Source of the DNA: Oscillospiraceae bacterium | GTDB taxonomy: Bacteria; Bacillota; Clostridia; Oscillospirales; Ruminococcaceae | Length of the DNA: 64,000 nucleotides | NCBI GenBank assembly: GCA_017430465.1 | Contig: JAFRMZ010000276.1 | Span: 3,957 to 67,956 of the forward strand | Reading direction: 5' to 3' | Shown: positions 1-64,000 of the stretch, piece by piece | Position numbering within the stretch: position 1 is the first letter of the stretch | Layout: each line of letters starts with the position of its first letter | The notes under the pieces: model-generated | The model's database searches: none | What the model saw: the letters and a program-made list of their open reading frames with translations, nothing else | What the model was told of the DNA's origin: nothing | Program-made: the position numbers and the translations under genes

Positions 1-97
1 CTGTAAGAACGCCTTTGAGAATCAGCTCGATAACTTTTCGATAAAGCTGTTCATAAATGGGAATACGGCTCATGAAATCAATATCAAACATGCGCAT
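1..97 (-). CDS. GntR-family transcriptional regulator, N-terminal fragment (gene runs off the window start)
   Basis: Minus-strand translation from ATG at 97 gives MRMFDIDFMSRIPIYEQLYRKVIELILKGVLT, a typical GntR winged-helix N-terminus. GAAAGAAGG RBS lies upstream. Alternative ATGs at 91 and 73. Confidence 0.5.
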   Translation of the reverse strand, partial: MRMFDIDFMSRIPIYEQLYRKVIELILKGVLT

Positions 98-146
98 ACC
101 TTCTTTCTGAATGTCATAGATGTATTATTTGAATTAGTACAGTTAT

Positions 147-175
147 AGTATAGCATATTTATTCTGCTTTGTCAA
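147..175 (-). promoter_or_regulatory. sigma-A type promoter for the GntR-like gene
   Basis: Minus strand reads TTGACA (175..170), 17-nt spacer, TATACT (152..147), with TGC immediately 5' of the -10 box. Confidence 0.35.
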
Positions 176-216
176 GAGCTGTTGACAAAATAAGTTTTTA
201 TTTTTCAGGATGCATG

Positions 217-254
217 AAAAAGCACGCAGAGAAACAGCTTCTCTGCGTGTTTTT
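217..254. terminator. rho-independent terminator (bidirectional hairpin) downstream of the GH74-like gene
   Basis: 11-bp perfect stem cacgcagagaa/ttctctgcgtg (223..233 / 239..249), flanked by an A-run and a T-run. Confidence 0.7.
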
Positions 255-276
255 CAGAAATTCATAGTAATAGAAA

Positions 277-2889
277 TTATTTTTTCAGCGGAAAATCACT
301 TTTTTTGTACAGTCCGACAATATATTTCATGATATTCAGAGCATCTGTGGAATCCGGTGTTTCATTTTGGTTCAGGTCAGCGTTTTTCATTCCCTGTTCA
401 GAAAGGCTGTCCTTGCCGAGAATGGCTTTGTTCAGAGTGATAACATCCAGAATATCCACTTCGCCGGAGCAGTCAGCATCGCCCCAGACAATTTCGTCAT
501 CTGTTCCGGAAGGATTACTGCTTCCCAGTGAACCGTATACAATACCGCATCCGACTGTAGACATGTAGACTTTGCCGAATTCATTCATATCGCCGACCAA
601 GAAATTGCCGTTGCCTGTACCGCCGTAAAGATGTTCTGTATTGATGCAGACCCATGTCTTGCCGGAGTCGGTGGAACGATAGATGCCTTCTGCACCGTCT
701 TCGGTCAGTTTGCCGTACATGTAGAGCGTGTTGACACCGCCTGTTTTTTCCGGTGCGCCGTAGCCCATTGTCTTGCAGTAGAAAACATTGTCAAGCTTTT
801 CTTTTGTGACAGAACCGTCCTTTGCAACGGTTACATGATACATGCCGTAATAACCGCCGGCAAGCATCAAATCGCCTGCTGTGCCGAGATAAGCAATTCT
901 TCCTGCACTGTCGCACTGGTCATACATGCATATATCGGTGCTTGTGAAAGTCTTGCCTCCGTCCTTGCTGACGCAGAATTTATACTGTGCATCACTTGCA
1001 TCTGGCGCAGTCTTGGAGTAGAACCAACTGGAATTATAATATGTTGCATAGGCATAGACCGTATTCGGGTCATCAGGTTCAATAAACAGCATGGTCGGCT
1101 TAGAACCGTACTGAGACGGAATGCCGTCACATTTGTTCCATGTTTCACCCCAGTCATCACTGTAGGCAACACCGCCATCATTTTTGCCGGTATTGAAAAT
1201 TCTGTAAGTAGATTTGTCAATCTGTGCAATGGCAAGCTTTCCGCCTTTTGTAGAAGGTGTGAAAGCATTCCATGTTTTGCCTCTGTCGGTCGTGTAATAG
1301 CCTGCACCGTTGTCACCTTCCGCAATTCTTGCCCAGACATCCGTATTCTGAGGGCATACGGCAATTGCAGAAGTACTGCCCATGTTCGGCTGATATTGCA
1401 GGCCGATTTCATCCGGAGATTCATGCACAAAACCGTCATAGTCACCGATAGCTGACAAATCCAGACCATCTGCGGTGCTGGTGAAATCCAGAGCAACCAC
1501 TTCTTCAATACCATCCGGATGGAAAGTAAATACAGGACGCTTGTCAGCATCTGTACTCCAGATGTTTTCGGCAATAAATACGCCGTTGCCGGATGTGATA
1601 AACATTCTGTTGGAATCACGGGGGTCGGTAACTACTGTACCTGACCAGTGAATTGCCTTGTCACGAATCCACGCATAACCGCCGTCCTGCAAATATTCCG
1701 AGATGGGTTCTTGTCCCCAGCCTGCGGATTTTCCGGGGGTGAAGTTTTCCCACGTCTTGCCGCCGTCAAAAGAACGGAAATACTGGTCGCCCCATGTTGC
1801 GCCGTGTTCATCTGTCCATGCTTCCCAGAGCTGGTCTTCCCACTTTCCGCATGTGCCGGCAATCATGTGGTCAGGATTGGACGGGTCAGCCCAGACAGAG
1901 CCGAAACCTTTGGAACTGTCCAGAATTTGTGTTACTGTTCCGGTTTTGGGTTCATAGCGGTATCCGCCTCCGGATGCGCCGTTGAATGCAAGACCGGCAA
2001 TATAAGTAATCAGCAGGTTGCCGTTCGCATCAATATTGATACGGGACGGGAATACATCAGTCGGAAGGTCTTTTGACAATACTGTGAACTTGTCATCTTT
2101 TACGCTGGCAACATGAACATTTTCCGTACCCTTTGCGGATGTGCCGACATAAACTTTTCCGCCGGTAATGGCAATCGCTGCAACACCGTTCTGATGATTA
2201 TATTCATCGCTGGTAACGGAACGTGCAAGCGTATCTGTCCAAGTCGGCCATTTGGTTGTTTCGGAGAACAGACCCAAATCATCATAGCCGATAACAGGTT
2301 CCCATGTTTCACCGCCGTCAGTAGATTTAATCAAAGCAGATTTGGAATTGCTATCGCAGGTAACATCACCGCCGGCATAGATAGTCTTTGGATTGTCAGG
2401 GTCAACAGCGATAGATTCACCGCACTGACGGCCGTCACCGTTGCCCATGACTTTAATCAGATTGGTGACATCAATTTCCTTGAAGGTCTTGCCGCCGTCA
2501 GTTGTCTTGAAGATGACAGTCTTTTCTGCAGAGAAGTAAGCGCATCCGCAGAGGAAATAAACAGTATCATCATCAGTAGGGTCGATTGCCATCGCATCGA
2601 CACTGAGCAGACCTCTGTCTGCATCGTTGATGAAGTCAAGAAGCTGTTCCCAGCTTTCGGTATCATAATTATACTTGTAAGCACCGCCGACATCAGTACG
2701 GGCATACATGACATCTTTTCCAGTCACAATGCCGGATACGAAACCGCCCCCGCCGATTCTCAGTGTATCCCATGTGTAAGAGCTTTCCAGCGAAGACGTA
2801 TCCGCAGCGGATACTGTCGGAACTGCCATTGCACTGCATAGTACGGCAAAGCAGGCGGAAGCTGCTGCAATTCTTTTCCAGATTTTCAT
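277..2889 (-). CDS. secreted GH74-like glycoside hydrolase (xyloglucanase-type double beta-propeller) with C-terminal dockerin
   Basis: 870-aa ORF with signal peptide ...AVPTVSA. N-terminal YTWDTLRIGGGGFVSGIV..YARTDVGGAYKY and repeated S/TxDGGxTW/F Asp-box motifs. C-terminal dockerin GDADCSGEVDILDVITLNKAILGK...DLNQNETPDSTDALNIMKYIVGL. AGAGAGGAA RBS. Confidence 0.85.
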   Translation of the reverse strand: MKIWKRIAAASACFAVLCSAMAVPTVSAADTSSLESSYTWDTLRIGGGGFVSGIVTGKDVMYARTDVGGAYKYNYDTESWEQLLDFINDADRGLLSVDAMAIDPTDDDTVYFLCGCAYFSAEKTVIFKTTDGGKTFKEIDVTNLIKVMGNGDGRQCGESIAVDPDNPKTIYAGGDVTCDSNSKSALIKSTDGGETWEPVIGYDDLGLFSETTKWPTWTDTLARSVTSDEYNHQNGVAAIAITGGKVYVGTSAKGTENVHVASVKDDKFTVLSKDLPTDVFPSRINIDANGNLLITYIAGLAFNGASGGGYRYEPKTGTVTQILDSSKGFGSVWADPSNPDHMIAGTCGKWEDQLWEAWTDEHGATWGDQYFRSFDGGKTWENFTPGKSAGWGQEPISEYLQDGGYAWIRDKAIHWSGTVVTDPRDSNRMFITSGNGVFIAENIWSTDADKRPVFTFHPDGIEEVVALDFTSTADGLDLSAIGDYDGFVHESPDEIGLQYQPNMGSTSAIAVCPQNTDVWARIAEGDNGAGYYTTDRGKTWNAFTPSTKGGKLAIAQIDKSTYRIFNTGKNDGGVAYSDDWGETWNKCDGIPSQYGSKPTMLFIEPDDPNTVYAYATYYNSSWFYSKTAPDASDAQYKFCVSKDGGKTFTSTDICMYDQCDSAGRIAYLGTAGDLMLAGGYYGMYHVTVAKDGSVTKEKLDNVFYCKTMGYGAPEKTGGVNTLYMYGKLTEDGAEGIYRSTDSGKTWVCINTEHLYGGTGNGNFLVGDMNEFGKVYMSTVGCGIVYGSLGSSNPSGTDDEIVWGDADCSGEVDILDVITLNKAILGKDSLSEQGMKNADLNQNETPDSTDALNIMKYIVGLYKKSDFPLKK

Positions 2890-3052
2890 AATAGCTACAT
2901 TCCTCTCTTTAATTTTAAAATAGCATTTTTTCAGCCGAATGATTCAGCGTATAACTCTATTTTACTATATCTGAACTAAAAATGCAATAGAAAAATCAAA
3001 AAAAATTGCCGGCAGATTCAAAAAAGCGTTGTATCTTCCTGAAAATGCAACT

Positions 3053-3077
3053 CCCCCTCTGCTTTCGGCAGAGGGGG
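3053..3077 (-). terminator. hairpin downstream of dockerin gene 3087..3896
   Basis: GC-rich stem ccccctctgc/gcagaggggg with a short loop. The downstream T-run on the minus strand is weak. Confidence 0.45.
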
Positions 3078-3086
3078 AAAAGAGCA

Positions 3087-3266
3087 TTATACCAGACCAA
3101 CAATCATTTTCATCATGATGAGAGCATCTTCTGAATCAGGAATGCCGTTGCCGTTAAAGTCGATATAAGGAATTCTGTCAAAGGAAATATCTTCTTTTCC
3201 GAGAATTGCCTTATTCACGGTGATAACGTCCAGAATATCGAGATTACCGCTTCCGTCAGCATCGCC
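3087..3266 (-). repeat. dockerin-coding repeat copy A
   Basis: 180 nt nearly identical to 4671..4850, with roughly 100 nt of uninterrupted identity by eye, although the rest of the two genes is diverged. Confidence 0.85.
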
Positions 3267-3896
3267 ACTGACAGTTTGATGCAGTTCCAGCGGGAGAATC
3301 AGGGTATCATTATAAACTGCAAATGTGACGGTATCGCCGACAGAACAGGCATTAATATCTAATTCCGGCTGATTGGTATAATAATAGCTGAGATATTGAT
3401 ATACATTTTTGTCGGCATCTTCAAAGGAGAATGTAATGCTTTCCGGTATTTCAGTTCCATCCCAAGGATGTTCTTCTTTCTGTATGAGCATCAGTGTCTT
3501 TGTTTCCAAAAATTCTTTGCAGTTTCCGGCATAGTGTAGTTCTTCTATATCAGAAAGATAATAGTGCGGAGGATAGCTGTCATCAGAAGAATACCCCTGC
3601 TGATGATTGTCAATCAGGAGAATATCACCGTATTCATAATCGGAAGTTTTATCTCCGGTTATCTGTTTTGCTTTTTCCGGATTCATGTAGATATATTCTG
3701 TCTGATATTTTGGAATAAAATCCGAGGTCATGATTTCAGAATAGCAGTGCAGATAATAAGCACCGAAATCAGGCGGAACATTTTGTGCTACAATATAAAA
3801 TTCCTGTTCTGAAAAATCTTCGGCGAAAGCAGTCAGGGCAGAAACACCGCCGGACAAACAGCAGAATGCAGTTAGATAAGCAAATATTTTTTTCAT
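3087..3896 (-). CDS. secreted dockerin-containing protein, unassigned N-terminal module
   Basis: Start moved to ATG 3896 (MKKIFAYLTAF..., signal peptide ending AFAED) behind an AAGGGGGAAAG RBS. C-terminal dockerin GDADGSGNLDILDVITVNKAILGKEDIS...DFNGNGIPDSEDALIMMKMIVGLV. Confidence 0.85.
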   Translation of the reverse strand: MKKIFAYLTAFCCLSGGVSALTAFAEDFSEQEFYIVAQNVPPDFGAYYLHCYSEIMTSDFIPKYQTEYIYMNPEKAKQITGDKTSDYEYGDILLIDNHQQGYSSDDSYPPHYYLSDIEELHYAGNCKEFLETKTLMLIQKEEHPWDGTEIPESITFSFEDADKNVYQYLSYYYTNQPELDINACSVGDTVTFAVYNDTLILPLELHQTVSGDADGSGNLDILDVITVNKAILGKEDISFDRIPYIDFNGNGIPDSEDALIMMKMIVGLV

Positions 3897-3913
3897 ATAC
3901 TTTCCCCCTTTGC

Positions 3914-4444
3914 TCAATAATTTGTATGAGGATTGCTTAAATAAAAGTGTTGTAGCATGGGAGTAATTCTTGCTCCGATATTCCGGGTATAGCTACTACC
4001 TTTTACGATTCCTATTGCGGTATAATCAGAAACGTATCCTGAGCCTATATTGTATTTTGTGATTACATAAATAGGTGCACCACTATCGCCGTTAGTTTCA
4101 TCTGTAGTATAATACAGCATACTATCAGGTGAGGGCGTATTATTAGAATATATATATCCAAGCCCTTTAGCTATTTTATCATCATCATTATTTTGATTAT
4201 TAACCATAGCAGGTATTCCAGAAACATAGATATTAGCTTGTGAAAATGAACTGCTGTAGGGATTTTTGACAAGACCTAGGCTAAAGCGAGTTTGAGTATA
4301 CTGACTTAAATCTTCTGCTACAGTGATTAATGCATAATCTGTTCCATCAGTGCTATCATGATTGTCATAGTATGCTTTAGGAATATGCACTTCTACTGGA
4401 GTAACATAATTACCGGTTTGATTTCCATCATCTGGGTCGCATAA
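3914..4444 (-). pseudogene. 5'-truncated S1B (glutamyl-endopeptidase/V8-like) serine protease remnant
   Basis: Frame is open from 4444. It contains DYALITV (catalytic Asp region) and GDSGAPIY (catalytic Ser) but no His region, signal peptide or ATG (only an internal GTG at 4390). AT-rich non-coding DNA lies upstream (4445..4670). Confidence 0.6.
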
Positions 4445-4670
4445 TTATATTTTATATAATCTTCTAAAGTATCTGGGATTGTTAAGTAGCTTCCAGAAAC
4501 AGTAGATATTGATTGTACTTTTATTGTAGCATATTCTATTATAATTTACAATTGGTGAAAATACCAATTTTTGCTAGCAAAATTTGTAATGAATTACTAA
4601 ATATTGGATTTTATATTTTGCCGAGTAATTTCAACATATAAGGAAAAAACCTGAAATCAGAGCTTTTTGA

Positions 4671-4850
4671 TTATACCAAACCAACAATCATTTTCATCAT
4701 GACAAGAGCATCTTCAGAATCCAGAATGCCGTTGCCGTTAAAGTCGATATAAGGAATTCTGTCAGGGGAAATATCTTCTTTTCCGAGAATTGCCTTATTC
4801 ACGGTGATAACGTCCAGAATATCGAGATTACCGCTTCCGTCAGCATCGCC
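4671..4850 (-). repeat. dockerin-coding repeat copy B
   Basis: See 3087..3266. Confidence 0.85.
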
Positions 4851-6095
4851 GTCAGGGGTGACAGAAGCATTTTTTTCAAGCCAGTTCATATCAATATCGT
4901 AAAATAAGCCTGTATTGTAGAGTTTCTGAGCAGTCGCAAATGCGGTTTCTTTGGTGACATCCGTCAGATAGAAAACTATCATGTGTCTGCCGTCATCTTC
5001 AGAAGCAGGCCAGATGTCAGCGAATTTGATTTCCGTGATGCCTAATGTATCAGTGAAATATTCTGTATTCCAGTTTTCAGCTTCATCACGATAGTCATAT
5101 TTCAGAAATGTAGTTATCATACCGCCGAAATAATTGGCATCAGGTCTTACCTCAAAGGGCAGGGAAATATCTTCTGTCGGAGTTGTTTCTTCTTCGGTGG
5201 CGAGATAAGTTTTGGCATCCAAGTCAACACTGTAGAATAAGCCGGTATCATAGAGTTTTTGAGCGACTTCGAGGGCGGTTTCGGGAGTGTCATCCGTCGG
5301 ATAGAAGAAAACACATCTTCTGTTGGTGAATTCGTCTATAAAGATAGATTTTACTTCTTTCAGATTTGTGATGCCGTATTCCTGACTGAAATATTCAGCA
5401 TTCCAGTTTTCGGATTCTTCCAGATAGTCGGATTTGACAAGAGTCATCACGCATCCGCCGAGGGTTTCGTCAGTGATTTCCGCAGTAAACGGCTGGGAAA
5501 TATCTTCTGCTGTCTGGCTGACGGAAGCTGTTTCGCTTTTTGCAACCGGAAGCAGAGCTGAATTCCGATAACATGCGAATGTGTAGACATCACCGACTTT
5601 GGCTTGTTCGAGACTGATTTCATAATCTACATTGGTGTAATCCTGCGTATAAGTATAAGAAGTGCCGTCACTGTCGGAAAGCTTGAAATTTTTGAATACA
5701 TCAGTCCCCTCCAGAGACTCTGCATAAGTGATAGTTAAATCTTTCATCTCGAAGAAATCTTCACAAGTGCCGGCTTTCCGGAGATTGCCAGCATTTCCGC
5801 CGAGCTGTGCCGGATAGGTTTCCAGAATGGTATATTCTCCGTCATAGGTGAGCACATCGCCGTAAGAGAAAGATTCTTCCGGATAGATGCGGAGAAGGTC
5901 ACCATAAGTATAGTCTTCTCCATAGTGCCACCATTTCATCATAGTGGAATTGCCTTTTGTTCCGTCAACGATGAAGAAATTATTAGTTTCATCCGGATTG
6001 AAATCTGATTCCGCACTGACGGGGAATGCTGTCAGCAGAGTGCCCATACAGCAAAGGGCGGTCAGACCTGCGAATACTTTTCTTGTATTTTTCAT
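4671..6095 (-). CDS. secreted dockerin-containing protein with unassigned module and an internal ~95-aa tandem duplication
   Basis: 474 aa. AAGGAGG RBS, signal peptide MKNTRKVFAGLTALCCMGTLLTAFPVSAE, C-terminal dockerin almost identical to that of 3087..3896. Confidence 0.9.
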   Translation of the reverse strand: MKNTRKVFAGLTALCCMGTLLTAFPVSAESDFNPDETNNFFIVDGTKGNSTMMKWWHYGEDYTYGDLLRIYPEESFSYGDVLTYDGEYTILETYPAQLGGNAGNLRKAGTCEDFFEMKDLTITYAESLEGTDVFKNFKLSDSDGTSYTYTQDYTNVDYEISLEQAKVGDVYTFACYRNSALLPVAKSETASVSQTAEDISQPFTAEITDETLGGCVMTLVKSDYLEESENWNAEYFSQEYGITNLKEVKSIFIDEFTNRRCVFFYPTDDTPETALEVAQKLYDTGLFYSVDLDAKTYLATEEETTPTEDISLPFEVRPDANYFGGMITTFLKYDYRDEAENWNTEYFTDTLGITEIKFADIWPASEDDGRHMIVFYLTDVTKETAFATAQKLYNTGLFYDIDMNWLEKNASVTPDGDADGSGNLDILDVITVNKAILGKEDISPDRIPYIDFNGNGILDSEDALVMMKMIVGLV

Positions 6096-6210
6096 AATAA
6101 AGCCTCCTTTGGATTAATAAAACGGTTCAGGGTTTCGTTTGCTTTCACTTATTAGACGGAGTCAGAAGCCAAAAACACTAAGTGATTTTGAAAATATTTT
6201 TAAAATTTTT

Positions 6211-6390
6211 TCAGACCAGTCCGACAATTTTTTTCATCATGATGAGAGCATCTTCAGAATCCGGAATGCCATTGGAATTGAAATCAATATGGAAAATTTT
6301 ATCAGCAGAAATATTTTCTTTTCCGAGAATTGCCTTATTCACAGTGATAACGTCCAGAATATCAAGATTACCGTTTCCGTCAGCATCGCC
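6211..6390 (-). repeat. dockerin-coding repeat copy C (more diverged)
   Basis: Same 180-nt dockerin-coding unit as 3087..3266 and 4671..4850, with noticeably more substitutions. Confidence 0.7.
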
Positions 6391-7413
6391 GTCCAGTGAA
6401 GCAAGCGGAAGCAGAGCCGTATCTTCATAAACAGCGAACAGACAGTTTGTTCCGGCGGAGACATCTGCAATGCTGAAATCATAATTCATGCTGATATGTT
6501 CTGTATAGCTGTAAGAACTGCCGTTCTCATCCGTGAGAGAAAGCTGAATGTTCTGCTGTACGTCATCGGAGAGGACTTCTGTCACGGTAAGTTCTTTGAT
6601 TTCAAAGGCATCACGGCAGGACTGCGAAGAAAGCACAGCAGTATCATCGAGCTTTATCAGCAGGGGGAAGCCGTTCTTGATGTAGAAATTTCCGTCTACA
6701 GTCAGCACATCGCCGTATTTGAAATTCCATTCTGCGGATACGTTCCGGAAATCTGCGGATGTATGCAGAAGTGCACCGTCAATATGATAGTAATATTCTG
6801 CAATCCGGTTTTCCGCATCTGTGACAATGAAAAAGCGGTTGTATATTTTTTCTGTTCCGATAACCGGATAATTATCATAAAGAATGCAGGTAACTGTATC
6901 GCCGACAGAAACAGAATCCCAGTCGAGATAGCTGTATTCTGCATAATTTTTTTCAATCCAGTCCGTAAAGATATGATACCGAACGCCGTCCTTTTCCAGA
7001 TAAATTCTGTTTCCGAACTGGCTTCCGGTTTGTATTTCCTGAACGGTGAATTCCGCCGTCTTTGGATTATCGAGGATTGAACCTGTTTTTTCGGCTGAAT
7101 ATCCGTCAAGTTTATCGATAGAGAGGTCATTTGTCCCCTCAATGCAGGTAACGCCAAGTATGGCATTTTGGATAGTAATCATATCCCCGACAGCAAGTGT
7201 CATATCAAAATAATCGGCACTGGTATACCAAGTATCGCCGGAACTGTCAGCGAAAACATATTTTGCCGGATGTTCGGCATTATCCGTGCCGACAACGGTA
7301 TAGCTGTAGGTTGCATAAACGGTATCTTCGGCATTGACGGGCAGTGCAGAAAGCATTGTTCCGGACAGGCAGAGCGCAGTCAGACCTGCAAATAATTTTC
7401 TTGTTTTTCTCAT
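6211..7413 (-). CDS. secreted dockerin-containing protein with two copies of the unassigned module
   Basis: 400 aa. GGAGGAA RBS, signal peptide MRKTRKLFAGLTALCLSGTMLSALPVNAED, C-terminal dockerin GDADGNGNLDILDVITVNKAILGKENIS...DFNSNGIPDSEDALIMMKKIVGLV. Confidence 0.9.
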   Translation of the reverse strand: MRKTRKLFAGLTALCLSGTMLSALPVNAEDTVYATYSYTVVGTDNAEHPAKYVFADSSGDTWYTSADYFDMTLAVGDMITIQNAILGVTCIEGTNDLSIDKLDGYSAEKTGSILDNPKTAEFTVQEIQTGSQFGNRIYLEKDGVRYHIFTDWIEKNYAEYSYLDWDSVSVGDTVTCILYDNYPVIGTEKIYNRFFIVTDAENRIAEYYYHIDGALLHTSADFRNVSAEWNFKYGDVLTVDGNFYIKNGFPLLIKLDDTAVLSSQSCRDAFEIKELTVTEVLSDDVQQNIQLSLTDENGSSYSYTEHISMNYDFSIADVSAGTNCLFAVYEDTALLPLASLDGDADGNGNLDILDVITVNKAILGKENISADKIFHIDFNSNGIPDSEDALIMMKKIVGLV

Positions 7414-7700
7414 AAAAATTCCTCCTTAAAATAAATTTTGATTTGATAAGCGTTTCCCTTTATTATTATAACAACAGAAACAGATAAAAATTGGAAAAAA
7501 TTCTGAAAAATTTCTGTTGTTCATAAAATATTTACAATTTTGTGCGGATATATCTTTTATTTGACATTTTTCACAAATTCCATAATTTTTTTTAAAAACC
7601 TGAAAAAAACAGATGACAAATCCAAACTTTTGTGCTATAATAAATATCAGTATGCAGATTCGCCAGAATACTGAAAGATGATGAAGAAAGGATTTTGCTT

Positions 7701-8990
7701 ATGACACAGCAAGCCAGAAAAACAAGGCGCAAAGACAGAGCAAGAGAAGCTTTCATGCTCCTGATGCTAAGTGTTGTATTAGTATTCGGTTTCGGCCTGA
7801 TTGTCGGCAAACAGGAGACGAGCAATCTCCAGCAGGCGCAGGCCGTCCCTAAAACATCAGCAGAAGAAACAACACCCGAACCCGTTACCGAAGCAGTTGC
7901 TGTCAACGCACAGCCCGAAACAGAAACCGTTCCGGAATTTCATCAGGCAACCAGCTTCCGGAGTGCTGACTCCCAGATTTATTTAAGAGTCAATCATACA
8001 AAACAGTTGAATCTGATTTGTGACCCCAGTGTGAATTTATCCGAGGCCATCTACGGCGTGAGTGATGAGAATATCGCCGTTGTGGATGAGTTCGGCATGA
8101 TTACAGGTGTTTCCAGAGGAAAATGTACCGTGTCCGTTTTCTGCGGAACAGAAACACTCCGCATTCCCGTTACTGTTCGGGAACTGACCATCCGTGACGG
8201 ATGCACGTATGTGGATGATATTCTGATTGCCAACAAAAGCATCAGCCTGCCGGAAGACTATGACCCCGGTATGCTCCCCGAAACTGCCGAAGCTTTCAAG
8301 AAATTGCAGGAAGCTGCTGCGGAACTGGGCTTGAATATCTATCAGGGGTCAGGATACAGAAGCTATCAATATCAGATTACCTGCTATAACAGTCTGGTAG
8401 CGGCTTACGGCGAAGAATATGCGAACCATATTTCGGCCAAGCCGGGACATTCCGAACATCAGACCGGCTATACAGTAGACTGCAATACTATCAACGAAAC
8501 GTTCATTAATACACCGGAGGGACAATGGCTGGACAAGCACTGTCATGAATATGGCTTTATTATCCGCTATCCGGAAGGAAAAGAAGATATTACCGGCTAT
8601 GATTATGAATGCTGGCATATCCGCTATGTAGGCGTGGAAGTCGCAACCGAAATCTATGAACAGGGGCTGACACTGGAAGAATATCTTGATGTAACAGATG
8701 TTTCCAATCATTATGACGAAGAAAATGAAAGTGCTCCGTCAGAAACATTGGAAACTGTTTCCGGCGGAGAACTCCAGAACAGCTATGAGGAAAACAGTGA
8801 TTATCCCGAAGAAACGGCATATTCTGAAATACCTGCTTATACAGAAATGCTTCCTTCTGAGCCTGTATATGCCGAAACCCAGTATATCAGTACACTGCCG
8901 GCGGAAACTTCCGCACCGGTGCAGAATTATCAGGAAGTCATTCCGGATGATGGGGAAGAATTCATTGATGCACCGCTGATTGCTCCGTAA
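7701..8990 (+). CDS. membrane-anchored VanY/M15B-type D-alanyl-D-alanine carboxypeptidase with Big_2-like Ig domain and acidic C-terminal tail
   Basis: ATG at 7701 behind a GAAAGGA RBS. One N-terminal TM segment. Big_2-like segment (YGVSDENIAVVDEFGMITGVSRGKCTVSV). M15B motifs SGYRSY, GHSEHQTGYTVD and ECWHIRYVG. Confidence 0.85.
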   Translation: MTQQARKTRRKDRAREAFMLLMLSVVLVFGFGLIVGKQETSNLQQAQAVPKTSAEETTPEPVTEAVAVNAQPETETVPEFHQATSFRSADSQIYLRVNHTKQLNLICDPSVNLSEAIYGVSDENIAVVDEFGMITGVSRGKCTVSVFCGTETLRIPVTVRELTIRDGCTYVDDILIANKSISLPEDYDPGMLPETAEAFKKLQEAAAELGLNIYQGSGYRSYQYQITCYNSLVAAYGEEYANHISAKPGHSEHQTGYTVDCNTINETFINTPEGQWLDKHCHEYGFIIRYPEGKEDITGYDYECWHIRYVGVEVATEIYEQGLTLEEYLDVTDVSNHYDEENESAPSETLETVSGGELQNSYEENSDYPEETAYSEIPAYTEMLPSEPVYAETQYISTLPAETSAPVQNYQEVIPDDGEEFIDAPLIAP

Positions 8991-9523
8991 GTACCATTCA
9001 GAAAACTCCGCACGGCCGGAGTTTTCTTGCTTTTCCGGCGGATTCTGAAAGAAATTCTTTTTCGGGGCGCAGGCATAACAGGAATATTTCCGAACAGCAG
9101 GAATCTGACAAAACTGCCTTCTGTAACAGTGCTCCAGTCTGCATCCGGAGTGTGATAGCCTTCGGCAACATAGCTGGTGAAAATCACATAATCTGTTCCG
9201 GACTGCACATCTGTCAGAAGTACGGAATTGTAAGCCGTGTGACAGACAAGCAGTTCGGCAGTCCGTCCGGTTTCCAGAAGCGAACCTTGCAGGCTGACAT
9301 GCACTGCACCATGACAGATAATGCTGTTTGTTCCGGCACGTTCTGTCATTTCCAGTGGTTTTTCTGCCGAAAGATGCACAATCTCCCCCATAGAAAGCGT
9401 TTTTCCGTTCAGTGCAGAGCTTATCTGCTCCGGAAGATAATACGACCCTCCGCTTTTGTCGGCAAGAATATATGCGCCGTTGTCAGATGCTACTGTTACA
9501 AAATCATATAGATAATAAGACAT
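8930..9523 (-). CDS. hypothetical protein; dockerin-less, signal-less paralogue of the module in the three dockerin proteins
   Basis: 197-aa ORF with AAAGGAGAAG RBS. Its central region aligns by eye with the module of 6211..7413. The C-terminal tail overlaps the convergent gene. Confidence 0.55.
   Translation of the reverse strand: MSYYLYDFVTVASDNGAYILADKSGGSYYLPEQISSALNGKTLSMGEIVHLSAEKPLEMTERAGTNSIICHGAVHVSLQGSLLETGRTAELLVCHTAYNSVLLTDVQSGTDYVIFTSYVAEGYHTPDADWSTVTEGSFVRFLLFGNIPVMPAPRKRISFRIRRKSKKTPAVRSFLNGTYGAISGASMNSSPSSGMTS
9002..9026. terminator. hairpin after the carboxypeptidase gene
   Basis: aaaactccg / cggagtttt stem with 6-nt loop, followed by a T-rich run. It lies inside the convergent ORF 8930..9523. 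Confidence 0.55.
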
Positions 9524-9733
9524 GCTGTACTTCTCCTTTCATCAGATAATCTCTTATTATTTATATAACAACCGGAACGCCGAAAAATCAGAAAAAAACA
9601 AAATATTCGGATAACTGCACAAAAAGCCAGGCCTATATTTGTGCATAATATTGAATTTGTTGCAGACTCTGGAATTTTATTATCAGATATGCTATAATAA
9701 AAATAGCTAACCAAAATGAACGGAGGGATTATC

Positions 9734-9874
9734 ATGAAAAACTTTATCAAAGCGGTTGGATTCATTACGGTTTCACTCAGCGTTTTTTATCTCAGCTATC
9801 GTCTGACAGACAAATATCTGGAAAGATTCAGAAGAAATTATATTACAATTGAAAACGAGCATGTCAATGTTTAA
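9734..9874 (+). CDS. possible 46-aa single-TM small protein
   Basis: ATG preceded by a GGAGGG RBS. Sequence MKNFIKAVGFITVSLSVFYLSYRLTDKYLERFRRNYITIENEHVNV. It is too short to appear in the ORF track and sits directly upstream of the oxidoreductase gene. Confidence 0.4.
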   Translation: MKNFIKAVGFITVSLSVFYLSYRLTDKYLERFRRNYITIENEHVNV

Positions 9875-9910
9875 ATCATGCTTATCTAGAAAGGAAGGAA
9901 TTATTACAAT

Positions 9911-11497
9911 ATGAAAGAAATCATTATCATCGGCGCAGGTCCTGCCGGACTGACTGCCGGCTATGAACTGCTCCGGCAAGCACCGGAAGAATGCCATGTC
10001 ACTATCTATGAAGAATCTGATACTGTCGGCGGTATTTCCCGCACAGTCAACCATAACGGAAACAGAATGGACATCGGCGGACACCGGTTCTTTTCTAAAA
10101 ATAAAGAAGTCATGAAATGGTGGGAATCTATGATGCCGTTTCAGGGCGAACCCTCTTTCGATGACATTCAGTTGAACAGAGAAAAATCTCTCGTGACCGG
10201 CGGGGCTGACCCCGAAACAACTGACAGAGTAATGCTTATCCGGAACAGAGTTTCCAGAATTTATTATAAAAATAAATTCTTCGATTATCCGGTTTCTCTG
10301 AAATGGGATACTATCAAGAATATGGGCTTCGGTACAACTATGGAAGCCGGTGTCAGCTATCTGGGCGCAACAGCCCTCAAAAGAGAAGAAAATTCTCTGG
10401 AAGATTTTTATATCAACCGTTTCGGAAAAAAATTATATTCCATGTTCTTTGAGGGCTATACTGCCAAGCTCTGGGGACGGCATCCTTCGGAAATTTCTGC
10501 CGACTGGGGCGCACAGCGCGTCAAGGGACTGTCTATCATGGCCGTGATTCAGGATATGTTCCGCAAAGTTACCGGCGTACAGGATGCAGGAAAAAAAGAA
10601 ACTTCCCTCATCGAAGAATTCTACTATCCGAAATACGGCCCCGGTCAGCTCTGGGAAATCACTGCGGAAGAATTCCGGAAGCTCGGCGGAGAAATCATCT
10701 TCGGCGCAAAAGTCAATAAAATTCATACCAACGGTGAAAATCTCGTGGACAGCATCACTTATACAAAAAATCATCAGAAATACACCGTCAATGCCGATAT
10801 TGTCATTTCTTCCATGCCAGTGAAAGACTTGGTTGCCGGAATGAATGATGTCCCTGCATGGGAAGCCGAAATCGCTAAAGGCCTGCCTTACCGTGACTTC
10901 GTCACTGTCGGCCTGCTCGTGAACCGTCTGGAACTTAAAAACGAAACTAATATCCCGACACTCGGAAACATTGTCCCCGACTGCTGGATTTATGTACAGG
11001 ATACCGGTGTCCGCCTCGGCAGAATCCAGATTTTCAATAACTGGTCGCCCTATATGGTACAGAATCCTTCCCAGCAGGTCTGGATTGGTCTGGAATATTT
11101 CTGCACCGAAGGAAGCCGTTTCTGGCAGTTGTCCGATGAGGAAAGCCGTGATTTCGCAGTCAAGGAACTCCGTCAGATGGGTGTTATCGCTCCGGAAACT
11201 GCAATTCTTGATTATCACCGTGAACGTGTCAAGAAAGCTTATCCGGCGTATTTCGATACCTATGAGCATATTGATGACCTGACAGCTTATCTCAGCAAAT
11301 TTGAGAACCTCTACTGTGTTGGCAGAAACGGTCAGCACCGTTATAATAATATGGACCATTCCATGCTGACTTCTTTTGAGACAGTCAGAAATATTCTCTC
11401 CGGACGCAAAGACAAAGCCAATATCTGGAATGTCAATACAGAACAGGTTTATCACGAAACTGACAGCAAAGACAATGACAGCGAGGAGAATGCATGA
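9911..11497 (+). CDS. NAD(P)/FAD-dependent oxidoreductase (amine-oxidase / protoporphyrinogen-oxidase-like fold)
   Basis: 528 aa. N-terminal Rossmann motif [17 protein letters not shown]...YEESDTVGG and GGHRFFSK motif. AAGGAAGGA RBS. Confidence 0.8.
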
Positions 11498-13233
11498 TGC
11501 CTGAAGAATCTGCCGGAACTTCCGGCATTTCAGAAATCGAAGAACAACAAGAACAAGTGCAGGGAATTTCTTTCCCTGCACTTGTCAAAAGCCTGAAATT
11601 GCCGGAATATCGAAAAATGCTGTTCGATTCTGTCCGTATCGCCGGAAGTCTTCTGCTTCTGCTGACAGCTCTGGCACTGGTGGGCTATTACACCCTCTTT
11701 CCGTCAAGAGGGTATTTTCATTCCGATACGACAGATACTATCATGTGGGCAGAAGCTTCTTATGAAAGCGGAAGTATTTTCAATCCGGATTTTGGCTATG
11801 CCTGTTTTCTGCCGTTCGGGACAAATGTCCTCATGCGCCTGCTGATTCCGTTTACCGGCGTTTCAATGACAACGCATGTATTCGGTATGCTGGGCTTTTT
11901 TATCCTGTTTTCAGTTTCGCTGATTTTGATGCTGAGACAGATGAACTGGAAAATCGGCTGGATTGCAGTCACTGTCTTTGCTGAACTGATGATATGTTCC
12001 GGCAGTACCAAGCTCCGTGAAATTTTCTGGGGACATACGATTTATTACAGCTTGGGTGTGTGTTTTATCTTCGCAGGACTGGCAATGATATTCCGGTATA
12101 TGAAATTAATAAAACGTACAGAAACCTTTCATTCTCCGGAAAGAATACGCAAAAACAGAATACATCTGATTTTATGTATCATTAGTATCGGCATCTGGTT
12201 TCTGCTGACAGGGAGCGACCAGATTACTGCAATCACCATTTTCGCCCTTCCGGTGACAGGAGCAGTCTTTTGTGAACGCTGGCTCGATACTGATACAAAA
12301 ATCTTTTCCAAACGGAATTTGTATACATTAATTCTGCTGATTGTAATGCTTGGCATGACAATTGCCGGATACTTTCTGACTGTACTCGCCTCCCAAGGGA
12401 TGACGGCTGATTATGCAGATGCATATTCTGCTTATTCTGATATGGAAAAATGGCAGGAAAATCTTGAAAAATTTCCGCTGGCATGGCTGTCACTGCTGGG
12501 CGTGGAAACAAAAGCCAATGCGCCTCTTATGAGTGCAGAAAGTGCCGGTTCACTGCTGTGCATCATAACCGGAATTCTGCTGTTGATTCTGCCTGTTGCT
12601 GCGCTTCTGTACTGGAAAAAAATCAAAGATGCCCGCTTGCGAATCCTGATTCTGACATACTGGTTTATGACACTGCTCATCATGATGGGATATGTATTCG
12701 GCAAACTTTCAGCCGCTAACTGGAGACTTTCCCCCATTGTGGCGATGTCAGTGATTGTTTCCGCCTCGTTCCTGAGATGGGCATTTTCACAGGCTGACCG
12801 GAAACGTCTTGCCGTCCTGCTGACGGCCTGTATCATGGCAGTCAGCGGAATTCATGCAAAAACAATTCTTTTCATGCCGAAAGACAATACTGCGCAGAAT
12901 TATCTTTATACACTGGCAGAGGAACTCGAAAAAAGAAACCTGACTTACGGCTATGCAACCTTCTGGCGTGCCAATTCCTTGACAGTGATTTCGGATTCTA
13001 AAATAAAATGCCGTGGTGTCGCACTGGAAGACGGTCAGCTTTGGGTCAGAAAATATCAGTGCAATATGAACTGGTACAAAGACCAAACCAGTCAGGAAAC
13101 ATATTTTGTTCTGCTTTCCTCTGAAGAAGCACTGGAACTGCGTGAAAGTGAATATGCACTTCTTGCAAAAGAACATGAAGAATTTGCATTGCAGGGCTAT
13201 GTCGTCTGGGTGTTTGAGGAAAATATTTTTTAA
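11494..13233 (+). CDS. large polytopic membrane protein, possibly a GT-C-type glycosyltransferase
   Basis: 579 aa. Start overlaps the upstream stop (ATGATG/TGA), suggesting translational coupling. Many predicted TM helices plus a C-terminal soluble domain. First loop [12 protein letters not shown] is reminiscent of GT-C acidic loops. The function is inferred only. Confidence 0.75.
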
Positions 13234-13239
13234 ATTATG

Positions 13240-13270
13240 AAAAAATCCTCTGCGGTGCAGAGGATTTTTT
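13240..13270. terminator. bidirectional rho-independent terminator between convergent genes
   Basis: Stem atcctctgc/gcagaggat with 3-nt loop, flanked by an A-run and a T-run. Confidence 0.75.
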
Positions 13271-13281
13271 ATGATTTCAGC

Positions 13282-15252
13282 TTATTCAAAATCATTCGGA
13301 ACAGGCGGAGCAGTTTCATAATCCGGAACAGTGGTTTCAGAATTCAGATTAGGTGCAGTTTCCGGAGCTTCCTGCGTGAATTCTTGTTCCGAATCGGGAG
13401 CAATAGGCGGAGCAGTTTCCAGCACTACACCCACATCATCCGTCATAGCTTCGGTTTCAGGAATAGTTTCAGGTTCGGTTGCAACCGTTGTCTGTACCGG
13501 TTCGGTGATAACAACAGGAGTTGTTTCCGGATTGCTTGCATAGAAAATTTTAAGCGTTTCCTCGCCGGTCAGGTCAAATGTTTCTCCGGCTTCTTTGTTG
13601 AGTTCAACAACATAGCCCGTCTCGAAACTGTAATTCACAATCGCTTCGGTATTATAATTCGTCAGACCGAGTGCTTCAAGTTCGGCTTCATAGTCTTTAA
13701 GCGTTTTTCCGGTATAATCCGGAATCTGAATTGAGGAAGGCCCTTTGCTGACAACCACTTTCACAACCGCACCGCTGTGGAACGGCTGACCCGCTTCAAT
13801 TTCCTGTTCGATAATAAGACCTGCCTTATAAGTATCACTGAAGGCATAAACCGGCTCAAGATAAAGCCAGCCATCGGTTTCAAGCTGTTCTTTCTTGAGT
13901 TCGTAGCTCATGCCGATAAGCAGGGGCATCTGACTGTCACCGGGGGCTTCGGTCGGAAGTTCGGCTTCAGCAGAAGATTCTGTTACAATATTGTTTTCGG
14001 TTTCGCTTTCAGTTGCAATGGTTGTTGTTTCTGTCTGAGAATTCATCGTCACCGGACTGCTTCCCCCCAGATTCACAAGGATAATGGCAATGACAAGCAG
14101 AATGCACATGGTCATGACAATTACGATTAAAGGCATCCGGAAACGGTCAATAATACTTTCCTGTCCGGAGACAGCATAGTCAATATCCACCTTATTATCA
14201 TCCGGAGATGTGTCAGGGCTTTTTTTCTTGTCAGTCTGTTTTTTCTTTTTTCGGGGAGGTTCTGGCGGAATGTCTTTAGCTTCAGCAGATTCTTCTGTCT
14301 GTTCAAAAAGCTGGGTGACAAGTTCGGTGATGGTCTGGGTACGCTGTTCGGAATTCAGGCACATGCCTTTCATGATGGCATCAGAAACATTTTTCGGAAT
14401 ATTCTGATTCAGTTCATAAGGTGCGCTCAGATTATCCTGTCTCAGACGGCTGGGGGCATCGACAGGCTGACAGCCGGTCAGAAGCCGGTACAAGACTGCA
14501 CAGATGCCGTAAACGTCTGTAAAAGTATCCTGCTTTGCACCGGGAGTATACTGTTCTGGCGCAGCATAGCCCTGAAAAATTTCCGAAGGCAGTTCCAGAT
14601 GCAGTGTCCTTACGGCATAAATGCTGAAACCGCATAACTGCAATTCCCCTTTTGGCGTGACATAAATCGTATCCGGACTGATTGCCCGATGAATAACATG
14701 ATTATTATGCATCAGACTGAGAGTAGTAAAAAATGTCGGGAACATAGAAGAAACATGATGCCATGTCAGCTCGCCGGCATGTTCTTTCAGGTACTCTACC
14801 AGCTTGATGCCTTCCAGATATTCATAGACAACATAAGTTGTATTATTGGCCGTGAACATATCCAGCGTAGGGATGATATGCTGAAGATTGCGCATCTGGG
14901 CGAGATTTCTGTTAAGGTCTGTAAATTCTGCCATCAAAGCCTTGTACTGTACAACATGTTCGGACGGAACACTGATTGTCGCCCTGCCTCTTACACGCTT
15001 GCAGAGACCTACAGGCATGTATTCACGAATCAGCACTTTACAGCCGATAGATGCATTATATCCGATATAGTTTGCACCTTCGCTGTTATGGCCGATTTTG
15101 ACACCGAGAGTATATCGCTCATTGAGTTCCGTACCGGGGGGAGCATAATCGGGGTCATAGGGCTTATCATCCGGATAGCCGCAGTAAGGGCAGATTCTGA
15201 ATCTTGCCGGTTTCATTTCCATGCAGTTATAACAGCGGATTTTTTCATCCAT
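13282..15252 (-). CDS. zinc-ribbon / protein-kinase-like (predicted catalytically dead) / TM / 2x PASTA membrane protein
   Basis: 656 aa. N-terminal CYNC...CPYC ribbon. Kinase fold markers APE and DVYGICAVLYRLLTG are present, but HRD is HRA, the DFG position is CGF/GFS, VAIK is VLIR and the Gly-loop is degenerate. One TM helix and two PASTA-like repeats follow. Confidence 0.85.
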   Translation of the reverse strand: MDEKIRCYNCMEMKPARFRICPYCGYPDDKPYDPDYAPPGTELNERYTLGVKIGHNSEGANYIGYNASIGCKVLIREYMPVGLCKRVRGRATISVPSEHVVQYKALMAEFTDLNRNLAQMRNLQHIIPTLDMFTANNTTYVVYEYLEGIKLVEYLKEHAGELTWHHVSSMFPTFFTTLSLMHNNHVIHRAISPDTIYVTPKGELQLCGFSIYAVRTLHLELPSEIFQGYAAPEQYTPGAKQDTFTDVYGICAVLYRLLTGCQPVDAPSRLRQDNLSAPYELNQNIPKNVSDAIMKGMCLNSEQRTQTITELVTQLFEQTEESAEAKDIPPEPPRKKKKQTDKKKSPDTSPDDNKVDIDYAVSGQESIIDRFRMPLIVIVMTMCILLVIAIILVNLGGSSPVTMNSQTETTTIATESETENNIVTESSAEAELPTEAPGDSQMPLLIGMSYELKKEQLETDGWLYLEPVYAFSDTYKAGLIIEQEIEAGQPFHSGAVVKVVVSKGPSSIQIPDYTGKTLKDYEAELEALGLTNYNTEAIVNYSFETGYVVELNKEAGETFDLTGEETLKIFYASNPETTPVVITEPVQTTVATEPETIPETEAMTDDVGVVLETAPPIAPDSEQEFTQEAPETAPNLNSETTVPDYETAPPVPNDFE

Positions 15253-15337
15253 CCTGACCTATTCCCCTTTCTGATTTGGATTTTATTGTAATTGCAGCAC
15301 TGTCAGAAAAATAAACAGTGTTGAACTGTCATTTATT

Positions 15338-15366
15338 ATGATAACATATTTTTGAGATGTTGTCAA
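15338..15366 (-). promoter_or_regulatory. candidate sigma-A promoter of the PASTA protein gene
   Basis: Minus strand reads TTGACA (15366..15361), 17 nt, TATCAT (15343..15338). Confidence 0.35.
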
Positions 15367-15452
15367 CTTTTTTCCGGATTTGTCAATCGTTTATTTGCTG
15401 AATTGTATTTGTTTTGTAACATTCTTTTATTTTTCAGCAATTTTTATGGATT

Positions 15453-16045
15453 TCAGTTTATTGGATTCTTGTTTTTATCCAGCAGAAAATCAGTTATGAT
15501 TTTTGTGAATTCGTCAGGGATTTCTAAATTTGTGACATGTCCGGCATTAACTCGGATGTATGTACCGTCAGAAAGGCAGGATAATGCACGTTCTGCCATT
15601 TCTTCGGACATAGCACCATTTAATGTACCGTCTTCCATAAATGAAGTATCTGCCTGAATCAGCAGTACAGGACATTGTATTTTTTGCAGAGCCTCAGCAT
15701 GATTGAAATTCTGATTCCATGTTCCCTCATAAAAAGCCGCACCGAATGCAGGGTCGTACATATCCAGTCCCCGAAGCATTTCCTGAACGGATGCAGGCAT
15801 AAAAGCAAGTTCAAGCGTATCATCCGGATGAAAAAAACGATAATAGGAAATCAGTATTTTTACGGCAGACTGTGCGCCGTTACCCACATAGTTTTGAAAA
15901 AAGGCCGTTGCATTTGTTACCCAGTACATTAGAAAATCATCATGATAGCCTTCTTTCAGGGCTTTTTCACTGGTAGTGAACGAACGGTAGGCAATTGTCT
16001 TTTGAATTTCTGGATATTCTGATGAGAAAAGCGGAGGGCCTTCTA
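15453..16045 (-). pseudogene. alpha/beta-hydrolase remnant lacking the N-terminal nucleophile region
   Basis: C-terminal part of an alpha/beta hydrolase (CPVLLIQAD..., NAGHV catalytic His region). The frame stays open upstream to the stop of the neighbouring gene with no start codon and no GxSxG segment. Confidence 0.5.
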
Positions 16046-16048
16046 ACT

Positions 16049-17323
16049 TTAAAGCTGAATGAGATTTTTATTCAGAAGTTCCTGCGCTGCAAGCAGAATG
16101 CTGATTCTACCGCTGTTCCAGCTCAGACCGCCCTGAAGCCATGCTGCATAAGGCGGACGGAGAGGACCATCAGCAGAAAGCTCAATCGATGCTCCGTTTG
16201 TAAATGCGCCTGCTGCCATGATAACCTGATTTTCATAGCCCGGCATGTCCCACGGTTCGGGAGTCACATAAGCATCTACAGGAGAACCTTTCTGAATTCC
16301 CTGACAGAATGCAATCAGATTTTCCGGAGTCTGGAGCTCAATTGCTGTGACAATATCGCCTTTCGGGTCATTCGTGGCAGGAGTGCATTTAAATCCGAGC
16401 ATGGTGAATAATTCAGATGCAAAAACAGCCGTTTTCAGCGCATTAGCAACTACATCGGGCGCAAGATACAATCCCTGAAACAGTTCCCGATTCATGCCGA
16501 GCGTACAGCCGACTTCCTTTCCGAGTCCCACACATGTCAGCCGATAAGCACATAATTCTACAAGCTTCGACTTTCCGGCGATATAACCGCCTGTTCTGGC
16601 GATACCGCCTCCCGCATTTTTAATCATCGAACCGATGATAATATCTGCTCCGATGGCCGGCGGTTCGGTTTCTTCCACAAATTCGCCGTAGCAGTTGTCT
16701 GTCATGATGATAGCTTCTGGATTGGCTTTCCGGATGGTTTCACATAGTTCTTTCAGTTCGGCAATGGTGAAAGCCGTTCTCAGGTCATAACCACGTGAAC
16801 GCTGAATATAAGCGATTTTTGCACCTTTGAGATTTTCAGAAACAGCTTTCAGATTCGGTTTGCCTTCAGGAGTTAAATCAATTATTCTGTATCTGACTCC
16901 GAAATCTTTCAGAGAACCGTCACCGGCCTTTCCGGTGATGCCGATAACTTCATGCAGGGTATCATAAGGCGTTCCGGTCACAAAAACAATTTCATCCTCC
17001 GGACGAAGCAGGCCGAATAAAGCTACACTCAGCGCATGTGTGCCGGATACAAAATTGTGCCGTACAAGTGCATCTTCCGTGCCGAGTACCTGCGCCCAGA
17101 CTTTGTCCAGAACATCACGGCCGAAATCGCCGTAGCCATAGCCCGTGCTTGCACCGAAACAGGCTTCACTGACTTTGTTGTCTGAGAAAGCTTTCAGGAC
17201 TTTTGCGGAATTATGTCTTGCAGTCCGGTCGATTTTCGCAAAACATGCCGAACAGTTGGTTTCGGCCTGTTCTGCAAGGGCTTCCAGACGGGAATCTATT
17301 TCAAAAAAATCATGCATTGCCAT
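16049..17323 (-). CDS. YnbB-like PLP-dependent enzyme (methionine gamma-lyase / aluminium-resistance protein family)
   Basis: Start set at MAMHDFFEI. STGYGYGDFGRD and ALVRHNFVSGTHAL motifs are typical of this family. It overlaps the upstream GNAT gene end. Confidence 0.8.
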   Translation of the reverse strand: MAMHDFFEIDSRLEALAEQAETNCSACFAKIDRTARHNSAKVLKAFSDNKVSEACFGASTGYGYGDFGRDVLDKVWAQVLGTEDALVRHNFVSGTHALSVALFGLLRPEDEIVFVTGTPYDTLHEVIGITGKAGDGSLKDFGVRYRIIDLTPEGKPNLKAVSENLKGAKIAYIQRSRGYDLRTAFTIAELKELCETIRKANPEAIIMTDNCYGEFVEETEPPAIGADIIIGSMIKNAGGGIARTGGYIAGKSKLVELCAYRLTCVGLGKEVGCTLGMNRELFQGLYLAPDVVANALKTAVFASELFTMLGFKCTPATNDPKGDIVTAIELQTPENLIAFCQGIQKGSPVDAYVTPEPWDMPGYENQVIMAAGAFTNGASIELSADGPLRPPYAAWLQGGLSWNSGRISILLAAQELLNKNLIQL

Positions 17324-18101
17324 TGTCAAGTAATCCTTTCGTGATGCTGTCCTGAGCGTCTTCGGAACGTTCCAGCACATATTCTGTATCAATTACAGTA
17401 AAGCCGATTTCACGGTAGAAGCTTTCACGGATGTCGAGCGCATACAGAACGGCTTTTTTATCGAACTGCGCCAGCCATCCGGCCAGCCACCGGAGAAAGG
17501 TTCTTGCATGGCCGAGGCCTCTTGCTTCCGGCAGGGTGGCTACCTGTCCGACAAGTACGTGATTGTCAATATCGAACATAATTGTCGCTGTAGTGCTTTT
17601 TTTATAGGTCAGCACATGACTGACTCCGTGACGGCACCGGTGGGAAGTATCCGTCAGCCAGAGGGAATAATCTTCCAGATTCGGGAAGCCTGCATGAAGT
17701 ATCTGATAATCTTCTTCCAGAGAAGGGTTGAATTCAACAGATTCTTCTTCAAAACTGGAATTTTTATCTGGCTGAAGCTCAAAAGTTGTCCGGTGCAGAG
17801 ACTGATATTCCGGCAGAAGTCGGGCGAGCTGTTCTCTGACAGGTTCATTGCATTCGATGCGGAACGGCTGATGCATTCTCAAAAATGTTGCAAGATTTTC
17901 AGTTTCGGCTTCTTCTGCATTGACAATCAGCACCGTGCTGTTGAAAAACAGCAGGATGCCGTCTTCGCCGACTGTATAGAACTGGCAGAACGGATAATCA
18001 ATGCCATAGGCTTTATAATAAGAATACATTTTTCTGCCCCGCCATGTCTTGCGAAGCAGATAAGTATTCAAATCGCAGTCTTTTGTAATTTTTCTAATCA
18101 T
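17310..18101 (-). CDS. GNAT-family N-acetyltransferase-like protein
   Basis: 263 aa. The C-terminal half carries acetyl-CoA-binding-like VATLPEARGLGHARTFL. ATGA overlap with the upstream peptidase gene. Confidence 0.65.
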   Translation of the reverse strand: MIRKITKDCDLNTYLLRKTWRGRKMYSYYKAYGIDYPFCQFYTVGEDGILLFFNSTVLIVNAEEAETENLATFLRMHQPFRIECNEPVREQLARLLPEYQSLHRTTFELQPDKNSSFEEESVEFNPSLEEDYQILHAGFPNLEDYSLWLTDTSHRCRHGVSHVLTYKKSTTATIMFDIDNHVLVGQVATLPEARGLGHARTFLRWLAGWLAQFDKKAVLYALDIRESFYREIGFTVIDTEYVLERSEDAQDSITKGLLDNGNA

Positions 18102-19138
18102 AATTCTTGTATTCTTTCCAGCATTTTTTCAGCTAGCTGATAAGTGTGTGTCATATCACTGATTTGCGCCGTGCAGTACGGCGAATGCAGATAACGGCAG
18201 GGAATTGAGAGGGCAAGCGTTCTTACACCGTCACGGGAAACATGTATCGAGCCGGCATCATTTCCGCCGGCAATACGGGATTTCGTCTGACAGGGAATGT
18301 TGAATTTCAAAGCTTCTTCAAAAGCAATGCGGTATAATTCTTTGTCATAGATTGTCGCTCTGTCCATGAATAAAGCCACTGCGCCTTTTCCCAGATGACA
18401 TACGGCATTGCCGTCATGAACGCCGTCAAGGTCTCCGGCAGTGGTGGTTTCAAGAATCAGCGCAAAATCAGGATTGACAGCATAAGAAGCCGTCTTGCTT
18501 CCCCTCAGGCCGATTTCTTCCTGCACGAAAAAACCGAACCATGTATCATAAGCGATTTCAGATTCCAGTAGTTTCAGCATGACAGCGCATCCGAAACGGT
18601 CGTCAATCGCTTTGGAAGCCACACGGTTTCCGCCCAGTTCCGTCCATTCACTGTAATAGCATACGGAATCCGCCGGAAGAATTTGCAAAGCAAGGGTTTC
18701 TTCTCTGGAAGAAGTGCCTATGTCGAGAATCAGATTTTTTTTCGTTGGTTTTTCTTCCCGTTCTTTTTCTGTTAGCTGATGTACAGGCTTGCATCCGATA
18801 ACGCCGAATCTTCCGGTTTTCGGAAGAAAGACAGCTCTGCCAACGGCGACATCAGGGTCAACACCGCCGACTGTATCGAGAACACATGTTCCGTCAGACT
18901 TGATTTCTGTAATAAGAAAGCCGACTTCATCCATGTGTGCGCCGACAAGTACAGTATGTTCTGCCGGCTTTCTGCCTTTTTTATGAACCAGCAGATTGCC
19001 GAGGGCATCTGTCCGGCATTCCAGAATATCCGGAAATGTGTCTATTTTTTCTTTCAGATATTTCCGGATTTGTGTTTCATCGCCGGAAATACCGTTCAGA
19101 GCACATAAGTCTTTGAGATAATTCAGCATGATTGACAC
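18098..19138 (-). CDS. M42 family metallopeptidase (FrvX/YsdC-like aminopeptidase)
   Basis: 346 aa. GISGDE, GAHMDEVGF, DDRFGC and QEEIGLRG motifs. Confidence 0.85.
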   Translation of the reverse strand: MSIMLNYLKDLCALNGISGDETQIRKYLKEKIDTFPDILECRTDALGNLLVHKKGRKPAEHTVLVGAHMDEVGFLITEIKSDGTCVLDTVGGVDPDVAVGRAVFLPKTGRFGVIGCKPVHQLTEKEREEKPTKKNLILDIGTSSREETLALQILPADSVCYYSEWTELGGNRVASKAIDDRFGCAVMLKLLESEIAYDTWFGFFVQEEIGLRGSKTASYAVNPDFALILETTTAGDLDGVHDGNAVCHLGKGAVALFMDRATIYDKELYRIAFEEALKFNIPCQTKSRIAGGNDAGSIHVSRDGVRTLALSIPCRYLHSPYCTAQISDMTHTYQLAEKMLERIQEL

Positions 19139-20142
19139 CTCCTGAGATATTCTGCAATCAGTTTTCCAGTATATTTGACATCATTCAGGTCGATGACCTC
19201 AACAGGCGTATGCATATAAAAGAGAGGTATCGAAACCGTGCAGGCACGGACACCCTCACGGCAGACGGAAAAATCATCCGCATTTGTACCGGTGCGCCCG
19301 TTCATGACTTCATACTGATACGGAATGCCTGCATCTTCTGCAATGCGAACCAGCGTTTCAGAAACTGTTCTGGAAAGTGCCGGCGAAAAGCCTATCATTG
19401 CACCTTTTCCGGATTTCCCTGTACCTTCCGAACCGTTTCCGGCAAAGGAAACATCGACCGCAAGGGCAATGTCCGGATGAATGACGAAACAGCCTGTTTT
19501 TGCACCGCATCCGTTGACTTCTTCACGATTCGAGAACAGAACGCTGACTTTGCAGGGAATTTCTTCTTTTTTAAGCTCATCCAGCGCATACAGAATCGAA
19601 GCAATGCCCGAACGGTCATCCAGACAGGGAGAAGCAAAGCGGTTTCCGGCAAGTTCTTCGGAAATGCCCGTGAATGTCACACTGTCGCCAAGAGACAGAA
19701 TGTTTCTTAATTCTTCGGCAGAATAGCCAGTATCAATCCGAACCTGCGTGATTTTCTGAACTTTTTCTTCTCCGCTGTTCAGATGCGGAGGCAGAGTCGA
19801 GATAATGCCGGAGATGTCTTTTTTTCCGTGGAGCACGACTTTCTGCGCCGGAAACCATCTTCTGTCAAGTCCGCCGATGTTTCCGACACCGACAAAGCCG
19901 TCATCCGTGATTTCTGTCACAATCAGGCCAATCTGGTCAAGATGAGCATCCAGCATGACATGAACGGCATCCGGTGCGGAATTTCCCATAGAACCGATAA
20001 CATTGCCGTTTTGAATATGCGCATCCGGACAGTATTTTTTCAGCTTTTTACAGGCAAATTCTGCAATCTGCTGTTCATCTCCGGATGTGCCTGCAACGGT
20101 GCAGAGCTCCCGAAGCAGTTTGATAAGAGATTTCTGATTCAT
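19123..20142 (-). CDS. M42 family metallopeptidase paralogue
   Basis: 339 aa. GTSGDE, DAHLDQIGL and LDDRSG motifs. Overlaps the downstream paralogue by 16 nt. Confidence 0.85.
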   Translation of the reverse strand: MNQKSLIKLLRELCTVAGTSGDEQQIAEFACKKLKKYCPDAHIQNGNVIGSMGNSAPDAVHVMLDAHLDQIGLIVTEITDDGFVGVGNIGGLDRRWFPAQKVVLHGKKDISGIISTLPPHLNSGEEKVQKITQVRIDTGYSAEELRNILSLGDSVTFTGISEELAGNRFASPCLDDRSGIASILYALDELKKEEIPCKVSVLFSNREEVNGCGAKTGCFVIHPDIALAVDVSFAGNGSEGTGKSGKGAMIGFSPALSRTVSETLVRIAEDAGIPYQYEVMNGRTGTNADDFSVCREGVRACTVSIPLFYMHTPVEVIDLNDVKYTGKLIAEYLRRCQSC

Positions 20143-20145
20143 GAA

Positions 20146-21534
20146 TTACAGCTCCTTGATTAATCTCTTGAAATGCTGACCACGGATTTCAAAATTAGGA
20201 TACCAGTCAAAGCTTGCACATGCTGGAGAAAGTGTTACAATATCGCCAGTTTTGGCTTCTTTGTGAGCCGTTGCAACAGCTTCCTCCATAGAATTCACAT
20301 GAATGATTTTTAATGTTTCCGGATTGTAATTCTTGGCAGAAGTTACAGCTTTTTCGATTTTATCAGCAGTCAGACCCATAAGGATTAAAATCTTGACTTT
20401 GTCGCAGACGGTTTCCGCCATCGGCTCAAACGGAATTTTCTTGTCATAGCCTCCGGCAAGGACAATCAGCTTTTGACTGAAACTGTTCAGACCGGCAAGG
20501 ACTCTTGTCGGGCTGGTGGCGATGCTGTCGTTATAATATTTCACGCCGTCCAGTTCACGGACAAATTCAATTCGATGTTCCACACCGCCGAATTCTTTTG
20601 CTACTTTGACAATCGCTTCGGCCGGCACTTCACCCCATAATGCAGAAATCACCCCAAGGAAATTTTCAACATTGTGCATACCGGGGATGCGGATTTCATC
20701 TTTATGGATAACCGGCGTGACTTCACCGTTTTCAATATAGCACAATACATCATCATCACGCAGAAAAGCACCTCTTTCCGGAATTTCACGTCTGGTGAAC
20801 CAGTTCAGCTTTCCACGGACAAGACCGGCAAGGTCTTTTGTACCCTGATTGTCAAGATTCAGGACAGTTCTGGAAAATGCGTTCTGATGCGTGATTAAAT
20901 TCGTCTTGGACTGGGTGTATTCTTCCATTGTGCCATGTACATCCAGATGATTCGGCGTGATGTTCGTGATTAAAGCCGTATCCGGAGATTTTCTCATAGA
21001 GATAAGCTGAAAGCTGGATAATTCGACAACTGCGACATCATCTTCCTTGATTTCCTCGATAATGGGAAGAAGCGCACGGCCGATATTTCCGCCTTTATGG
21101 ACAGTTTTTCCGGCTTGTGCCAGAATTTCAGCGATTAAGGTCGTAGATGTGGATTTTCCGTCCGAACCGGTCACACCGTAGATTCTGCACGGACAGAGGT
21201 CAAAAAAGACTTCCATTTCCGAGGTGATGACAACACCAGCCTGACGGGCTTTCGTCAGTGCCGGATTGTTGAAATACATCCCCGGTGTTCTGAAGACGAC
21301 ATCGAAATCCGTGAGTGCATCCAGATAATTTTCACCAAGAATGAAATTTACTCCCAGAAGGGATAATTCATCATAAACTTCCTGAAATTTATCTGCACTT
21401 CTCTTGTCGCAGACAGTGACCGGAATGCTCTTTTCCCGAAATTTCCGGATTAGTTCTGTATGGCTTACGCCTGTACCGATAAAAGCTACTCTTTTGGATT
21501 TCATATCCTCAAAAAAAGCCTGAATTTTACTCAT
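20146..21534 (-). CDS. murD: UDP-N-acetylmuramoylalanine--D-glutamate ligase
   Basis: Start set at ATG 21534 (MSKIQAFFEDMKSKRVAFIGTGVS) with a GGAG RBS. Mur ligase P-loop GVTGSDGKSTST. Confidence 0.9.
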   Translation of the reverse strand: MSKIQAFFEDMKSKRVAFIGTGVSHTELIRKFREKSIPVTVCDKRSADKFQEVYDELSLLGVNFILGENYLDALTDFDVVFRTPGMYFNNPALTKARQAGVVITSEMEVFFDLCPCRIYGVTGSDGKSTSTTLIAEILAQAGKTVHKGGNIGRALLPIIEEIKEDDVAVVELSSFQLISMRKSPDTALITNITPNHLDVHGTMEEYTQSKTNLITHQNAFSRTVLNLDNQGTKDLAGLVRGKLNWFTRREIPERGAFLRDDDVLCYIENGEVTPVIHKDEIRIPGMHNVENFLGVISALWGEVPAEAIVKVAKEFGGVEHRIEFVRELDGVKYYNDSIATSPTRVLAGLNSFSQKLIVLAGGYDKKIPFEPMAETVCDKVKILILMGLTADKIEKAVTSAKNYNPETLKIIHVNSMEEAVATAHKEAKTGDIVTLSPACASFDWYPNFEIRGQHFKRLIKEL

Positions 21535-21699
21535 AACAGCCTCCTGTAAATACTTGAAAAATAATGTGTCATATTCTATTATAGCAGATTGTTTCTGAAA
21601 AATCAATGTTTTTCAGAAAAAACTTGACTTTTTATCAGAATTGTGCTATTGTTATAATAGCGAGATATATTTCAGAACAACAGAAAGGATGTAGATGAT

Positions 21700-22107
21700 A
21701 TGGAATTATGTGCCGGTCAGTATCGTTATCTGCTGTGCATCTACCGCATGGAACATGAACGGAACAGAATCCGCTGTGTCGATATTGCCAATGATTTGGG
21801 AGTCACCCGACCCAGTGTCAGCAAAATGATGAAATGCATGGTTCGCATGGAACTTGTCGAGCCGGATTACTGCGAATCTGTCAGACTCACAAAAATAGGC
21901 AGGGAAATTGCAGAGCATTTCAATGAAGATTATGATATTACTTATGCATTTTTCCGGAGAATCCTGAAACTTTCTCCGGCGGAATCCAAAGACAATGCTT
22001 TTTTATTCCTCTCGGCATTTCCTAGTAATACGGTTAAAAAACTAGGTTCTGTCACAAGCAGAAGCCTTGAGCATATCAAGAAAAGTCACCCCGCAGAAAA
22101 AAAATAA
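21700..22107 (+). CDS. DtxR/MntR-family HTH regulator-like protein (metal ligands apparently not conserved)
   Basis: 135 aa. HTH region DIANDLGVTRPSVSKMMKCMVRMELVE is typical of the DtxR N-terminal domain. Confidence 0.65.
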   Translation: MELCAGQYRYLLCIYRMEHERNRIRCVDIANDLGVTRPSVSKMMKCMVRMELVEPDYCESVRLTKIGREIAEHFNEDYDITYAFFRRILKLSPAESKDNAFLFLSAFPSNTVKKLGSVTSRSLEHIKKSHPAEKK

Positions 22108-22149
22108 TCAGCTTATGCTGAAATATAATTATCAAAGGAGAAATTCATC

Positions 22150-22491
22150 ATGCCGTTTATTAACGTCAAGACCAATCAGGCAGTTTCCAAAGCCCAGCAG
22201 GAAACTATCAAAACAGGACTCGGAAAGGCTATCGCCACACTTCCGGGCAAATCCGAACAGTGGCTTATGGTAGGCATTGAGCCGGAACATATTCTGTATC
22301 ATCAGGGAACAGATGCCCCGTGCGCTATGGTAGAAGTACAGCTTTACGGAAGTGCATCCGGTTCGGCATACAGCAAGCTGACCGGACAAATCAGTGAACT
22401 TCTGAATGCAGAACTTTCTATTCCAAAGAACCGAATCTATGTCAGTTATATGGGAACTCCGGACTGGGGCTGGAACGGAAACAATTTCTAA
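22150..22491 (+). CDS. MIF / phenylpyruvate tautomerase family protein
   Basis: 113 aa starting MPFINVKTN (catalytic Pro1 after Met removal). AAAGGAG RBS. Length and pattern match the MIF-type tautomerase superfamily. Confidence 0.75.
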   Translation: MPFINVKTNQAVSKAQQETIKTGLGKAIATLPGKSEQWLMVGIEPEHILYHQGTDAPCAMVEVQLYGSASGSAYSKLTGQISELLNAELSIPKNRIYVSYMGTPDWGWNGNNF

Positions 22492-22501
22492 GAAAAAAAC
22501 A

Positions 22502-22535
22502 ACTGCCGTACTCGTCAAAGAGTACGGCAGTTTTT
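22502..22535. terminator. bidirectional rho-independent terminator
   Basis: 12-bp perfect stem actgccgtactc/gagtacggcagt with 6-nt loop. A-run upstream and T-run downstream. Confidence 0.8.
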
Positions 22536-22538
22536 GGA

Positions 22539-22994
22539 TTAATTAATATAATTTTCCATCGAGGCGGCAATCACCCACGGGATGTAGGCACAGATTTCAA
22601 TCTGCAAAACCGGTTCGGGAAAATCCGGAAGGGAAGGGCTGGTATATTCCGGAATGAAAATCCCGAAATTTTCAGAAAGTTTCCTGTCAGAATTCTTTCC
22701 ATTTTCGATGATTCTGCCGACAACATGATAAAATCCGCCGTATAACATGCCGTTGTGAATTTTATAATCTTCCGGCTTTGTGCCGAACGGAATAATTTCT
22801 GCAATCCAGTTCAGGTCATCAATCCCCATAGTCTGAAACTGTTCCCGCACTTCGGGAGGACAGAATTTTATCCATTGCCGGAAATTCTGACAGCCAAGAC
22901 AGACACAGTCATTTGTGAAGTTGTGATTCAGATAATAGTTTCTGGTAGCTTCTGCATCAATTTCTGCAACCGTATCTCCGAAATGAAACAGCAT
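22539..22994 (-). CDS. hypothetical Cys-containing protein, last gene of the COG0523 operon
   Basis: ORF track start 23003 abuts the GGAGG, so the second ATG at 22994 (MLFHFGD) has better spacing. Contains CVCLGC...FCPP. No family recognised. Confidence 0.7.
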   Translation of the reverse strand: MLFHFGDTVAEIDAEATRNYYLNHNFTNDCVCLGCQNFRQWIKFCPPEVREQFQTMGIDDLNWIAEIIPFGTKPEDYKIHNGMLYGGFYHVVGRIIENGKNSDRKLSENFGIFIPEYTSPSLPDFPEPVLQIEICAYIPWVIAASMENYIN

Positions 22995-23027
22995 AATTCT
23001 CATCCTCCTGATTTGCTGTACTTAAAA

Positions 23028-23996
23028 TTAATAGAATGTGGCGACTTCCTGTTCCGGTGCATCTGTCAGAACAAGCGACTGAATTTGCAGAACAGGGCCT
23101 TTGCCTTTGTACATCTTGTGACGCTGTACGGAAATCTTTGCCGTGAGACGAATCCACTGACGGGTATCGAACATGGGAGCTTTTTCCCATTCGCAGACAA
23201 ACCAGCAATACTGAATATCTTCTACACAGCAGGTCATGACATGACGGCCGGCAGCAAAGACATTTTTCGGGAATTTTCTGTCACGTGCGGCGGCAGCCCT
23301 GAATGTGATAGTCTTGCCGTGATATTTTTCGGGTTCTTCCATAATATCACGATAAAATAAAGCATAATCTTCATCATTGACAGTAATTTCATCCGCATTG
23401 ACATCAAACGGCAGAGGGTCTTGAATATCATCATAAGAAACATCGCCGGAAGTCGTTTCATAAGCAATCTGTACACGCCGGCTTATGCCACGGACAATTT
23501 TATGAAATTCCAGTTGGTCCATAGTCTCTTTGTCAAATCTGTTGAAAACAACCAGTTCGCTGACGTTGATTTTGTCAACAACAAGACTCCGCATGTTCGC
23601 ATTGTAATTCAGGAATGTACCGGAATCGACAAAGCACATTGCCTGATAGACAGCCCATTCAACAGGGAGATTCTCAAACAGGTCGTTGATAGTCCAGACA
23701 CCGTTATATTCAAGCACGACACGGGTTGCACCGGATTCTTTCAGGATTTTTTTAAGATTGTCTTCGTTGAAGTCTTCCTTGTCTTCAATAAGATACTGAA
23801 CGACATTCTTGCCTTTGTCCGGCCATTTGGAAGAATCGTATTCTTCTTCGCCTTCCTCGCAGAGAAGCAAAAGGGTTTTTTCGCCGTTGTTGAAACGTTT
23901 GTCCTGAAGGGTTTCCTGAATGAATTTGGTTTTGCCGCCTTCCAGAAAGCCGACAAATAAATAAACCGGAATATCTTCTTGTTGATTTACGGGCAT
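23028..23996 (-). CDS. G3E-like P-loop domain fused to a DUF1980/TIGR03943-like C-terminal CC-motif domain
   Basis: Start at ATG 23996 (MPVNQQEDIPVYLFVGFLEGGKTKF) behind GGAGGA. Walker A GFLEGGKT is present but there is no CxCC motif. The C-terminal RHVMTCCVEDIQYCWFVCEW resembles the DUF1980 C-terminal domain. Confidence 0.7.
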   Translation of the reverse strand: MPVNQQEDIPVYLFVGFLEGGKTKFIQETLQDKRFNNGEKTLLLLCEEGEEEYDSSKWPDKGKNVVQYLIEDKEDFNEDNLKKILKESGATRVVLEYNGVWTINDLFENLPVEWAVYQAMCFVDSGTFLNYNANMRSLVVDKINVSELVVFNRFDKETMDQLEFHKIVRGISRRVQIAYETTSGDVSYDDIQDPLPFDVNADEITVNDEDYALFYRDIMEEPEKYHGKTITFRAAAARDRKFPKNVFAAGRHVMTCCVEDIQYCWFVCEWEKAPMFDTRQWIRLTAKISVQRHKMYKGKGPVLQIQSLVLTDAPEQEVATFY

Positions 23997-24061
23997 GATG
24001 GTATATCCTCCTTTGATAGAACATGCCGCTGAATCCAGCGGCATGGAATTGGATTTAGAAA

Positions 24062-25156
24062 TTATTCTGCATGAAACAGTTTTGCAATTTCTGCTTCATT
24101 GATATTAGAACCGATAACACAAAGACGGCCTGTTGTTGCGGGGCATCCGTGGCGGACATCCGGTGTTCCGGGAACATAATCGTAGTGAATCCACTGGCCG
24201 TCCGTTCCGGCAACAATGCCTTTTGCACGAAGAATCATGCCATAAGTGGCTTCATCCTGAAGGGCTTCCAGTGCAGACTGGATTTCTTCCACTGTGTATT
24301 GTCTTGCAGTTTCCTTGCCCCAGCTAGTGAAGACTTCATCTGCATGATGGTGATGATGTTCATGGTCATGGCAGTGGCATTCTTCACCGTCTTCATGATG
24401 ATGTTCATGTTCATCATGGTGGTGATGATGATGTTCGTGTTCTTCATGTTCGTCATGGTCATGATGATGATGTTCGTGTTCTTCTTCGTCATCATGATGA
24501 TGGTGATGATGGTCGTGATGCTTTTCTTCTTCTAGGAGAGATTTCAGCTCATCATCAAGCGTATTTTTCTGGGTCATGGCACTGGTGAGCTGTTCGCCGG
24601 TGAGTTCGTCCCAATCTGTAGTAACAATAGGCGCAGCGGAGTTTTTGTCACGCAGACGCTTTACACAGTCATCAAGCTTTTCCTGAGAAAGTCCTTTGGT
24701 ATGGCTCAGAATCAAACAGCTTGCATAGGTAATCTGATTGTCGAAAAATTCACCGAAATTTTTCTGATACATCTTGCACTTCTTGGCATCTACAACAGTC
24801 GTGAAACCGTCAAGCTCCACACCTTCCATTTCAAGATTCTGCACAGCTCTGATAACATCAGAAAGCTTGCCGACACCGGAAGGCTCAATCAGAATTCTGT
24901 CCGGATGATACTGGTCAAGCACTTTTTTCAGTGCTTCGCCGAAATCGCCTACCAGAGAACAGCAGATACAGCCGGAATTCATCTCAGTGATTTCTACACC
25001 GGCATCCTGCAAAAAACCGCCGTCAATGCCAATCTGGCCGAATTCGTTTTCAATCAGGACAAGCTTTTCTTTCTGATAAGCTTCTGCAATGAGCTTTTTA
25101 ATCAGAGTTGTTTTGCCTGCACCAAGAAATCCGGAAAAAATTGTAATTTTGGTCAT
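24062..25156 (-). CDS. COG0523 (CobW/YjiA/ZigA-type) metallochaperone GTPase with His-rich linker
   Basis: MTKITIFSGFLGAGKTTL Walker A, CICCS (CxCC) motif, EPSGVG, ~60-aa His/Asp/Glu stretch and a CobW_C-like C-terminus. Confidence 0.9.
   Translation of the reverse strand: MTKITIFSGFLGAGKTTLIKKLIAEAYQKEKLVLIENEFGQIGIDGGFLQDAGVEITEMNSGCICCSLVGDFGEALKKVLDQYHPDRILIEPSGVGKLSDVIRAVQNLEMEGVELDGFTTVVDAKKCKMYQKNFGEFFDNQITYASCLILSHTKGLSQEKLDDCVKRLRDKNSAAPIVTTDWDELTGEQLTSAMTQKNTLDDELKSLLEEEKHHDHHHHHHDDEEEHEHHHHDHDEHEEHEHHHHHHDEHEHHHEDGEECHCHDHEHHHHHADEVFTSWGKETARQYTVEEIQSALEALQDEATYGMILRAKGIVAGTDGQWIHYDYVPGTPDVRHGCPATTGRLCVIGSNINEAEIAKLFHAE
24341..24520 (-). repeat. low-complexity His/Glu/Asp-coding tract (CAT/CAC/GAA/GAT-rich)
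   Basis: Encodes KHHDHHHHHHDDEEEHEHHHHDHDEHEEHEHHHHHHDEHEHHHEDGEECHCHDHEHHHHH. Imperfect short tandem units are visible in the DNA. Confidence 0.9.
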
Positions 25157-25222
25157 AAGAAACAAACACTTCTTTCTTTCTGATTTTTACAGCAGAAATG
25201 CTGTTGATTTTTTACACTATAT

Positions 25223-25251
25223 AGTATAGCATGTTTTTCCGGAAGTTGCAA
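25223..25251 (-). promoter_or_regulatory. candidate sigma-A promoter of the COG0523 operon
   Basis: Minus strand reads TTGCAA (25251..25246), 17 nt, TATACT (25228..25223), with TGC 5' of the -10 box. Confidence 0.4.
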
Positions 25252-25285
25252 GGGGCTGACCAAAATTTTCCGGAATTTTTCACAT

Positions 25286-25699
25286 TTACCGAAGGCTGTA
25301 TTCATCAGAAATAACCTGTTCTTGGGCTTTAAAGCGCATCAGTCTTCCGCCGGAATGGGTTAGTATACCTGTCTTACGAAACGGCATGTCATGATAGGCT
25401 GTTTTGGAACAGCTTACCCGAAGCATTTCACCGTTTTGCAGTTCAAAAACAAGTTCATAGTATTCATCAGTGATTTTAGTATGATGATATTCATCCATAA
25501 TTCTACGGCGTTCGTCAATTTTCTGGAGAAGAAAAGCAGTTTCCGTGTAGATTTTCGGTGTATCGGAGGCGAGCTGTTCCACACGGGTTTTCTGACGTTC
25601 CTGTTCCGGCTTCCGGCGGGAATTTCCATGCAGAAGCAGAAACAAAAGGGCTGAGGCAAATCCCGCCAGCAGAAATAATAAGAAAGCAACAGAGGGCAT
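25286..25699 (-). CDS. membrane-anchored hypothetical protein (DUF2500-like)
   Basis: 137 aa. N-terminal TM helix then a soluble domain with YELVFELQNGEMLRVSCSKTAYHDM...GILTHSGGRLMRF, resembling DUF2500. No clear RBS. Confidence 0.6.
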   Translation of the reverse strand: MPSVAFLLFLLAGFASALLFLLLHGNSRRKPEQERQKTRVEQLASDTPKIYTETAFLLQKIDERRRIMDEYHHTKITDEYYELVFELQNGEMLRVSCSKTAYHDMPFRKTGILTHSGGRLMRFKAQEQVISDEYSLR

Positions 25700-25722
25700 G
25701 ACAGATGGAACAGGATGACAGA

Positions 25723-26733
25723 TTACAGACCGTTAGGATTCTGCTGCATAAAGTGCCAGCTATCAGCACACATGGTTTCAAGCGTTTCATGAGCTTCCCA
25801 GTTCAGAAGCTCCTTGGCACGGGAGGCATCTGCATAGGAAGAAGCAATATCACCGGCACGGCGGTCAGTAATACGGTAACTGATTTCATGACCACAGGCT
25901 TTTTCATAAGCATGAACCATTTCCAGAACGCTTATACCGTGACCCGTTCCGAGATTAATCGGTATAAAGCCTTTGTGGGCTTCGGCATAGGCAATGGCGC
26001 AGACATGGCCTTTGGCCAAATCCACAACGTGAATATAATCACGCACACCTGTACCGTCAGGGGTATTGTAATCATTTCCGAAAACAGATAACTGTTTCAG
26101 TTTGCCGATGGCAACCTGTCCGATATAGGGGAGCAGATTGTTCGGGATGCCGTTGGGGTCTTCGCCGATTAAGCCGGATTTATGTGCGCCAATCGGATTA
26201 AAGTAGCGCAGGGCTACAGCTCTGAAATCGGGGTCAGCCGTGCAGATGTCAGAAAGTATCTGTTCAATCATGACTTTGGTATAGCCATAGGGATTTGTAG
26301 CAGAAGTCGGCATTCCTTCTACATAAGGAACGGGATTGTTCATGCCGTAGACAGTGGCGGAAGAAGAAAAGACAATTGTTTTGCATCCGGCTTCACGCAT
26401 GACTTTTAATAATACAAACGTACCGTTCAGATTGTTTTCATAATATTCCAGAGGTTTGGCAACAGATTCCCCCACAGCTTTCAGACCTGCAAAGTGAACC
26501 ACTGCGGAAATTTCCTGTTCCTGAAAAATGTTTCTGACGGCAGTTTCATCACGCATGTCTGCCTTGTAGAAAATAACAGGCTTTCCGGTGATTTTTTCAA
26601 TTCTGCGGATGGCTTCTTCTTTGGAATTGCTCAGATTGTCCAGAACAACTACTTCATAGCCGGATTCCAGAAATTCCACACATGTGTGACTGCCGATAAA
26701 ACCAGCACCGCCAGTAACTAAAATTTTACTCAT
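25723..26733 (-). CDS. galE: UDP-glucose 4-epimerase
   Basis: Start at ATG 26733 (MSKILVTGGAGFIGSH) with an AGGAG RBS. YGYTK catalytic motif. Confidence 0.9.
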   Translation of the reverse strand: MSKILVTGGAGFIGSHTCVEFLESGYEVVVLDNLSNSKEEAIRRIEKITGKPVIFYKADMRDETAVRNIFQEQEISAVVHFAGLKAVGESVAKPLEYYENNLNGTFVLLKVMREAGCKTIVFSSSATVYGMNNPVPYVEGMPTSATNPYGYTKVMIEQILSDICTADPDFRAVALRYFNPIGAHKSGLIGEDPNGIPNNLLPYIGQVAIGKLKQLSVFGNDYNTPDGTGVRDYIHVVDLAKGHVCAIAYAEAHKGFIPINLGTGHGISVLEMVHAYEKACGHEISYRITDRRAGDIASSYADASRAKELLNWEAHETLETMCADSWHFMQQNPNGL

Positions 26734-26758
26734 GATAAATTGACTCCTAATATAATTA

Positions 26759-28048
26759 TTATAATTCTGCTTTGACTTCGACACTGCCAAGACTGCGAAT
26801 CTGGAAAACATGACAACGGTCAATGCCAAGATAGGTTTCTATCTGCATCTTGAAATCATTGACAAGTTCCAGAGGTACATAAGCCTGCACCGTTCCGGCA
26901 AAGCCTCCGCCATGTACACGGACAGCACCCTGACTGCCGAGAATATGTTCACATAATGCGATAGTAACAGCAACTTCCTGCTTTTCAGGCTTGTCATAAA
27001 CAGAAACATTCTGAAGATACCGGAAAGAGGACAGACCCGAAGCTTTTACTTCTTCCAGATATGCCTTGAAATTATCGTTCTGCAAGGCGGTCACTTGTCT
27101 GCTGACACGTTTGTCATCAGCAAAATAATGCATTGCACGAAGTACGGCTCTGTCACCGCAGGTACGGCGGAATCCTGCCAGATGAGACATAAATTCCGTT
27201 TCGGTGATTTCCGAAAGCTTTTCTTTGCTGAACATCTTTGCAATATTGCCCATTTCGGCTGGAATGGAAGCATAAGCATCTGTCAAGTCGGCATGGTCTG
27301 CACCGGTGTCAATAATACACAGGGCATAGCCTTCTTTCTGCAAATCTACAGAAACCGGCGTGATTTCTGGTTCTTCGGATTTGAAATCAATTGCAATGAT
27401 GCCCCCGTAAGCACAGGCCATCTGGTCCATCAGTCCGCATGGCTTGCCGAAATAGAGATTTTCAGCATACTGGCCGATTTTGGCGATTTCTACAGCATTT
27501 ACCTGAGAATCTGCAAAAAAGACAGAACAGATAGTTCCGGCAAGCACTTCAAACGCCGCAGAAGAAGATAATCCCGAACCACGCAGAATGTCAGATGTTG
27601 TATAAGCATCAAAGCCGGTGACGGGATAGCCCATTTCCGTGAATTTTGAAGCAATACCCCGAAGCAGTGCGCCGGAAGTATTCAGTTCATCTTCCTGCGG
27701 ATTAAGGTCGGATAAATCCACAAAGTCGGGATTCATGCCCTCAGATTTCAGGTGAATTTCCTGATTGTCACGCTTGCAGGCAATAGCAATAATATCAGTA
27801 TTGACGCTTCCGGCAAGGACATGACCACCCTGATGGTCGGTATGGTTTCCGCCGAGTTCTGTTCTGCCGGGGGCAGAAAACAAAGCAATTTCCGTGCTGT
27901 CCTCTGCACTGAATTCTTTCTGAAAGGCTTTGACGGCGTTCAGAAAACGTGTTCTGTAAGGCGTGCAGTCATTACAGGCATACAGGGATTTCAGACAGGT
28001 ATCAAATTGGCCTTGTTTCAGTGCGCTCATAGTGTCATGAAGGTTCAT
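26759..28048 (-). CDS. galK: galactokinase (GHMP kinase)
   Basis: 429 aa. GRTELGGNHTDHQGG signature region and GHMP motif GSGLSSSAAFE. Confidence 0.85.
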   Translation of the reverse strand: MNLHDTMSALKQGQFDTCLKSLYACNDCTPYRTRFLNAVKAFQKEFSAEDSTEIALFSAPGRTELGGNHTDHQGGHVLAGSVNTDIIAIACKRDNQEIHLKSEGMNPDFVDLSDLNPQEDELNTSGALLRGIASKFTEMGYPVTGFDAYTTSDILRGSGLSSSAAFEVLAGTICSVFFADSQVNAVEIAKIGQYAENLYFGKPCGLMDQMACAYGGIIAIDFKSEEPEITPVSVDLQKEGYALCIIDTGADHADLTDAYASIPAEMGNIAKMFSKEKLSEITETEFMSHLAGFRRTCGDRAVLRAMHYFADDKRVSRQVTALQNDNFKAYLEEVKASGLSSFRYLQNVSVYDKPEKQEVAVTIALCEHILGSQGAVRVHGGGFAGTVQAYVPLELVNDFKMQIETYLGIDRCHVFQIRSLGSVEVKAEL

Positions 28049-28162
28049 AAATTCCCACTCCTAGCATTGATATAAAATTCTCTATGATACTAGTATATAA
28101 CAAAATTTTTATTTTTGCAAGTGGTTTTTGAAAAAAGTTTGATTTTTGTGCAAATTTCCGGA

Positions 28163-29962
28163 CTATTCGACTTGCAGGCAGATTCCGGAAAATGCCGGAA
28201 GGGAAAGAACAAATTCTCCGTGACTGCCTTCTATTATCATGCCGGCAGTGTCGGGACGTGTTCCGCTGTAGATGTCAGCACTCGAATCCAGCAGAACTGT
28301 CAGCTTTTTGGCATCGCAGTGCAGAATATAATGTTCCTGCGGTGTGCCCGCAAAATTAAATACACCAATGACAGATTCTTTCGAGGAATTACGCTTGATA
28401 GCATAACAGCAGGGATAATTCTGCCTGCAGTCCAGCCATTCAAAACCGCCTTCTGTATAATCACGTTCAAACAGGGCGGAATGTTTGAGATAGAGATGAT
28501 TCAGCTTCTTGATATAGTGATAAAAAGCATCATGAATCGGATATTTCAGCATAAACCAGTCCTGCTCACGGGTTTCGTCCCATTCACGGAGCTGACCGAA
28601 TTCACTGCCCATAAAGTCAAGAAGCTTTCCGGGATGGATGGCGTTATACATATAGAAAGCCCTTGCCTGTGCAAATTTACCGTCATACAGGCCGTGCATT
28701 TTCTGGAGAACGGTTGCTTTTCCGTGAACGTTCTCGTCATGGGAAAAAGGCAGGATATAATATTCTGTATGATAATACATCATAGAAAATGTCAGCTTGT
28801 CATAGTTGCCGTAGCGGTAAAGCGGGTCAGTGCGGAAGTAATCAAGTGTATCGTTCATATAGCCCATATCCCATTTATAGTCAAAACCAAGTCCGTCGCT
28901 CCATACCGGTGCAGTGACTTTCGGAAAATCTGTAGAATCTTCGGCGCAGAGCATACAGCTTGGAAATTTTGCTTTCAGGCCGGAATTCATATTTCTGATA
29001 AAGTTCAGGGCGTTGTTGTTGACACCGCATTCCTTTTTGCCGTGCCAGTAAATCAGCCGGCTGATGGCATCCATGCGCAGACCGTCAAAATGAAATTCTT
29101 CCAGCCAGTAACATGCGCTGGATTGCAGAAAACTCTGTACTTCGCCTTTGGAATGCATAAAATTATAGCTTCCCCATTCGCTGATGCCTGCACGGGCATC
29201 CGGATATTCATATAAAGGCATACCGTCAAAATTTGCCAGTCCGTAGCTGTCTATGGCAAAATGCACAAGAACAAAATCCAGAAGGACACCAATATGATTC
29301 TGATGCAGTTTGTCAATCAGGATTTTTAACTGCCTTGCTGTTCCATAACGTGAAGTAGGCGCAAAAAATCCAGTGTTCTGATACCCCCACGAGGCATCAC
29401 ATGGATGCTCCGCAAGAGGCATGAATTCTACATAGTTATAGCCTGCTTCTTTCAGATAGGGAATTAATAAATCTGCAATTTCTTCATAGTTATAGAATGC
29501 ACCGGTTTCCTCATCGGGATTTTGCTTTTTCTGTTTCCAAGACCCCAGATGCAGTTCATAAATATGCAGAGGCTTGTCTTTGCAGTCGCTCCGCTGACGC
29601 ATCCAGTTGCTGTCGTGAAATGTGTAGTCGGACAAGTCACGGATGACAGAACAAAATGCTGGACGCAAATCCATCCCGAAGCCGTAAGGGTCGCAGTGTT
29701 CTGTATATGTGCCGTCTTTATGCCAGATTCTGTATAAATATCGCTGTCCGGCCTTTGCCTGCGCAACGGTGATTTCCCAGAACTGATTGTTGAAACTGCT
29801 GTTCATTTCCCAGTCCTGCCAGTCATTGAATTCGCCTGTCAGCGTGATGCGGTGTGCATGGGGCGCATATACCCGAAAAAGATAGCCTTCTTTTGCCTTA
29901 TGTGCTCCGAGATAATAATGGGCATTGAAAATTTTTCCTGTATAAAATCCGTAAATATCCAA
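28163..29962 (-). CDS. glgB: 1,4-alpha-glucan branching enzyme (GH13)
   Basis: GH13 motifs DFVLVHF, HFDGLRMDAISRL and CAEDST. Probable TTG start at 29962 (M)DIYGFYTG, 7 nt after GGAGGA. The ORF track start 30004 is less likely. Confidence 0.9.
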   Translation of the reverse strand: MDIYGFYTGKIFNAHYYLGAHKAKEGYLFRVYAPHAHRITLTGEFNDWQDWEMNSSFNNQFWEITVAQAKAGQRYLYRIWHKDGTYTEHCDPYGFGMDLRPAFCSVIRDLSDYTFHDSNWMRQRSDCKDKPLHIYELHLGSWKQKKQNPDEETGAFYNYEEIADLLIPYLKEAGYNYVEFMPLAEHPCDASWGYQNTGFFAPTSRYGTARQLKILIDKLHQNHIGVLLDFVLVHFAIDSYGLANFDGMPLYEYPDARAGISEWGSYNFMHSKGEVQSFLQSSACYWLEEFHFDGLRMDAISRLIYWHGKKECGVNNNALNFIRNMNSGLKAKFPSCMLCAEDSTDFPKVTAPVWSDGLGFDYKWDMGYMNDTLDYFRTDPLYRYGNYDKLTFSMMYYHTEYYILPFSHDENVHGKATVLQKMHGLYDGKFAQARAFYMYNAIHPGKLLDFMGSEFGQLREWDETREQDWFMLKYPIHDAFYHYIKKLNHLYLKHSALFERDYTEGGFEWLDCRQNYPCCYAIKRNSSKESVIGVFNFAGTPQEHYILHCDAKKLTVLLDSSADIYSGTRPDTAGMIIEGSHGEFVLSLPAFSGICLQVE

Positions 29963-30179
29963 AAAATATCCTCCTCTTGAAAAAAGCTTGAAAAATACTT
30001 GCATAATCCTGTAAAATCTGCTATAATAAAATCAATGTCATACTGTAATTATATAATGTATAAAAACAGCTTATCAATATTATAGCTTGTTTTCTGCAAA
30101 TATGCAATCTGTATTTTTTGATGTCAGTCGCTTAAACGACTGAAATCAGAATCTATCTATTATAGAAAGGAGGATATTT

Positions 30180-30764
30180 ATGGATTTAAGACAACAGCGT
30201 ACCAGAAGAAATATTATCAATGCGTTTCTTTCTCTGCGGAGCGAAAAACCGCTTGAAAAAATTACCATCCGTGAACTCGCTGAAAAAGCTCCCATTCATA
30301 AAGCAACATTCTATCTGCATTATCATGATATTTATGAACTTTCAGAATCTCTGGAAAAAGAAGTGATTGATGAGATTCTCAACGGCCTTTCCGACCCTGC
30401 CCAGCTCCTGACAGATACCGAACGCTTCAATGAGGAATTATACTGCCTGCTGATGGCCAATGAAAGCCTTCTGGGAATTCTCTTTTCCGGAAGCCGTTCC
30501 GGAATGCTGGCCGTCCGCCTCGAAGCACGGCTGAAGGATTACATCTTCTCACGCCACCAGAACTGGAATACTCCCGAAATCAATGTTGTTCTGACATATC
30601 TCATTCAGGGAGCTTACTGCACCTACATGCAGTACCGGCATCAGCATCCCAAAGAAGTCCTGCTCATGATAAACAATATGGCAGGTGCTGTTCTGCGGAT
30701 GTATACCCAGAAAGCAGAGCTGGAATGCACGCCCGAAGCAGAACAGAAACAGCAGATTTCATAA
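30180..30764 (+). CDS. TetR/AcrR-family transcriptional regulator
   Basis: 194 aa. N-terminal HTH RTRRNIINAFLSLRSEKPLEKITIRELAEKAPIHKATFYLHY. AAAGGAGGA RBS. Confidence 0.85.
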   Translation: MDLRQQRTRRNIINAFLSLRSEKPLEKITIRELAEKAPIHKATFYLHYHDIYELSESLEKEVIDEILNGLSDPAQLLTDTERFNEELYCLLMANESLLGILFSGSRSGMLAVRLEARLKDYIFSRHQNWNTPEINVVLTYLIQGAYCTYMQYRHQHPKEVLLMINNMAGAVLRMYTQKAELECTPEAEQKQQIS

Positions 30765-31016
30765 AATTTGTTCATTTTTTTGCACAAGATTCTAAAAAAA
30801 GAAGCTTTCTGTTTACAAATGCTATCTCGATTTTGTGAAATTTGTACAAAGAATAGAGCGAAATAACAGGAATTAAAAATTAAATATTTTTACTTATATA
30901 ATAAAAAGTTTTCAATTGCATGGATGATTCCCTTGAAAAATTACTTTTTGTATACTTGCGCTGACCGTTTAGTGAAAATTTCTAAAAAAATTTTCTGGAT
31001 TTATGTAAAAATACAG

Positions 31017-31045
31017 TTGCATTTTTTTCAGGCAGATGGTATAAT
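31017..31045 (+). promoter_or_regulatory. candidate sigma-A promoter of the pilus machinery operon
   Basis: TTGCAT (31017..31022), 17 nt, TATAAT (31040..31045) with TGG upstream. It is followed by an imperfect leader hairpin at 31055..31084. Confidence 0.45.
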
Positions 31046-31123
31046 TAAGATACTGGGATATTATGCTGAAATGCATAAATATCCAAAAACTATGAAAGCC
31101 CAAATTTTATTGGAGGTGGTCAA

Positions 31124-32320
31124 ATGAAAAGTTTTTCCTATGTTGCAACTACAACAACTGGTAAACAGGTAAAAGGTACTGTCAATGCGGATGATGTGAA
31201 AGAATTTCAAAAGCAGATGAAAGACAAAGGCTATACTGTTACCAAGTACGAGGAAAAAGAAATCGAAAAGAAAAAGACTATCAAGAACTTCCAGACAAAA
31301 GACTTGGCCTTTAACTGCCGTCAGCTTGCCGCTATGCTGACCTCCGGTCTGACTCTGGTAAAAGCACTTGATATTCTGAGCAAGGAACAACCAACAGAAG
31401 ATGCTAAGGAAGTCTGGCAGGATGTGTACGAAAACGTACAGAAAGGTGAATCGTTCTCCGATGCACTGATGAGATACAGAGGTGTCTTCCCCGACTTCAT
31501 GGTCGCCATGGTTTCCGCCGGCGAACAGTCCGGTTCTCTGGATACTATCATGCAGGACTTGTCAGATTATTATCAGAAACAAAATAAACTGAATAATACT
31601 GTCAAGGGTGCTATGACATATCCTATTGTACTCGGCGTGCTGATGTTGGTTATCATCATCTTCATGTTCGTGTTTATCATGCCGACATTCGCAAACATGT
31701 ACGAAAATCCGGACGATATGCCGGCACTGACAAAGGTCATGATGGGCTTTAGTGACTCTCTTGTGCATCAGTGGTATATCTATGTTGCAGTGATTGCAGG
31801 TGCTGTTTTTGGTGTGACTTACATGATGAAAATACCCTCTACCCGCCTGAAATGGGATAAGCTGATTATTACTATGCCGACTGTCGGCCCTCTGGTAGGT
31901 AAAATCTATACAGCTCGTTTTGCTAATACAATGGCTTCCCTGTATTCTTCCGGTATCTCTATGGTGGACTGCCTGAGACGTTCCGCAGATATTCTCGGCA
32001 ACAGCTATATTTCATTCAAGTTTGAAGACGTTATCAGCGAAGTAAAACAGGGCGAAACACTTTCTTCCTCTATCCAGAGAACAGAAATTTTTGACTCCAT
32101 GTTCTGCTCCATTGTTTACGTTGGTGAAGAAGCCGGTGCGCTGGACTCTATTCTGAAAAAAACCGGTGAATACTATGACGAAGAAGCCGACTCCGCTGTC
32201 AGCCGTCTGGTAGGACTGCTCGAACCGCTGATGATTATCATCATGGGCGTTGCCGTAGGTCTGCTGCTTGCAGCCGTATTCCCGGCACTGTATGGCTCTT
32301 TCGATGCTATCGCAGCTTAA
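31124..32320 (+). CDS. pilC: type IV pilus platform protein (GspF/PilC family)
   Basis: 398 aa. Two T2SSF-type repeats and three TM segments. GGAGGTGG RBS. Confidence 0.9.
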   Translation: MKSFSYVATTTTGKQVKGTVNADDVKEFQKQMKDKGYTVTKYEEKEIEKKKTIKNFQTKDLAFNCRQLAAMLTSGLTLVKALDILSKEQPTEDAKEVWQDVYENVQKGESFSDALMRYRGVFPDFMVAMVSAGEQSGSLDTIMQDLSDYYQKQNKLNNTVKGAMTYPIVLGVLMLVIIIFMFVFIMPTFANMYENPDDMPALTKVMMGFSDSLVHQWYIYVAVIAGAVFGVTYMMKIPSTRLKWDKLIITMPTVGPLVGKIYTARFANTMASLYSSGISMVDCLRRSADILGNSYISFKFEDVISEVKQGETLSSSIQRTEIFDSMFCSIVYVGEEAGALDSILKKTGEYYDEEADSAVSRLVGLLEPLMIIIMGVAVGLLLAAVFPALYGSFDAIAA

Positions 32321-32352
32321 TTTTATCCAAAAACAGAGAGGTGGAAAAGTAA

Positions 32353-34005
32353 ATGCTTTCATTTGATATTACTGATAAGAATATCCGAATTGTTAAAGGT
32401 ACAGAAAGCAGCAACAAAATCAGAATCACTGCTGCTACTGAACTGGAACTCAACGAATCCGTTATTGTTAACGGCCATGTAAATGACATCAACCGTGTCG
32501 CTGGTATGATTAACCGTGCTCTGAAAGATGCCAATATCGCCGACAAGGAAGCCGTTATTTCAATTTCTTCCAACCAGACAGTCTTCAAAGAACTGATGAT
32601 TCCTCCGAATCCGAAGGAATCGGAATTTATGAAGAATGTCCGCTTAGAACTGAAAAATCAGATTAATATTGACGATTCTTATGCCGTGGCCTATGTTGTT
32701 GTCGGTGAGCCGGAAGATGACGAAAACGGCGGTAAAGTACAGAAAATTCTTGCTACTGCCTGCCCGCAGGATGTAATAGACAGCTACAAGAGAATTTTCA
32801 ATAATCTTAATATTCAGTTGAAATCTATCATGATTGGCTGTAACGCTATCACAAAAGTACTGCTTGCAGACGGCAAAAATAAAGCCAAAATGCCCTTGCT
32901 CGCTGTACAGGTGGATGCAAACTTCATCAGCCTGAACCTGTATGAAAACAATACACTGTCATTCTCCCGTTTCGCTTCTATTGACCCGGAAGACTATGAC
33001 CATCCTGATGATTATATCTTTGAAGCTGTTAACGAAAATATCTACCGTATGCTTCAGTTCGCAAGAATCAGAGGCTCGGAAGAAATTAGAAACGTTGTCT
33101 TCTACGGCGATATTGATGCACAGCCCGATTTGTATAAGCGGGTTCAGGAAGAACAGAAATCTAATGATATTGAAATCAGCCGTCTGGAAGCACCAAACCA
33201 GATTCACGGCCATCAGAATCTGAATTTCTCACTGTATGCCAACGCTATCGGCGGTATGTTCAGACGTGACAAGCTGACAGAACATATCAATCTGCTGGAA
33301 ACAGAAGCTATCGGAAGCGGTATTGCAGGAAAAGTTCCGCAGGATGACCACTCTTTCAATATCGTTGCAATCGCCGGTGTCGCTTTTGCTGCCGTGGTTG
33401 TCGGTGTTGCATTTGGTGTGTTGGCTGGTATAGATGCCAACTATAAAAAGCAGACCGCTGACCTCCGTGCAACGATTGATTCTCCGGAAACCGCTGCAAA
33501 GCTTCAGCAATATGATGACTTGCAGGTGATGAAAGAAACCGTCCATAACTATACTGTAAATATCGTCAATGCAAGAGATGCGTATAACTCTCAGCCGATA
33601 ATCAAAGAATCTGTCTATACCGCTGTCGAAGAAGCACTCGAAAATGTGATGTCACAGACAGATTCTACCTCCGAATCTCCGGAATACTCCATTGATTATG
33701 CAGATGGCGTGCTCACTGTTCCTGTTACGATTACTTCTTCCGAAGAATTCGCCCAGAAGTATCCTACTAATCTGGTACAGTATCTCTATGAAACCTATGG
33801 CGAAGAAGCTACTGATGCAGAAAACCGTTTCTTCTCCAGCGTAGAGTATACGGGCTATGATGTAGATATTATAACTGGTGATAACAATCAGCAGACACAA
33901 AAAATTTCTTTTGAACTGGCTCTGACACTGCGTCCTGAACAAGTGCCGGAAATCATTGAAGAAGAGGAAACTGTTGCTGAAGAAACCACTGCGGAAGCAG
34001 AGTAA
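32353..34005 (+). CDS. pilM: PilM-like actin-fold pilus assembly protein fused to a TM segment and an extracytoplasmic PilN-like region
   Basis: 550 aa. PilM-like N-terminal ~320 aa, TM FNIVAIAGVAFAAVVVGVAFGVLAGI, then a ~190-aa acidic extracellular region. Confidence 0.75.
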   Translation: MLSFDITDKNIRIVKGTESSNKIRITAATELELNESVIVNGHVNDINRVAGMINRALKDANIADKEAVISISSNQTVFKELMIPPNPKESEFMKNVRLELKNQINIDDSYAVAYVVVGEPEDDENGGKVQKILATACPQDVIDSYKRIFNNLNIQLKSIMIGCNAITKVLLADGKNKAKMPLLAVQVDANFISLNLYENNTLSFSRFASIDPEDYDHPDDYIFEAVNENIYRMLQFARIRGSEEIRNVVFYGDIDAQPDLYKRVQEEQKSNDIEISRLEAPNQIHGHQNLNFSLYANAIGGMFRRDKLTEHINLLETEAIGSGIAGKVPQDDHSFNIVAIAGVAFAAVVVGVAFGVLAGIDANYKKQTADLRATIDSPETAAKLQQYDDLQVMKETVHNYTVNIVNARDAYNSQPIIKESVYTAVEEALENVMSQTDSTSESPEYSIDYADGVLTVPVTITSSEEFAQKYPTNLVQYLYETYGEEATDAENRFFSSVEYTGYDVDIITGDNNQQTQKISFELALTLRPEQVPEIIEEEETVAEETTAEAE

Positions 34006-34027
34006 TCAAAAAGGAGTGTGATACACC

Positions 34028-34861
34028 ATGATGCGTGAAATGAGTTATAGAGACAAAATGATTCTTCTGATTATCAGTGTGATTATTATTCTGGCTGTCG
34101 GCTTCTTTGCACTGATTCGCCCGAAATATAATTCACTGGTGGCAGACAGAGCTACTTATGAAGAAACTAAGACCGAATGGGAAGGCATTGATGCAAAATT
34201 ACAACAGATTCCCGTCCTCAAAGAAGCTATCACGGCAGAATACAAAGATTCCAGCAAGATTGCTGAAATGTTCGTCAGTGATGTGTTTCAGCCCGTCAAT
34301 GATACATTCGATAACCTGAAGGCAAATTATGTTCTCGAACAATATATCCAAGAGAAAATTGATGAAAGCGAACTGAAAATGAGAAGCCTTGAAATTGGTG
34401 GTATTTCTTCTCAGAATCTGGATTACTACTACTATACCCCTGATGTGCTGACTTATTCTTTGCTGGAAAGTGCCGACGTTAACGGCAATTATGCTCAGCA
34501 GGTAACAGATTTGCTGAAAACTAGCACAACTCTTTCCGAAAGAGAAACCGCAGAAGTAATGACAAATACTCTCACTCTTAACCTGTCCGGCAAGAAAGAA
34601 AGTCTCATGGCCTTCCTCACTAAGATGATTGAAGAAGAAGAAAATGCTGTACGTGTTACCAGCGTTTCTATTGAAGACTATACTTTCGGCGAAGGCCAGA
34701 CACAGACAATTACTGAACAGCAGACAAATCCTGACGGTACTGTTACTGAAGTGACAAGAGAAGTTCCGCTTGCTTCTGATGGTCAGGGTGAATCTGAAAT
34801 GGAAATCAGTATTACATTCTACAATGCAATGCCGATTGACCAGCCTGTTCTCGGCGATTGA
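34028..34861 (+). CDS. PilO-like bitopic pilus assembly protein
   Basis: 277 aa. N-terminal TM (MILLIISVIIILAVGFFALI), coiled-coil and C-terminal domain. The call rests on position and topology. Confidence 0.55.
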   Translation: MMREMSYRDKMILLIISVIIILAVGFFALIRPKYNSLVADRATYEETKTEWEGIDAKLQQIPVLKEAITAEYKDSSKIAEMFVSDVFQPVNDTFDNLKANYVLEQYIQEKIDESELKMRSLEIGGISSQNLDYYYYTPDVLTYSLLESADVNGNYAQQVTDLLKTSTTLSERETAEVMTNTLTLNLSGKKESLMAFLTKMIEEEENAVRVTSVSIEDYTFGEGQTQTITEQQTNPDGTVTEVTREVPLASDGQGESEMEISITFYNAMPIDQPVLGD

Positions 34862-34900
34862 GGAAAGAAATGAGACACTTCATCGTGAAAGGTGGTTAGA

Positions 34901-37534
34901 ATGATGAAGGAGAAAACAACAAACCCGAAACGTGTCAAAGGTACAGTTCTGTTTACAGTTGTTTCTGTCATGATGGTGCTGATTGTCTTCCTGACAGCAA
35001 CACTCGCACTGGCAGTCACCGCCAACAACAGAGCAGTGAATAAACTCACAAAATCTCAGACCCAGCAAACTGCAAAAGCCGCCGTACATTCTATTATGGC
35101 GGCAATGCAGAACGATGCTACGTTTGCTTCTAAAATCAATGATGTAGCGGCAGGTTCGGGCATTACGCTCGGACAGGATGCAATTCAGTTTGATGATGCC
35201 TCTCTTGGCAGAGTGTCTGCGGCATCTATTGAGTATTATGGAAACGAATATGTTCTGGATACAGATAACACATCTGCAACATATAACCAGCTTGTTTCCA
35301 GAGATATTCTCAAGATTTCCGCAACCGCAACACAGGGCAGAGAAAGTTCTACCGTTACTGCCTATGTACTGAAAAAGAAGAATATCGAAACGAATGATGA
35401 CGGTCAGAACAGCGGCTTCGTGGCAACTGGTGCTGCCGGCATGGATAACCACGTTTCTTCATTCGGCGGTACTTATCTGGGATTCAATGAACTTTACAAA
35501 GACCCGACCCAAGTTTCTGATATGAGTTTCTCCGTTGCCAACGGTGAAGCGATTGAAACAGATATGCAGGTAAATGGTAACTTTACTGTTAGCAATGGTA
35601 CTTTAGATTTAGTTGTCAAAAAGCCGGGTACAGGTATGACTGTTTGGGGCAATTTCATTTTAAATAAAGGTATGAATGTAATAACTGTTAATGCAACCCC
35701 TGATTCTCTTGATGGTTTGAGTTATACACAGATTCCTTATGTTTATGTAGAAAAAGAACTGAAACTGAATTTTAGTGATAATGATAAACAATTTGGCACA
35801 CCGGGAGTTCCGCTCAATGTTTTCTGTGGTTATGTAACTACCGGAGATAATGAAAAGAAAATTTCTGCAAATGTCTATTGTTATGATGAAAATCAGACTT
35901 CTAAATTAAATACCCAAACAATTGCAAGTGGTTTATATCACTGGGCTGCTAATGTTCTGGATAGTTCTGCATCTTTAGAATCTGGTAGTTTCTATACTAA
36001 AGGCAGTTTGGAAATTAATGCAGAAGCTAATTTTTCAGGTGATGTTGTTGTAGAAAAAGATTTAACAATTAATGGAAATGTCAATATTTCAGGTGATTTG
36101 AAAGTTGCAGGTTCTATTACAGTAAAGGGTGGTAATCTGAATGTATCCGGCACTATTTATAATGACGGATATGCAGGGGCTTCTCCTCTGTATCCCGGAC
36201 TTACTAGAGTTGATGGACATTATGAATTAAAGGCAGGTTATACACATACGCAAGAGACAGAACGGGTGGAATTGCTTCAGAATACCAATATTCCGAATCC
36301 GTGGAATGCTTCTCAGCAAATGTTTGTAAAGGCAGTTGTTTTCAATCAGGATACTGGTGAGGTACTTTGGTATGAACAAAGTAATGACTGCATACTGACT
36401 TTGGAATCTGATGGTCAGGTATATGGACAATATAACTGGGGAAAATGGGTTGTTTATACACCCGGAACTTACGATGTATATAAAGATGCTTCTGGTAATG
36501 TAGTGGCTGAGTCAGAAGCAAATGACTGGATTCCCACACAGTATTATGATGCATCAGGCAATCCTGTAACTGTAGCTTCTTTATTCCCTGAGGAATATGA
36601 AAAAGATGTCATTCTTGGTCAAACACTGCTGGATGGAAAATCTAAATCTGAAACACAGATTGTCAAGACCGTTCAGGAAGTTCTGAGCAATACTAGCAGT
36701 AACCCCTATAGTGCTCCGAATTCTGTTCCGGATGAACATCAGGAAAGAGTTACTAAAAACGTTATCAGCATTAATGGAACTGGAAATTCAAACAATGGTT
36801 CTTATACTGTCGCATCTGGCGGCGATGCTACTATTATTACACAAGTACCCGGTGAATCCGGCAGCTTTACTATCACAGATTCCTGCACGCTTTCTGGTTC
36901 TTCCTTCAAGCAGGACCTGATTCTGAAAGCAAAAACAGGTGAAGAAATCTGGGTTGTCATGAATGGCTTTACATTTAGCAATGCCGGCGGTCAGCTGATT
37001 GTTGATGATACAGATTCCAATTATCAGGGTAAAGTCAACGTGCTCCTGACCGGAGACCTCAAGTTCTCCAGTAACGGACAGTATCCGATTGTTACTAAGA
37101 AAATGGAACAGCTGTTAAGTTCTACTGAAGCGTTTAGCATTGACAATGGTGTGCTCAGAGACAGCGCAGGCAATAAAATCAGCGAAGTCAATCCGATTAA
37201 ACTGAATATTTATTCTGATGGTGCACATACTCTGCACTTGAATGAAAGTGGTACAATGTGTGCTAACATCAGAGCACCATATTTGACAGTAGAAATTGCT
37301 TCCGGCGGTGGTGCAGCCGCAACTAATTCCGCAATCTATTACAATGGCTTCAATACACAGGCTGATGAAAATTCAAAGAATTTAGGATGCATTGGCTGCT
37401 GTATCGTAAAAGATTTTAAGTCTACCAATAACTGGGTACTCCTGTATGTTGGTAAAAAAGGCGCAACCGGCGGCGATGAATTCAAAGACGCTTTGATGAA
37501 TAACTGGAGCGTCCGCTATTACGAAAACTATTGA
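34901..37534 (+). CDS. giant PilX_N-like pilus-associated protein (candidate tip or adhesin subunit)
   Basis: ATG 34901 lies 5 nt after GGTGG. The N-terminus KRVKGTVLFTVVSVMMVLIVFLTATLALAV is pilin-like but lacks Glu+5. Beta-helix-like repeats GNFTVSNGTLDLVV and SGDVVVEKDLTINGNVNISGDLKVAGSITVKGGNLNVSG. Confidence 0.75.
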   Translation: MMKEKTTNPKRVKGTVLFTVVSVMMVLIVFLTATLALAVTANNRAVNKLTKSQTQQTAKAAVHSIMAAMQNDATFASKINDVAAGSGITLGQDAIQFDDASLGRVSAASIEYYGNEYVLDTDNTSATYNQLVSRDILKISATATQGRESSTVTAYVLKKKNIETNDDGQNSGFVATGAAGMDNHVSSFGGTYLGFNELYKDPTQVSDMSFSVANGEAIETDMQVNGNFTVSNGTLDLVVKKPGTGMTVWGNFILNKGMNVITVNATPDSLDGLSYTQIPYVYVEKELKLNFSDNDKQFGTPGVPLNVFCGYVTTGDNEKKISANVYCYDENQTSKLNTQTIASGLYHWAANVLDSSASLESGSFYTKGSLEINAEANFSGDVVVEKDLTINGNVNISGDLKVAGSITVKGGNLNVSGTIYNDGYAGASPLYPGLTRVDGHYELKAGYTHTQETERVELLQNTNIPNPWNASQQMFVKAVVFNQDTGEVLWYEQSNDCILTLESDGQVYGQYNWGKWVVYTPGTYDVYKDASGNVVAESEANDWIPTQYYDASGNPVTVASLFPEEYEKDVILGQTLLDGKSKSETQIVKTVQEVLSNTSSNPYSAPNSVPDEHQERVTKNVISINGTGNSNNGSYTVASGGDATIITQVPGESGSFTITDSCTLSGSSFKQDLILKAKTGEEIWVVMNGFTFSNAGGQLIVDDTDSNYQGKVNVLLTGDLKFSSNGQYPIVTKKMEQLLSSTEAFSIDNGVLRDSAGNKISEVNPIKLNIYSDGAHTLHLNESGTMCANIRAPYLTVEIASGGGAAATNSAIYYNGFNTQADENSKNLGCIGCCIVKDFKSTNNWVLLYVGKKGATGGDEFKDALMNNWSVRYYENY

Positions 37535-37550
37535 TAAGGAGGTCTGCTGA

Positions 37551-37970
37551 ATGAAAATTTTCAAAAAGCCCCGCAAACTGAAAGGCATGACTCTGGTAGA
37601 GATAATTATTGCATTGTTTGTGTTTGTGGTTGCTTCTGCCCTCATGGTGAAAATAGGTTCAGTCGCTTCCACTTTGCTGAAAAATTCCAGCCATGTCGAA
37701 AAAAGAACTTCTATTGAAACCCCGCTTGCCGAAAACGGCAATACTGCTTCCGACTTTGTAGAAAATGACAATCTGAAAGTAGTTGTTAAAATTCCCGGTT
37801 CTACTGTAAACGTCAGAGGCAAAAGCTATACAACTGCCAAGCAGGTAGTCGGAAATGAGTTTGCAGATTCTTTCATCACCAATGCAGATATTGAATATGT
37901 GGAATTTGACCTGACACAAAAAGGCGGCGGCGGTATTTGGGAAGAACCAAGCGAAACCGAAACCACGTAA
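37551..37970 (+). CDS. minor pilin (prepilin-type N-terminal cleavage/methylation domain)
   Basis: 139 aa. KLKG/MTLVEIIIALFVFVVAS with Glu+5. AAGGAGG RBS. Confidence 0.85.
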   Translation: MKIFKKPRKLKGMTLVEIIIALFVFVVASALMVKIGSVASTLLKNSSHVEKRTSIETPLAENGNTASDFVENDNLKVVVKIPGSTVNVRGKSYTTAKQVVGNEFADSFITNADIEYVEFDLTQKGGGGIWEEPSETETT

Positions 37971-37985
37971 CAGAGGTGTGCGGAA

Positions 37986-39038
37986 ATGAAGAAACAAAAT
38001 AGAGTAAAAGGTTTTACGTTGATTGAATTAATCATCGTAATGGCAATATTCGGGGTAATTATGTTCGGTGCATTGCAGTTGTTAACTCCTGTCGGAAATA
38101 TTTTCCAGAAGTCCTATAAAACAGAAACAATTTCTGCTGCCGCACAGAATATCGGAAATTATCTTGAAGATGCCCTCCGCTATGCAGATGCCGTGCAGAT
38201 TACACCCGATGATATTGTAAAAGCAGACGGTGAAATTGATACTGCGGCATTCAACAGCATTATGGCCAGCAGAGATGGTAATATTTATCAGAAATCTGCT
38301 ACATCCGGTGACATGACCTACGAATCCGGAGATATTTATGTTCTGGAAATCGACAATACCGCAGGCGGAACTATCAGACGCTGGCAGTATGATTATGTTG
38401 TCGGTGACAATACCTGTCCTGATGCTACCCAGCATAAAACAGCAACCATCAATGACAATGCCAGCTATGATACAGGCGAATATGTTGTCAATCGGGCGCA
38501 TTATACTGATTATCATTATAATATTTCACTTGGTATTTTTGCACTGGATAATAACAGCACAAGCGCAACTTATCAGCAGCTTGTCAAGGATGACGGCTAT
38601 TACAGCAGCTTTACAGATACCACACTCCAGATGTTCGGACGTGATAATTTTGGTCTGACAATTACTGCATTTCCCTATACGCTGAACAGTGACGGCACTG
38701 TAAAGGAAAATGCTCAGAATGGTACACTTGGAAGCTGTACTTATGACACAGCTTATCTTTATACTGCAAGTGTTGGTTTCACAAACCTGAAAAAAACATC
38801 TACAGTCCATAAGTACAACTGGATTGACCATGATAAAGACGGCAATACAGTAGCATGGCATGTGCCCACTGATGATGAATTCACTGCAGATAAAACAAAC
38901 AATTACAAGTATATCGAATCTGAACAAACAAAACTGTTTAACTGGTCCGGTGCACTGAGCACAGATATGCATGAACTGAAAGAAATTCCGAAGTTCTATA
39001 TTATCTATACTTATCCGGGCAGTAATATTGTCAAGTAA
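37986..39038 (+). CDS. large minor pilin (prepilin-type N-terminus)
   Basis: 350 aa. RVKG/FTLIELIIVMAIFGVIMFGAL with Glu+5. Confidence 0.85.
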   Translation: MKKQNRVKGFTLIELIIVMAIFGVIMFGALQLLTPVGNIFQKSYKTETISAAAQNIGNYLEDALRYADAVQITPDDIVKADGEIDTAAFNSIMASRDGNIYQKSATSGDMTYESGDIYVLEIDNTAGGTIRRWQYDYVVGDNTCPDATQHKTATINDNASYDTGEYVVNRAHYTDYHYNISLGIFALDNNSTSATYQQLVKDDGYYSSFTDTTLQMFGRDNFGLTITAFPYTLNSDGTVKENAQNGTLGSCTYDTAYLYTASVGFTNLKKTSTVHKYNWIDHDKDGNTVAWHVPTDDEFTADKTNNYKYIESEQTKLFNWSGALSTDMHELKEIPKFYIIYTYPGSNIVK

Positions 39039-39052
39039 GCAAACAAAAATAT

Positions 39053-39090
39053 CGGCAGTCGGAAGATTGCTCTCCGGCTGCCGGTTTTTT
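39053..39090. terminator. terminator between the pilin operon and convergent pilD
   Basis: Imperfect stem cggcagtcgg / ccggctgccg followed by TTTTTT. Confidence 0.6.
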
Positions 39091-39098
39091 GAATTTGT

Positions 39099-39989
39099 TC
39101 AGGCAAATGCCTGAGTCGGGTCATAAGTAATCCAAGCGACATAAGCATCAAGAAGCTGTTCTCCGAATAGTGTACCAAGAAATAAGCCTATCGCCAGATA
39201 AGGCCCGAATGCGAATTTTGACTCTCCGCCACGTTTTTTCAGGATTGCACCGCAGACAGCGGCAATGCAGATTCCGAAAAATGCAGAAATTACCGTAGCT
39301 TTCCAGCCAATCAGCAAACCGCCGGCCGCCATCAGAATGGTGTCACCGAGCTCAATAGCACGAAAACGTTCATTAAATTTTTTTTCAATAATCGGTATGC
39401 TGATTTCTCCAATCAGGAAAAACGGCAGTCCGATACAGACGAGCCCTATCAGATGCGAAGAAAGCGGAAGATTTCCCGCTGTCAGAAATTCCGGCAGATT
39501 CCAGAAAGTCGCTTCCGAAGATAACCGGATAACAGAAAGTACAATATCCGGAACAGCAAGCAGGGCGATGAAAAACAAAATTCTCAAATCCATTTCCTGC
39601 GTATCCCAGTCAATAAAGGCGATGCAAATCAGCGCAGAAAAGAAAAAGCAATACAGAATAGTCTGCAAACTGAAATCCAGTACAGTAAAAGCAGTCAGAT
39701 AAACAATACAGTTCAGAGATTCTACAATCGGATAGCGTTTCGAGATAGGTTCACCGCAGCTCCGGCATTTGCCTTTGAGCATAAGCCAGCCAAGCACCGG
39801 AATGTTATCCCGCCAGAGAATCGGCGTTCCGCATGTCATACAGTGCGAAGAACGCTTGACAAGTGATTCGTCCTTCGGCAGACGAAAAATCACCACGTTC
39901 AGAAAACTGCCGATACATAACCCATAGAAAGATGCGATGAGGTAAAACATAATGTAAAACGGCCAATCCATAAATTCATTGTGAAGCAT
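39099..39989 (-). CDS. pilD: prepilin peptidase / N-methyltransferase (A24 family)
   Basis: Start at ATG 39989 (MLHNEFMDWPF) behind GGAGGA. GLCIGSFLNVVIFRLP, CMTCG...CRSCG, FIDWDTQEMD and GDTILMAAGG motifs. The longer ORF-track N-terminus is rejected. Confidence 0.9.
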   Translation of the reverse strand: MLHNEFMDWPFYIMFYLIASFYGLCIGSFLNVVIFRLPKDESLVKRSSHCMTCGTPILWRDNIPVLGWLMLKGKCRSCGEPISKRYPIVESLNCIVYLTAFTVLDFSLQTILYCFFFSALICIAFIDWDTQEMDLRILFFIALLAVPDIVLSVIRLSSEATFWNLPEFLTAGNLPLSSHLIGLVCIGLPFFLIGEISIPIIEKKFNERFRAIELGDTILMAAGGLLIGWKATVISAFFGICIAAVCGAILKKRGGESKFAFGPYLAIGLFLGTLFGEQLLDAYVAWITYDPTQAFA

Positions 39990-40083
39990 TGTGTATGTCC
40001 TCCTTAAAAAATCGATAATATATATATTATAGCATAGACCGACAATTTTTACAAGCGTAAAGTGAAATTTGAAAGGAGAAAAG

Positions 40084-40554
40084 ATGAAAAATTTTAATAC
40101 AGCCGATTTTCTGACAGAACAGCATCTCATCACTTCGGAACAGCGTGTAAAAATTCTTTCTGAACTTGAAAAGCCTGAACATGCCGGAATGTTTTTTCTG
40201 GAATGTGCGGTCAGTCTGGGATTTGTTCCGGAAATCGAGACTATCAAGAAAATTTCTGCTGAATTGAAAATTCCTTATCTTAATCTGAAAAATCTTGATA
40301 TTGATGAGGATGCTGTAAAACTGATTCCGGAAGAAACAGTAAGAAACTATCATCTTCTTGCAATATTGAAATCTGATAAGCTGGGACTTGTCGTGGTGAC
40401 ATCCAATCCGGACGTTCTGCCGTTTTTGGATACCATCAGAATACAGACAGGATTTTCAGTTTATCCCTGCTTTACTCATATTACCTGTATGCAGTGGGCT
40501 TTGGATGAAGTATATCTCCGGAATATGCAGTATTTTAAACCTGTGTATTCCTGA
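40084..40554 (+). CDS. stand-alone T2SSE_N/MshEN-type domain protein, paralogue of the PilB N-terminus
   Basis: 156 aa from ATG 40084 (AAAGGAG RBS). It aligns along its length with PilB residues 1 to ~150, e.g. LKIPYLNLKNLDIDEDAVKLIPEE versus LRVPYVDLGNIDIDEDAVRRIPES. No ATPase domain. Confidence 0.8.
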   Translation: MKNFNTADFLTEQHLITSEQRVKILSELEKPEHAGMFFLECAVSLGFVPEIETIKKISAELKIPYLNLKNLDIDEDAVKLIPEETVRNYHLLAILKSDKLGLVVVTSNPDVLPFLDTIRIQTGFSVYPCFTHITCMQWALDEVYLRNMQYFKPVYS

Positions 40555-40626
40555 TGAGTAAAACTGCTTTAGTTTAAAATGACATATTTTTTTAACATAA
40601 AATCAAATTGATGGAGGTAATTTTTC

Positions 40627-42306
40627 ATGAGAAACATTCGTATCGGTGATTATCTTGTAGAACAAAAGTTAATCACACAAGAACAACTGATGGAAGTGCT
40701 CGCTAAGCAGAAAGAACCGGAAAATACCGGAAAGCGTTTCGGCGAAATGGTAGTCGAATTAGGCTTTATTTCTGAAATCAGCCTTTCCAAAGCTCTGGCC
40801 GCAAAACTGCGTGTTCCCTATGTGGATTTGGGCAATATTGATATTGATGAAGATGCTGTCCGCCGTATTCCGGAATCTCTGGCAAGAAAATATACTGTTA
40901 TTGCCATCAGCATTCAGGGACGCAGACTGACAGTCGCAACCGATGACCCAATTAACTTCAATATTCTGGAAGACATCAAGATGCAGACCGGTATGGATAC
41001 GATTCCGGTACTGGCAACCAAATCAGCTATCAATAAAGCTATCGGCAATATGTATTCCATGGAGAATGTCGATGACGTTCTTGCAAGTGTAAACCAGTTT
41101 AGAGATGATGAGGAAGAAGACGATTCCAAGGACAGAATCGAAAGCGCACCTATTGTAAAGCTGGCAACTACTATCGTGGAAAACTCTTTCCGTGCAGATG
41201 CTACAGATATTCATATCGAACCGTTCAAGACATATACCAGAATCCGAATCCGTGTTAACGGCGACCTTGTAGAACTGATGAACGTATCCAATGTAGTGCA
41301 TAACGCTCTGACAACCCGTCTGAAACTGATTTCCGGCATGAACATCGCCGAAAAGCGTGTTCCGCAGGACGGCCGTTTCACACAGGTCGTTGACGGTACA
41401 ACCCTTGACGTCCGTGTATCTTCTCTGCCTATGGTACACGGTGAAAAAATAGTTATCCGAATTCTTTCCACCGGTAACATTGCCCTGAGAAAGATTACTG
41501 ACCTCGGTATGTCGGATTATAACTATCAGTTGTTTGAATCTATGATTAAATGCCCTCACGGAGTTATTCTGGTAACAGGGCCTACCGGTTCTGGTAAGAC
41601 CACTACTCTGTATGCCGCACTTGGCGAACTCGCAAAGCCGAATGTAAACGTAATCACCGTAGAAGACCCTGTAGAAAAAGCCATTGATGGTATCAATCAG
41701 GTACAGGTAAATTCCAAAACAGGTATGACGTTCGCTGCTGCGCTTCGTTCTATCCTCCGTCAGGACCCTGACATCGTTATGATTGGTGAGATGCGTGACT
41801 CGGAAACTGCCGACATCGGTATCCGTGCCGCTATTACCGGACACTTGGTGCTTTCTACCTTGCATACCAATGATGCGGCTTCTACTATTGTCCGTCTGAT
41901 TGATATGGGCGTTGCTTCCTACATGGTTGCGACTTCTCTTATTGGCGTTATCGCCCAGCGTCTTGTTAAGGTACTCTGTCCGAAGTGCAAAACCCAGCGT
42001 TTCTCTGATGAAGATGAAAACAAGCTTATGAAACTGGATGATATTTACACTCCCATCCCTGTATTTGAAGCGCAGGGTTGTCCGGAATGCAATAATACAG
42101 GCTACAGAGGACGTACTGCAATTCATGAAATCATTCACTGTACTGCCGGTATTTCTACCATCATCGCAAGAAACGGAAGCAAAGAAGAAATCGAAGAAAA
42201 AGCCAAGGAAAATGGCACAAAACTGCTCCGTGACAACGTATCTGAACTGGTTCAGAAAGGCGTTACTTCTATGGATGAGCTGGTTCGTGTTACTTACGCT
42301 GTATAA
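40627..42306 (+). CDS. pilB: type IV pilus assembly ATPase (GspE/PilB family)
   Basis: 559 aa. MshEN-type N-domain, Walker A GPTGSGKTTT, Asp and His boxes, and tetracysteine CPKC...CPEC. Confidence 0.92.
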   Translation: MRNIRIGDYLVEQKLITQEQLMEVLAKQKEPENTGKRFGEMVVELGFISEISLSKALAAKLRVPYVDLGNIDIDEDAVRRIPESLARKYTVIAISIQGRRLTVATDDPINFNILEDIKMQTGMDTIPVLATKSAINKAIGNMYSMENVDDVLASVNQFRDDEEEDDSKDRIESAPIVKLATTIVENSFRADATDIHIEPFKTYTRIRIRVNGDLVELMNVSNVVHNALTTRLKLISGMNIAEKRVPQDGRFTQVVDGTTLDVRVSSLPMVHGEKIVIRILSTGNIALRKITDLGMSDYNYQLFESMIKCPHGVILVTGPTGSGKTTTLYAALGELAKPNVNVITVEDPVEKAIDGINQVQVNSKTGMTFAAALRSILRQDPDIVMIGEMRDSETADIGIRAAITGHLVLSTLHTNDAASTIVRLIDMGVASYMVATSLIGVIAQRLVKVLCPKCKTQRFSDEDENKLMKLDDIYTPIPVFEAQGCPECNNTGYRGRTAIHEIIHCTAGISTIIARNGSKEEIEEKAKENGTKLLRDNVSELVQKGVTSMDELVRVTYAV

Positions 42307-42353
42307 TATTTATATTATCATAAAAAATTATCAAGTTTGGAGGAATCTGAAAC

Positions 42354-43424
42354 ATGGCAATTGAAATTAACAGAATACTGAACGAAGTCCGTGCTATCGG
42401 CTGTTCTGACTTGCATTTTACTTACGGAATGCCCCCTGTAGTCCGTCTGCATGGTGCGCTCAGGAGAATATCTAAATATCCGGAACTCGATGACGAAGAA
42501 ACAATGTCCATCGTTAACCAGATGACAAATGATGCCCAGATGGCAAAAGTCCGCAGACATGAAGACACTGACTTTTCATTCCAGACAACTGCCGGCTATC
42601 GTCACCGTGTTAATGTGTATTTTCAGAGAGGCCATGCGGCAATCGCTATCCGTCTTCTGAGAAATGACATTCCGACTTTGGATGACCTCGATTTACCGCC
42701 TGTTCTGGCCGATTTTGCAATGCGTCCCCGTGGCCTGATACTGGTAACAGGCCCTACCGGTTCGGGTAAATCTACCACACTGGCCGGCATGATTGACTAT
42801 ATCAATGTTCACAGAAGTGCACATGTCATCACGGTTGAAGACCCTATCGAATATGTACACTCCAACAAGCTTTGCATGATTAATCAGAGAGAAGTTGGCG
42901 ATGACGTTCCGGACTTCGCAATGGCACTGCGTGCCGCCCTCCGTGAAGACCCTGATGTTATTCTTGTCGGAGAAATGCGTGACTTTGAAACTATCAGTGC
43001 GGCTATCACTGCGGCTGAAACCGGACATCTTGTGCTTTCTACCCTGCATACCACCTCTGCGGCCGATACGATTAACCGTATTATTGATACCTATCCGGAA
43101 CATCAGCAGAATCAGATTCGTACCCAGCTCGCCGGAAACATGGTCGGCGTTGTCTCTCAGACACTGCTTCCGACTCTGGACGGCAAGGGCCGTACAGCCT
43201 GCATGGAAATTCTGAACGTAACAGATGCCTGCGCCGCTATGATTCGTGATGATAAAACACATTTGCTGTTATCGGCAATTCAGTCCGGTAAACAGTTCGG
43301 TATGATGTGCCTTGACCAGGAACTTGCACGTCTGGTGAAAAGAGGTATTGTCGGCGAAAGTGCCGCCCTCGAAAAATGCCAGAGTAAGGCTGAATTCTAC
43401 AGATTCCTGAACGGTACAAACTAA
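42354..43424 (+). CDS. pilT: twitching-motility / pilus retraction ATPase
   Basis: 356 aa. GPTGSGKSTT, ITVEDPIEY, VGEMRD and HLVLSTLHT motifs. No N-terminal GspE domain. Confidence 0.9.
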   Translation: MAIEINRILNEVRAIGCSDLHFTYGMPPVVRLHGALRRISKYPELDDEETMSIVNQMTNDAQMAKVRRHEDTDFSFQTTAGYRHRVNVYFQRGHAAIAIRLLRNDIPTLDDLDLPPVLADFAMRPRGLILVTGPTGSGKSTTLAGMIDYINVHRSAHVITVEDPIEYVHSNKLCMINQREVGDDVPDFAMALRAALREDPDVILVGEMRDFETISAAITAAETGHLVLSTLHTTSAADTINRIIDTYPEHQQNQIRTQLAGNMVGVVSQTLLPTLDGKGRTACMEILNVTDACAAMIRDDKTHLLLSAIQSGKQFGMMCLDQELARLVKRGIVGESAALEKCQSKAEFYRFLNGTN

Positions 43425-43440
43425 CAGCAGTTTCCGCAAA

Positions 43441-43467
43441 GTCCTCCCAGCGGGGAGGACTTTGTTT
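43441..43467 (+). terminator. rho-independent terminator after pilT
   Basis: Stem gtcctccc / gggaggac followed by TTTGTTT. Confidence 0.7.
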
Positions 43468-43488
43468 CATGACAGGAGGATTTTATTT

Positions 43489-46044
43489 ATGAGATTATTG
43501 GTGATTGACGGCAACAGCATTATTAATCGGGCATATTACGGAATTCGCCCGCTGTCGAATCATAAGGGTGTGTTCACAAATGCACTGTTCGGATTTATGA
43601 ATATTTATCTGAAAACAGTCGGTGATGTAAAACCCGATGAAATTGCAGTCGCATTTGACCTCAAAGCTCCTACATTCCGTCATCAGGCGGATGCAGAATA
43701 TAAATCAAACAGAAAGGGAATGCCCGATGAACTCGCCATGCAGATGCCCTATCTGAAAGAGATTCTGAAATATATGGGCATTTCCTGCCTCAGTGCCGAA
43801 GGCTTTGAAGCAGATGATATTCTCGGCACGCTCGCTGATGCCTGCGACAAATCCGGCGAAGAATGTGTCATTCTGACAGGTGACAGAGACAGTCTGCAAT
43901 TGATTACAGATAAAGTCACAGTTCATCTTGCAACAAATCATAAAAATATTATCTATACACCAGAGGTGTTTCAGGCAGAATACGGTTTTGAGCCGGTGCA
44001 TCTGATTGATTTGAAAGCCCTTATGGGAGATACTTCCGACCATATTTCGGGAGTAAAGGGCATCGGCGAAAAAACGGCAAAATCTTTAATTCAGAACTGG
44101 CACAGTATCGAAAATCTATATGCAAATCTGGAAGATGTGCAGACTACTCCCAGAGTGAAGAAATTACTGCTCGAAGGCCGGAAAGATGCGCAGAACAGTA
44201 AATTTCTTGCTACTATTGTGAAGAATGCGCCTGTTTCAGTAAAACTTTCTGATTATCTTCCGAAAGAACAGGATTCCGAAAATCTCAGAAAATTACTGAC
44301 AGAACTCGAAATGTATAAGCTTCTGGAGCGTCTGCATCTCGAACCGCTCGCCGGAATTGATACCGAAACTGCCGAAGAAGTGCAGGAAGATGCTCCCTCT
44401 TTACAGAAGGTCGGGTATCTGGTGATTGAAAATTCAAAAATACCCGTTGCCTATCGGCTGACGGCCGGAGAAAGTTTCGGCTCTGAAAAAATGCTTTCCG
44501 TCTGCGTGCAGAATCAGTTGTTTGTGACCGAAGATGAAAATTTGATTTTGCATTTTCTGGAATCCGATTTGCAGAAAATTACTGATGATGCCAAACCGCA
44601 TTATCATTATGCATTCGAGCACGGAAGAAAACTCAGGAATATTATGTTTGATGCTTCTGTTGCCGGTTATCTGCTGAATCCGTCTGCATCGGATTACAGC
44701 GTTCAGGCATTATGCGCCCAGCTTCATGCACCGTATTATCAGGAAGAATTGCAGGAGTATGCTGATTTGTATGCGTTGCAGAAACTGGCGGAAAAGGCTC
44801 TGCATCAGCTCGAAAAAGATGATATGCTTGCATTGTTTCATGAAATCGAACTGCCACTTACAAGAGTGCTCGCTTCTATGGAATATGAAGGGGTTCTGGT
44901 TGACATACAGGGGATTCAGGAATTCGGCAGAAAACTCACTTCCAGAATCGCCGAAATCCAGAAACAGATTTATGAACTCGCCGGCGAATCGTTCAATATT
45001 GCCTCCCCGAAACAGCTTGGTGCGATTCTGTTCGAGAAATTACAGCTCCCTGTCAAAAAGAAAACAAAAACAGGTTATTCCACAAATGCCGAAGTACTCG
45101 AAGAACTCCGTGACAAGCACGAAATTGTGGATTTGATTCTTGCATATCGGCAGTATACAAAATTACAGTCCACTTATGTGGACGGACTTCTGAAAACTGT
45201 TGCTGATGACGGCAGAATCCACACGAATTATAAACAGACCGAAACCAGAACAGGACGCATTTCCTCTACTGAACCCAATCTTCAGAACATTCCCGTCCGG
45301 ACGGAATTAGGCCGTCAGATGCGAAAATTCTTTAAAGCAGGAGAGGGGAATCTTCTGCTTGATGCCGACTACAGTCAGATTGAACTCCGGCTGATGGCAC
45401 ATCTAAGTCAGGATAAGGCCATGCAGGAAGCCTTTTTATCCGGTGCGGATATTCATACTGCAACTGCCGCTAAAATTATGAAAATTCCGGAATCAGAAGT
45501 CACTTCGCGGATGAGAAGTGCTGCAAAAGCAATCAATTTCGGAATTCTCTACGGAATGGGAGCGTTTTCACTCTCGAAAGATATTCATGTCACAAAACAG
45601 GAAGCTCAGAAATATATTGATGACTACCTCGGTTCGTTTCCGAATGTTTCCGGTTTTCTGGATAAAATTGTAGAAGATGCTAAGAAATCCGGCTATGTCT
45701 GCACAATGTATCACCGGAGAAGATACGTTCCGGAATTGCAGTCCAAAAACAAGCAGATTCAGTCCGCCGGAAAACGCATCGCCATGAATACACCGGTGCA
45801 GGGCACTGCTGCCGATATTATCAAACTGGCAATGATTCGTGTTTATGACAGACTCGAAAAAGAAGTTCCGACAGCTAAATTATTATTGCAAGTGCATGAT
45901 GAACTGATTCTGGAAGTGCCTCTCGCTGATGCCGAAAAAGCAACGCAGATACTCCACGAAGAAATGATTCATGTTGCAGAACTCGCCGTTCCGCTTACTG
46001 CTGATGTGAACAGAGGGGAAACTTGGTACGATGCAAAAGGTTAA
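43489..46044 (+). CDS. polA: DNA polymerase I
   Basis: Start at ATG 43489 (MRLLVIDGNSIINRAYYG) behind AGGAGGA. 5'-nuclease domain and family-A polymerase motifs DYSQIELR and QVHDELI. Confidence 0.95.
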   Translation: MRLLVIDGNSIINRAYYGIRPLSNHKGVFTNALFGFMNIYLKTVGDVKPDEIAVAFDLKAPTFRHQADAEYKSNRKGMPDELAMQMPYLKEILKYMGISCLSAEGFEADDILGTLADACDKSGEECVILTGDRDSLQLITDKVTVHLATNHKNIIYTPEVFQAEYGFEPVHLIDLKALMGDTSDHISGVKGIGEKTAKSLIQNWHSIENLYANLEDVQTTPRVKKLLLEGRKDAQNSKFLATIVKNAPVSVKLSDYLPKEQDSENLRKLLTELEMYKLLERLHLEPLAGIDTETAEEVQEDAPSLQKVGYLVIENSKIPVAYRLTAGESFGSEKMLSVCVQNQLFVTEDENLILHFLESDLQKITDDAKPHYHYAFEHGRKLRNIMFDASVAGYLLNPSASDYSVQALCAQLHAPYYQEELQEYADLYALQKLAEKALHQLEKDDMLALFHEIELPLTRVLASMEYEGVLVDIQGIQEFGRKLTSRIAEIQKQIYELAGESFNIASPKQLGAILFEKLQLPVKKKTKTGYSTNAEVLEELRDKHEIVDLILAYRQYTKLQSTYVDGLLKTVADDGRIHTNYKQTETRTGRISSTEPNLQNIPVRTELGRQMRKFFKAGEGNLLLDADYSQIELRLMAHLSQDKAMQEAFLSGADIHTATAAKIMKIPESEVTSRMRSAAKAINFGILYGMGAFSLSKDIHVTKQEAQKYIDDYLGSFPNVSGFLDKIVEDAKKSGYVCTMYHRRRYVPELQSKNKQIQSAGKRIAMNTPVQGTAADIIKLAMIRVYDRLEKEVPTAKLLLQVHDELILEVPLADAEKATQILHEEMIHVAELAVPLTADVNRGETWYDAKG

Positions 46045-46483
46045 AATTCTGAAACTCTCTCCAGAAGATGCACAACTGCTCCAAAAATGTGCAGAACTCG
46101 AAAAAATCTGCATTCCAGAAGAAGCTTGGAGTCTGGAAAGTTTCCGTTCCGAAGCTGGAAAGCCATCCGGCTTTGTGCTCGCCGCACTGGAGGAAAACCG
46201 GAAACTTGCCGGATTTCTTACAGCTTCCTGCATTCTGGATACCGCAGATTTGACAAATATCGCCGTTGCGCCGGAATATCGCCGGCGGGGCATTGCTGGA
46301 CTGCTCCTGAAAAAATTATGTGCCGAAATCGGAAAAGTCAGCCTGTTTCTCGAAGTGCGGGAATCGAATCTTCCGGCACGGAGTTTTTATCAGAAACATG
46401 GCTTTGAACAGGTCGGCATCCGGAAAAATTTTTATCAGCATCCGGATGAAAATGCAATTTTAATGAAATTAGAAAGTGAGTGA
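46031..46483 (+). CDS. rimI: ribosomal-protein-alanine N-acetyltransferase
   Basis: 150 aa. GNAT motif NIAVAPEYRRRGIAGLLL. Overlaps the polA end and precedes tsaD. Confidence 0.8.
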   Translation: MQKVKILKLSPEDAQLLQKCAELEKICIPEEAWSLESFRSEAGKPSGFVLAALEENRKLAGFLTASCILDTADLTNIAVAPEYRRRGIAGLLLKKLCAEIGKVSLFLEVRESNLPARSFYQKHGFEQVGIRKNFYQHPDENAILMKLESE

Positions 46484-46488
46484 ACCTC

Positions 46489-47511
46489 ATGTTGATTTTA
46501 GGTATTGAAAGTTCCTGCGATGAAACTGCCGCAAGTGTCGTGAAAGATTGTACAGAACTGAAATCTTCCGTCATCGCTTCACAAGCTCTTGAGCATCAGA
46601 AATACGGCGGTGTCGTGCCGGAACTCGCTTCCAGAAGACATTGCGAAAATATTCTGTCTACAGTACAGCAGGCTCTGACAGAAGCAGATGTTACAATAGA
46701 ACAGCTTGACGGCATCGCCGTGACCTATACCCCCGGATTAATCGGCGCATTGCTGGTCGGAGTGAATTTCGCAAAGGGTCTGGCTTTCGCCGCCGGAAAA
46801 CCTCTGATTCCGGTACATCATATTACAGGACATATTGCGGCAAATTATCTGGTGCATCCGGAACTGAAACCGCCTTATCTGTGTCTTGTGGTCAGCGGAG
46901 GTCATACTATGCTTGTCGAAGTAACAGAATATACAAAATTTCAGATTCTCGGCACAACAAGAGACGATGCCGCCGGAGAATGCTTCGATAAATGCGCCCG
47001 TGTGCTGGGATATCCCTATCCGGGCGGTGTGCAGATTGATAAGGCCTCTCAGACGGGCGATGCGAAAAAATATACACTTCCACGGCCGAGAGTCGCCGGC
47101 AGTGAGCTCGACTGTAGCTTTTCCGGTCTGAAAACAGCAGTCATCAATATGGTGCATCACGCCGAGCAAATCGGCGAACCTGTTGATGCTCCCTCAATGG
47201 CGGCAAGTCTGCAAAAGACAGTTTCGCAAATCCTGACCGAAAAAACAGAACTCGCTGCTCAGAAAACAGGTTATACAACCATCGCAATGGCCGGAGGGGT
47301 TTCAGCAAATTCCGGACTTCGGAACGCAATGCAGAGCATGTGCGAAAAACATAGCTATCAGTTATACATGCCGCCGCTGTCGCTCTGCGGTGATAATGCC
47401 GCAATGATTGCCTGTCAGGGGGCATATAATTTCTTGGCCGGCATCACGGCGGATGAAACGCTTAACGCTTACGCTTCGGGCACGGCTATCGGCGAAATGA
47501 AAGAAACATGA
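46489..47511 (+). CDS. tsaD: tRNA N6-adenosine threonylcarbamoyltransferase
   Basis: MLILGIESSCDETAASV N-terminus and Kae1/TsaD motifs. A GTG at 46480 is an alternative start. Confidence 0.92.
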   Translation: MLILGIESSCDETAASVVKDCTELKSSVIASQALEHQKYGGVVPELASRRHCENILSTVQQALTEADVTIEQLDGIAVTYTPGLIGALLVGVNFAKGLAFAAGKPLIPVHHITGHIAANYLVHPELKPPYLCLVVSGGHTMLVEVTEYTKFQILGTTRDDAAGECFDKCARVLGYPYPGGVQIDKASQTGDAKKYTLPRPRVAGSELDCSFSGLKTAVINMVHHAEQIGEPVDAPSMAASLQKTVSQILTEKTELAAQKTGYTTIAMAGGVSANSGLRNAMQSMCEKHSYQLYMPPLSLCGDNAAMIACQGAYNFLAGITADETLNAYASGTAIGEMKET

Positions 47512-47517
47512 AAAAAC

Positions 47518-47545
47518 GCTGTACTGAATTGAATTTCAGTACAGC
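47518..47545. terminator. bidirectional terminator between tsaD and the Wzy_C-like gene
   Basis: 11-bp perfect stem gctgtactgaa / ttcagtacagc, with an A-run before and a T-run after. Confidence 0.75.
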
Positions 47546-47554
47546 ATTTTCTGT

Positions 47555-48886
47555 CTATACTTTTTGTTCTGGTATTCTGTAAGTAAGCCCAAGTATGCAG
47601 AAAAACAATGGCGCAGTATAGAACATGGTATTCCCAAAAAAAGCAGAAACACAATAGCCAAATACTGTAACAAGTGCGGCAGTAGTATATCCGTCAAGAC
47701 AGGATTTTCGTTTCAGTGCCCTCAAAAACAGGCTCAGAATTCCGGCGATATAGCAGATTCCCGCTGGAATTCCATAAAATGCCATATATTGCAGGTATTC
47801 GTTATGTGTTCTAGTATTTTTAGCAGATTCTGTAAGAAAATCAGCAATGCCTTCTGTACCACTTCCAAGCAGAGGCTTTTCTTGGATTTTCTGTATTGTA
47901 TATTTCCAAAGTCTCCAGCGGCCGCTACCGGCTTTGCTAGCATCTTCATTTTTTTCAGCAATATTTTGAATATCTCTGAATAGTAAATAAAAATCACTCA
48001 AAACAGTATCAAAAAAGAAAGCTGCTGTCAGATTGACAGCGATATATCCCACCCAAAGCAGAACGGCTTTTTTATTGATTTGTTTCTGCATAATAAATAG
48101 CATGATAATCTGAAATATCAAAGCGAACAAACAAGCTAGAAAAGAACCGAAAGTAAGGTTTATCGCCAACATGAAAGTATTCAGCAAAAATGAAATCCAG
48201 TAAAATAAAGTCCATCCTCTTTTTTTTTCCCATACAGCCAGTCCGGCACTTGCCATAATCAGCATGGTTAAATAGTAACCATAGTGATTCGGATTTAAGA
48301 AAACAGCATTTATATAGTAATCAGGATAGTGGATTAATGGTTCTATCGTGAAAGCATAGTGATGAAGCAGTGTAGCAATGCCTATTAGCATTCCACTGAA
48401 CAAAAATGCTCGAAACAGAATCTTTTTCAGTTCAGATGTTCTGATGACTGTACCGCAGAAGAAAAATACAAGAATGTATCTCATAAAAGAAGATGATGTC
48501 TCCTCTCTCCAGATAACGCCATGTAATGCATATTCTGACCAGCCGTTGACAGAATCAGAAAGAAATATCAGTGCCGCAAGCGTTCCCAGAAACAGTATTG
48601 GCAGATATTCATGAAGTTTTCTCTTTTTTGATTCAACCGAAATTTTTCCCAGACAAAGCAGGTATACTACAAGTGCTAATACAGTTGCAATCAACGTTAC
48701 ATCTAAGATAATAAAAGAATACATCCACATAGTAAAGAAATTAATCAGCAGATATAACAATGGGGTTATCAGCGTAAGAAAAATTGGAATAAATGCAAGA
48801 AATTCAATTTCCTGCCATGTGAGTAGAGTCAAGATTTCTTTCAGCGTTTTGGCAGACTGATATTTTTTAAGAAATGCTAATTTCAT
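47555..48886 (-). CDS. O-antigen ligase / Wzy_C family polytopic membrane protein (candidate pilin O-oligosaccharyltransferase)
   Basis: 443 aa with about 10-12 TM helices. Periplasmic-loop motif GSGRWRLWKYTIQKIQEKPLLGSGTEG...RTHNEYLQYMAFYGIPAG. The ATG lies 6 nt after the pilin stop. Confidence 0.8.
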   Translation of the reverse strand: MKLAFLKKYQSAKTLKEILTLLTWQEIEFLAFIPIFLTLITPLLYLLINFFTMWMYSFIILDVTLIATVLALVVYLLCLGKISVESKKRKLHEYLPILFLGTLAALIFLSDSVNGWSEYALHGVIWREETSSSFMRYILVFFFCGTVIRTSELKKILFRAFLFSGMLIGIATLLHHYAFTIEPLIHYPDYYINAVFLNPNHYGYYLTMLIMASAGLAVWEKKRGWTLFYWISFLLNTFMLAINLTFGSFLACLFALIFQIIMLFIMQKQINKKAVLLWVGYIAVNLTAAFFFDTVLSDFYLLFRDIQNIAEKNEDASKAGSGRWRLWKYTIQKIQEKPLLGSGTEGIADFLTESAKNTRTHNEYLQYMAFYGIPAGICYIAGILSLFLRALKRKSCLDGYTTAALVTVFGYCVSAFFGNTMFYTAPLFFCILGLTYRIPEQKV

Positions 48887-48892
48887 GAATGG

Positions 48893-49402
48893 TTATTCTC
48901 CCTTTTCTGCCCAGTCGAGAACATCAACAGCAGAAGAAAATGCGGAATTTTTAGCATATCCGTCAGAAGTTTCTTCTGATTCGGTGTTATGAGGAAATGC
49001 GCCGTAATAACCCTTTGTGTTGACAGCAGTCCCTAACACTGCTTTTGCACTGACACGATAAGCGGCCGCATCAAGGTCTTCTACGCCTTTGAAATATTTA
49101 CGAATTTTTGCGGCCATAGCCTGTTCTGCTGTAGGAGAACTGCCTTCGCCGGCATCTGCTTTTTCTTTTGTCCACTGAAAATCTGTTACGGCGGAAGTGA
49201 GCACAATTCCTTCAGTATCCAGTTCAGTCAGTGAGGTGACAGCGGCATTAGAAAGTGATTTTGCGTTGGAATTGGCAGTAGAAACCTGAGCTTTCTTGAC
49301 ATATCCGAGCATGGACGGCACAAGAAGCCCTGCCAGTACACCAATAATTGCAATCACAACAATCAGTTCTACCAGTGTAAAGCCGTGTAAATTTTTTTTC
49401 AT
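48893..49402 (-). CDS. type IV pilin (PilA-like), paralogue 1
   Basis: Start at ATG 49402. MKKNLHG/FTLVELIVVIAIIGVLAGLLVPSMLGYVKKA with Glu+5. 169 aa. Confidence 0.9.
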   Translation of the reverse strand: MKKNLHGFTLVELIVVIAIIGVLAGLLVPSMLGYVKKAQVSTANSNAKSLSNAAVTSLTELDTEGIVLTSAVTDFQWTKEKADAGEGSSPTAEQAMAAKIRKYFKGVEDLDAAAYRVSAKAVLGTAVNTKGYYGAFPHNTESEETSDGYAKNSAFSSAVDVLDWAEKGE

Positions 49403-49463
49403 AAAAAATCCCTTCTTTCTTTTTTTGAAAATTTTTAAAAGCAGATTCATACTTATTTCATAT

Positions 49464-49492
49464 ATTATAGCATAATCAGCAACATTTGTCAA
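49464..49492 (-). promoter_or_regulatory. near-consensus sigma-A promoter of pilin paralogue 1
   Basis: Minus strand reads TTGACA (49492..49487), 17 nt, TATAAT (49469..49464), with TGC 5' of the -10 box. Confidence 0.55.
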
Positions 49493-49629
49493 GGGATGAG
49501 TGCATTTTTTCGCTATATTTAAACGTTTTCGGAAAAATATTATTCTGCTGGCATATAAAGTGTTTTTCAGCCACAACTAAAGACGGGTATCTATAGTATT
49601 TTTTGGCAGTTTATTAAATGTTTTAAGAT

Positions 49630-49662
49630 AAAAAACAGCCCCTCCCAAAAGGAAGGGGCTGT
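49630..49662 (-). terminator. strong rho-independent terminator after pilin paralogue 2
   Basis: Minus strand reads acagcccct...aggggctgt hairpin followed by TTTTTTAT. Confidence 0.8.
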
Positions 49663-49705
49663 TGCATTTCAGATTAAATCTGTAGTGTTACTTTGTGCTA
49701 TTTGC

Positions 49706-50203
49706 TTAAGAAGTAACCGTGAGAGCACCAGTAGTACCATCAATGGAAGCACTACCGCCGTTCTGAACAGCTTCCGGATAAGCACCCATGTAATTGCCCT
49801 TTTTGCAGATAGCGGCTGTGCAGGCATTCTTTACAATACCAAGTTCAACGTCTGTCAGACCCTTCAGTGTGGATTCACCAACAGCCTGTTTGAAAGAATC
49901 AACAAATGTAGTAGTAGCATCACTGCAGGAAGGTGTGCCAGCAGCAGCAACAGCAATTGTAAGCTTGCCTGTAACCTTGTTCGCCGCACTGAATACCGTA
50001 GCACCAGCAGTATCGCAGTCTGTAACAGCAGTAGCAGCAGCGTTGTAGATGGTCTTAGCGTTGGAGTTAACAGCAGACTGGTTAGCCTTCTTTACATAAC
50101 CCAGCATGGACGGTACGAGGATTGCAGCGAGTACACCGATGATTGCGATAACTACGATAAGTTCTACCAGTGTAAAGCCCTTGACGTTCTTTCTTGTTTT
50201 CAT
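49706..50203 (-). CDS. type IV pilin, Ala/Thr-rich (probable major pilin)
   Basis: 165 aa. MKTRKNVKG/FTLVELIVVIAIIGVLAAILVPSMLGYVKKA. GGAGGT RBS, own promoter and strong terminator. Confidence 0.9.
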   Translation of the reverse strand: MKTRKNVKGFTLVELIVVIAIIGVLAAILVPSMLGYVKKANQSAVNSNAKTIYNAAATAVTDCDTAGATVFSAANKVTGKLTIAVAAAGTPSCSDATTTFVDSFKQAVGESTLKGLTDVELGIVKNACTAAICKKGNYMGAYPEAVQNGGSASIDGTTGALTVTS

Positions 50204-50316
50204 AGTGAAAACCTCCTTATAATAAATAATTAATTAGTTTTGCAGTGCGTTTTTCGACTGCGTCTTCTGGAATTCACCGTTTTTATTTTTCGTACCGGTG
50301 TTTTCCTTACAAGTAT

Positions 50317-50345
50317 AGTATAGCACATGTCTAAAGTTTTGTCAA
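50317..50345 (-). promoter_or_regulatory. near-consensus sigma-A promoter of the probable major pilin
   Basis: Minus strand reads TTGACA (50345..50340), 17 nt, TATACT (50322..50317), with TGTGC 5' of the -10 box. Confidence 0.55.
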
Positions 50346-50941
50346 TACTTTTCGGAAAAAAAAACAAATTATGAACGAACTTTTACGAAATCGAAATCTA
50401 AATCGTTTAAGTTCGGGGCTTTTTCGTCAAATTGTACAATTTCAATCACGTCTTGTATACCCCTTAAAAATGCCTGAAATGCGCCGATTTGGAATGTTTT
50501 TATAGCATTCTGGATAATATTTCCTAAAATTATTCCCTTTTGTAGATGACGAAAAACAGGGCTTTTTTAGCTTCGCATTCTGTAATTGTTTGTTCACAAA
50601 TTACATATAGTATTTTCTGTTTATTTATATATTTTAAATAATCCAGTAACGTTTAAGACATATTTTATATTCAAATTTCCGCATAGTGAGAGGGAACAGG
50701 CATTGAAAAAAGCGGTTTTTAACTATGCTGTAGAAAAAGCTTGTGCTTTCTGCACAAAACAAATTTTTATAATATAATGAATATTTTTTTGAAATTCGTA
50801 TACTGTACAGAGATTCCGCCGGAAAGGATAATTTTCACCATGAATATACATAAAGTATTTTTTAAGAGATAATTACAGATAATATTATACGAATATCACA
50901 AAAAAAGCGAAAATCCGAAGCAAAATTCGTCCGCAAAAACA

Positions 50942-50970
50942 TTGACAAATTTTATTTTATGTGCTATAAT
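50942..50970 (+). promoter_or_regulatory. consensus sigma-A promoter of pilin paralogue 3
   Basis: TTGACA (50942..50947), 17 nt, TATAAT (50965..50970), with TGTGC 5' of the -10 box. Confidence 0.6.
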
Positions 50971-51053
50971 ATATTTAAGATTTAAATGTGAACAAATTAT
51001 GTACAGCATCTGAATTTATCATCCTCAATATTTCTAAGAAAGAAGGTTTTTTT

Positions 51054-51584
51054 ATGAACAAAAAAGTAAACGGTTTCACTCTGGTTGAACTGGTTGTTGT
51101 GATTGCCATCCTCGGTGTATTGGCAGGTTTGCTTGTCCCCAGTATGCTGGGCTATGTATTCAAAGCGAAAGTAAGTGCAGTAAATTCCAATGCACGTAAC
51201 CTTTCCAAAGCGGCGATTACGTCTCTTACAGAGCTTGATACGGAAGGCATAGCACTCAGTGCTCAGAACTTTGTCTGGAAAAAAGACCTTGCTGATGGTT
51301 GGGACAATAAAACAAATCATAGTGCAGAGGCGGCAATGGCCTCTAAAATCCGTAAATATTATAACGGTGTCGAAAAGCTGGACGGTGCTTTATGCAGAAT
51401 CACCACAAATTCTGTCGTAGCTGTTGCTGTAGAAGATAATTCCATGTATGGTGCTTATCCGAATAAGACGCAGGGTTCTCAGACAGAAGACGGCTATGTA
51501 AAAGACTTAAGATTCAATTTAGAAAACGCAAATGGTCAGGAACGCCTGTTAGACTGGGCGGAGAATGGCGAAATAGATTCTTAA
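51054..51584 (+). CDS. type IV pilin, paralogue 3 (related to paralogue 1)
   Basis: Start at ATG 51054. MNKKVNG/FTLVELVVVIAILGVLAGLLVPSMLGYVFKA. Shares ITSLTELDTEGIxL, KIRKYxxGVExLD and LDWAExGE with 48893..49402. Confidence 0.9.
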   Translation: MNKKVNGFTLVELVVVIAILGVLAGLLVPSMLGYVFKAKVSAVNSNARNLSKAAITSLTELDTEGIALSAQNFVWKKDLADGWDNKTNHSAEAAMASKIRKYYNGVEKLDGALCRITTNSVVAVAVEDNSMYGAYPNKTQGSQTEDGYVKDLRFNLENANGQERLLDWAENGEIDS

Positions 51585-51648
51585 AAAAATTCCCTTTCCG
51601 GATTTTTCCGGAAGGGGATTTGTTTTTTCAGATGTTTCAGTAAAAAAA

Positions 51649-52164
51649 TCAGTATTCAATCCCAGCACGGGCAGAGATACCGTTCTGATAAGGATGCTTT
51701 ATTGCTTTAATTTCGCTGACATAGTCCGCCAGTTCAATAAACTGCGGTTCGGGGTTACGTCCGGTTAGAACCAGTTCTGTCTTGTTATGAATGCCGAATA
51801 CCAGACGGGTAGCAAGCTCACGGTCAAACAGATTGCAGTGATAAGCTGCAAAAAATTCATCCAGCACCAGCATATCTGTTTTGCCCTGATAAACATTCCC
51901 CATTGCTTCGGAGAGCATCTGGTTATGACGTTCTGTCAGGCGGGCTTTTGTTTCGTCATTCATCTGGAAGGTGAAGCCATAGTCCCTGTCGCATCTTAGA
52001 ACAGTAATTTCCGGAATCTTTTTCAGAATTTCGAGTTCAGAAGTCGGTGCACCTTTCAGAAACTGCACAAAATGTACACGCATACCATTTCCGGCGGCAC
52101 GCACGGCGAGTCCGAGGGCGGCGGTAGTTTTTCCTTTTCCGTCACCGCAGTAGATTTGAAGCAT
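51649..52164 (-). CDS. cobO: cob(I)yrinic acid a,c-diamide adenosyltransferase (CobO/BtuR type)
   Basis: 171 aa. P-loop GDGKGKTTAALG, LDEF and KHPYQNGISARAGIEY. Confidence 0.85.
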   Translation of the reverse strand: MLQIYCGDGKGKTTAALGLAVRAAGNGMRVHFVQFLKGAPTSELEILKKIPEITVLRCDRDYGFTFQMNDETKARLTERHNQMLSEAMGNVYQGKTDMLVLDEFFAAYHCNLFDRELATRLVFGIHNKTELVLTGRNPEPQFIELADYVSEIKAIKHPYQNGISARAGIEY

Positions 52165-52208
52165 AAAATTTTTCCTCCTTTTCAGATTTAGTTTTTACTT
52201 ATTATAAT

Positions 52209-52562
52209 TTATTCCTCAGAATTTTCTTTTTTATAAGTCAGAAGCAGTCCGATGGTCAGCATTACCGAACCTGCTCCGATAGCAGCACTTGTGCCGACAA
52301 TATTCCAGAAACGTCTTTTGCGTAGCTTTTCCGAAAGACTGGTATACAGTCTTTTTTCAGTTTCAGAGATTTCCTCATCCGGCAGAAGGGAAAATGCCGG
52401 CTTGCTTTTCTGTTTCCGGATAGTGGCATACTGGCGGTAATAATTCCGGCAGTTCCGGCATCCGCCCAGATGCTGGTGCACTGCTTTATGGGTTTCCGGA
52501 CTGAGTGAGCCATCATAATAGAGTTCTGCAATATCTGTCACTACTTTACAGTTCATGCTCAT
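52209..52562 (-). CDS. anti-sigma factor (zf-HC2 type), single TM
   Basis: 117 aa. H-x3-C-x2-C motif HQHLGGCRNCRNYY and a C-terminal TM. Overlaps the sigma gene end. Confidence 0.75.
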   Translation of the reverse strand: MSMNCKVVTDIAELYYDGSLSPETHKAVHQHLGGCRNCRNYYRQYATIRKQKSKPAFSLLPDEEISETEKRLYTSLSEKLRKRRFWNIVGTSAAIGAGSVMLTIGLLLTYKKENSEE

Positions 52563-53070
52563 TTTTAATCGCCTCCGTCATCATTTTTTTGGCACGATAA
52601 TAGATTACTCTGGCAGAATTTTCACTGATATGCAGAGCATCCCCGATTTGTGCATAGCTCATATCCGCATATACACGGAGAATTGTCACATCCTGATATT
52701 TTTTCGGAAGTGACAGCAGGGCTTTTTTAGCGGCTTCCAGAAGAAACTGACGTTCAATGGTATCTTCCAGATGTTCGGTTGTCTCATGGGCATAATACTC
52801 CATAAGCGTTTCTGCACTGATACTTTCCAGATGATGCTTGTTTTTCCGCAGATAGCGATAATATGTATGCTTGGCAATAGAGGCAAGCCATGTAAATACA
52901 TCGCTGTCACCACGGAATCTGTAAAAGGAAACAAAAGCCTGATAGAATGTTTCCTGCGTCAGTTCCTCAGTCAAGTCCCTGTTTTCGGTCAGCTTATACA
53001 AAAACGCATAAATACGGGGAAAGTAATCTTTATATAAAATTTCAAATTCGTGTTTCATAACAGGAAACAC
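52546..53070 (-). CDS. ECF (sigma-70 family) RNA polymerase sigma factor
   Basis: 174 aa. Region 2 (DLTEELTQETFYQAFVSFYRFRG) and region 4 HTH (MSYAQIGDALHISENSARVIYYRAKKMM). Confidence 0.85.
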   Translation of the reverse strand: MFPVMKHEFEILYKDYFPRIYAFLYKLTENRDLTEELTQETFYQAFVSFYRFRGDSDVFTWLASIAKHTYYRYLRKNKHHLESISAETLMEYYAHETTEHLEDTIERQFLLEAAKKALLSLPKKYQDVTILRVYADMSYAQIGDALHISENSARVIYYRAKKMMTEAIKNEHEL

Positions 53071-53264
53071 CTCAGCTTTCTACTATAGTTAGTGTTTTAT
53101 CAGACCAAAATATTACAAAATTCTGTAAAAAAACATTCGTCATAATCAACAAAAAAATAAATAAATATTTGGCAATTATTTTTGTAACAAAATCCTGTAA
53201 GAAGTTACTAATTATTAAAAGCGTTTGCTTAATATGCGTGATTTTTAGGAGGCATAAATTTATT

Positions 53265-54221
53265 ATGAGTTTTCGTATTATAGGTACAGGGATGCATGTG
53301 CCGTCAAAAGTAGTCACAAATGATGATTTGGCACAGATTGTGGATACCAATGACGAATGGATTTCCAAACGAGTCGGTGTCAGGGAACGCCGTTTCTCTG
53401 AAGAAGAATTCGCATCGGAAATGGGCCTGAAAGCCGCACAGAATGCACTGGCAAATGCCGGTGTCAAAGCAGAGGAAATTGATGCTATCTTTGCTGCCAC
53501 TGTCAGCGGAGAAACCTCATCGCCGTCCATGTCATGCATGATTCAGAACGGCCTTGGCGTTTCCTGTATGGCAATGGATGTCAGTGCAGCATGTTCGGCA
53601 TTTCTCTTTCTGCTGGAAACCGCAGCGGCATTTTTTGCACTGCATAAAGAATTCAGAAAAATTCTGGTGGTCGGTACAGAGCGCATGAGTGGTATTCTGG
53701 ATTTCAACGACAGAAGTACCTGCGTTATCTTTGGTGATGGTGCAGGCGCAGCCGTACTGGAACGTGGTGAAAACTATCTGGATTCTGTCGTTACTGTCAA
53801 GGGCGGAGATACTGTTATCAAGATTCCGCACGGAAACGGCAATTCACCTTATTTCAAGAGAGAACAAGACTCTCCCTATATCCACATGCAGGGACAGGAA
53901 ACGTTCAAATATGCCGTAAATGCCATTTCGCAGGATATTACTGCTCTGCTGGAACGCAATCATCTGACAATGGATGACATCGCATGGATTGTACCGCATC
54001 AGGCAAACAAGAGAATCATCGACTTTGCAGCCAAGAGACTTGGCGTTTCTCAGGAGAAATTCTTCTGCAATATCGAAAAATACGGCAACACGTCCAGCGC
54101 ATCTGTCCCGATTGCTTTGGATGAACTCGCCAGAAGCGGTAACTTAAAACGTGGAGATAAAATCATTCTCTGCGCATTCGGCGGCGGCTTGTCTAATGCA
54201 GCCTGCCTGATAGAATGGTGA
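53265..54221 (+). CDS. fabH: 3-oxoacyl-ACP synthase III
   Basis: Start at ATG 53265 behind AGGAGG. Catalytic triad contexts AACSAF, VPHQAN and GNTSSAS. Confidence 0.92.
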   Translation: MSFRIIGTGMHVPSKVVTNDDLAQIVDTNDEWISKRVGVRERRFSEEEFASEMGLKAAQNALANAGVKAEEIDAIFAATVSGETSSPSMSCMIQNGLGVSCMAMDVSAACSAFLFLLETAAAFFALHKEFRKILVVGTERMSGILDFNDRSTCVIFGDGAGAAVLERGENYLDSVVTVKGGDTVIKIPHGNGNSPYFKREQDSPYIHMQGQETFKYAVNAISQDITALLERNHLTMDDIAWIVPHQANKRIIDFAAKRLGVSQEKFFCNIEKYGNTSSASVPIALDELARSGNLKRGDKIILCAFGGGLSNAACLIEW

Positions 54222-54288
54222 CTTCCGGAATATATCCGGTTCACATATATTTATAAATCTATTATATCATAAAAAGGAGAAAATTACA

Positions 54289-54510
54289 ATGGTACAGGAA
54301 AAAATTATCGAACTGCTCGCAGAAGCTACAGACACAGATGCTGCTGAAATCACCGCAGATACTGCTTTCGCAGATTTGGGCATCGACTCCCTCGACCTTA
54401 CCGAAATGGCTATGCAGCTTGAAGAAGAATTTGGCGTGGAAATCGAAATGAAACCCGAAATCAACACAGTCGGCAAACTGACAGAAGTTGTAGAAGCTCT
54501 CAGAGGTTAA
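54289..54510 (+). CDS. acpP: acyl carrier protein
   Basis: 73 aa. Phosphopantetheine attachment site DLGIDSLDLTE. Confidence 0.92.
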   Translation: MVQEKIIELLAEATDTDAAEITADTAFADLGIDSLDLTEMAMQLEEEFGVEIEMKPEINTVGKLTEVVEALRG

Positions 54511-54515
54511 TCAAC

Positions 54516-55466
54516 ATGATGCAGTCTCCGCTTTGTGAACTGCTCGGTATTTCCTATCCCGTCTTTCAAGGCGGTATGGCTTGGATTGCGGACGGCAGAC
54601 TTGCCGCCGCAGTCTCCAACGCCGGCGGACTGGGAATTATTTCGGCTATGAATGCCAATGCCGAGTATGTCAGAGAACAGATTCAGCTTGCAAAAAGCCT
54701 GACAGATAAGCCTTTCGGCGTGAATATTATGCTGATGAGCCCCTTTGCTGATGAATGCGCTCAGGTCTGCGCAGAAGAAAAACCGGCTGTCATCACAACA
54801 GGCGCAGGCAATGCAAGTAAATATATCCCTATGTGGAAAGAAGCCGGAATCAAAGTTATCCCGGTGATTGCTTCTGTCACAATGGCAAAGCAGGCCGAAA
54901 AGGCCGGCGCAGATGCCGTGATTGCAGAAGGACAGGAATCCGGCGGTCATATCGGCGAACTAACGACAATGGCACTTGTTCCGCAGGTTGTGGATGCTGT
55001 CAATATTCCGGTGCTTGCCGCCGGTGGTATCGGTGACGGCAGAGGCATCGCCGCCGCACTTATGCTTGGTGCTGTCGGTGTCCAGATGGGTACAAGATTT
55101 TTAGTCGCCAAAGAATGCGGTGTACATCAGAATTATAAAGACATGGTTCTGAAAGCCAAAGATATTTCCACACAGGTGACCGGCCGCAGATTCGGCGGAA
55201 ATACCTGCCGTGGTATCAAGAACAATTTTACCAGAAATTTTGTCAAGATGGAATTCGCTCCCGAAGCGACACAGGAAAGTGTTGCTGACCTCGGCGCAGG
55301 TTCTCTCCGGAAAGCCGCTGTTGACGGCGATGTCAAAAACGGAAGCGTTCTTGCCGGACAGATTTCCGGTCTTGTCGAAAAAGAACAGACCTGTCAGGAA
55401 ATAATTACTGAAATCATGCAGGAGGCAGAAAACTGCCTGAAAGGAGCACTGAAATGGGTAAAATAG
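54516..55466 (+). CDS. fabK: enoyl-ACP reductase II (FMN-dependent, nitronate monooxygenase fold)
   Basis: 316 aa. GGMAWI..., AGGIGDGRG. Position between acpP and fabD as in FabK-type clusters. Confidence 0.88.
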   Translation: MMQSPLCELLGISYPVFQGGMAWIADGRLAAAVSNAGGLGIISAMNANAEYVREQIQLAKSLTDKPFGVNIMLMSPFADECAQVCAEEKPAVITTGAGNASKYIPMWKEAGIKVIPVIASVTMAKQAEKAGADAVIAEGQESGGHIGELTTMALVPQVVDAVNIPVLAAGGIGDGRGIAAALMLGAVGVQMGTRFLVAKECGVHQNYKDMVLKAKDISTQVTGRRFGGNTCRGIKNNFTRNFVKMEFAPEATQESVADLGAGSLRKAAVDGDVKNGSVLAGQISGLVEKEQTCQEIITEIMQEAENCLKGALKWVK

Positions 55467-56368
55467 CATTTGTATTTTCCGGTCAGGGTGCGCAGTATGT
55501 CGGTATGGGCAAGGAATTTTATGACACCATTCCGGCGGTCAAGAATCTTTATGATGCTTGTGAAACTATCCGTCCCGGCACAATCGAACAGAGCTTTACT
55601 GGTGACCCTGAAAATCTGAAACAGACAGAAAATACACAGCCTTGCTTGTATCTGGCAGATTTAGCCGCTGCTCTGGCTCTGAAAGAAAACGGCATCGCAC
55701 CGGACGGGCTGGCTGGCTTTTCTCTTGGTGAAATCCCTGCTCTTGCGCTCGGCGGTGCATATTCTCTCGAAGACGGCTTTAAAATTGCCTCTGTTCGTGG
55801 AAAAGCCATGGCAGAAGCCTCTAAGGGTGTCGAGGCCTCTATGATGGCAGTTGTCAGAATTCCATCTGAAAAAGCAGAAGAACTCGCAAAGCCTTATGAT
55901 AAAATCTTTCCGGTGAATTACAACTCTCCTATGCAGTTGGTGTTCTCCGGCGATAAAGAACAGCTTGAAGCTTTCGGCGCAGATGTCAAGAATGCTAAGG
56001 GCAGAGGCCTGATGCTGAAAGTCAGCGGTGCATTCCATTCTCCCTATATGACTCCCGCAGTTGAGCCGTTCAGAAAAGCTCTCGAATCTTTTGCAGTCAA
56101 GCTTCCGGAAATTCCGGTGTATGCAAACTATACCGCCTCACCTTATGAGAATGACCCAAAAGCACTTATGCTCGAACAGGTGAATCACCCTGTACAGTGG
56201 ACAAAGTTAATCCGCCGTATGGCAGATGACGGCTTTGATACATTCATCGAAACTGGTGTCGGCGCAACGTTGCAGAAATTAATTACCCAGATTCTTCCTG
56301 ATGCAAAAGCATATCAGATAGACAGCACAGAGTCTCTCCAAACAGTTCTGGAAACTCTGAAATCTTAA
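55454..56368 (+). CDS. fabD: malonyl-CoA:ACP transacylase
   Basis: 304 aa. FSGQGAQY and the active-site GFSLGE. Confidence 0.92.
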   Translation: MGKIAFVFSGQGAQYVGMGKEFYDTIPAVKNLYDACETIRPGTIEQSFTGDPENLKQTENTQPCLYLADLAAALALKENGIAPDGLAGFSLGEIPALALGGAYSLEDGFKIASVRGKAMAEASKGVEASMMAVVRIPSEKAEELAKPYDKIFPVNYNSPMQLVFSGDKEQLEAFGADVKNAKGRGLMLKVSGAFHSPYMTPAVEPFRKALESFAVKLPEIPVYANYTASPYENDPKALMLEQVNHPVQWTKLIRRMADDGFDTFIETGVGATLQKLITQILPDAKAYQIDSTESLQTVLETLKS

Positions 56369-56401
56369 TTATAATATCAGATACGAAAGGACGAAACCCC
56401 C

Positions 56402-57136
56402 ATGCTAAGAAATAAGATTGCTGTTGTGACCGGCGGTTCACAGGGCATCGGATTGGAAATATGTAAGAAATTCGCAGAAAACGGCGCAGGTATTGCAATT
56501 GTGGATATTAATCCGCCTGAAAAACTGGAATCTGCCGTGCAGGAAATTGCACAGGCTGGTGTACAGGTAAAGGCTTATCAGTGCAATGTGGCAGACAGCG
56601 CACAGGTTGCCGAAGTCTGCAAGCAGATTCTGACTGATTTCGGCAGTGTGGACATTCTGGTCAATAACGCCGGCATCACAAAGGACAATCTGATTCTCCG
56701 CATGAGCGAAGCAGATTTCGATGCCGTGATTGATGTCAATCTCAAAGGCGCATTTTATATGACAAAGAATTTCTACCGCCCCATGATGAAGAAAAAATAC
56801 GGAAAGATTATCAATATCAGTTCTGTATCCGGACTGTTCGGCAATATCGGTCAGGCAAATTATGCAGCATCCAAGGCAGGCATCATCGGCCTGACAAAAT
56901 CTACCGCAAAGGAACTCGCCGCAAAGGGTGTATGCTGCAATGCAATTGCACCGGGCTTTATCATGACCAGTATGACAACCAGTTTTCAGAATAACGAAGA
57001 ATTGAAAAAATCCATTCCGGTCGGACATTTCGGAAAGCCGGAAGATGTAGCTGCACTGGCACTGTTTCTGGCATCACCCCAGTCAGATTTCATCACGGGC
57101 GAAGTCATCCGTGTTGACGGCGGTATGGCAATGTAA
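56402..57136 (+). CDS. fabG: 3-oxoacyl-ACP reductase
   Basis: 244 aa. SDR motifs TGGSQGIG, NNAG and YAASKAG. Confidence 0.92.
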   Translation: MLRNKIAVVTGGSQGIGLEICKKFAENGAGIAIVDINPPEKLESAVQEIAQAGVQVKAYQCNVADSAQVAEVCKQILTDFGSVDILVNNAGITKDNLILRMSEADFDAVIDVNLKGAFYMTKNFYRPMMKKKYGKIINISSVSGLFGNIGQANYAASKAGIIGLTKSTAKELAAKGVCCNAIAPGFIMTSMTTSFQNNEELKKSIPVGHFGKPEDVAALALFLASPQSDFITGEVIRVDGGMAM

Positions 57137-57151
57137 GGAGGAATATGCTTC

Positions 57152-58405
57152 ATGAGAAGAATCGTCATCACAGGTATGGGCGCAGTCACTCCCATTGGAA
57201 ATTCTGTTGAAGAATTTCAGAAAGCCCTGTTTGCCGGAGAAAACGGCATCGGCCTGATTACAAAATTTGATATTTCAGAATCTAAATATAAAGTAGCCGG
57301 CGAAATCAAGAATCTTGATACGGCAGCCGTTCTGGGCAAGCCTTTTGTCCGTAAGTCTGACCCGTTCACACAGTTTGCAGTCATCGCCGCTAACGAAGCA
57401 ATGGCGCAGAGTGGGCTGAATGCTGACCCCGAAAAAGGCGAAATCAATATTGATTCTGAAAGAATGGGCGTATGTTTCGGTTCAGGCATCGGCGGTATTG
57501 ATACACTTTGCACTGACCATAAGAATCTTCTGGAAAAAGGTGCAAGAAAAGTATCTCCGCATTTTGTCCCGAAGATGATTTATAATATCGCAGCCGGAAA
57601 TATTGCAATTCAGTTTAAGGCAAACGGCCCTTGCACCGCAGTTTCTACTGCATGTGCAACCGGTGCGACCGCTGTCGGCGAAGGTTACAGGAGCATTCTG
57701 CATGGCTATGCTGATGTGATGATTTGCGGAGGTTCAGAAGCTGGCATCATGCCTCTGACTGTTGCAGGATTCGGCAACTGTCAGGCACTGACAGACAATC
57801 CCGACCCCGAAAAGGCCTGCCGTCCGTTCGACAAGAACCGGAACGGTTTCGTTATGGCTGAGGGCGCAGGTGTCATGATTCTGGAAGAATATGAACACGC
57901 AAAACGGAGAGGTGCAAATATTATCGCTGAAGTGTGCGGTTATGGTGCAACTTGTGATGCCCATCATGTAACTGCTCCCGACCCAGAAGCCACGCAGGTG
58001 GCAAAGGCATTTTTACAGGCCATTCCGGAAGATATGAAAGATACACTGGATTATTCCAAAATCTATATCAATGCGCATGGCACAAGCACTCCTCTGAACG
58101 ACAAGACAGAAACAACTGCTCTGAAAAAGGCGTTCGGCGAAAATGCAAAGAAACTGCATATCAGCTCCAGCAAGTCCATGACCGGACACATGCTCGGCGC
58201 AACCGGTACGGTAGAGGCGATTGCGGCTGTTCTGGCACTGGTAAATAATACCGTTCCGCCGACAATTCACTATGAAGAACCCGACCCCGAATGTGATTTG
58301 GATTATACTCCCAATGTTGCAGTAGAAACTCCGATAGAACTGGCGATGTCTTCCAATCTGGGCTTCGGCGGTCACAATGCTGTACTGTCATTCCGCAAAA
58401 TCTGA
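57152..58405 (+). CDS. fabF: 3-oxoacyl-ACP synthase II
   Basis: 417 aa. ACATG, HGTSTPLND and GHMLGATG. Confidence 0.92.
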   Translation: MRRIVITGMGAVTPIGNSVEEFQKALFAGENGIGLITKFDISESKYKVAGEIKNLDTAAVLGKPFVRKSDPFTQFAVIAANEAMAQSGLNADPEKGEINIDSERMGVCFGSGIGGIDTLCTDHKNLLEKGARKVSPHFVPKMIYNIAAGNIAIQFKANGPCTAVSTACATGATAVGEGYRSILHGYADVMICGGSEAGIMPLTVAGFGNCQALTDNPDPEKACRPFDKNRNGFVMAEGAGVMILEEYEHAKRRGANIIAEVCGYGATCDAHHVTAPDPEATQVAKAFLQAIPEDMKDTLDYSKIYINAHGTSTPLNDKTETTALKKAFGENAKKLHISSSKSMTGHMLGATGTVEAIAAVLALVNNTVPPTIHYEEPDPECDLDYTPNVAVETPIELAMSSNLGFGGHNAVLSFRKI

Positions 58406-58415
58406 GGTGAACCGC

Positions 58416-58829
58416 ATGACAAAAGAAGAAATTATGCAGATTATTCCGCATCGTGACAACATGCTTCTTATTGATGAAGCTTATGTAGAAGACGGAAAAG
58501 CACACGGAAAACACTATGTCACCGGAGAAGAATTCTTCCTGAAAGGCCATTTTCCGGAGAATCCGGTTGTGCCGGGCGTGATTCAGTGCGAAATTCTCGC
58601 ACAGTCTGCCTGCGTTCTGCTTGCAGGAACTTCCGCAGGCAAAACCCCTTATTTTACCGGCCTGAATAACGTAAAATTCAAGACCCCCGTAAAACCCGGC
58701 GATGTGTTTGAGACAGAATGTGAAATCATCAAGAGCAAAGGCGCATTTTATTTCTGCAAGGGAAAAGGTACAGTCAACGGCAAACTCTGCGTTTCTGCTG
58801 AATTTTCTTTTGCACTCGTGGAGGCGTAA
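58416..58829 (+). CDS. fabZ: 3-hydroxyacyl-ACP dehydratase
   Basis: Start at ATG 58416 (MTKEEIMQIIPHRDNMLLID) behind GAGGTGA. HFPENPVVPGV motif. Confidence 0.9.
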   Translation: MTKEEIMQIIPHRDNMLLIDEAYVEDGKAHGKHYVTGEEFFLKGHFPENPVVPGVIQCEILAQSACVLLAGTSAGKTPYFTGLNNVKFKTPVKPGDVFETECEIIKSKGAFYFCKGKGTVNGKLCVSAEFSFALVEA

Positions 58830-58835
58830 AAAAGA

Positions 58836-59648
58836 ATGAGCTTTATTGATAATATTATGCAGAAAGTCAATGGTTCGGCAAAAGTTACCTGTAAAAAATG
58901 CAGTCATGAAGATACACTCAGCAATCTGGAACAGCATGATTATATCTGTCCGGAATGCGGTACGTATTTCCGTCTCGATGCCAGAGCCAGAATTAAGTAT
59001 ATCACTGACCGCAACAGTTTCAAAGAACTGGATAAGGGTCTGTTCAGCAAGGACTTTCTGGAATTTCCGAACTATCAGGATAAACTGGAAAAAGCCCGTC
59101 ATGATACCGGCGAAGATGATGCTGTTGTCTGCGGTACAGCGTTTATTGCAGATAACGAATGTGCTGTTTTTGTGATGAATTCTAAATTTATCATGGCAAG
59201 TATGGGCAGTGTTGTCGGTGAAAAAATCACCAGATTGTTTGAATATGCAACGGAACATCAGCTTCCGGTTGTCGGCTTTACGGCATCCGGCGGAGCAAGA
59301 ATGCAGGAAGGCGTCATCTCCCTTATGCAGATGGCAAAAGTCAGCGGTGCAGTCAAGAATCACAGCAATGCAGGACTGTTATATATCACCGTCCTGACTG
59401 ACCCGACAACAGGCGGTGTCACCGCAAGCTTTGCGATGCAGGGTGATATTATCCTCGCAGAACCGAAAGCACTTGTCGGTTTCGCAGGTCGCCGTGTTGT
59501 GGAACAGACTACCAAAAGCAAATTGCCGGATAACTTCCAGAAAGCAGAATTTCTGCTCGAACACGGCTTTGTAGATGCCATTGTTCCCCGTCCGGAACTT
59601 CGTGATACTATTGCAGAACTGCTCACGATTCATAAAAGGAGCGTGTAA
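58836..59648 (+). CDS. accD: acetyl-CoA carboxylase carboxyltransferase beta subunit
   Basis: 270 aa. N-terminal zinc ribbon CKKC...CPECG and the carboxyltransferase domain. Confidence 0.9.
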
Positions 59649-59651
59649 TTC

Positions 59652-60470
59652 ATGAATTCTTATGTGAAACTGAAAACTGCCAGAAAAAATGGCCGTCCTA
59701 CCGGCGGTGCTTATGTAAATGAAATTTTTGAATTTCCTATCGAACTGCACGGAGACAGACGATATGGCGATGACTTGGCCATTATGGGAGGCGTAGGCTT
59801 TCTGGATGGCCGTCCCGTGACATTCCTCGCAATGGAAAAAGGTACGGATTTGGAAAGCCGTCTTGCACGTAATTTCGGCTGTCCTAAGCCCGAAGGCTAT
59901 CGAAAGGCTCTCAGACTCATGAAACAGGCCGAAAAATTTCATCGTCCTGTCATCTGCTTTGTGGATACGCTCGGCGCATATCCCGGTGCAGATGCCGAAG
60001 AACGTGGTCAGGGACAGGCAATTGCAGAGAGCATCATGGAAATGATGGGACTCAGAACACCAGTGATTTCCGTTGTCATCGGCGAAGGCGGAAGCGGCGG
60101 CGCACTCGCCCTTGCAAGTGCCAATAAAGTCATGATTCTGGAAAATGCTGTTTATTCTGTCATTTCTCCGGAAGGATGCGCAAGTATCCTCTGGAAGGAA
60201 TCCAGTCAGGAAAATGTGGCAAAGGCCGCAGAATGCCTGCATATCACTGCGCAGGATATGAAAGAATTTGAAGTCGCAGAAGAAATTATTCCCGAAGATT
60301 TTGACAATTTCGGCAAAATGTGCGCAGGACTGAAAGGAACTTTAATCGAAGCCGTGGATGAGCTCTCTGCTCTTTCTGAAGAAGAAGTGCTGAATCAGCG
60401 GTATCAGAGATTCCGCAAGTTCGGTATTTTTGAAGAAAAACGCAGTGGAATTTTTAAAAAAAATAAATAA
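59652..60470 (+). CDS. accA: acetyl-CoA carboxylase carboxyltransferase alpha subunit
   Basis: 272 aa. FVDTLGAYPG and GEGGSGGALA motifs. Confidence 0.9.
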   Translation: MNSYVKLKTARKNGRPTGGAYVNEIFEFPIELHGDRRYGDDLAIMGGVGFLDGRPVTFLAMEKGTDLESRLARNFGCPKPEGYRKALRLMKQAEKFHRPVICFVDTLGAYPGADAEERGQGQAIAESIMEMMGLRTPVISVVIGEGGSGGALALASANKVMILENAVYSVISPEGCASILWKESSQENVAKAAECLHITAQDMKEFEVAEEIIPEDFDNFGKMCAGLKGTLIEAVDELSALSEEEVLNQRYQRFRKFGIFEEKRSGIFKKNK

Positions 60471-60473
60471 GAA

Positions 60474-60500
60474 ATACCCCCTCTGTAACAGAGGGGGGTA
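60474..60500 (+). terminator. hairpin after accA
   Basis: 12-bp perfect stem ataccccctctg / cagaggggggtat with 3-nt loop. The downstream T-run is weak. Confidence 0.5.
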
Positions 60501-60592
60501 TCTGCTGTCATATACATATATTTTTGTATATGATATATGTTTTTTATGTTTTGTTTGACAATAGTCGATTATCAATAAGGGAGGATTTGCTT

Positions 60593-62233
60593 ATGAAACC
60601 ATTGTATCAGAAATACAGCCGTGCAGAATTTGACAAAGACGGACATTTTACCGGTTTTTCCCTGCATTATGATGAAAATTATAATTTTGCATACGATGTT
60701 GTGGACGAAATCGCCAGACAAGAACCGGATAAAAAAGCAATTATCTGGTGCGATGAGCATGATAATGAAAAAATACTTACGTTTCAGGAAATCAGCGAGT
60801 TATCCTCCAAGGCTGCTAATTTTTTTCTCAGTCAGGGAATCCGCAAGGGAGACAGAGTATTGCTGATGCTCAAACGGCATTATGAATACTGGTATCTGCA
60901 TATTGCACTGCATAAGATAGGTGCGCTTTCTATTCCGGCGACACATATGCTCCAGTCTCATGATATTGCATACAGAATCGAGGCCGCAGGGGTAAAAGCT
61001 ATTATATGCGCCGAAGATGAGAATCTTTGCAGTCGTGTTCGGAAAGCAGTGCAGGATAAAAATTTATTGCTGTATACCGTCAGACAACAGCGTGAAGGCT
61101 TTCTCTGCCTCGATGCGCCTGTTGCACAGGCTTCTCCGGAGCTGAAACGAATCCCTACAAAAGTTACTGACCCTATGATTATGTATTTTACGTCCGGCAC
61201 AACGGGCAATCCGAAAATGGCAGTGCATAATTATACATATTCGTTGGCGCATATCGTCACTGCGAAATACTGGCAGTGCGTGAAAGATAACGGTCTGCAT
61301 CTAAGCGTTGCCGATACCGGCTGGGCTAAGGCCTCATGGGGAAAACTTTACGGACAGTGGCTCTGCGGATGTACTGTCATGGTGTATGAATTTGAACGTT
61401 TCAACAGCGAAAAGATGATGCAGGTGCTCCAGAAATATCAGGTTACCAGTTTCTGCGCACCGCCAACACTGTTCCGGCTGATGGCTAAAAATGGTATCCG
61501 CAAAGAAGCCGTTGCAAGCGTGGAACATGCTTCTACTGCCGGAGAAGCCCTTCAGGAAGAAATTATCAGACTGTTTTATGAAAAAACAGGGCTGGAAATT
61601 ATGGAAGGCTTCGGCCAGAGCGAAACTGTTCTGATTATCGGCAATTTTAAAGGCTCTCATCCGAAACGTGGTTCAATGGGCAAGCCGAACCCTCTGTATC
61701 ATGTCATGCTCGTGGACAGGGAACAGAAGCCCGTCAAGGCCGGCGAACAGGGCGAAATTGTTATTGATACCCGAAACCGTATGCCGGAAGGCCTCTGTCA
61801 GGGCTATGAGCGCAATGCTGATGCCAATGCCCGCTACTGGAAAAATGGTATTTTCCATACCGGCGATACAGCTTATTATGATGAAGAGGGCTATTATTAT
61901 TATATTGGCCGTCTGGATGATGTTATCAAATCCAGCGGTTACAGAATCGGCCCTTTTGAAGTGGAAAGTGTCCTGATTCAGCATGAAGCAGTTCTGGAAT
62001 GCGCTGTCACCGGTGTGCCGGATGCCGAACGTGGTCAGCTTGTCAAGGCAACTGTTGTTCTTCGGGAAGGTTATCAGCCAAGTGAAGCCCTCAGCGAAGA
62101 AATCAGACAGTTTGCAAAAGAACGGCTGGCCGGATATAAATATCCCAGAATTATCGCATTTGCAGATTCCCTTCCGAAAACAACCAGCGGAAAAATCTGC
62201 TATAATCAGATTCGGGAGAAAGACTGGAATTAA
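60593..62233 (+). CDS. AMP-forming acyl-CoA synthetase (medium-chain / ACSM-like)
   Basis: Start at ATG 60593 (MKPLYQKYSRAEF) behind GGGAGGA. AMP-binding motif YFTSGTTGNPKM, plus GYYYYIGRLDDVIKSSGYRIGP and PKTTSGKI. Confidence 0.88.
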   Translation: MKPLYQKYSRAEFDKDGHFTGFSLHYDENYNFAYDVVDEIARQEPDKKAIIWCDEHDNEKILTFQEISELSSKAANFFLSQGIRKGDRVLLMLKRHYEYWYLHIALHKIGALSIPATHMLQSHDIAYRIEAAGVKAIICAEDENLCSRVRKAVQDKNLLLYTVRQQREGFLCLDAPVAQASPELKRIPTKVTDPMIMYFTSGTTGNPKMAVHNYTYSLAHIVTAKYWQCVKDNGLHLSVADTGWAKASWGKLYGQWLCGCTVMVYEFERFNSEKMMQVLQKYQVTSFCAPPTLFRLMAKNGIRKEAVASVEHASTAGEALQEEIIRLFYEKTGLEIMEGFGQSETVLIIGNFKGSHPKRGSMGKPNPLYHVMLVDREQKPVKAGEQGEIVIDTRNRMPEGLCQGYERNADANARYWKNGIFHTGDTAYYDEEGYYYYIGRLDDVIKSSGYRIGPFEVESVLIQHEAVLECAVTGVPDAERGQLVKATVVLREGYQPSEALSEEIRQFAKERLAGYKYPRIIAFADSLPKTTSGKICYNQIREKDWN

Positions 62234-62246
62234 AACAAGATAAAAA

Positions 62247-62285
62247 ACGACAGCAGAAATCAGTCTGCTGTCGTTTGCTTTTTCT
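62247..62285. terminator. bidirectional hairpin overlapping the 3' end of the convergent membrane-protein gene
   Basis: Stem acgacagcag / ctgctgtcgt followed by a TTGCTTTTT tract. Confidence 0.6.
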
Positions 62286-63138
62286 GAATGATACTGAAAA
62301 TTATCAGGCTTCCTGCGCCAAGCAGGGCAGTGATTCCGCTTGTGAAAGCGGTCTGTTTTGTGATGTATTGCAGATAGCCTGTCACTGCGGAATAAATCTG
62401 CAAGTCTTTTACAACAAATGCAGAAAAATAATCTGTCAGAAGAACATACAGGCACGGCACGCAAATGAGCAGTCCGGAAATCAGGGCAGTCAGCCCCAGC
62501 CAGTAGAAAAGTTCTGAAAACCGGCTTCTACAGCAAAATATCAGACAAAGCAGAATCACCGCCGTTGCAATGCATAATATAATCATGAGCTTCTGAAACA
62601 GATTCAGAAACAGCCGGAGTTTAGCAAACCAGCCGTGCTCGTAAATCGTCCCGAAACGAAACGTATCCGCAACAGCAAGAATTTTAGCTTCGGCTTCTTC
62701 CAGATTGGCCTGCACTTTCTGACGGAAAGTTTCATCTTTCTGAATATTGTTTGTATCCGCATACTGAGTGAAAAATTCTGTCACTGAAGTTTCAAGTTCA
62801 GTAAAATCCATCGTAATGGCATAACCGTCAGCAGGGGAATGCATCTGCCTGACAGCTTCCGAAACACCGGAGAGAATGCCTTGCTTCATGTCTTCCTGCG
62901 TGACGGCATTCAGATAGACCTCCGCCGGAATGCCGGTGCTGTTTGCTCTGGATTTGAAATAGCTTTCCAGAGTAGAATAGGCCTTTTCATCAAGTGCCTG
63001 CTGAACGGTGATTGTCTCGAATGTTTTGTAAGTCAGGGCTTTGTTCTGCACCAGAAGGGTGAGTTCCGTTCCGGCAAGCAGAAAAATCAGCAGAAATGTC
63101 AGTATGATTTTCGGAATATAAAGCTTGATTTTTGTCAT
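62260..63138 (-). CDS. hypothetical polytopic membrane protein, translationally coupled to the sortase
   Basis: 292 aa. N-terminal TM, ~150-aa extracytoplasmic helical region and 3-4 C-terminal TM helices. ATGA overlap with the sortase stop. Confidence 0.75.
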   Translation of the reverse strand: MTKIKLYIPKIILTFLLIFLLAGTELTLLVQNKALTYKTFETITVQQALDEKAYSTLESYFKSRANSTGIPAEVYLNAVTQEDMKQGILSGVSEAVRQMHSPADGYAITMDFTELETSVTEFFTQYADTNNIQKDETFRQKVQANLEEAEAKILAVADTFRFGTIYEHGWFAKLRLFLNLFQKLMIILCIATAVILLCLIFCCRSRFSELFYWLGLTALISGLLICVPCLYVLLTDYFSAFVVKDLQIYSAVTGYLQYITKQTAFTSGITALLGAGSLIIFSIIQKKQTTAD

Positions 63139-63845
63139 GGATTCGCCCCCTCTGCCGGATTGTAGAACTGCTTGCTGACAAGCGTGCAGACAACACCGGT
63201 TCTGTTGTCGGAAGTGCCGAGCACCTGTGCTTCGCAGGTATAGAGTGTCAGACGGTCATCTTCAGTGGGGAGAACGTATTTTTTATTTGTATTCAGAAAT
63301 TCTATTTTTTCAGATACTTCATAAGTAAAAATGCCGTAACTGGTGTAAAGCACGACAGTATTTCCGGTTTCAAGCCTGCCGAGGTCAGCAAAAAACGTGT
63401 TTACATGAGCATCAATGACAACATTTCCGGTTTCGCCTAGTACAGCGGAACTGCTCGCCTGACATGCACCCCGTTCCAGAAGTTCGGCAGTCGACCCCCA
63501 GTACACCGGAACAGAAAGCGAAATATCATCACATTTCAGAACAGCATACTGCTCACCGAATGACGGACGGATGATTTCACCTGTATCATAAAAATGCTGT
63601 TCTTCTACCGGAATGTCGGAAACGGGAGTCGTTTCGATATTGTTTTCTTTGATGACCAGTCCGTTCAGACCGGAAGAAGGCGAAATTTTCATGTTCTGGT
63701 CCATGAATAGGATGTTCAGATAAGTCTGCGCTTTTTCATAAGGCCTGATAAGTATACCGATACAGACGGCAATACATAGAATCAGCAGAAAAATTCCTGT
63801 CAGAAGATAAACCGGCAGTGAATTTTTATGTTTTTTATCTGCCAA
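63135..63845 (-). CDS. sortase family transpeptidase
   Basis: 236 aa. TTG start 6 nt after AAGGAGGA, N-terminal TM, catalytic His context VVIDAHV, Cys motif LTLYTCE and downstream Arg (NRTGVVC). Confidence 0.8.
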   Translation of the reverse strand: MADKKHKNSLPVYLLTGIFLLILCIAVCIGILIRPYEKAQTYLNILFMDQNMKISPSSGLNGLVIKENNIETTPVSDIPVEEQHFYDTGEIIRPSFGEQYAVLKCDDISLSVPVYWGSTAELLERGACQASSSAVLGETGNVVIDAHVNTFFADLGRLETGNTVVLYTSYGIFTYEVSEKIEFLNTNKKYVLPTEDDRLTLYTCEAQVLGTSDNRTGVVCTLVSKQFYNPAEGANP

Positions 63846-63866
63846 TAGAATCCTCCTTTCCGGATG

Positions 63867-64000
63867 TCAGGAATCCTGTTCCGTGTGCCGGATATACCAG
63901 TATAACCAGCCGAATCCGCCTGCGGAAATCAGAATTCCGATGCCGGCAAACAGCAAGGGCTTTGTATGAGAAATGCCGGTCTCATCAATCACGACACCGA
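63867..64000 (-). CDS. C-terminal end of a putative sortase substrate (5' part outside the window)
   Basis: Translation is ...GVVIDETGISHTKPLLFAGIGILISAGGFGWLYWYIRHTEQDS*. The layout is an xxETG motif, a hydrophobic segment, then basic residues, as in a cell-wall sorting signal, immediately upstream of the sortase. Confidence 0.5.
   Translation of the reverse strand, partial: GVVIDETGISHTKPLLFAGIGILISAGGFGWLYWYIRHTEQDS

Follow-up and report, generated by a model that had tools for sequence, protein, structure and literature searches.

Between pilD and pilB of a type IV pilus cluster, the window (the whole stretch of 64,000 nucleotides that was analysed) carries a small gene whose product is a stand-alone paralogue of the N-terminal MshEN/GSPII domain of the assembly ATPase PilB. 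The reading that we prefer, and hold tentatively, is that this protein is an accessory, trans-encoded extra GSPII domain which modulates the docking or the function of PilB without c-di-GMP.

The small gene and its locus

The small gene begins with an ATG at 40084 and ends with a TGA at 40552-40554 (Table 1). Of its ribosome binding site, GGAG is kept in the related locus L001, and the corresponding sequence in L002 is AGGGG. In a BLASTP comparison, the small protein and PilB (residues 1 to about 144) have 56/144 identities (39%, E 3e-33). Residues 61-145 of the small protein match the Pfam family MshEN (PF05157) with 37.8 bits against a cutoff of 23.1, which places the protein in that family, and the C-terminal end lies 11 residues past this domain. 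Pfam gave no match to the T2SSE ATPase domain (PF00437) in the small protein, and it is thus not an ATPase of the PilB/GspE type. The original prediction, made from the sequence of the window, had described a stand-alone duplicate of the PilB N-domain that lacks the ATPase domain. Both parts of this description hold, the peptide strings that it quoted were all found, and the HMM scoring that it had suggested puts PilB (77.2 bits) as well as the small protein above the MshEN cutoff.

It should be noted that the copy in the window differs from those of L001 and L002 by a deletion of 23 bp, which is flanked by short CCTGT(G/T) repeats. The 156-aa and 166-aa forms of the protein were each found in 3 of 6 cluster members, and the undeleted 23 nt are present in both of the two metatranscriptome contigs of the small gene. 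An assembly artefact or a chance ORF was ruled out, since many independent assemblies, and RNA contigs too, contain the gene.

The type IV pilus cluster around the small gene is complete and of the Gram-positive kind. The cluster genes at 31124-39038 have an identical order in L003, L006 and L008, and pilT is followed by polA, rimI and tsaD. The PilD start, MLHNEF, is conserved, and a promoter-like site for pilD was found on the minus strand at 40054-40026. In loci without the small gene the pilD-pilB gap is 92-200 bp, with the AT-rich and TTTACAAG elements directly before pilB. Since these elements precede the small gene here, the small gene lies between the pilB promoter region and pilB. A scan for terminator-like sites between the small gene and pilB returned none. 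Judging from this arrangement, the small gene is probably the first gene of a pilB-pilT operon.

The small gene was also found in two rumen metatranscriptome assemblies. An RNA contig of 526 nt covers 40370-40872, from the 3' end of the small gene through the 5' end of pilB, and another of 280 nt covers 40353-40609. These contigs are unstranded and assembled and may contain DNA, and therefore they support transcription of the small gene short of proof.

Read-through or a frameshift fusion with pilB was considered and rejected: despite the common frame of the two genes in the window, in-frame TAG, TGA and TAA codons lie in the spacer. In the 166-aa alleles the frame differs from that of pilB. 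The covalent fusion seen in PilF of Thermus is likewise not what is found, as there are two separate ORFs with in-frame stops and an RBS each. The pairing of a degenerate extra GSPII domain with a c-di-GMP-competent one, as in PilF, does have a counterpart here in the small protein and the PilB N-domain, encoded in one putative operon.

Table 1. Features of the pilus locus, in coordinates of the window
Feature	Coordinates	Strand	Basis and remarks
pilC	31124-32320	+	Pfam T2SSF
pilM(N)	32353-34005	+	Pfam PilM_2
pilO-like gene	34028-34861	+	Pfam T2SSM (weak)
Gene for 880-aa protein	34892-37534	+	
Two minor pilins	37551-37970 and 37986-39038	+	N_methyl
pilD, prepilin peptidase	39099-39989	-	A24_N_bact and Peptidase_A24; divergent from the small gene
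Divergent pilD/small-gene control region	39990-40083		TTTACAAG and AT-rich elements; intergenic comparison with L015-L017, L020 and L023
Shine-Dalgarno of the small gene	40074-40078	+	AGGAG, read from the sequence; 5 nt before the ATG
Small gene	40084-40554	+	156 aa; stand-alone MshEN/GSPII paralogue of the PilB N-domain, allele type A
Motif I remnant	40096-40167	+	residues 5-28, NTADFLTEQHLITSEQRVKILSEL; Arg, Leu and Gly gone; 5/11 relaxed positions
Motif II remnant	40192-40263	+	residues 37-60, FFLECAVSLGFVPEIETIKKISAE; Phe for Arg and Leu for Gly; at most 7/11 relaxed positions
MshEN_C alpha/beta subdomain	40264-40518	+	residues 61-145; PF05157 match and AlphaFold2 secondary structure
Junction of the 23-bp deletion relative to L001/L002	40545-40546	+	DNA alignment; tail changed from 166 to 156 aa, PVIFSEPVVYIPDE to PVYS
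Spacer, small gene to pilB	40555-40626	+	72 nt; GGAGG for pilB at 40613-40617
pilB, assembly ATPase	40627-42306	+	559 aa; T2SSE 430.7 bits, MshEN 77.2 bits; intact motifs at residues 5-28 and 37-60
pilT, retraction ATPase	42354-43424	+	T2SSE 170 bits

The 880-aa protein and the two minor pilins (34892-39038) are 27-47% identical between the window, L001, L003, L006 and L008, genomes in which PilB, PilT and PilD are 75-99% identical; this stretch thus has the character of a hypervariable pilus-tip/minor-pilin cassette in a conserved machine. PilB and PilT (40627-43424) are exceptionally conserved. At 47555-50203 on the minus strand, a gene for a Wzy_C/O-antigen-ligase-like membrane protein (47555-48886) adjoins two pilin genes, which suggests pilin glycosylation of a TfpO/PglL-like kind. 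At this position L003 has a PIN/MazE toxin-antitoxin pair, one pilin and an integrase.

c-di-GMP motifs and predicted fold

The canonical tandem 24-residue motif is RLGxx(L/V/I)(L/V/I)xxG(L/V/I)(L/V/I)xxxxLxxxLxxQ, and Wang et al. (2016; PMC5013675) gave a relaxed form for database mining, [RKPN]hGxxhhxx[GAS]hhxxxxhxxxhxx[QNKRYWST], with 11 specified positions. Scored against the relaxed form, PilB has 10/11 and 11/11 positions in motifs I and II and the small protein 5/11 and 7/11; the latter thus lacks the two motifs of a c-di-GMP-binding MshEN receptor. In the alignment of the two proteins, R-I-G of PilB motif I corresponds to N-T-A in the small protein, and R-F-G of motif II to F-F-L. The NCBIfam model NF053729 ('c-di-GMP_motif', cutoff 38) matches PilB on residues 5-59 with 56.9 bits, and it found no match on the small protein, even at E values up to 10. 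The claim that the motifs of the paralogue are degenerate, with Arg and Gly replaced in both copies, is borne out by these scores. The companion claim, that PilB has two good copies, agrees with its motif scores and with NF053729, but the motifs are spaced by 8 residues where the canonical spacing is 5, and motif I has Lys at its position 10.

Loss of a motif Arg or Gly was found in 9/10 stand-alone allele types, whereas R/K-I-G and R-F-G are kept in 31/31 PilBs of the clade. Motif II, which begins K-R-F-G in PilB, has become MFFL in the small protein of the window, KSFL in L003 and KCFC in L006 and L007. It is KHFG in the second L007 copy, KSFG in P0164, KHFD in P0165 and P0177, KRFS in P0006 and KRFG in L008. 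The Arg of motif I is also gone in three types (the second L007 copy, P0164 and P0165), and the L008 allele keeps both Arg-x-Gly triplets. NF053729 still gives 40-58 bits in 7/10 allele types, and fails only for allele B (19.2 bits) and for allele A, the type in the window.

The description of the small protein as ligand-blind is therefore consistent with the motif loss of allele A but does not carry over to the whole family, in which most types pass NF053729 and the L008 allele has both triplets. Judged by sequence, erosion of the motif appears to be a family trait and universal ligand-blindness does not, and we infer that c-di-GMP binding was probably lost by the small protein in the lineage of the window. 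In XpsE, which does not bind the ligand, the listed changes include R38G and G40L (PMC5013675), and the third-position Gly is important in GSPII-A of PilF (PMC12002112). It should be noted that prediction of binding from the motif is imperfect in both directions, and a motif match alone is not decisive (PMC12002112).

An AlphaFold2 model of the small protein, obtained from a 29-sequence alignment, has a pLDDT of 88.4 and a pTM of 0.79, with disorder only in the last 9 residues. The predicted structure has the two-subdomain fold, with helices at residues 6-12, 18-28, 38-44 and 50-61 followed by an alpha/beta subdomain. A Foldseek search of the PDB matched MshE with c-di-GMP (5htl, E 2e-8), and the best TM-score was to the NMR structure of Thermus PilF GSPII-A (9g1w, TMq 0.75, rmsd 2.5). 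Further matches were to PilF GSPII-B, the X. citri PilB-N/PilZ complex and XpsE-N, with 8pdk and 2d28 among them. Because of the predicted fold and these matches, we regard the small protein as a whole MshEN/GSPII domain and not a fragment. Positions that are invariant among the alleles lie mostly in the hydrophobic core, and a comparison of four alleles revealed core residues only and no conserved PilB-like surface patch. The identity of allele A to PilB is evenly distributed and low (35-43%).

Distribution and divergence of the small gene

The nearest genome records to the window are Ruminococcus sp. MAGs, and the sequence was also found in rumen and gut metagenomes. A word-indexed search with the small protein returned just copies that are 90-97% identical, and with P0003 it returned almost nothing; homologues came to light only when 1.84 billion representatives were searched exhaustively with HMMER and when the PilB N-domain was used as the query. 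HMMER identified one close family representative, P0003 (158 aa, 53% identity). It otherwise matched proteins of PilB type or with several MshEN domains, and short sequences that consist of MshEN only, a part of them fragments.

A survey of pilus loci, of the kind that the original prediction had called for, found a stand-alone gene at the identical position, between pilD(-) and pilB(+), in at least 10 related Ruminococcus/Oscillospiraceae loci (L001-L014). The encoded proteins have 166 aa in L001, L002 and L013, 158 aa in L003-L005 and L014, 150 aa in L010 and L011, 147 aa in L012, and 146 aa in L006 and L007; those of L008 and L009 have 213 aa. The L008 protein (P0095, 7001-7642) has a 13-residue N-terminal and a ~55-residue C-terminal extension; the PilB of this genome and that of the window are 99.5% identical. 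In L007 (5241-6172), two tandem stand-alone MshEN genes follow pilD, the second of them P0177-like and cut by the contig end; the copy number of the free N-domain therefore varies among strains.

The small gene is absent in L015-L017, where PilB is 95.6-98.6% identical to that of the window and 190-200 bp separate pilD from pilB. About 20 more distant loci of equal cluster type (PilB 77-90% identical) lack it as well, as does R. flavefaciens 007C, where the gap is 138 bp (PMC3672088, Table S6). The gene is thus clade-restricted and accessory. Since the pilus cluster is complete in the close relatives that lack it, the gene is dispensable for piliation. In L017 (2801-3000), about 100 nt of the 200-bp pilD-pilB spacer have no counterpart in the ancestral-type spacers of 92-96 bp; this extra sequence may be the deletion scar of a former small gene.

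Between genomes in which PilB is at least 98.9% identical and its N-domain 99-100% identical, the small proteins share 27-53% identity, and PilM(N) is 80% identical where the small protein falls to these values. For the window compared with L003 and L008, respectively, identities are 99.1 and 99.5% for PilB, 96 and 99% for PilT, 89 and 95% for PilD, 83 and 91% for PolA, and 51 and 27% for the small protein; those of the minor pilins are 28-43%. The first 150 residues of PilB are 100% identical between the window and L003, and PilT is 96-99% identical across relatives. Omega is 0.15-0.6 for the small gene, 0.00-0.08 for the PilB N-domain, and 0.003-0.017 for the whole of pilB (at dS 0.5-0.7); the small-gene value is 10-50 times that of the PilB N-domain. 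Alleles A and B are separated by a dS of about 2 and a dN of 0.41 (pN 0.32 vs pS 0.70), and the ORFs of the small gene are unbroken over this saturated synonymous divergence, with omega about 0.2-0.4. From these omega values, selection on the small gene is weak but clearly purifying.

The window, L001, L002 and L003 are approximately equidistant when pilB and pilD are compared (dS 0.5-0.9). For the small gene, in contrast, a dS of 0.08-0.15 separates the window, L001 and L002, and L003 is at a dS of about 2. A tract at ~39750-40620, which takes in the 5' end of pilD, the control region and the small gene, has 93-100% identity to L001 and 85-100% to L002. Outside the tract, identity is 71-88% in pilD and 81-95% in pilB, and nearly all of the differences there are synonymous. 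This tract, and a small-gene tree that is out of step with its flanks, suggest that deep alleles move by recombination, and allele A looks like a recent recombination import into diverged backgrounds. A riboswitch or other RNA element was rejected as the cause of the low synonymous divergence, with no credible Rfam match in 38900-41000; the recombination tract is the better account.

When each small gene was compared with the 5' end of its own pilB, the nucleotide identity was 52% in the window, 60% in L003, 67% in L008 and 80-85% in L006, L010 and L012. In these last three loci, the dS between the paralogues is lower than that between their own PilBs and the PilBs of other lineages, and the copies have therefore been repeatedly born, or partly re-converted, from pilB. 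One ancient duplication followed by a clean small-gene clade is unsupported by the NJ tree and by the paralogue dS.

Possible roles of the small protein

According to our tentative reading, the small gene would have arisen from pilB by partial tandem duplication of its 5' end and would now head the pilB-pilT operon. Its product would be a cytoplasmic, free-standing GSPII/MshEN domain that keeps the two-subdomain fold and, in this lineage, has lost the residues for c-di-GMP binding. It would act through protein-protein contacts as a dispensable modulator of the PilB motor and so play in trans the part that has been proposed in cis for the non-binding GSPII-A 'landing pad' of Thermus PilF. The small protein may take sites on PilM or the platform, or may join the tier of PilB N-domains; the consequence would be to set how readily the c-di-GMP-responsive PilB engages the PilM/PilC platform or other factors. 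Its binding partner and the direction of its effect, as a brake or as an adaptor, are likewise what we infer.

Homology, a model with the full MshEN fold, motif loss and operon position argue for an accessory module. So do the pilD(-)/small gene/pilB order kept in L001-L014, purifying selection with a preserved core, the loss of Arg or Gly in nearly all stand-alone types and in 0/31 clade PilBs, and the recent spread of allele A, at a dS far below the 0.5-0.7 of the flanking pilB. The N1D is also thought to contact the stator or platform (PMC11656802). However, the divergence of the small protein beside a conserved PilB and PilM(N) is hard to square with a fixed interface, and the absence of the gene from close relatives with the whole pilus cluster and its high omega relative to the PilB N-domain also count against such a module. 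The imperfect motif-based prediction of binding (PMC12002112) and the nature of the RNA contigs weigh on the same side.

Among known systems, GSPII-A of PilF (9g1w; PMC12002112, PMC11731258) is likewise an extra MshEN/GSPII domain tied to a T4P assembly ATPase, and is alike in fold. It is an extra domain at the N-terminus, its motif II is degenerate, and twitching motility falls when it is deleted, with ATPase activity and DNA uptake unaffected (PMC11731258, PMC12002112). GSPII-A has been proposed to serve partner proteins as a rigid landing pad, and PilF's N-terminal half binds PilM (PMC11731258, PMC12002112). In these papers the triple-GSPII arrangement is reported from the Deinococcus-Thermus phylum only (PMC12002112, PMC11731258). 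GSPII-A is fused in cis, with one per ATPase subunit, whereas the small protein is a separate product with free stoichiometry. The small protein is also optional, hypervariable and from a Gram-positive Ruminococcus, and its failure to bind c-di-GMP is a prediction from its sequence.

Other MshEN proteins resemble the small protein in part. The MshE N-domain of V. cholerae (5htl; PMC5013675) shares the PF05157 family and the succession of a four-helix and an alpha/beta subdomain, but MshE and those PilBs that bind c-di-GMP (C. perfringens PilB2, M. xanthus PilB) differ from the small protein with its eroded motifs and missing ATPase domain. The N-domain of Xanthomonas XpsE/GspE (2d27/2d28) has Arg and Gly changed at the matching two positions; it is a natural MshEN fold without c-di-GMP binding (PMC5013675), and its role is docking to a platform protein. 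Unlike the small protein, which is separate and lies beside an intact paralogue, this domain is within a full T2SS ATPase. L041 (201 aa) and P0046 (155 aa) are single-domain MshEN proteins without an ATPase domain, but they keep canonical motifs and are not close paralogues of a neighbouring PilB. The L041 gene (1591-2196) lies beside a PEP carboxykinase gene, with no pilus gene linked on its contig. PilZ, FimX and the phage proteins Tip, Aqs1 and Zip (PMC11656802, PMC8389850) are small cytoplasmic tuners of PilB, as the small protein may be. PilZ binds the PilB N-domain, and 7lkm-7lko are among the Foldseek matches through their PilB-N chain. In contrast to all of these, which have no homology to it, the small protein copies its target's own domain.

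A pure competitor seems unlikely to us. Here the free N-domain would take the docking site of PilB on PilM/PilC, or would cap the PilB N-domains, and would be a c-di-GMP-insensitive brake on extension. Overproduced N-terminal fragments of T2SS ATPases are dominant-negative, which speaks for competition; in the literature searched, no dominant-negative work on the XcpR N-domain was found. The small gene would also be expressed together with pilB from the pilB operon, and MshEN_C, whose counterpart docks T2SS ATPases to GspL (PMC12002112, PMC11656802), is retained and confidently predicted. A strict competitor is expected to keep its interface and the small protein does not: the alleles have no PilB-like surface patch in common, their identity to PilB is low and even, and they diverge where the PilB N-domain is nearly invariant. 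A brake made together with its target from one operon would, moreover, be an odd design. Simple competition is thus plausible but not favoured over an adaptor.

It is likewise improbable, in our judgement, that the small gene is a decaying by-product of partial pilB duplication which has no function and is transcribed owing to its position between promoter and pilB. Such decay would fit the presence/absence polymorphism among close relatives, the omega of 0.15-0.6, where the PilB N-domain has 0.08 at most, the lost ligand motifs, the 23-bp deletion that cuts the tail in the window, and the recurrent duplication or conversion by which copies arise easily. However, every copy seen is an intact ORF, across no fewer than 14 loci and 10 allele types, with the RBS kept in the aligned loci, and at saturated dS omega stays clearly under 1. 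The protein retains its core and its fold is confidently predicted, allele A has spread over diverged backgrounds, and the Arg/Gly changes appear targeted in young copies that are otherwise ~78% PilB-like.

Very doubtful is a decoy driven by conflict, that is, a PilB N-domain mimic under diversifying selection that intercepts a variable antagonist such as a phage or competitor protein: variability on a par with the pilins beside a near-invariant target, presence/absence polymorphism, recombining deep alleles, repeated birth from the target gene and the existence of phage proteins that target PilB (PMC11656802) count for it, but omega is below 1 in all comparisons, no antagonist is known in Ruminococcus, and the phage inhibitor Tip maps to N2D of PilB, not N1D (PMC11656802). 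Searches of PHROG and PADLOC with four allele types matched no families, which also led us to reject a phage or defence origin of the small gene.

We attach a low probability to the broader possibility that the pilD-pilB junction of this Ruminococcus clade is a cradle for copies of the motor's own regulatory domain, which would arise there again and again, lose c-di-GMP binding, diversify and pass from strain to strain. If this were true, the copies would mimic their target, be hypervariable and take part in a genetic conflict over the pilus motor, for instance by intercepting phage or competitor antagonists of PilB or by giving strain-specific control of piliation.

MshEN domains as such are known, as are degenerate, non-binding ones (XpsE, PilF GSPII-A) and single-domain proteins (L041, P0046). 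In the literature searched, we found no description of a stand-alone PilB N-domain paralogue heading the pilB operon, or of the optional, hypervariable and recurrent nature of such a paralogue, in agreement with the expectation of the original prediction that the arrangement was new.

Even if the small gene were neutral debris, the locus would still be a clear case of recurrent partial gene duplication at the start of an operon. The N1D/GSPII domain is the least understood part of the pilus motor (PMC11656802). Here it is found naturally as a separate, dispensable protein, with alleles that range from motif-intact to fully degenerate beside an invariant PilB, which makes the locus a ready-made genetic tool. 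The variety of alleles could show the partners of the domain and whether c-di-GMP sensing is separable from docking. Type IV pili have been implicated in the cellulose adhesion of fibre-degrading rumen ruminococci (PMC3672088), and thus a strain-variable modulator of the pilus motor could contribute to differences in adhesion among strains.

Follow-up and report, generated by a model that had tools for sequence, protein, structure and literature searches.

A candidate pilin O-oligosaccharyltransferase of the Wzy_C family in a strain-variable pilin island of an Oscillospiraceae bacterium

Which enzyme could glycosylate type IV pilins in a Gram-positive bacterium? In rumen and gut Clostridia, these pili serve in adhesion to cellulose and to hosts, and to our knowledge, no enzyme has ever been assigned to the glycosylation of Ruminococcus albus pilin. 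The question is raised by a 64-kb stretch of Oscillospiraceae DNA (the window), in which a gene for a polytopic membrane protein follows a pilin gene almost without a gap. A first-pass annotation had proposed that this protein is a dedicated pilin O-oligosaccharyltransferase (OTase), with a Ser/Thr-rich C-terminal part of the pilin as its acceptor. On balance, its sequence, structural model, and genomic context lead us to favor a WaaL-fold Wzy_C OTase that probably acts on pilins, a Gram-positive counterpart of TfpO, TfpM, and PglL. A “dedicated” specificity for pilins and the proposed acceptor site are unproven.

The pilin operon and its surroundings

The first gene of the pair, pilinA (positions 48893 to 49402, minus strand), encodes a 169-aa type IV prepilin with the leader MKKNLHG followed by FTLVELIVV, and it matches Pfam N_methyl (E = 2.5e-8) and TIGR02532. 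A TTG at 49576 opens the mechanical reading frame, but since the promoter sits within this extension, we take the ATG at 49402 as the true start. The stop codon TAA (48895 to 48893) is followed, after a 6-nt spacer (CCATTC), by the ATG at 48886 of the 443-aa membrane protein (47555 to 48886, minus strand), whose ribosome-binding site, AAGGGAGAA (48896 to 48904, minus strand), as read from the sequence, lies within the last pilinA codons. A single promoter serves the pair (49464 to 49492, minus strand); it reads TTGACA-17-TATAAT with an extended -10 element (TG), a 12/12 match. In a scan of 6.5 kb, the only sites of this quality were three, two matching at 12/12 and one at 11/12, and each stands ahead of one of the three pilin genes. 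The pilinA/Wzy_C intergenic region held no convincing terminator, and the sole intrinsic terminator, an 18-bp stem (47511 to 47552, minus strand), follows the second gene; it is bidirectional and tail to tail with tsaD. The main features (the two genes with identical coordinates, the embedded ribosome-binding site, one promoter, and one terminator) had been read from the sequence in the first-pass annotation and are borne out here; the operon structure is directly established. No riboswitch or other RNA element around the pilins scored near the gathering level.

Two more pilin genes lie close by. pilinB (49706 to 50203, minus strand) encodes a 165-aa prepilin whose N terminus is conserved with pilins of relatives, and it has its own promoter (50345 to 50317) and terminator (49663 to 49634). 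pilinC (51051 to 51584, plus strand; promoter at 50942 to 50970 and terminator at 51591 to 51618) encodes a 177-aa paralogue of PilinA with 55% identity. The inverted similarity of pilinA and pilinC, 71% over 214 nt, lacks sharp repeats and reflects diverged paralogy; we rejected an invertible switch. On one side, the operon is flanked by tsaD, rimI, and polA; on the other come the two pilin genes, followed by cobO and by genes for an ECF sigma factor and a paired anti-sigma factor. The pilin island has also collected a serine recombinase and a PIN/RelB pair, which are mobile and unrelated items.

Type IV pilus machinery occupies positions 31124 to 43424, a block of eight genes without one common strand: those for a PilC-like protein (31124 to 32320), PilM (32353 to 34005), a T2SSM-like protein (34028 to 34861), an 880-aa protein with no assigned family (34892 to 37534), a 350-aa minor pilin (37986 to 39038), a prepilin peptidase (39099 to 40247, minus strand), PilB (40627 to 42306), and PilT (42354 to 43424). 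Capsule and O-antigen genes are indeed missing from the flanks of the operon, as had been noted, and no phosphoglycosyltransferase (PGT), flippase, glycosyltransferase (GT), or LPS gene was found in the 64-kb window. A sortase, a PASTA kinase, and dockerins, also encoded in the window, fit a Gram-positive fibrolytic host.

Fold, family, and genomic company of the Wzy_C protein

The 443-aa protein matches Wzy_C (PF04932; E = 9.9e-18; score of 64.8 bits, with the cut-off at 31.7) at residues 232 to 380, over profile positions 2 to 149 of 149; this profile covers ligases, polymerases, and OTases alike, without telling them apart. The Wzy_C loop signature pointed out earlier is present, with motifs at residues 319 to 377. 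NCBIfam gave no match; the exact protein is in NCBI as MBR0485778.1, [quoted passage not shown] Its family comprises ∼1,000 clusters at 50% identity, mostly from rumen and gut Clostridia, and most members are 430 to 480 aa long. The AF2 model (pLDDT 93.9) has the WaaL fold: its sole significant Foldseek match in the PDB was WaaL 7TPG (7tpg_B; E = 2e-6, TM scores of 0.59 and 0.64), which was also matched at the sequence level (E = 2.4e-4, 16% identity). The residues invariant among 58 homologues, N200, R323, W327, P338, G341, and H361, are all present in the window protein. R323 and H361 (of R-x-H-N-E) align with the WaaL Arg and with the His of HN(D/E), which is required in WaaL, PglL, and TfpM (PMC3643930; PMC9829042). 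The fold and the conserved Arg/His loop are thus directly established. Since basic residues cluster in alternate loops, the catalytic loop is predicted to lie outside the membrane.

Pilins are the top neighbor family of the Wzy_C genes, found within 3 genes in 15 of 79 loci. A pilus gene lies within 6 kb in 20 of 78 genome loci and in seven of the eight metagenome loci from a JGI scan for close relatives (∼27/86 overall); about 70% of the family loci, among them those of clades that are sister to the window protein (L082, L006, and L002/3/9), have none at this distance. The gene order in L034 is pilB-pilT-WZY-pilC-pilin, with a 4-nt overlap of pilT and WZY, and L037 has the same order. pilT is directly upstream in L040, and the gene is embedded in pilus operons also in L051, L059, L067, L087, and L088. 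A pilin gene precedes it in L079 to L081, L051, L077, and L085 as well. This recurrent pilus linkage is observed directly and is scattered over the tree, in Oscillospiraceae, Lachnospiraceae, Erysipelotrichaceae, Acidaminococcaceae, and Microbacterium; at the level of the family, synteny supports a link to pilins. Cultured carriers of a family gene close to pilin genes include Microbacterium festucae and M. saccharophilum.

PF04932 includes polymerases, and the protein could be a Wzy-type polymerase or ligase of a surface polysaccharide (capsule, EPS, or wall glycopolymer) with no role on pilins, lying near them because genes of surface variation gather in a recombination hot spot. In eight loci, a Bac_transf PGT fused to DUF4422 lies immediately 3′ of the Wzy_C gene, followed in the mapped loci by GT-like genes (Glycos_transf_2 confirmed in L041), and two further loci carry a PGT elsewhere in the locus. 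L018 and L029, the latter with a flippase-like gene, look like ordinary PGT/GT/flippase polysaccharide clusters, three loci have a second Wzy_C paralogue nearby, and the recombinase and PIN/RelB pair gathered in the island point the same way. The PGT-linked loci, however, do not discriminate between a polysaccharide enzyme and an OTase, because OTases too are often encoded in glycan loci, and for a pilin OTase, these loci could mark the glycan supply; minor pilins are found upstream in four related loci, three of the eight with a PGT plus L039. The gene company of a Wzy polymerase is present in L018, L029, L019, L031, and L041 and absent from the window, and genes for glycan synthesis, flippase, and chain length are lacking both in the window and in the eight loci with pilT adjacency or pilus-operon embedding (L034, L037, L040, L051, L059, L067, L087, and L088). 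In its fold and its Arg/His loop, the protein matches a ligase, WaaL, and there is no obvious rationale for a polymerase gene 6 nt after a pilin gene or overlapping pilT. We consider a polysaccharide enzyme unlikely, though it is the strongest competitor of a pilin-directed OTase. The earlier proposal thus stands as far as Wzy_C homology, WaaL fold, and pilus linkage carry it; “dedicated” is weakened by the many loci without a pilus gene, some of them in polysaccharide-type clusters.

Acceptor sites and the strain-variable cassette

TfpO and TfpM, which are 420 to 470 aa long, glycosylate a C-terminal Ser/Thr of their pilins (PMC9829042). PilinA ends in ...DWAEKGE, with no terminal Ser/Thr, unlike PilinB (...LTVTS) and PilinC (...GEIDS). 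Among 27 distinct neighboring pilins, 11 end in Ser (often -GS), compared with 9.7% Ser in their tails (p = 2e-5, without phylogenetic correction). The pilins of the sibling loci L096, L099, and L101, which lack Wzy_C, likewise end in Ser/Thr; thus, the enrichment may be a general trait of the pilin family. The Ser/Thr-rich C-terminal part of PilinA, put forward earlier as the acceptor, loses ground: in the AF2 model of PilinA (pLDDT 74.7), it is a low-confidence loop (residues 135 to 155). A homologue search with the PilinA C-terminal domain returned a single match (P0241, 94% identical).

PilinA has instead an internal loop of the Ala/Ser/Pro type, GEGSSPTAEQ (residues 85 to 94), as would suit a general PglL-like OTase with many extracytoplasmic targets, for which pilins are one class or mere neighbors. 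The greater part of the family stands alone, in a variety of housekeeping contexts, and so do close relatives from Ruminococcus MAGs; Neisseria pglL is likewise not adjacent to pilE (PMC3643930, Table 1). Against such a broad enzyme, the protein with its 443 aa has the size of TfpO and TfpM and not the 550 to 600 aa of PglL, and PglL_A (PF15864) gave no match at E ≤ 0.1; on both counts, we rejected membership in PglL. The tight embedding in pilus operons in many lineages, the C-terminal Ser enriched in neighboring pilins, and the joint variation of the Wzy_C gene with a pilin as a cassette also speak for an enzyme directed at pilins, and we regard a general OTase as improbable, slightly more so than a polysaccharide enzyme.

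The cassette, 1,384 bp (47517 to 48900, minus strand), consists of the last pilinA codons, the Wzy_C gene, and the terminator, and it is absent from a sibling strain. Its GC content is 36 to 37%, versus 43 to 51% in the flanks. In the sibling locus L101, pilinA is 94% identical at the nucleotide level and the Wzy_C gene is cleanly absent; the junction falls within the final codons of pilinA. Through an insertion, or a deletion in the reverse direction, the pilin C terminus has come to differ, with ...KGSLS in L101 and ...KGE in the window. Because this strain has a near-identical pilinA without Wzy_C, the enzyme is dispensable for PilinA, which further weakens “dedicated.” In L079 to L081, the sigma factor (96%), anti-sigma factor (75%), and cobO (85 to 88%) resemble those of the window, whereas Wzy_C is only 41 to 43% identical and sits after a pilin different from PilinA. 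We conclude that pilin and Wzy_C gene form a cassette that varies from strain to strain while its flanks are conserved, a polymorphism that is directly established. A 577-aa polytopic protein in L099 was considered as a Wzy_C relative and rejected (no Pfam or PDB match, hhalign probability of 0.2%). That the gene is a recent insertion, a hitchhiker, or a decaying accessory gene without function in the window strain would agree with its presence/absence polymorphism, clean junction, low GC content, and altered pilin C terminus but is very improbable, given an intact, full-length frame with every family-invariant residue, a good ribosome-binding site coupled to a 12/12 promoter, and the same sequence recovered from several samples.

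As a pilin-directed OTase, the protein would act on the outer side of the cytoplasmic membrane, taking a preassembled glycan from undecaprenyl pyrophosphate, the donor presumably being encoded elsewhere in the genome, and transferring it to Ser/Thr of type IV pilins ahead of polymerization. The acceptor may be the C-terminal Ser of PilinB and PilinC, modified in trans as by TfpO, or internal S/T loops of PilinA, as with PglL and PglS. The gene would be accessory and horizontally exchanged within a pilin island that lies between cobO and tsaD and varies among strains; in the window strain, the gene appears to have become fused to the pilinA transcript.

It seems an even call whether this large, unrecognized family holds the missing pilin OTases of type IV pili in Gram-positive bacteria, along with Negativicutes and Actinobacteria, exchanged along with alleles of the pilins. 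The island would then be a hypervariable one that resembles the pilA/tfp accessory-gene groups of P. aeruginosa, with some variants replaced by the unrelated 577-aa polytopic protein. If so, a decades-old report would be explained: R. albus GP25, named in the first-pass annotation as a glycoprotein, is indeed cited in PMC3796261 as the main subunit of the type IV pilus and as a “glycoprotein of 25 kDa,” which provides a precedent. Should the family glycosylate pilins, the enzyme would be identified, and pilin glycosylation by Wzy_C proteins would reach beyond Proteobacteria. Such a role would also point to cell surfaces that differ among strains of gut commensals, with relevance to phage or immune evasion, and the family would supply new OTases for glycoconjugates, possibly with other glycan and acceptor rules. 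Sibling strains with and without Wzy_C offer a natural experiment.

Comparison with known systems

WaaL of Cupriavidus metallidurans (PDB 7TPG) shares its fold with the window protein (TM of ∼0.6), and the R...HN(D/E) loops align. The acceptor of WaaL is lipid A-core, which monoderms do not make, and the window has no LPS genes and no waa locus around the Wzy_C gene; the Arg of the WaaL N-G-T-R-G motif aligns with Phe in the window family (consensus NxTFG).

In monoderms, WsaB of Geobacillus stearothermophilus and WsfB of Paenibacillus alvei have been proposed as Wzy_C O-OTases that attach lipid-linked glycans to S-layer proteins (PMC2943079), and Wzy_C O-OTases are therefore not new as a class in these bacteria. 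Compared by description, WsaB and WsfB have S-layer targets and lie in slg clusters with no linkage to pilins or pilus operons, unlike the window family. A literature search for a pilin O-OTase in Gram-positive bacteria found no describing paper, in agreement with the first-pass annotation, whereas such enzymes are well known in Gram-negative pathogens.

PglL (Neisseria and Burkholderia, among others) and PglS (Acinetobacter) are Wzy_C O-OTases that modify pilins at internal Ser residues in flexible loops; every known example is Gram negative (PMC3643930). Both share the conserved Arg/His catalytic loop with the window protein and are often unlinked to their substrate genes, as are the “orphan” members of its family. 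They are longer (520 to 550 aa for PglS), and the PglL_A motif that flanks Wzy_C in PglL was defined in PMC3643930.

TfpO (PilO) of P. aeruginosa 1244 and Acinetobacter and TfpM of Moraxellaceae differ from the window protein, compared by description, in that the latter has a monoderm host of the Clostridia, a cotranscribed pilin without terminal Ser/Thr, and relatives that are mostly not pilin adjacent; TfpO borrows O-antigen units, and Gram-positive bacteria have no O-antigen. Like the window protein, TfpO and TfpM are polytopic Wzy_C proteins of similar size encoded directly 3′ of a pilin gene. They modify a C-terminal Ser/Thr, with which pilins near members of the window family very often end, and their pilin loci are strain variable with alternative accessory genes, as is the locus described here.

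The pilinA-Wzy_C operon and its surroundings

The pilinA prepilin gene runs on the minus strand from its ATG at 49402 to a TAA at 48895-48893, and its product, which begins MKKNLHG followed by FTLVELIVV, matches the N-terminal methylation motif (PF07963, E=2.5e-8; TIGR02532). Six nucleotides past its stop starts the 443-codon Wzy_C gene (48886 to 47555, minus strand), with AAGGGAGAA at 48896-48904, within the final pilinA codons and ahead of the Wzy_C start. The second protein, an exact match to NCBI MBR0485778.1 from an Oscillospiraceae MAG, covers the whole Wzy_C profile (PF04932, E=1e-17), in agreement with the family proposed in the first-pass annotation. The single promoter and sole terminator described there were also found: a perfect TTGACA-17-TATAAT with an extended -10 (49492-49464) and a strong hairpin with a T-run downstream of the Wzy_C gene (47552-47511), with no credible terminator between the two genes. 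The initial observation of a pilin-Wzy_C pair is confirmed, as is the absence of flanking capsule or O-antigen genes; neither these nor flippase or initiating-transferase genes were found in the entire 64 kb.

Two more pilin genes lie beyond: pilinB (49706-50203, minus strand), whose product is 44% identical to pilinA, and pilinC (51051-51584, plus strand), a paralog of pilinA with 55% identity. Both are separate transcription units, with a near-perfect promoter and a terminator apiece. The three pilin promoters are alike (inverted matches), and the 780-nt divergent spacer between pilinB and pilinC (50204-50987) is AT-rich (27-30% GC), with no known RNA family found in it. The pilus machinery (PilC, PilM, minor pilins, prepilin peptidase, PilB, and PilT) lies at 31.1-43.4 kb, separated from the pilin genes by polA-rimI-tsaD. 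An 880-aa protein in the pilus operon (34892-37534, plus strand) has only a subthreshold bactofilin match, and a 579-aa protein (11494-13233, plus strand) belongs to no Pfam family. The dockerins, sortase, and PASTA kinase encoded in the window are in line with a Gram-positive, fibrolytic host, and three dockerin-bearing proteins (277-2889, 4671-6095, and 6211-7413, all on the minus strand; one with BNR/sortilin repeats) indicate that it builds cellulosome-type complexes.

Fold and relationships of the Wzy_C protein

The AF2 model of the Wzy_C protein, built with 58 homologues, is confident (pLDDT 93.9, pTM 0.93). Structure comparison, which had been proposed earlier, revealed a WaaL fold: the O-antigen ligase WaaL (7TPG) is the sole significant PDB match (Foldseek E=2e-6, TM 0.59/0.64) and is also matched in sequence (E=2.4e-4). 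N200, R323, W327, P338, G341, and H361 are invariant in the family alignment, and R359, N362, and E363 almost so. In the alignment with WaaL, R323 pairs with the corresponding Arg, and the His of R-x-H-N-E pairs with that of the HN(D/E) motif, a residue that WaaL, PglL, and TfpM need (PMC3643930; PMC9829042). Unlike in WaaL, the Arg of the N-G-T-R-G segment is replaced by Phe, and the family consensus is NxTFG. Basic residues are concentrated in every second loop (1-20, 84-90, 219-224, 266-274, and 391-400), and on this basis catalytic loop 292-372 is predicted to lie outside the membrane.

At E<=1e-30, the family comprises 1,076 clusters at 50% identity. Its top profile matches in the representative library (P0242-P0246 and P0266; ∼930-1,120 aa) each contain two family-matching stretches and look like tandem double Wzy_C fusions. 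No NCBIfam model matches the Wzy_C protein, and it lacks the PglL_A motif, so it is not a member of the PglL family. In an HMM survey, PglL members were Gram-negative only, and 21 of 31 adjoined pilins (PMC3643930). For Gram-positive bacteria, Wzy_C O-oligosaccharyltransferases (WsaB/WsfB) were proposed to act on S-layer proteins (PMC2943079), and GP25 of Ruminococcus albus, mentioned as a glycoprotein in the first-pass annotation, is cited in two papers as the major type IV pilus subunit and a "glycoprotein of 25 kDa" (PMC3796261; PMC6916266). In keeping with the view that pilin-specific enzymes are undefined in monoderms, neither the 2019-2025 reviews nor the targeted searches described a pilin O-oligosaccharyltransferase for Gram-positive type IV pili, in an incomplete body of literature that does not prove absence.

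Genomic neighbors across the family

A genome scan yielded 78 loci, chiefly from MAGs of rumen and gut Clostridia but also from Acidaminococcaceae, Erysipelotrichaceae, Microbacterium, and Clostridium collagenovorans. The synteny expected from the first pair held in part: pilins are the commonest neighbor family (15/79 loci, within three genes) and 20/78 loci have pilus genes within 6 kb, but ∼70% have none, among them Ruminococcus MAG members 35-40% identical. By a rough estimate, pilus genes would be met by chance in ∼1% of 12-kb stretches drawn at random from a genome of 2-3 Mb. An independent metagenome scan found pilus genes within 6 kb in seven of eight loci. At some loci, the gene is embedded in the core pilus operon, as in pilB-pilT-WZY-pilC-pilin (L034, with a 4-nt pilT/WZY overlap, and L037), pilB-pilT-pilC-pilin-WZY-pilin (L051), pilB-WZY-pilC-pilin-pilin-pilD (L067), or pilD-pilin/WZY/pilin-pilC-pilT-pilB (L059, L087, and L088); in L040, pilT is directly upstream. 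On a neighbor-joining tree, pilus linkage is scattered rather than limited to one clade.

In eight loci, a Bac_transf phosphoglycosyltransferase-DUF4422 fusion with a CoA_binding_3 N-domain directly follows WZY (L041:7481-9682; +1 gene of L018, L019, L026, L027, L029, L031, and L032). Further glycosyltransferase-like genes come after it in mapped loci (Glycos_transf_2 confirmed in L041), and together these genes constitute a predicted compact lipid-linked glycan cassette. Four related loci, L039 and three of the eight, have minor-pilin genes upstream; L018 and L029 resemble ordinary polysaccharide clusters and have no pilins. We think it probable that the 443-aa protein is a Wzy_C O-oligosaccharyltransferase that would transfer glycan to type IV pilins, its gene traveling on an exchangeable cassette within a hypervariable pilin island. 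Of the main alternatives, a polysaccharide polymerase or ligase whose gene shares a hot spot of surface variation only by coincidence is unlikely, and a general O-oligosaccharyltransferase slightly more so.

A Sulfatase (PF00884) membrane protein of 800-835 aa is encoded between a Ser-ending pilin and the Wzy_C gene at L030:3030-5537 (order pilin-sulfatase-WZY, one strand throughout), L043:4278-6686 (minus strand), and in L049. It recalls PptA of Neisseria, a pilin phospho-form transferase.

A variable pilin island and candidate acceptor sites

Contigs L079-L081 carry the closest Wzy_C homologues, at 41-43% identity. The sigma factor (96%), anti-sigma factor (75%), and cobO (85-88%) there nearly match those of the window, so these contigs represent the same site on the chromosome of close relatives. 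Even so, their Wzy_C gene is strongly divergent and stands behind a different pilin, from which it is separated by a terminator and a promoter of its own. Look-ups anchored on cobO recovered other versions of the island, which lack Wzy_C. L099 (GCA_002449585.1, DJXD01000023.1; cobO 81% identical) carries a serine recombinase, a pilin (11101-11583, minus strand), an unrelated 577-aa polytopic protein downstream in the Wzy_C position (9260-10993, minus strand), and tsaD-rimI-polA-pilT. The 577-aa protein has neither a Pfam nor a PDB match and does not resemble Wzy_C at the profile level; it might modify pilins as an alternative enzyme and, speculatively, be GT-C-like and comparable to TfpW. Its N-terminal loop is HEPWFDEMQAWE, and the recombinase gene adjoins its gene. 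The L096/L097 island (cobO 87% identical) has a pilin and a PIN toxin/RelB antitoxin pair (8562-9273); it borders a GH3 gene, not tsaD, and the locus is therefore rearranged.

The C-terminal domain of pilinA has one homologue among 5.8 billion proteins, P0241 (94%). On its contigs (L101-L103), a terminator and then tsaD follow this pilinA' allele, and window 47517-48900 (last pilin codons, Wzy_C gene, and terminator) is cleanly missing, the junction falling immediately after the Lys-Gly codons of the pilin. Because pilinA DNA is 94% identical between strains (L101:622-1262 versus window 49538-48901) and flanking tsaD-rimI-polA only 86% (L101:1310-5725 versus window 47516-43100), recent horizontal exchange of the pilinA allele is suggested. 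The Wzy_C gene has 36-37% GC and its flanks 43-51%.

Of the 27 distinct pilins encoded no more than 2.5 kb from a family member, 11 have a C-terminal Ser, frequently in the form -GS, against a Ser content of 9.7% over the final 30 residues of these pilins (binomial p=2e-5, with no phylogenetic correction); 8.6% of background genes in the same loci end in Ser or Thr. PilinB (...TVTS) and pilinC (...EIDS) fit this pattern, whereas pilinA (...KGE) does not; pilinA' ends in ...KGSLS. Since pilins of Wzy_C-less sibling loci likewise end in Ser/Thr and the p value is not corrected for phylogeny, this enrichment is suggestive only. The acceptor proposed earlier, pilinA residues 138-156, is a plausible candidate site; it forms a loop that is predicted with low confidence, and the pilinA model as a whole is moderate (pLDDT 74.7). 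TfpO and TfpM (420-470 aa) modify the C-terminal Ser/Thr of their own pilin, and the longer PglL and PglS modify internal sites (PMC9829042). The Wzy_C protein probably works by analogy with TfpO/TfpM, a likeness in mode of action and not a family assignment. In its overall pattern of variation, the island resembles the P. aeruginosa pilA locus, which has alternative accessory genes.
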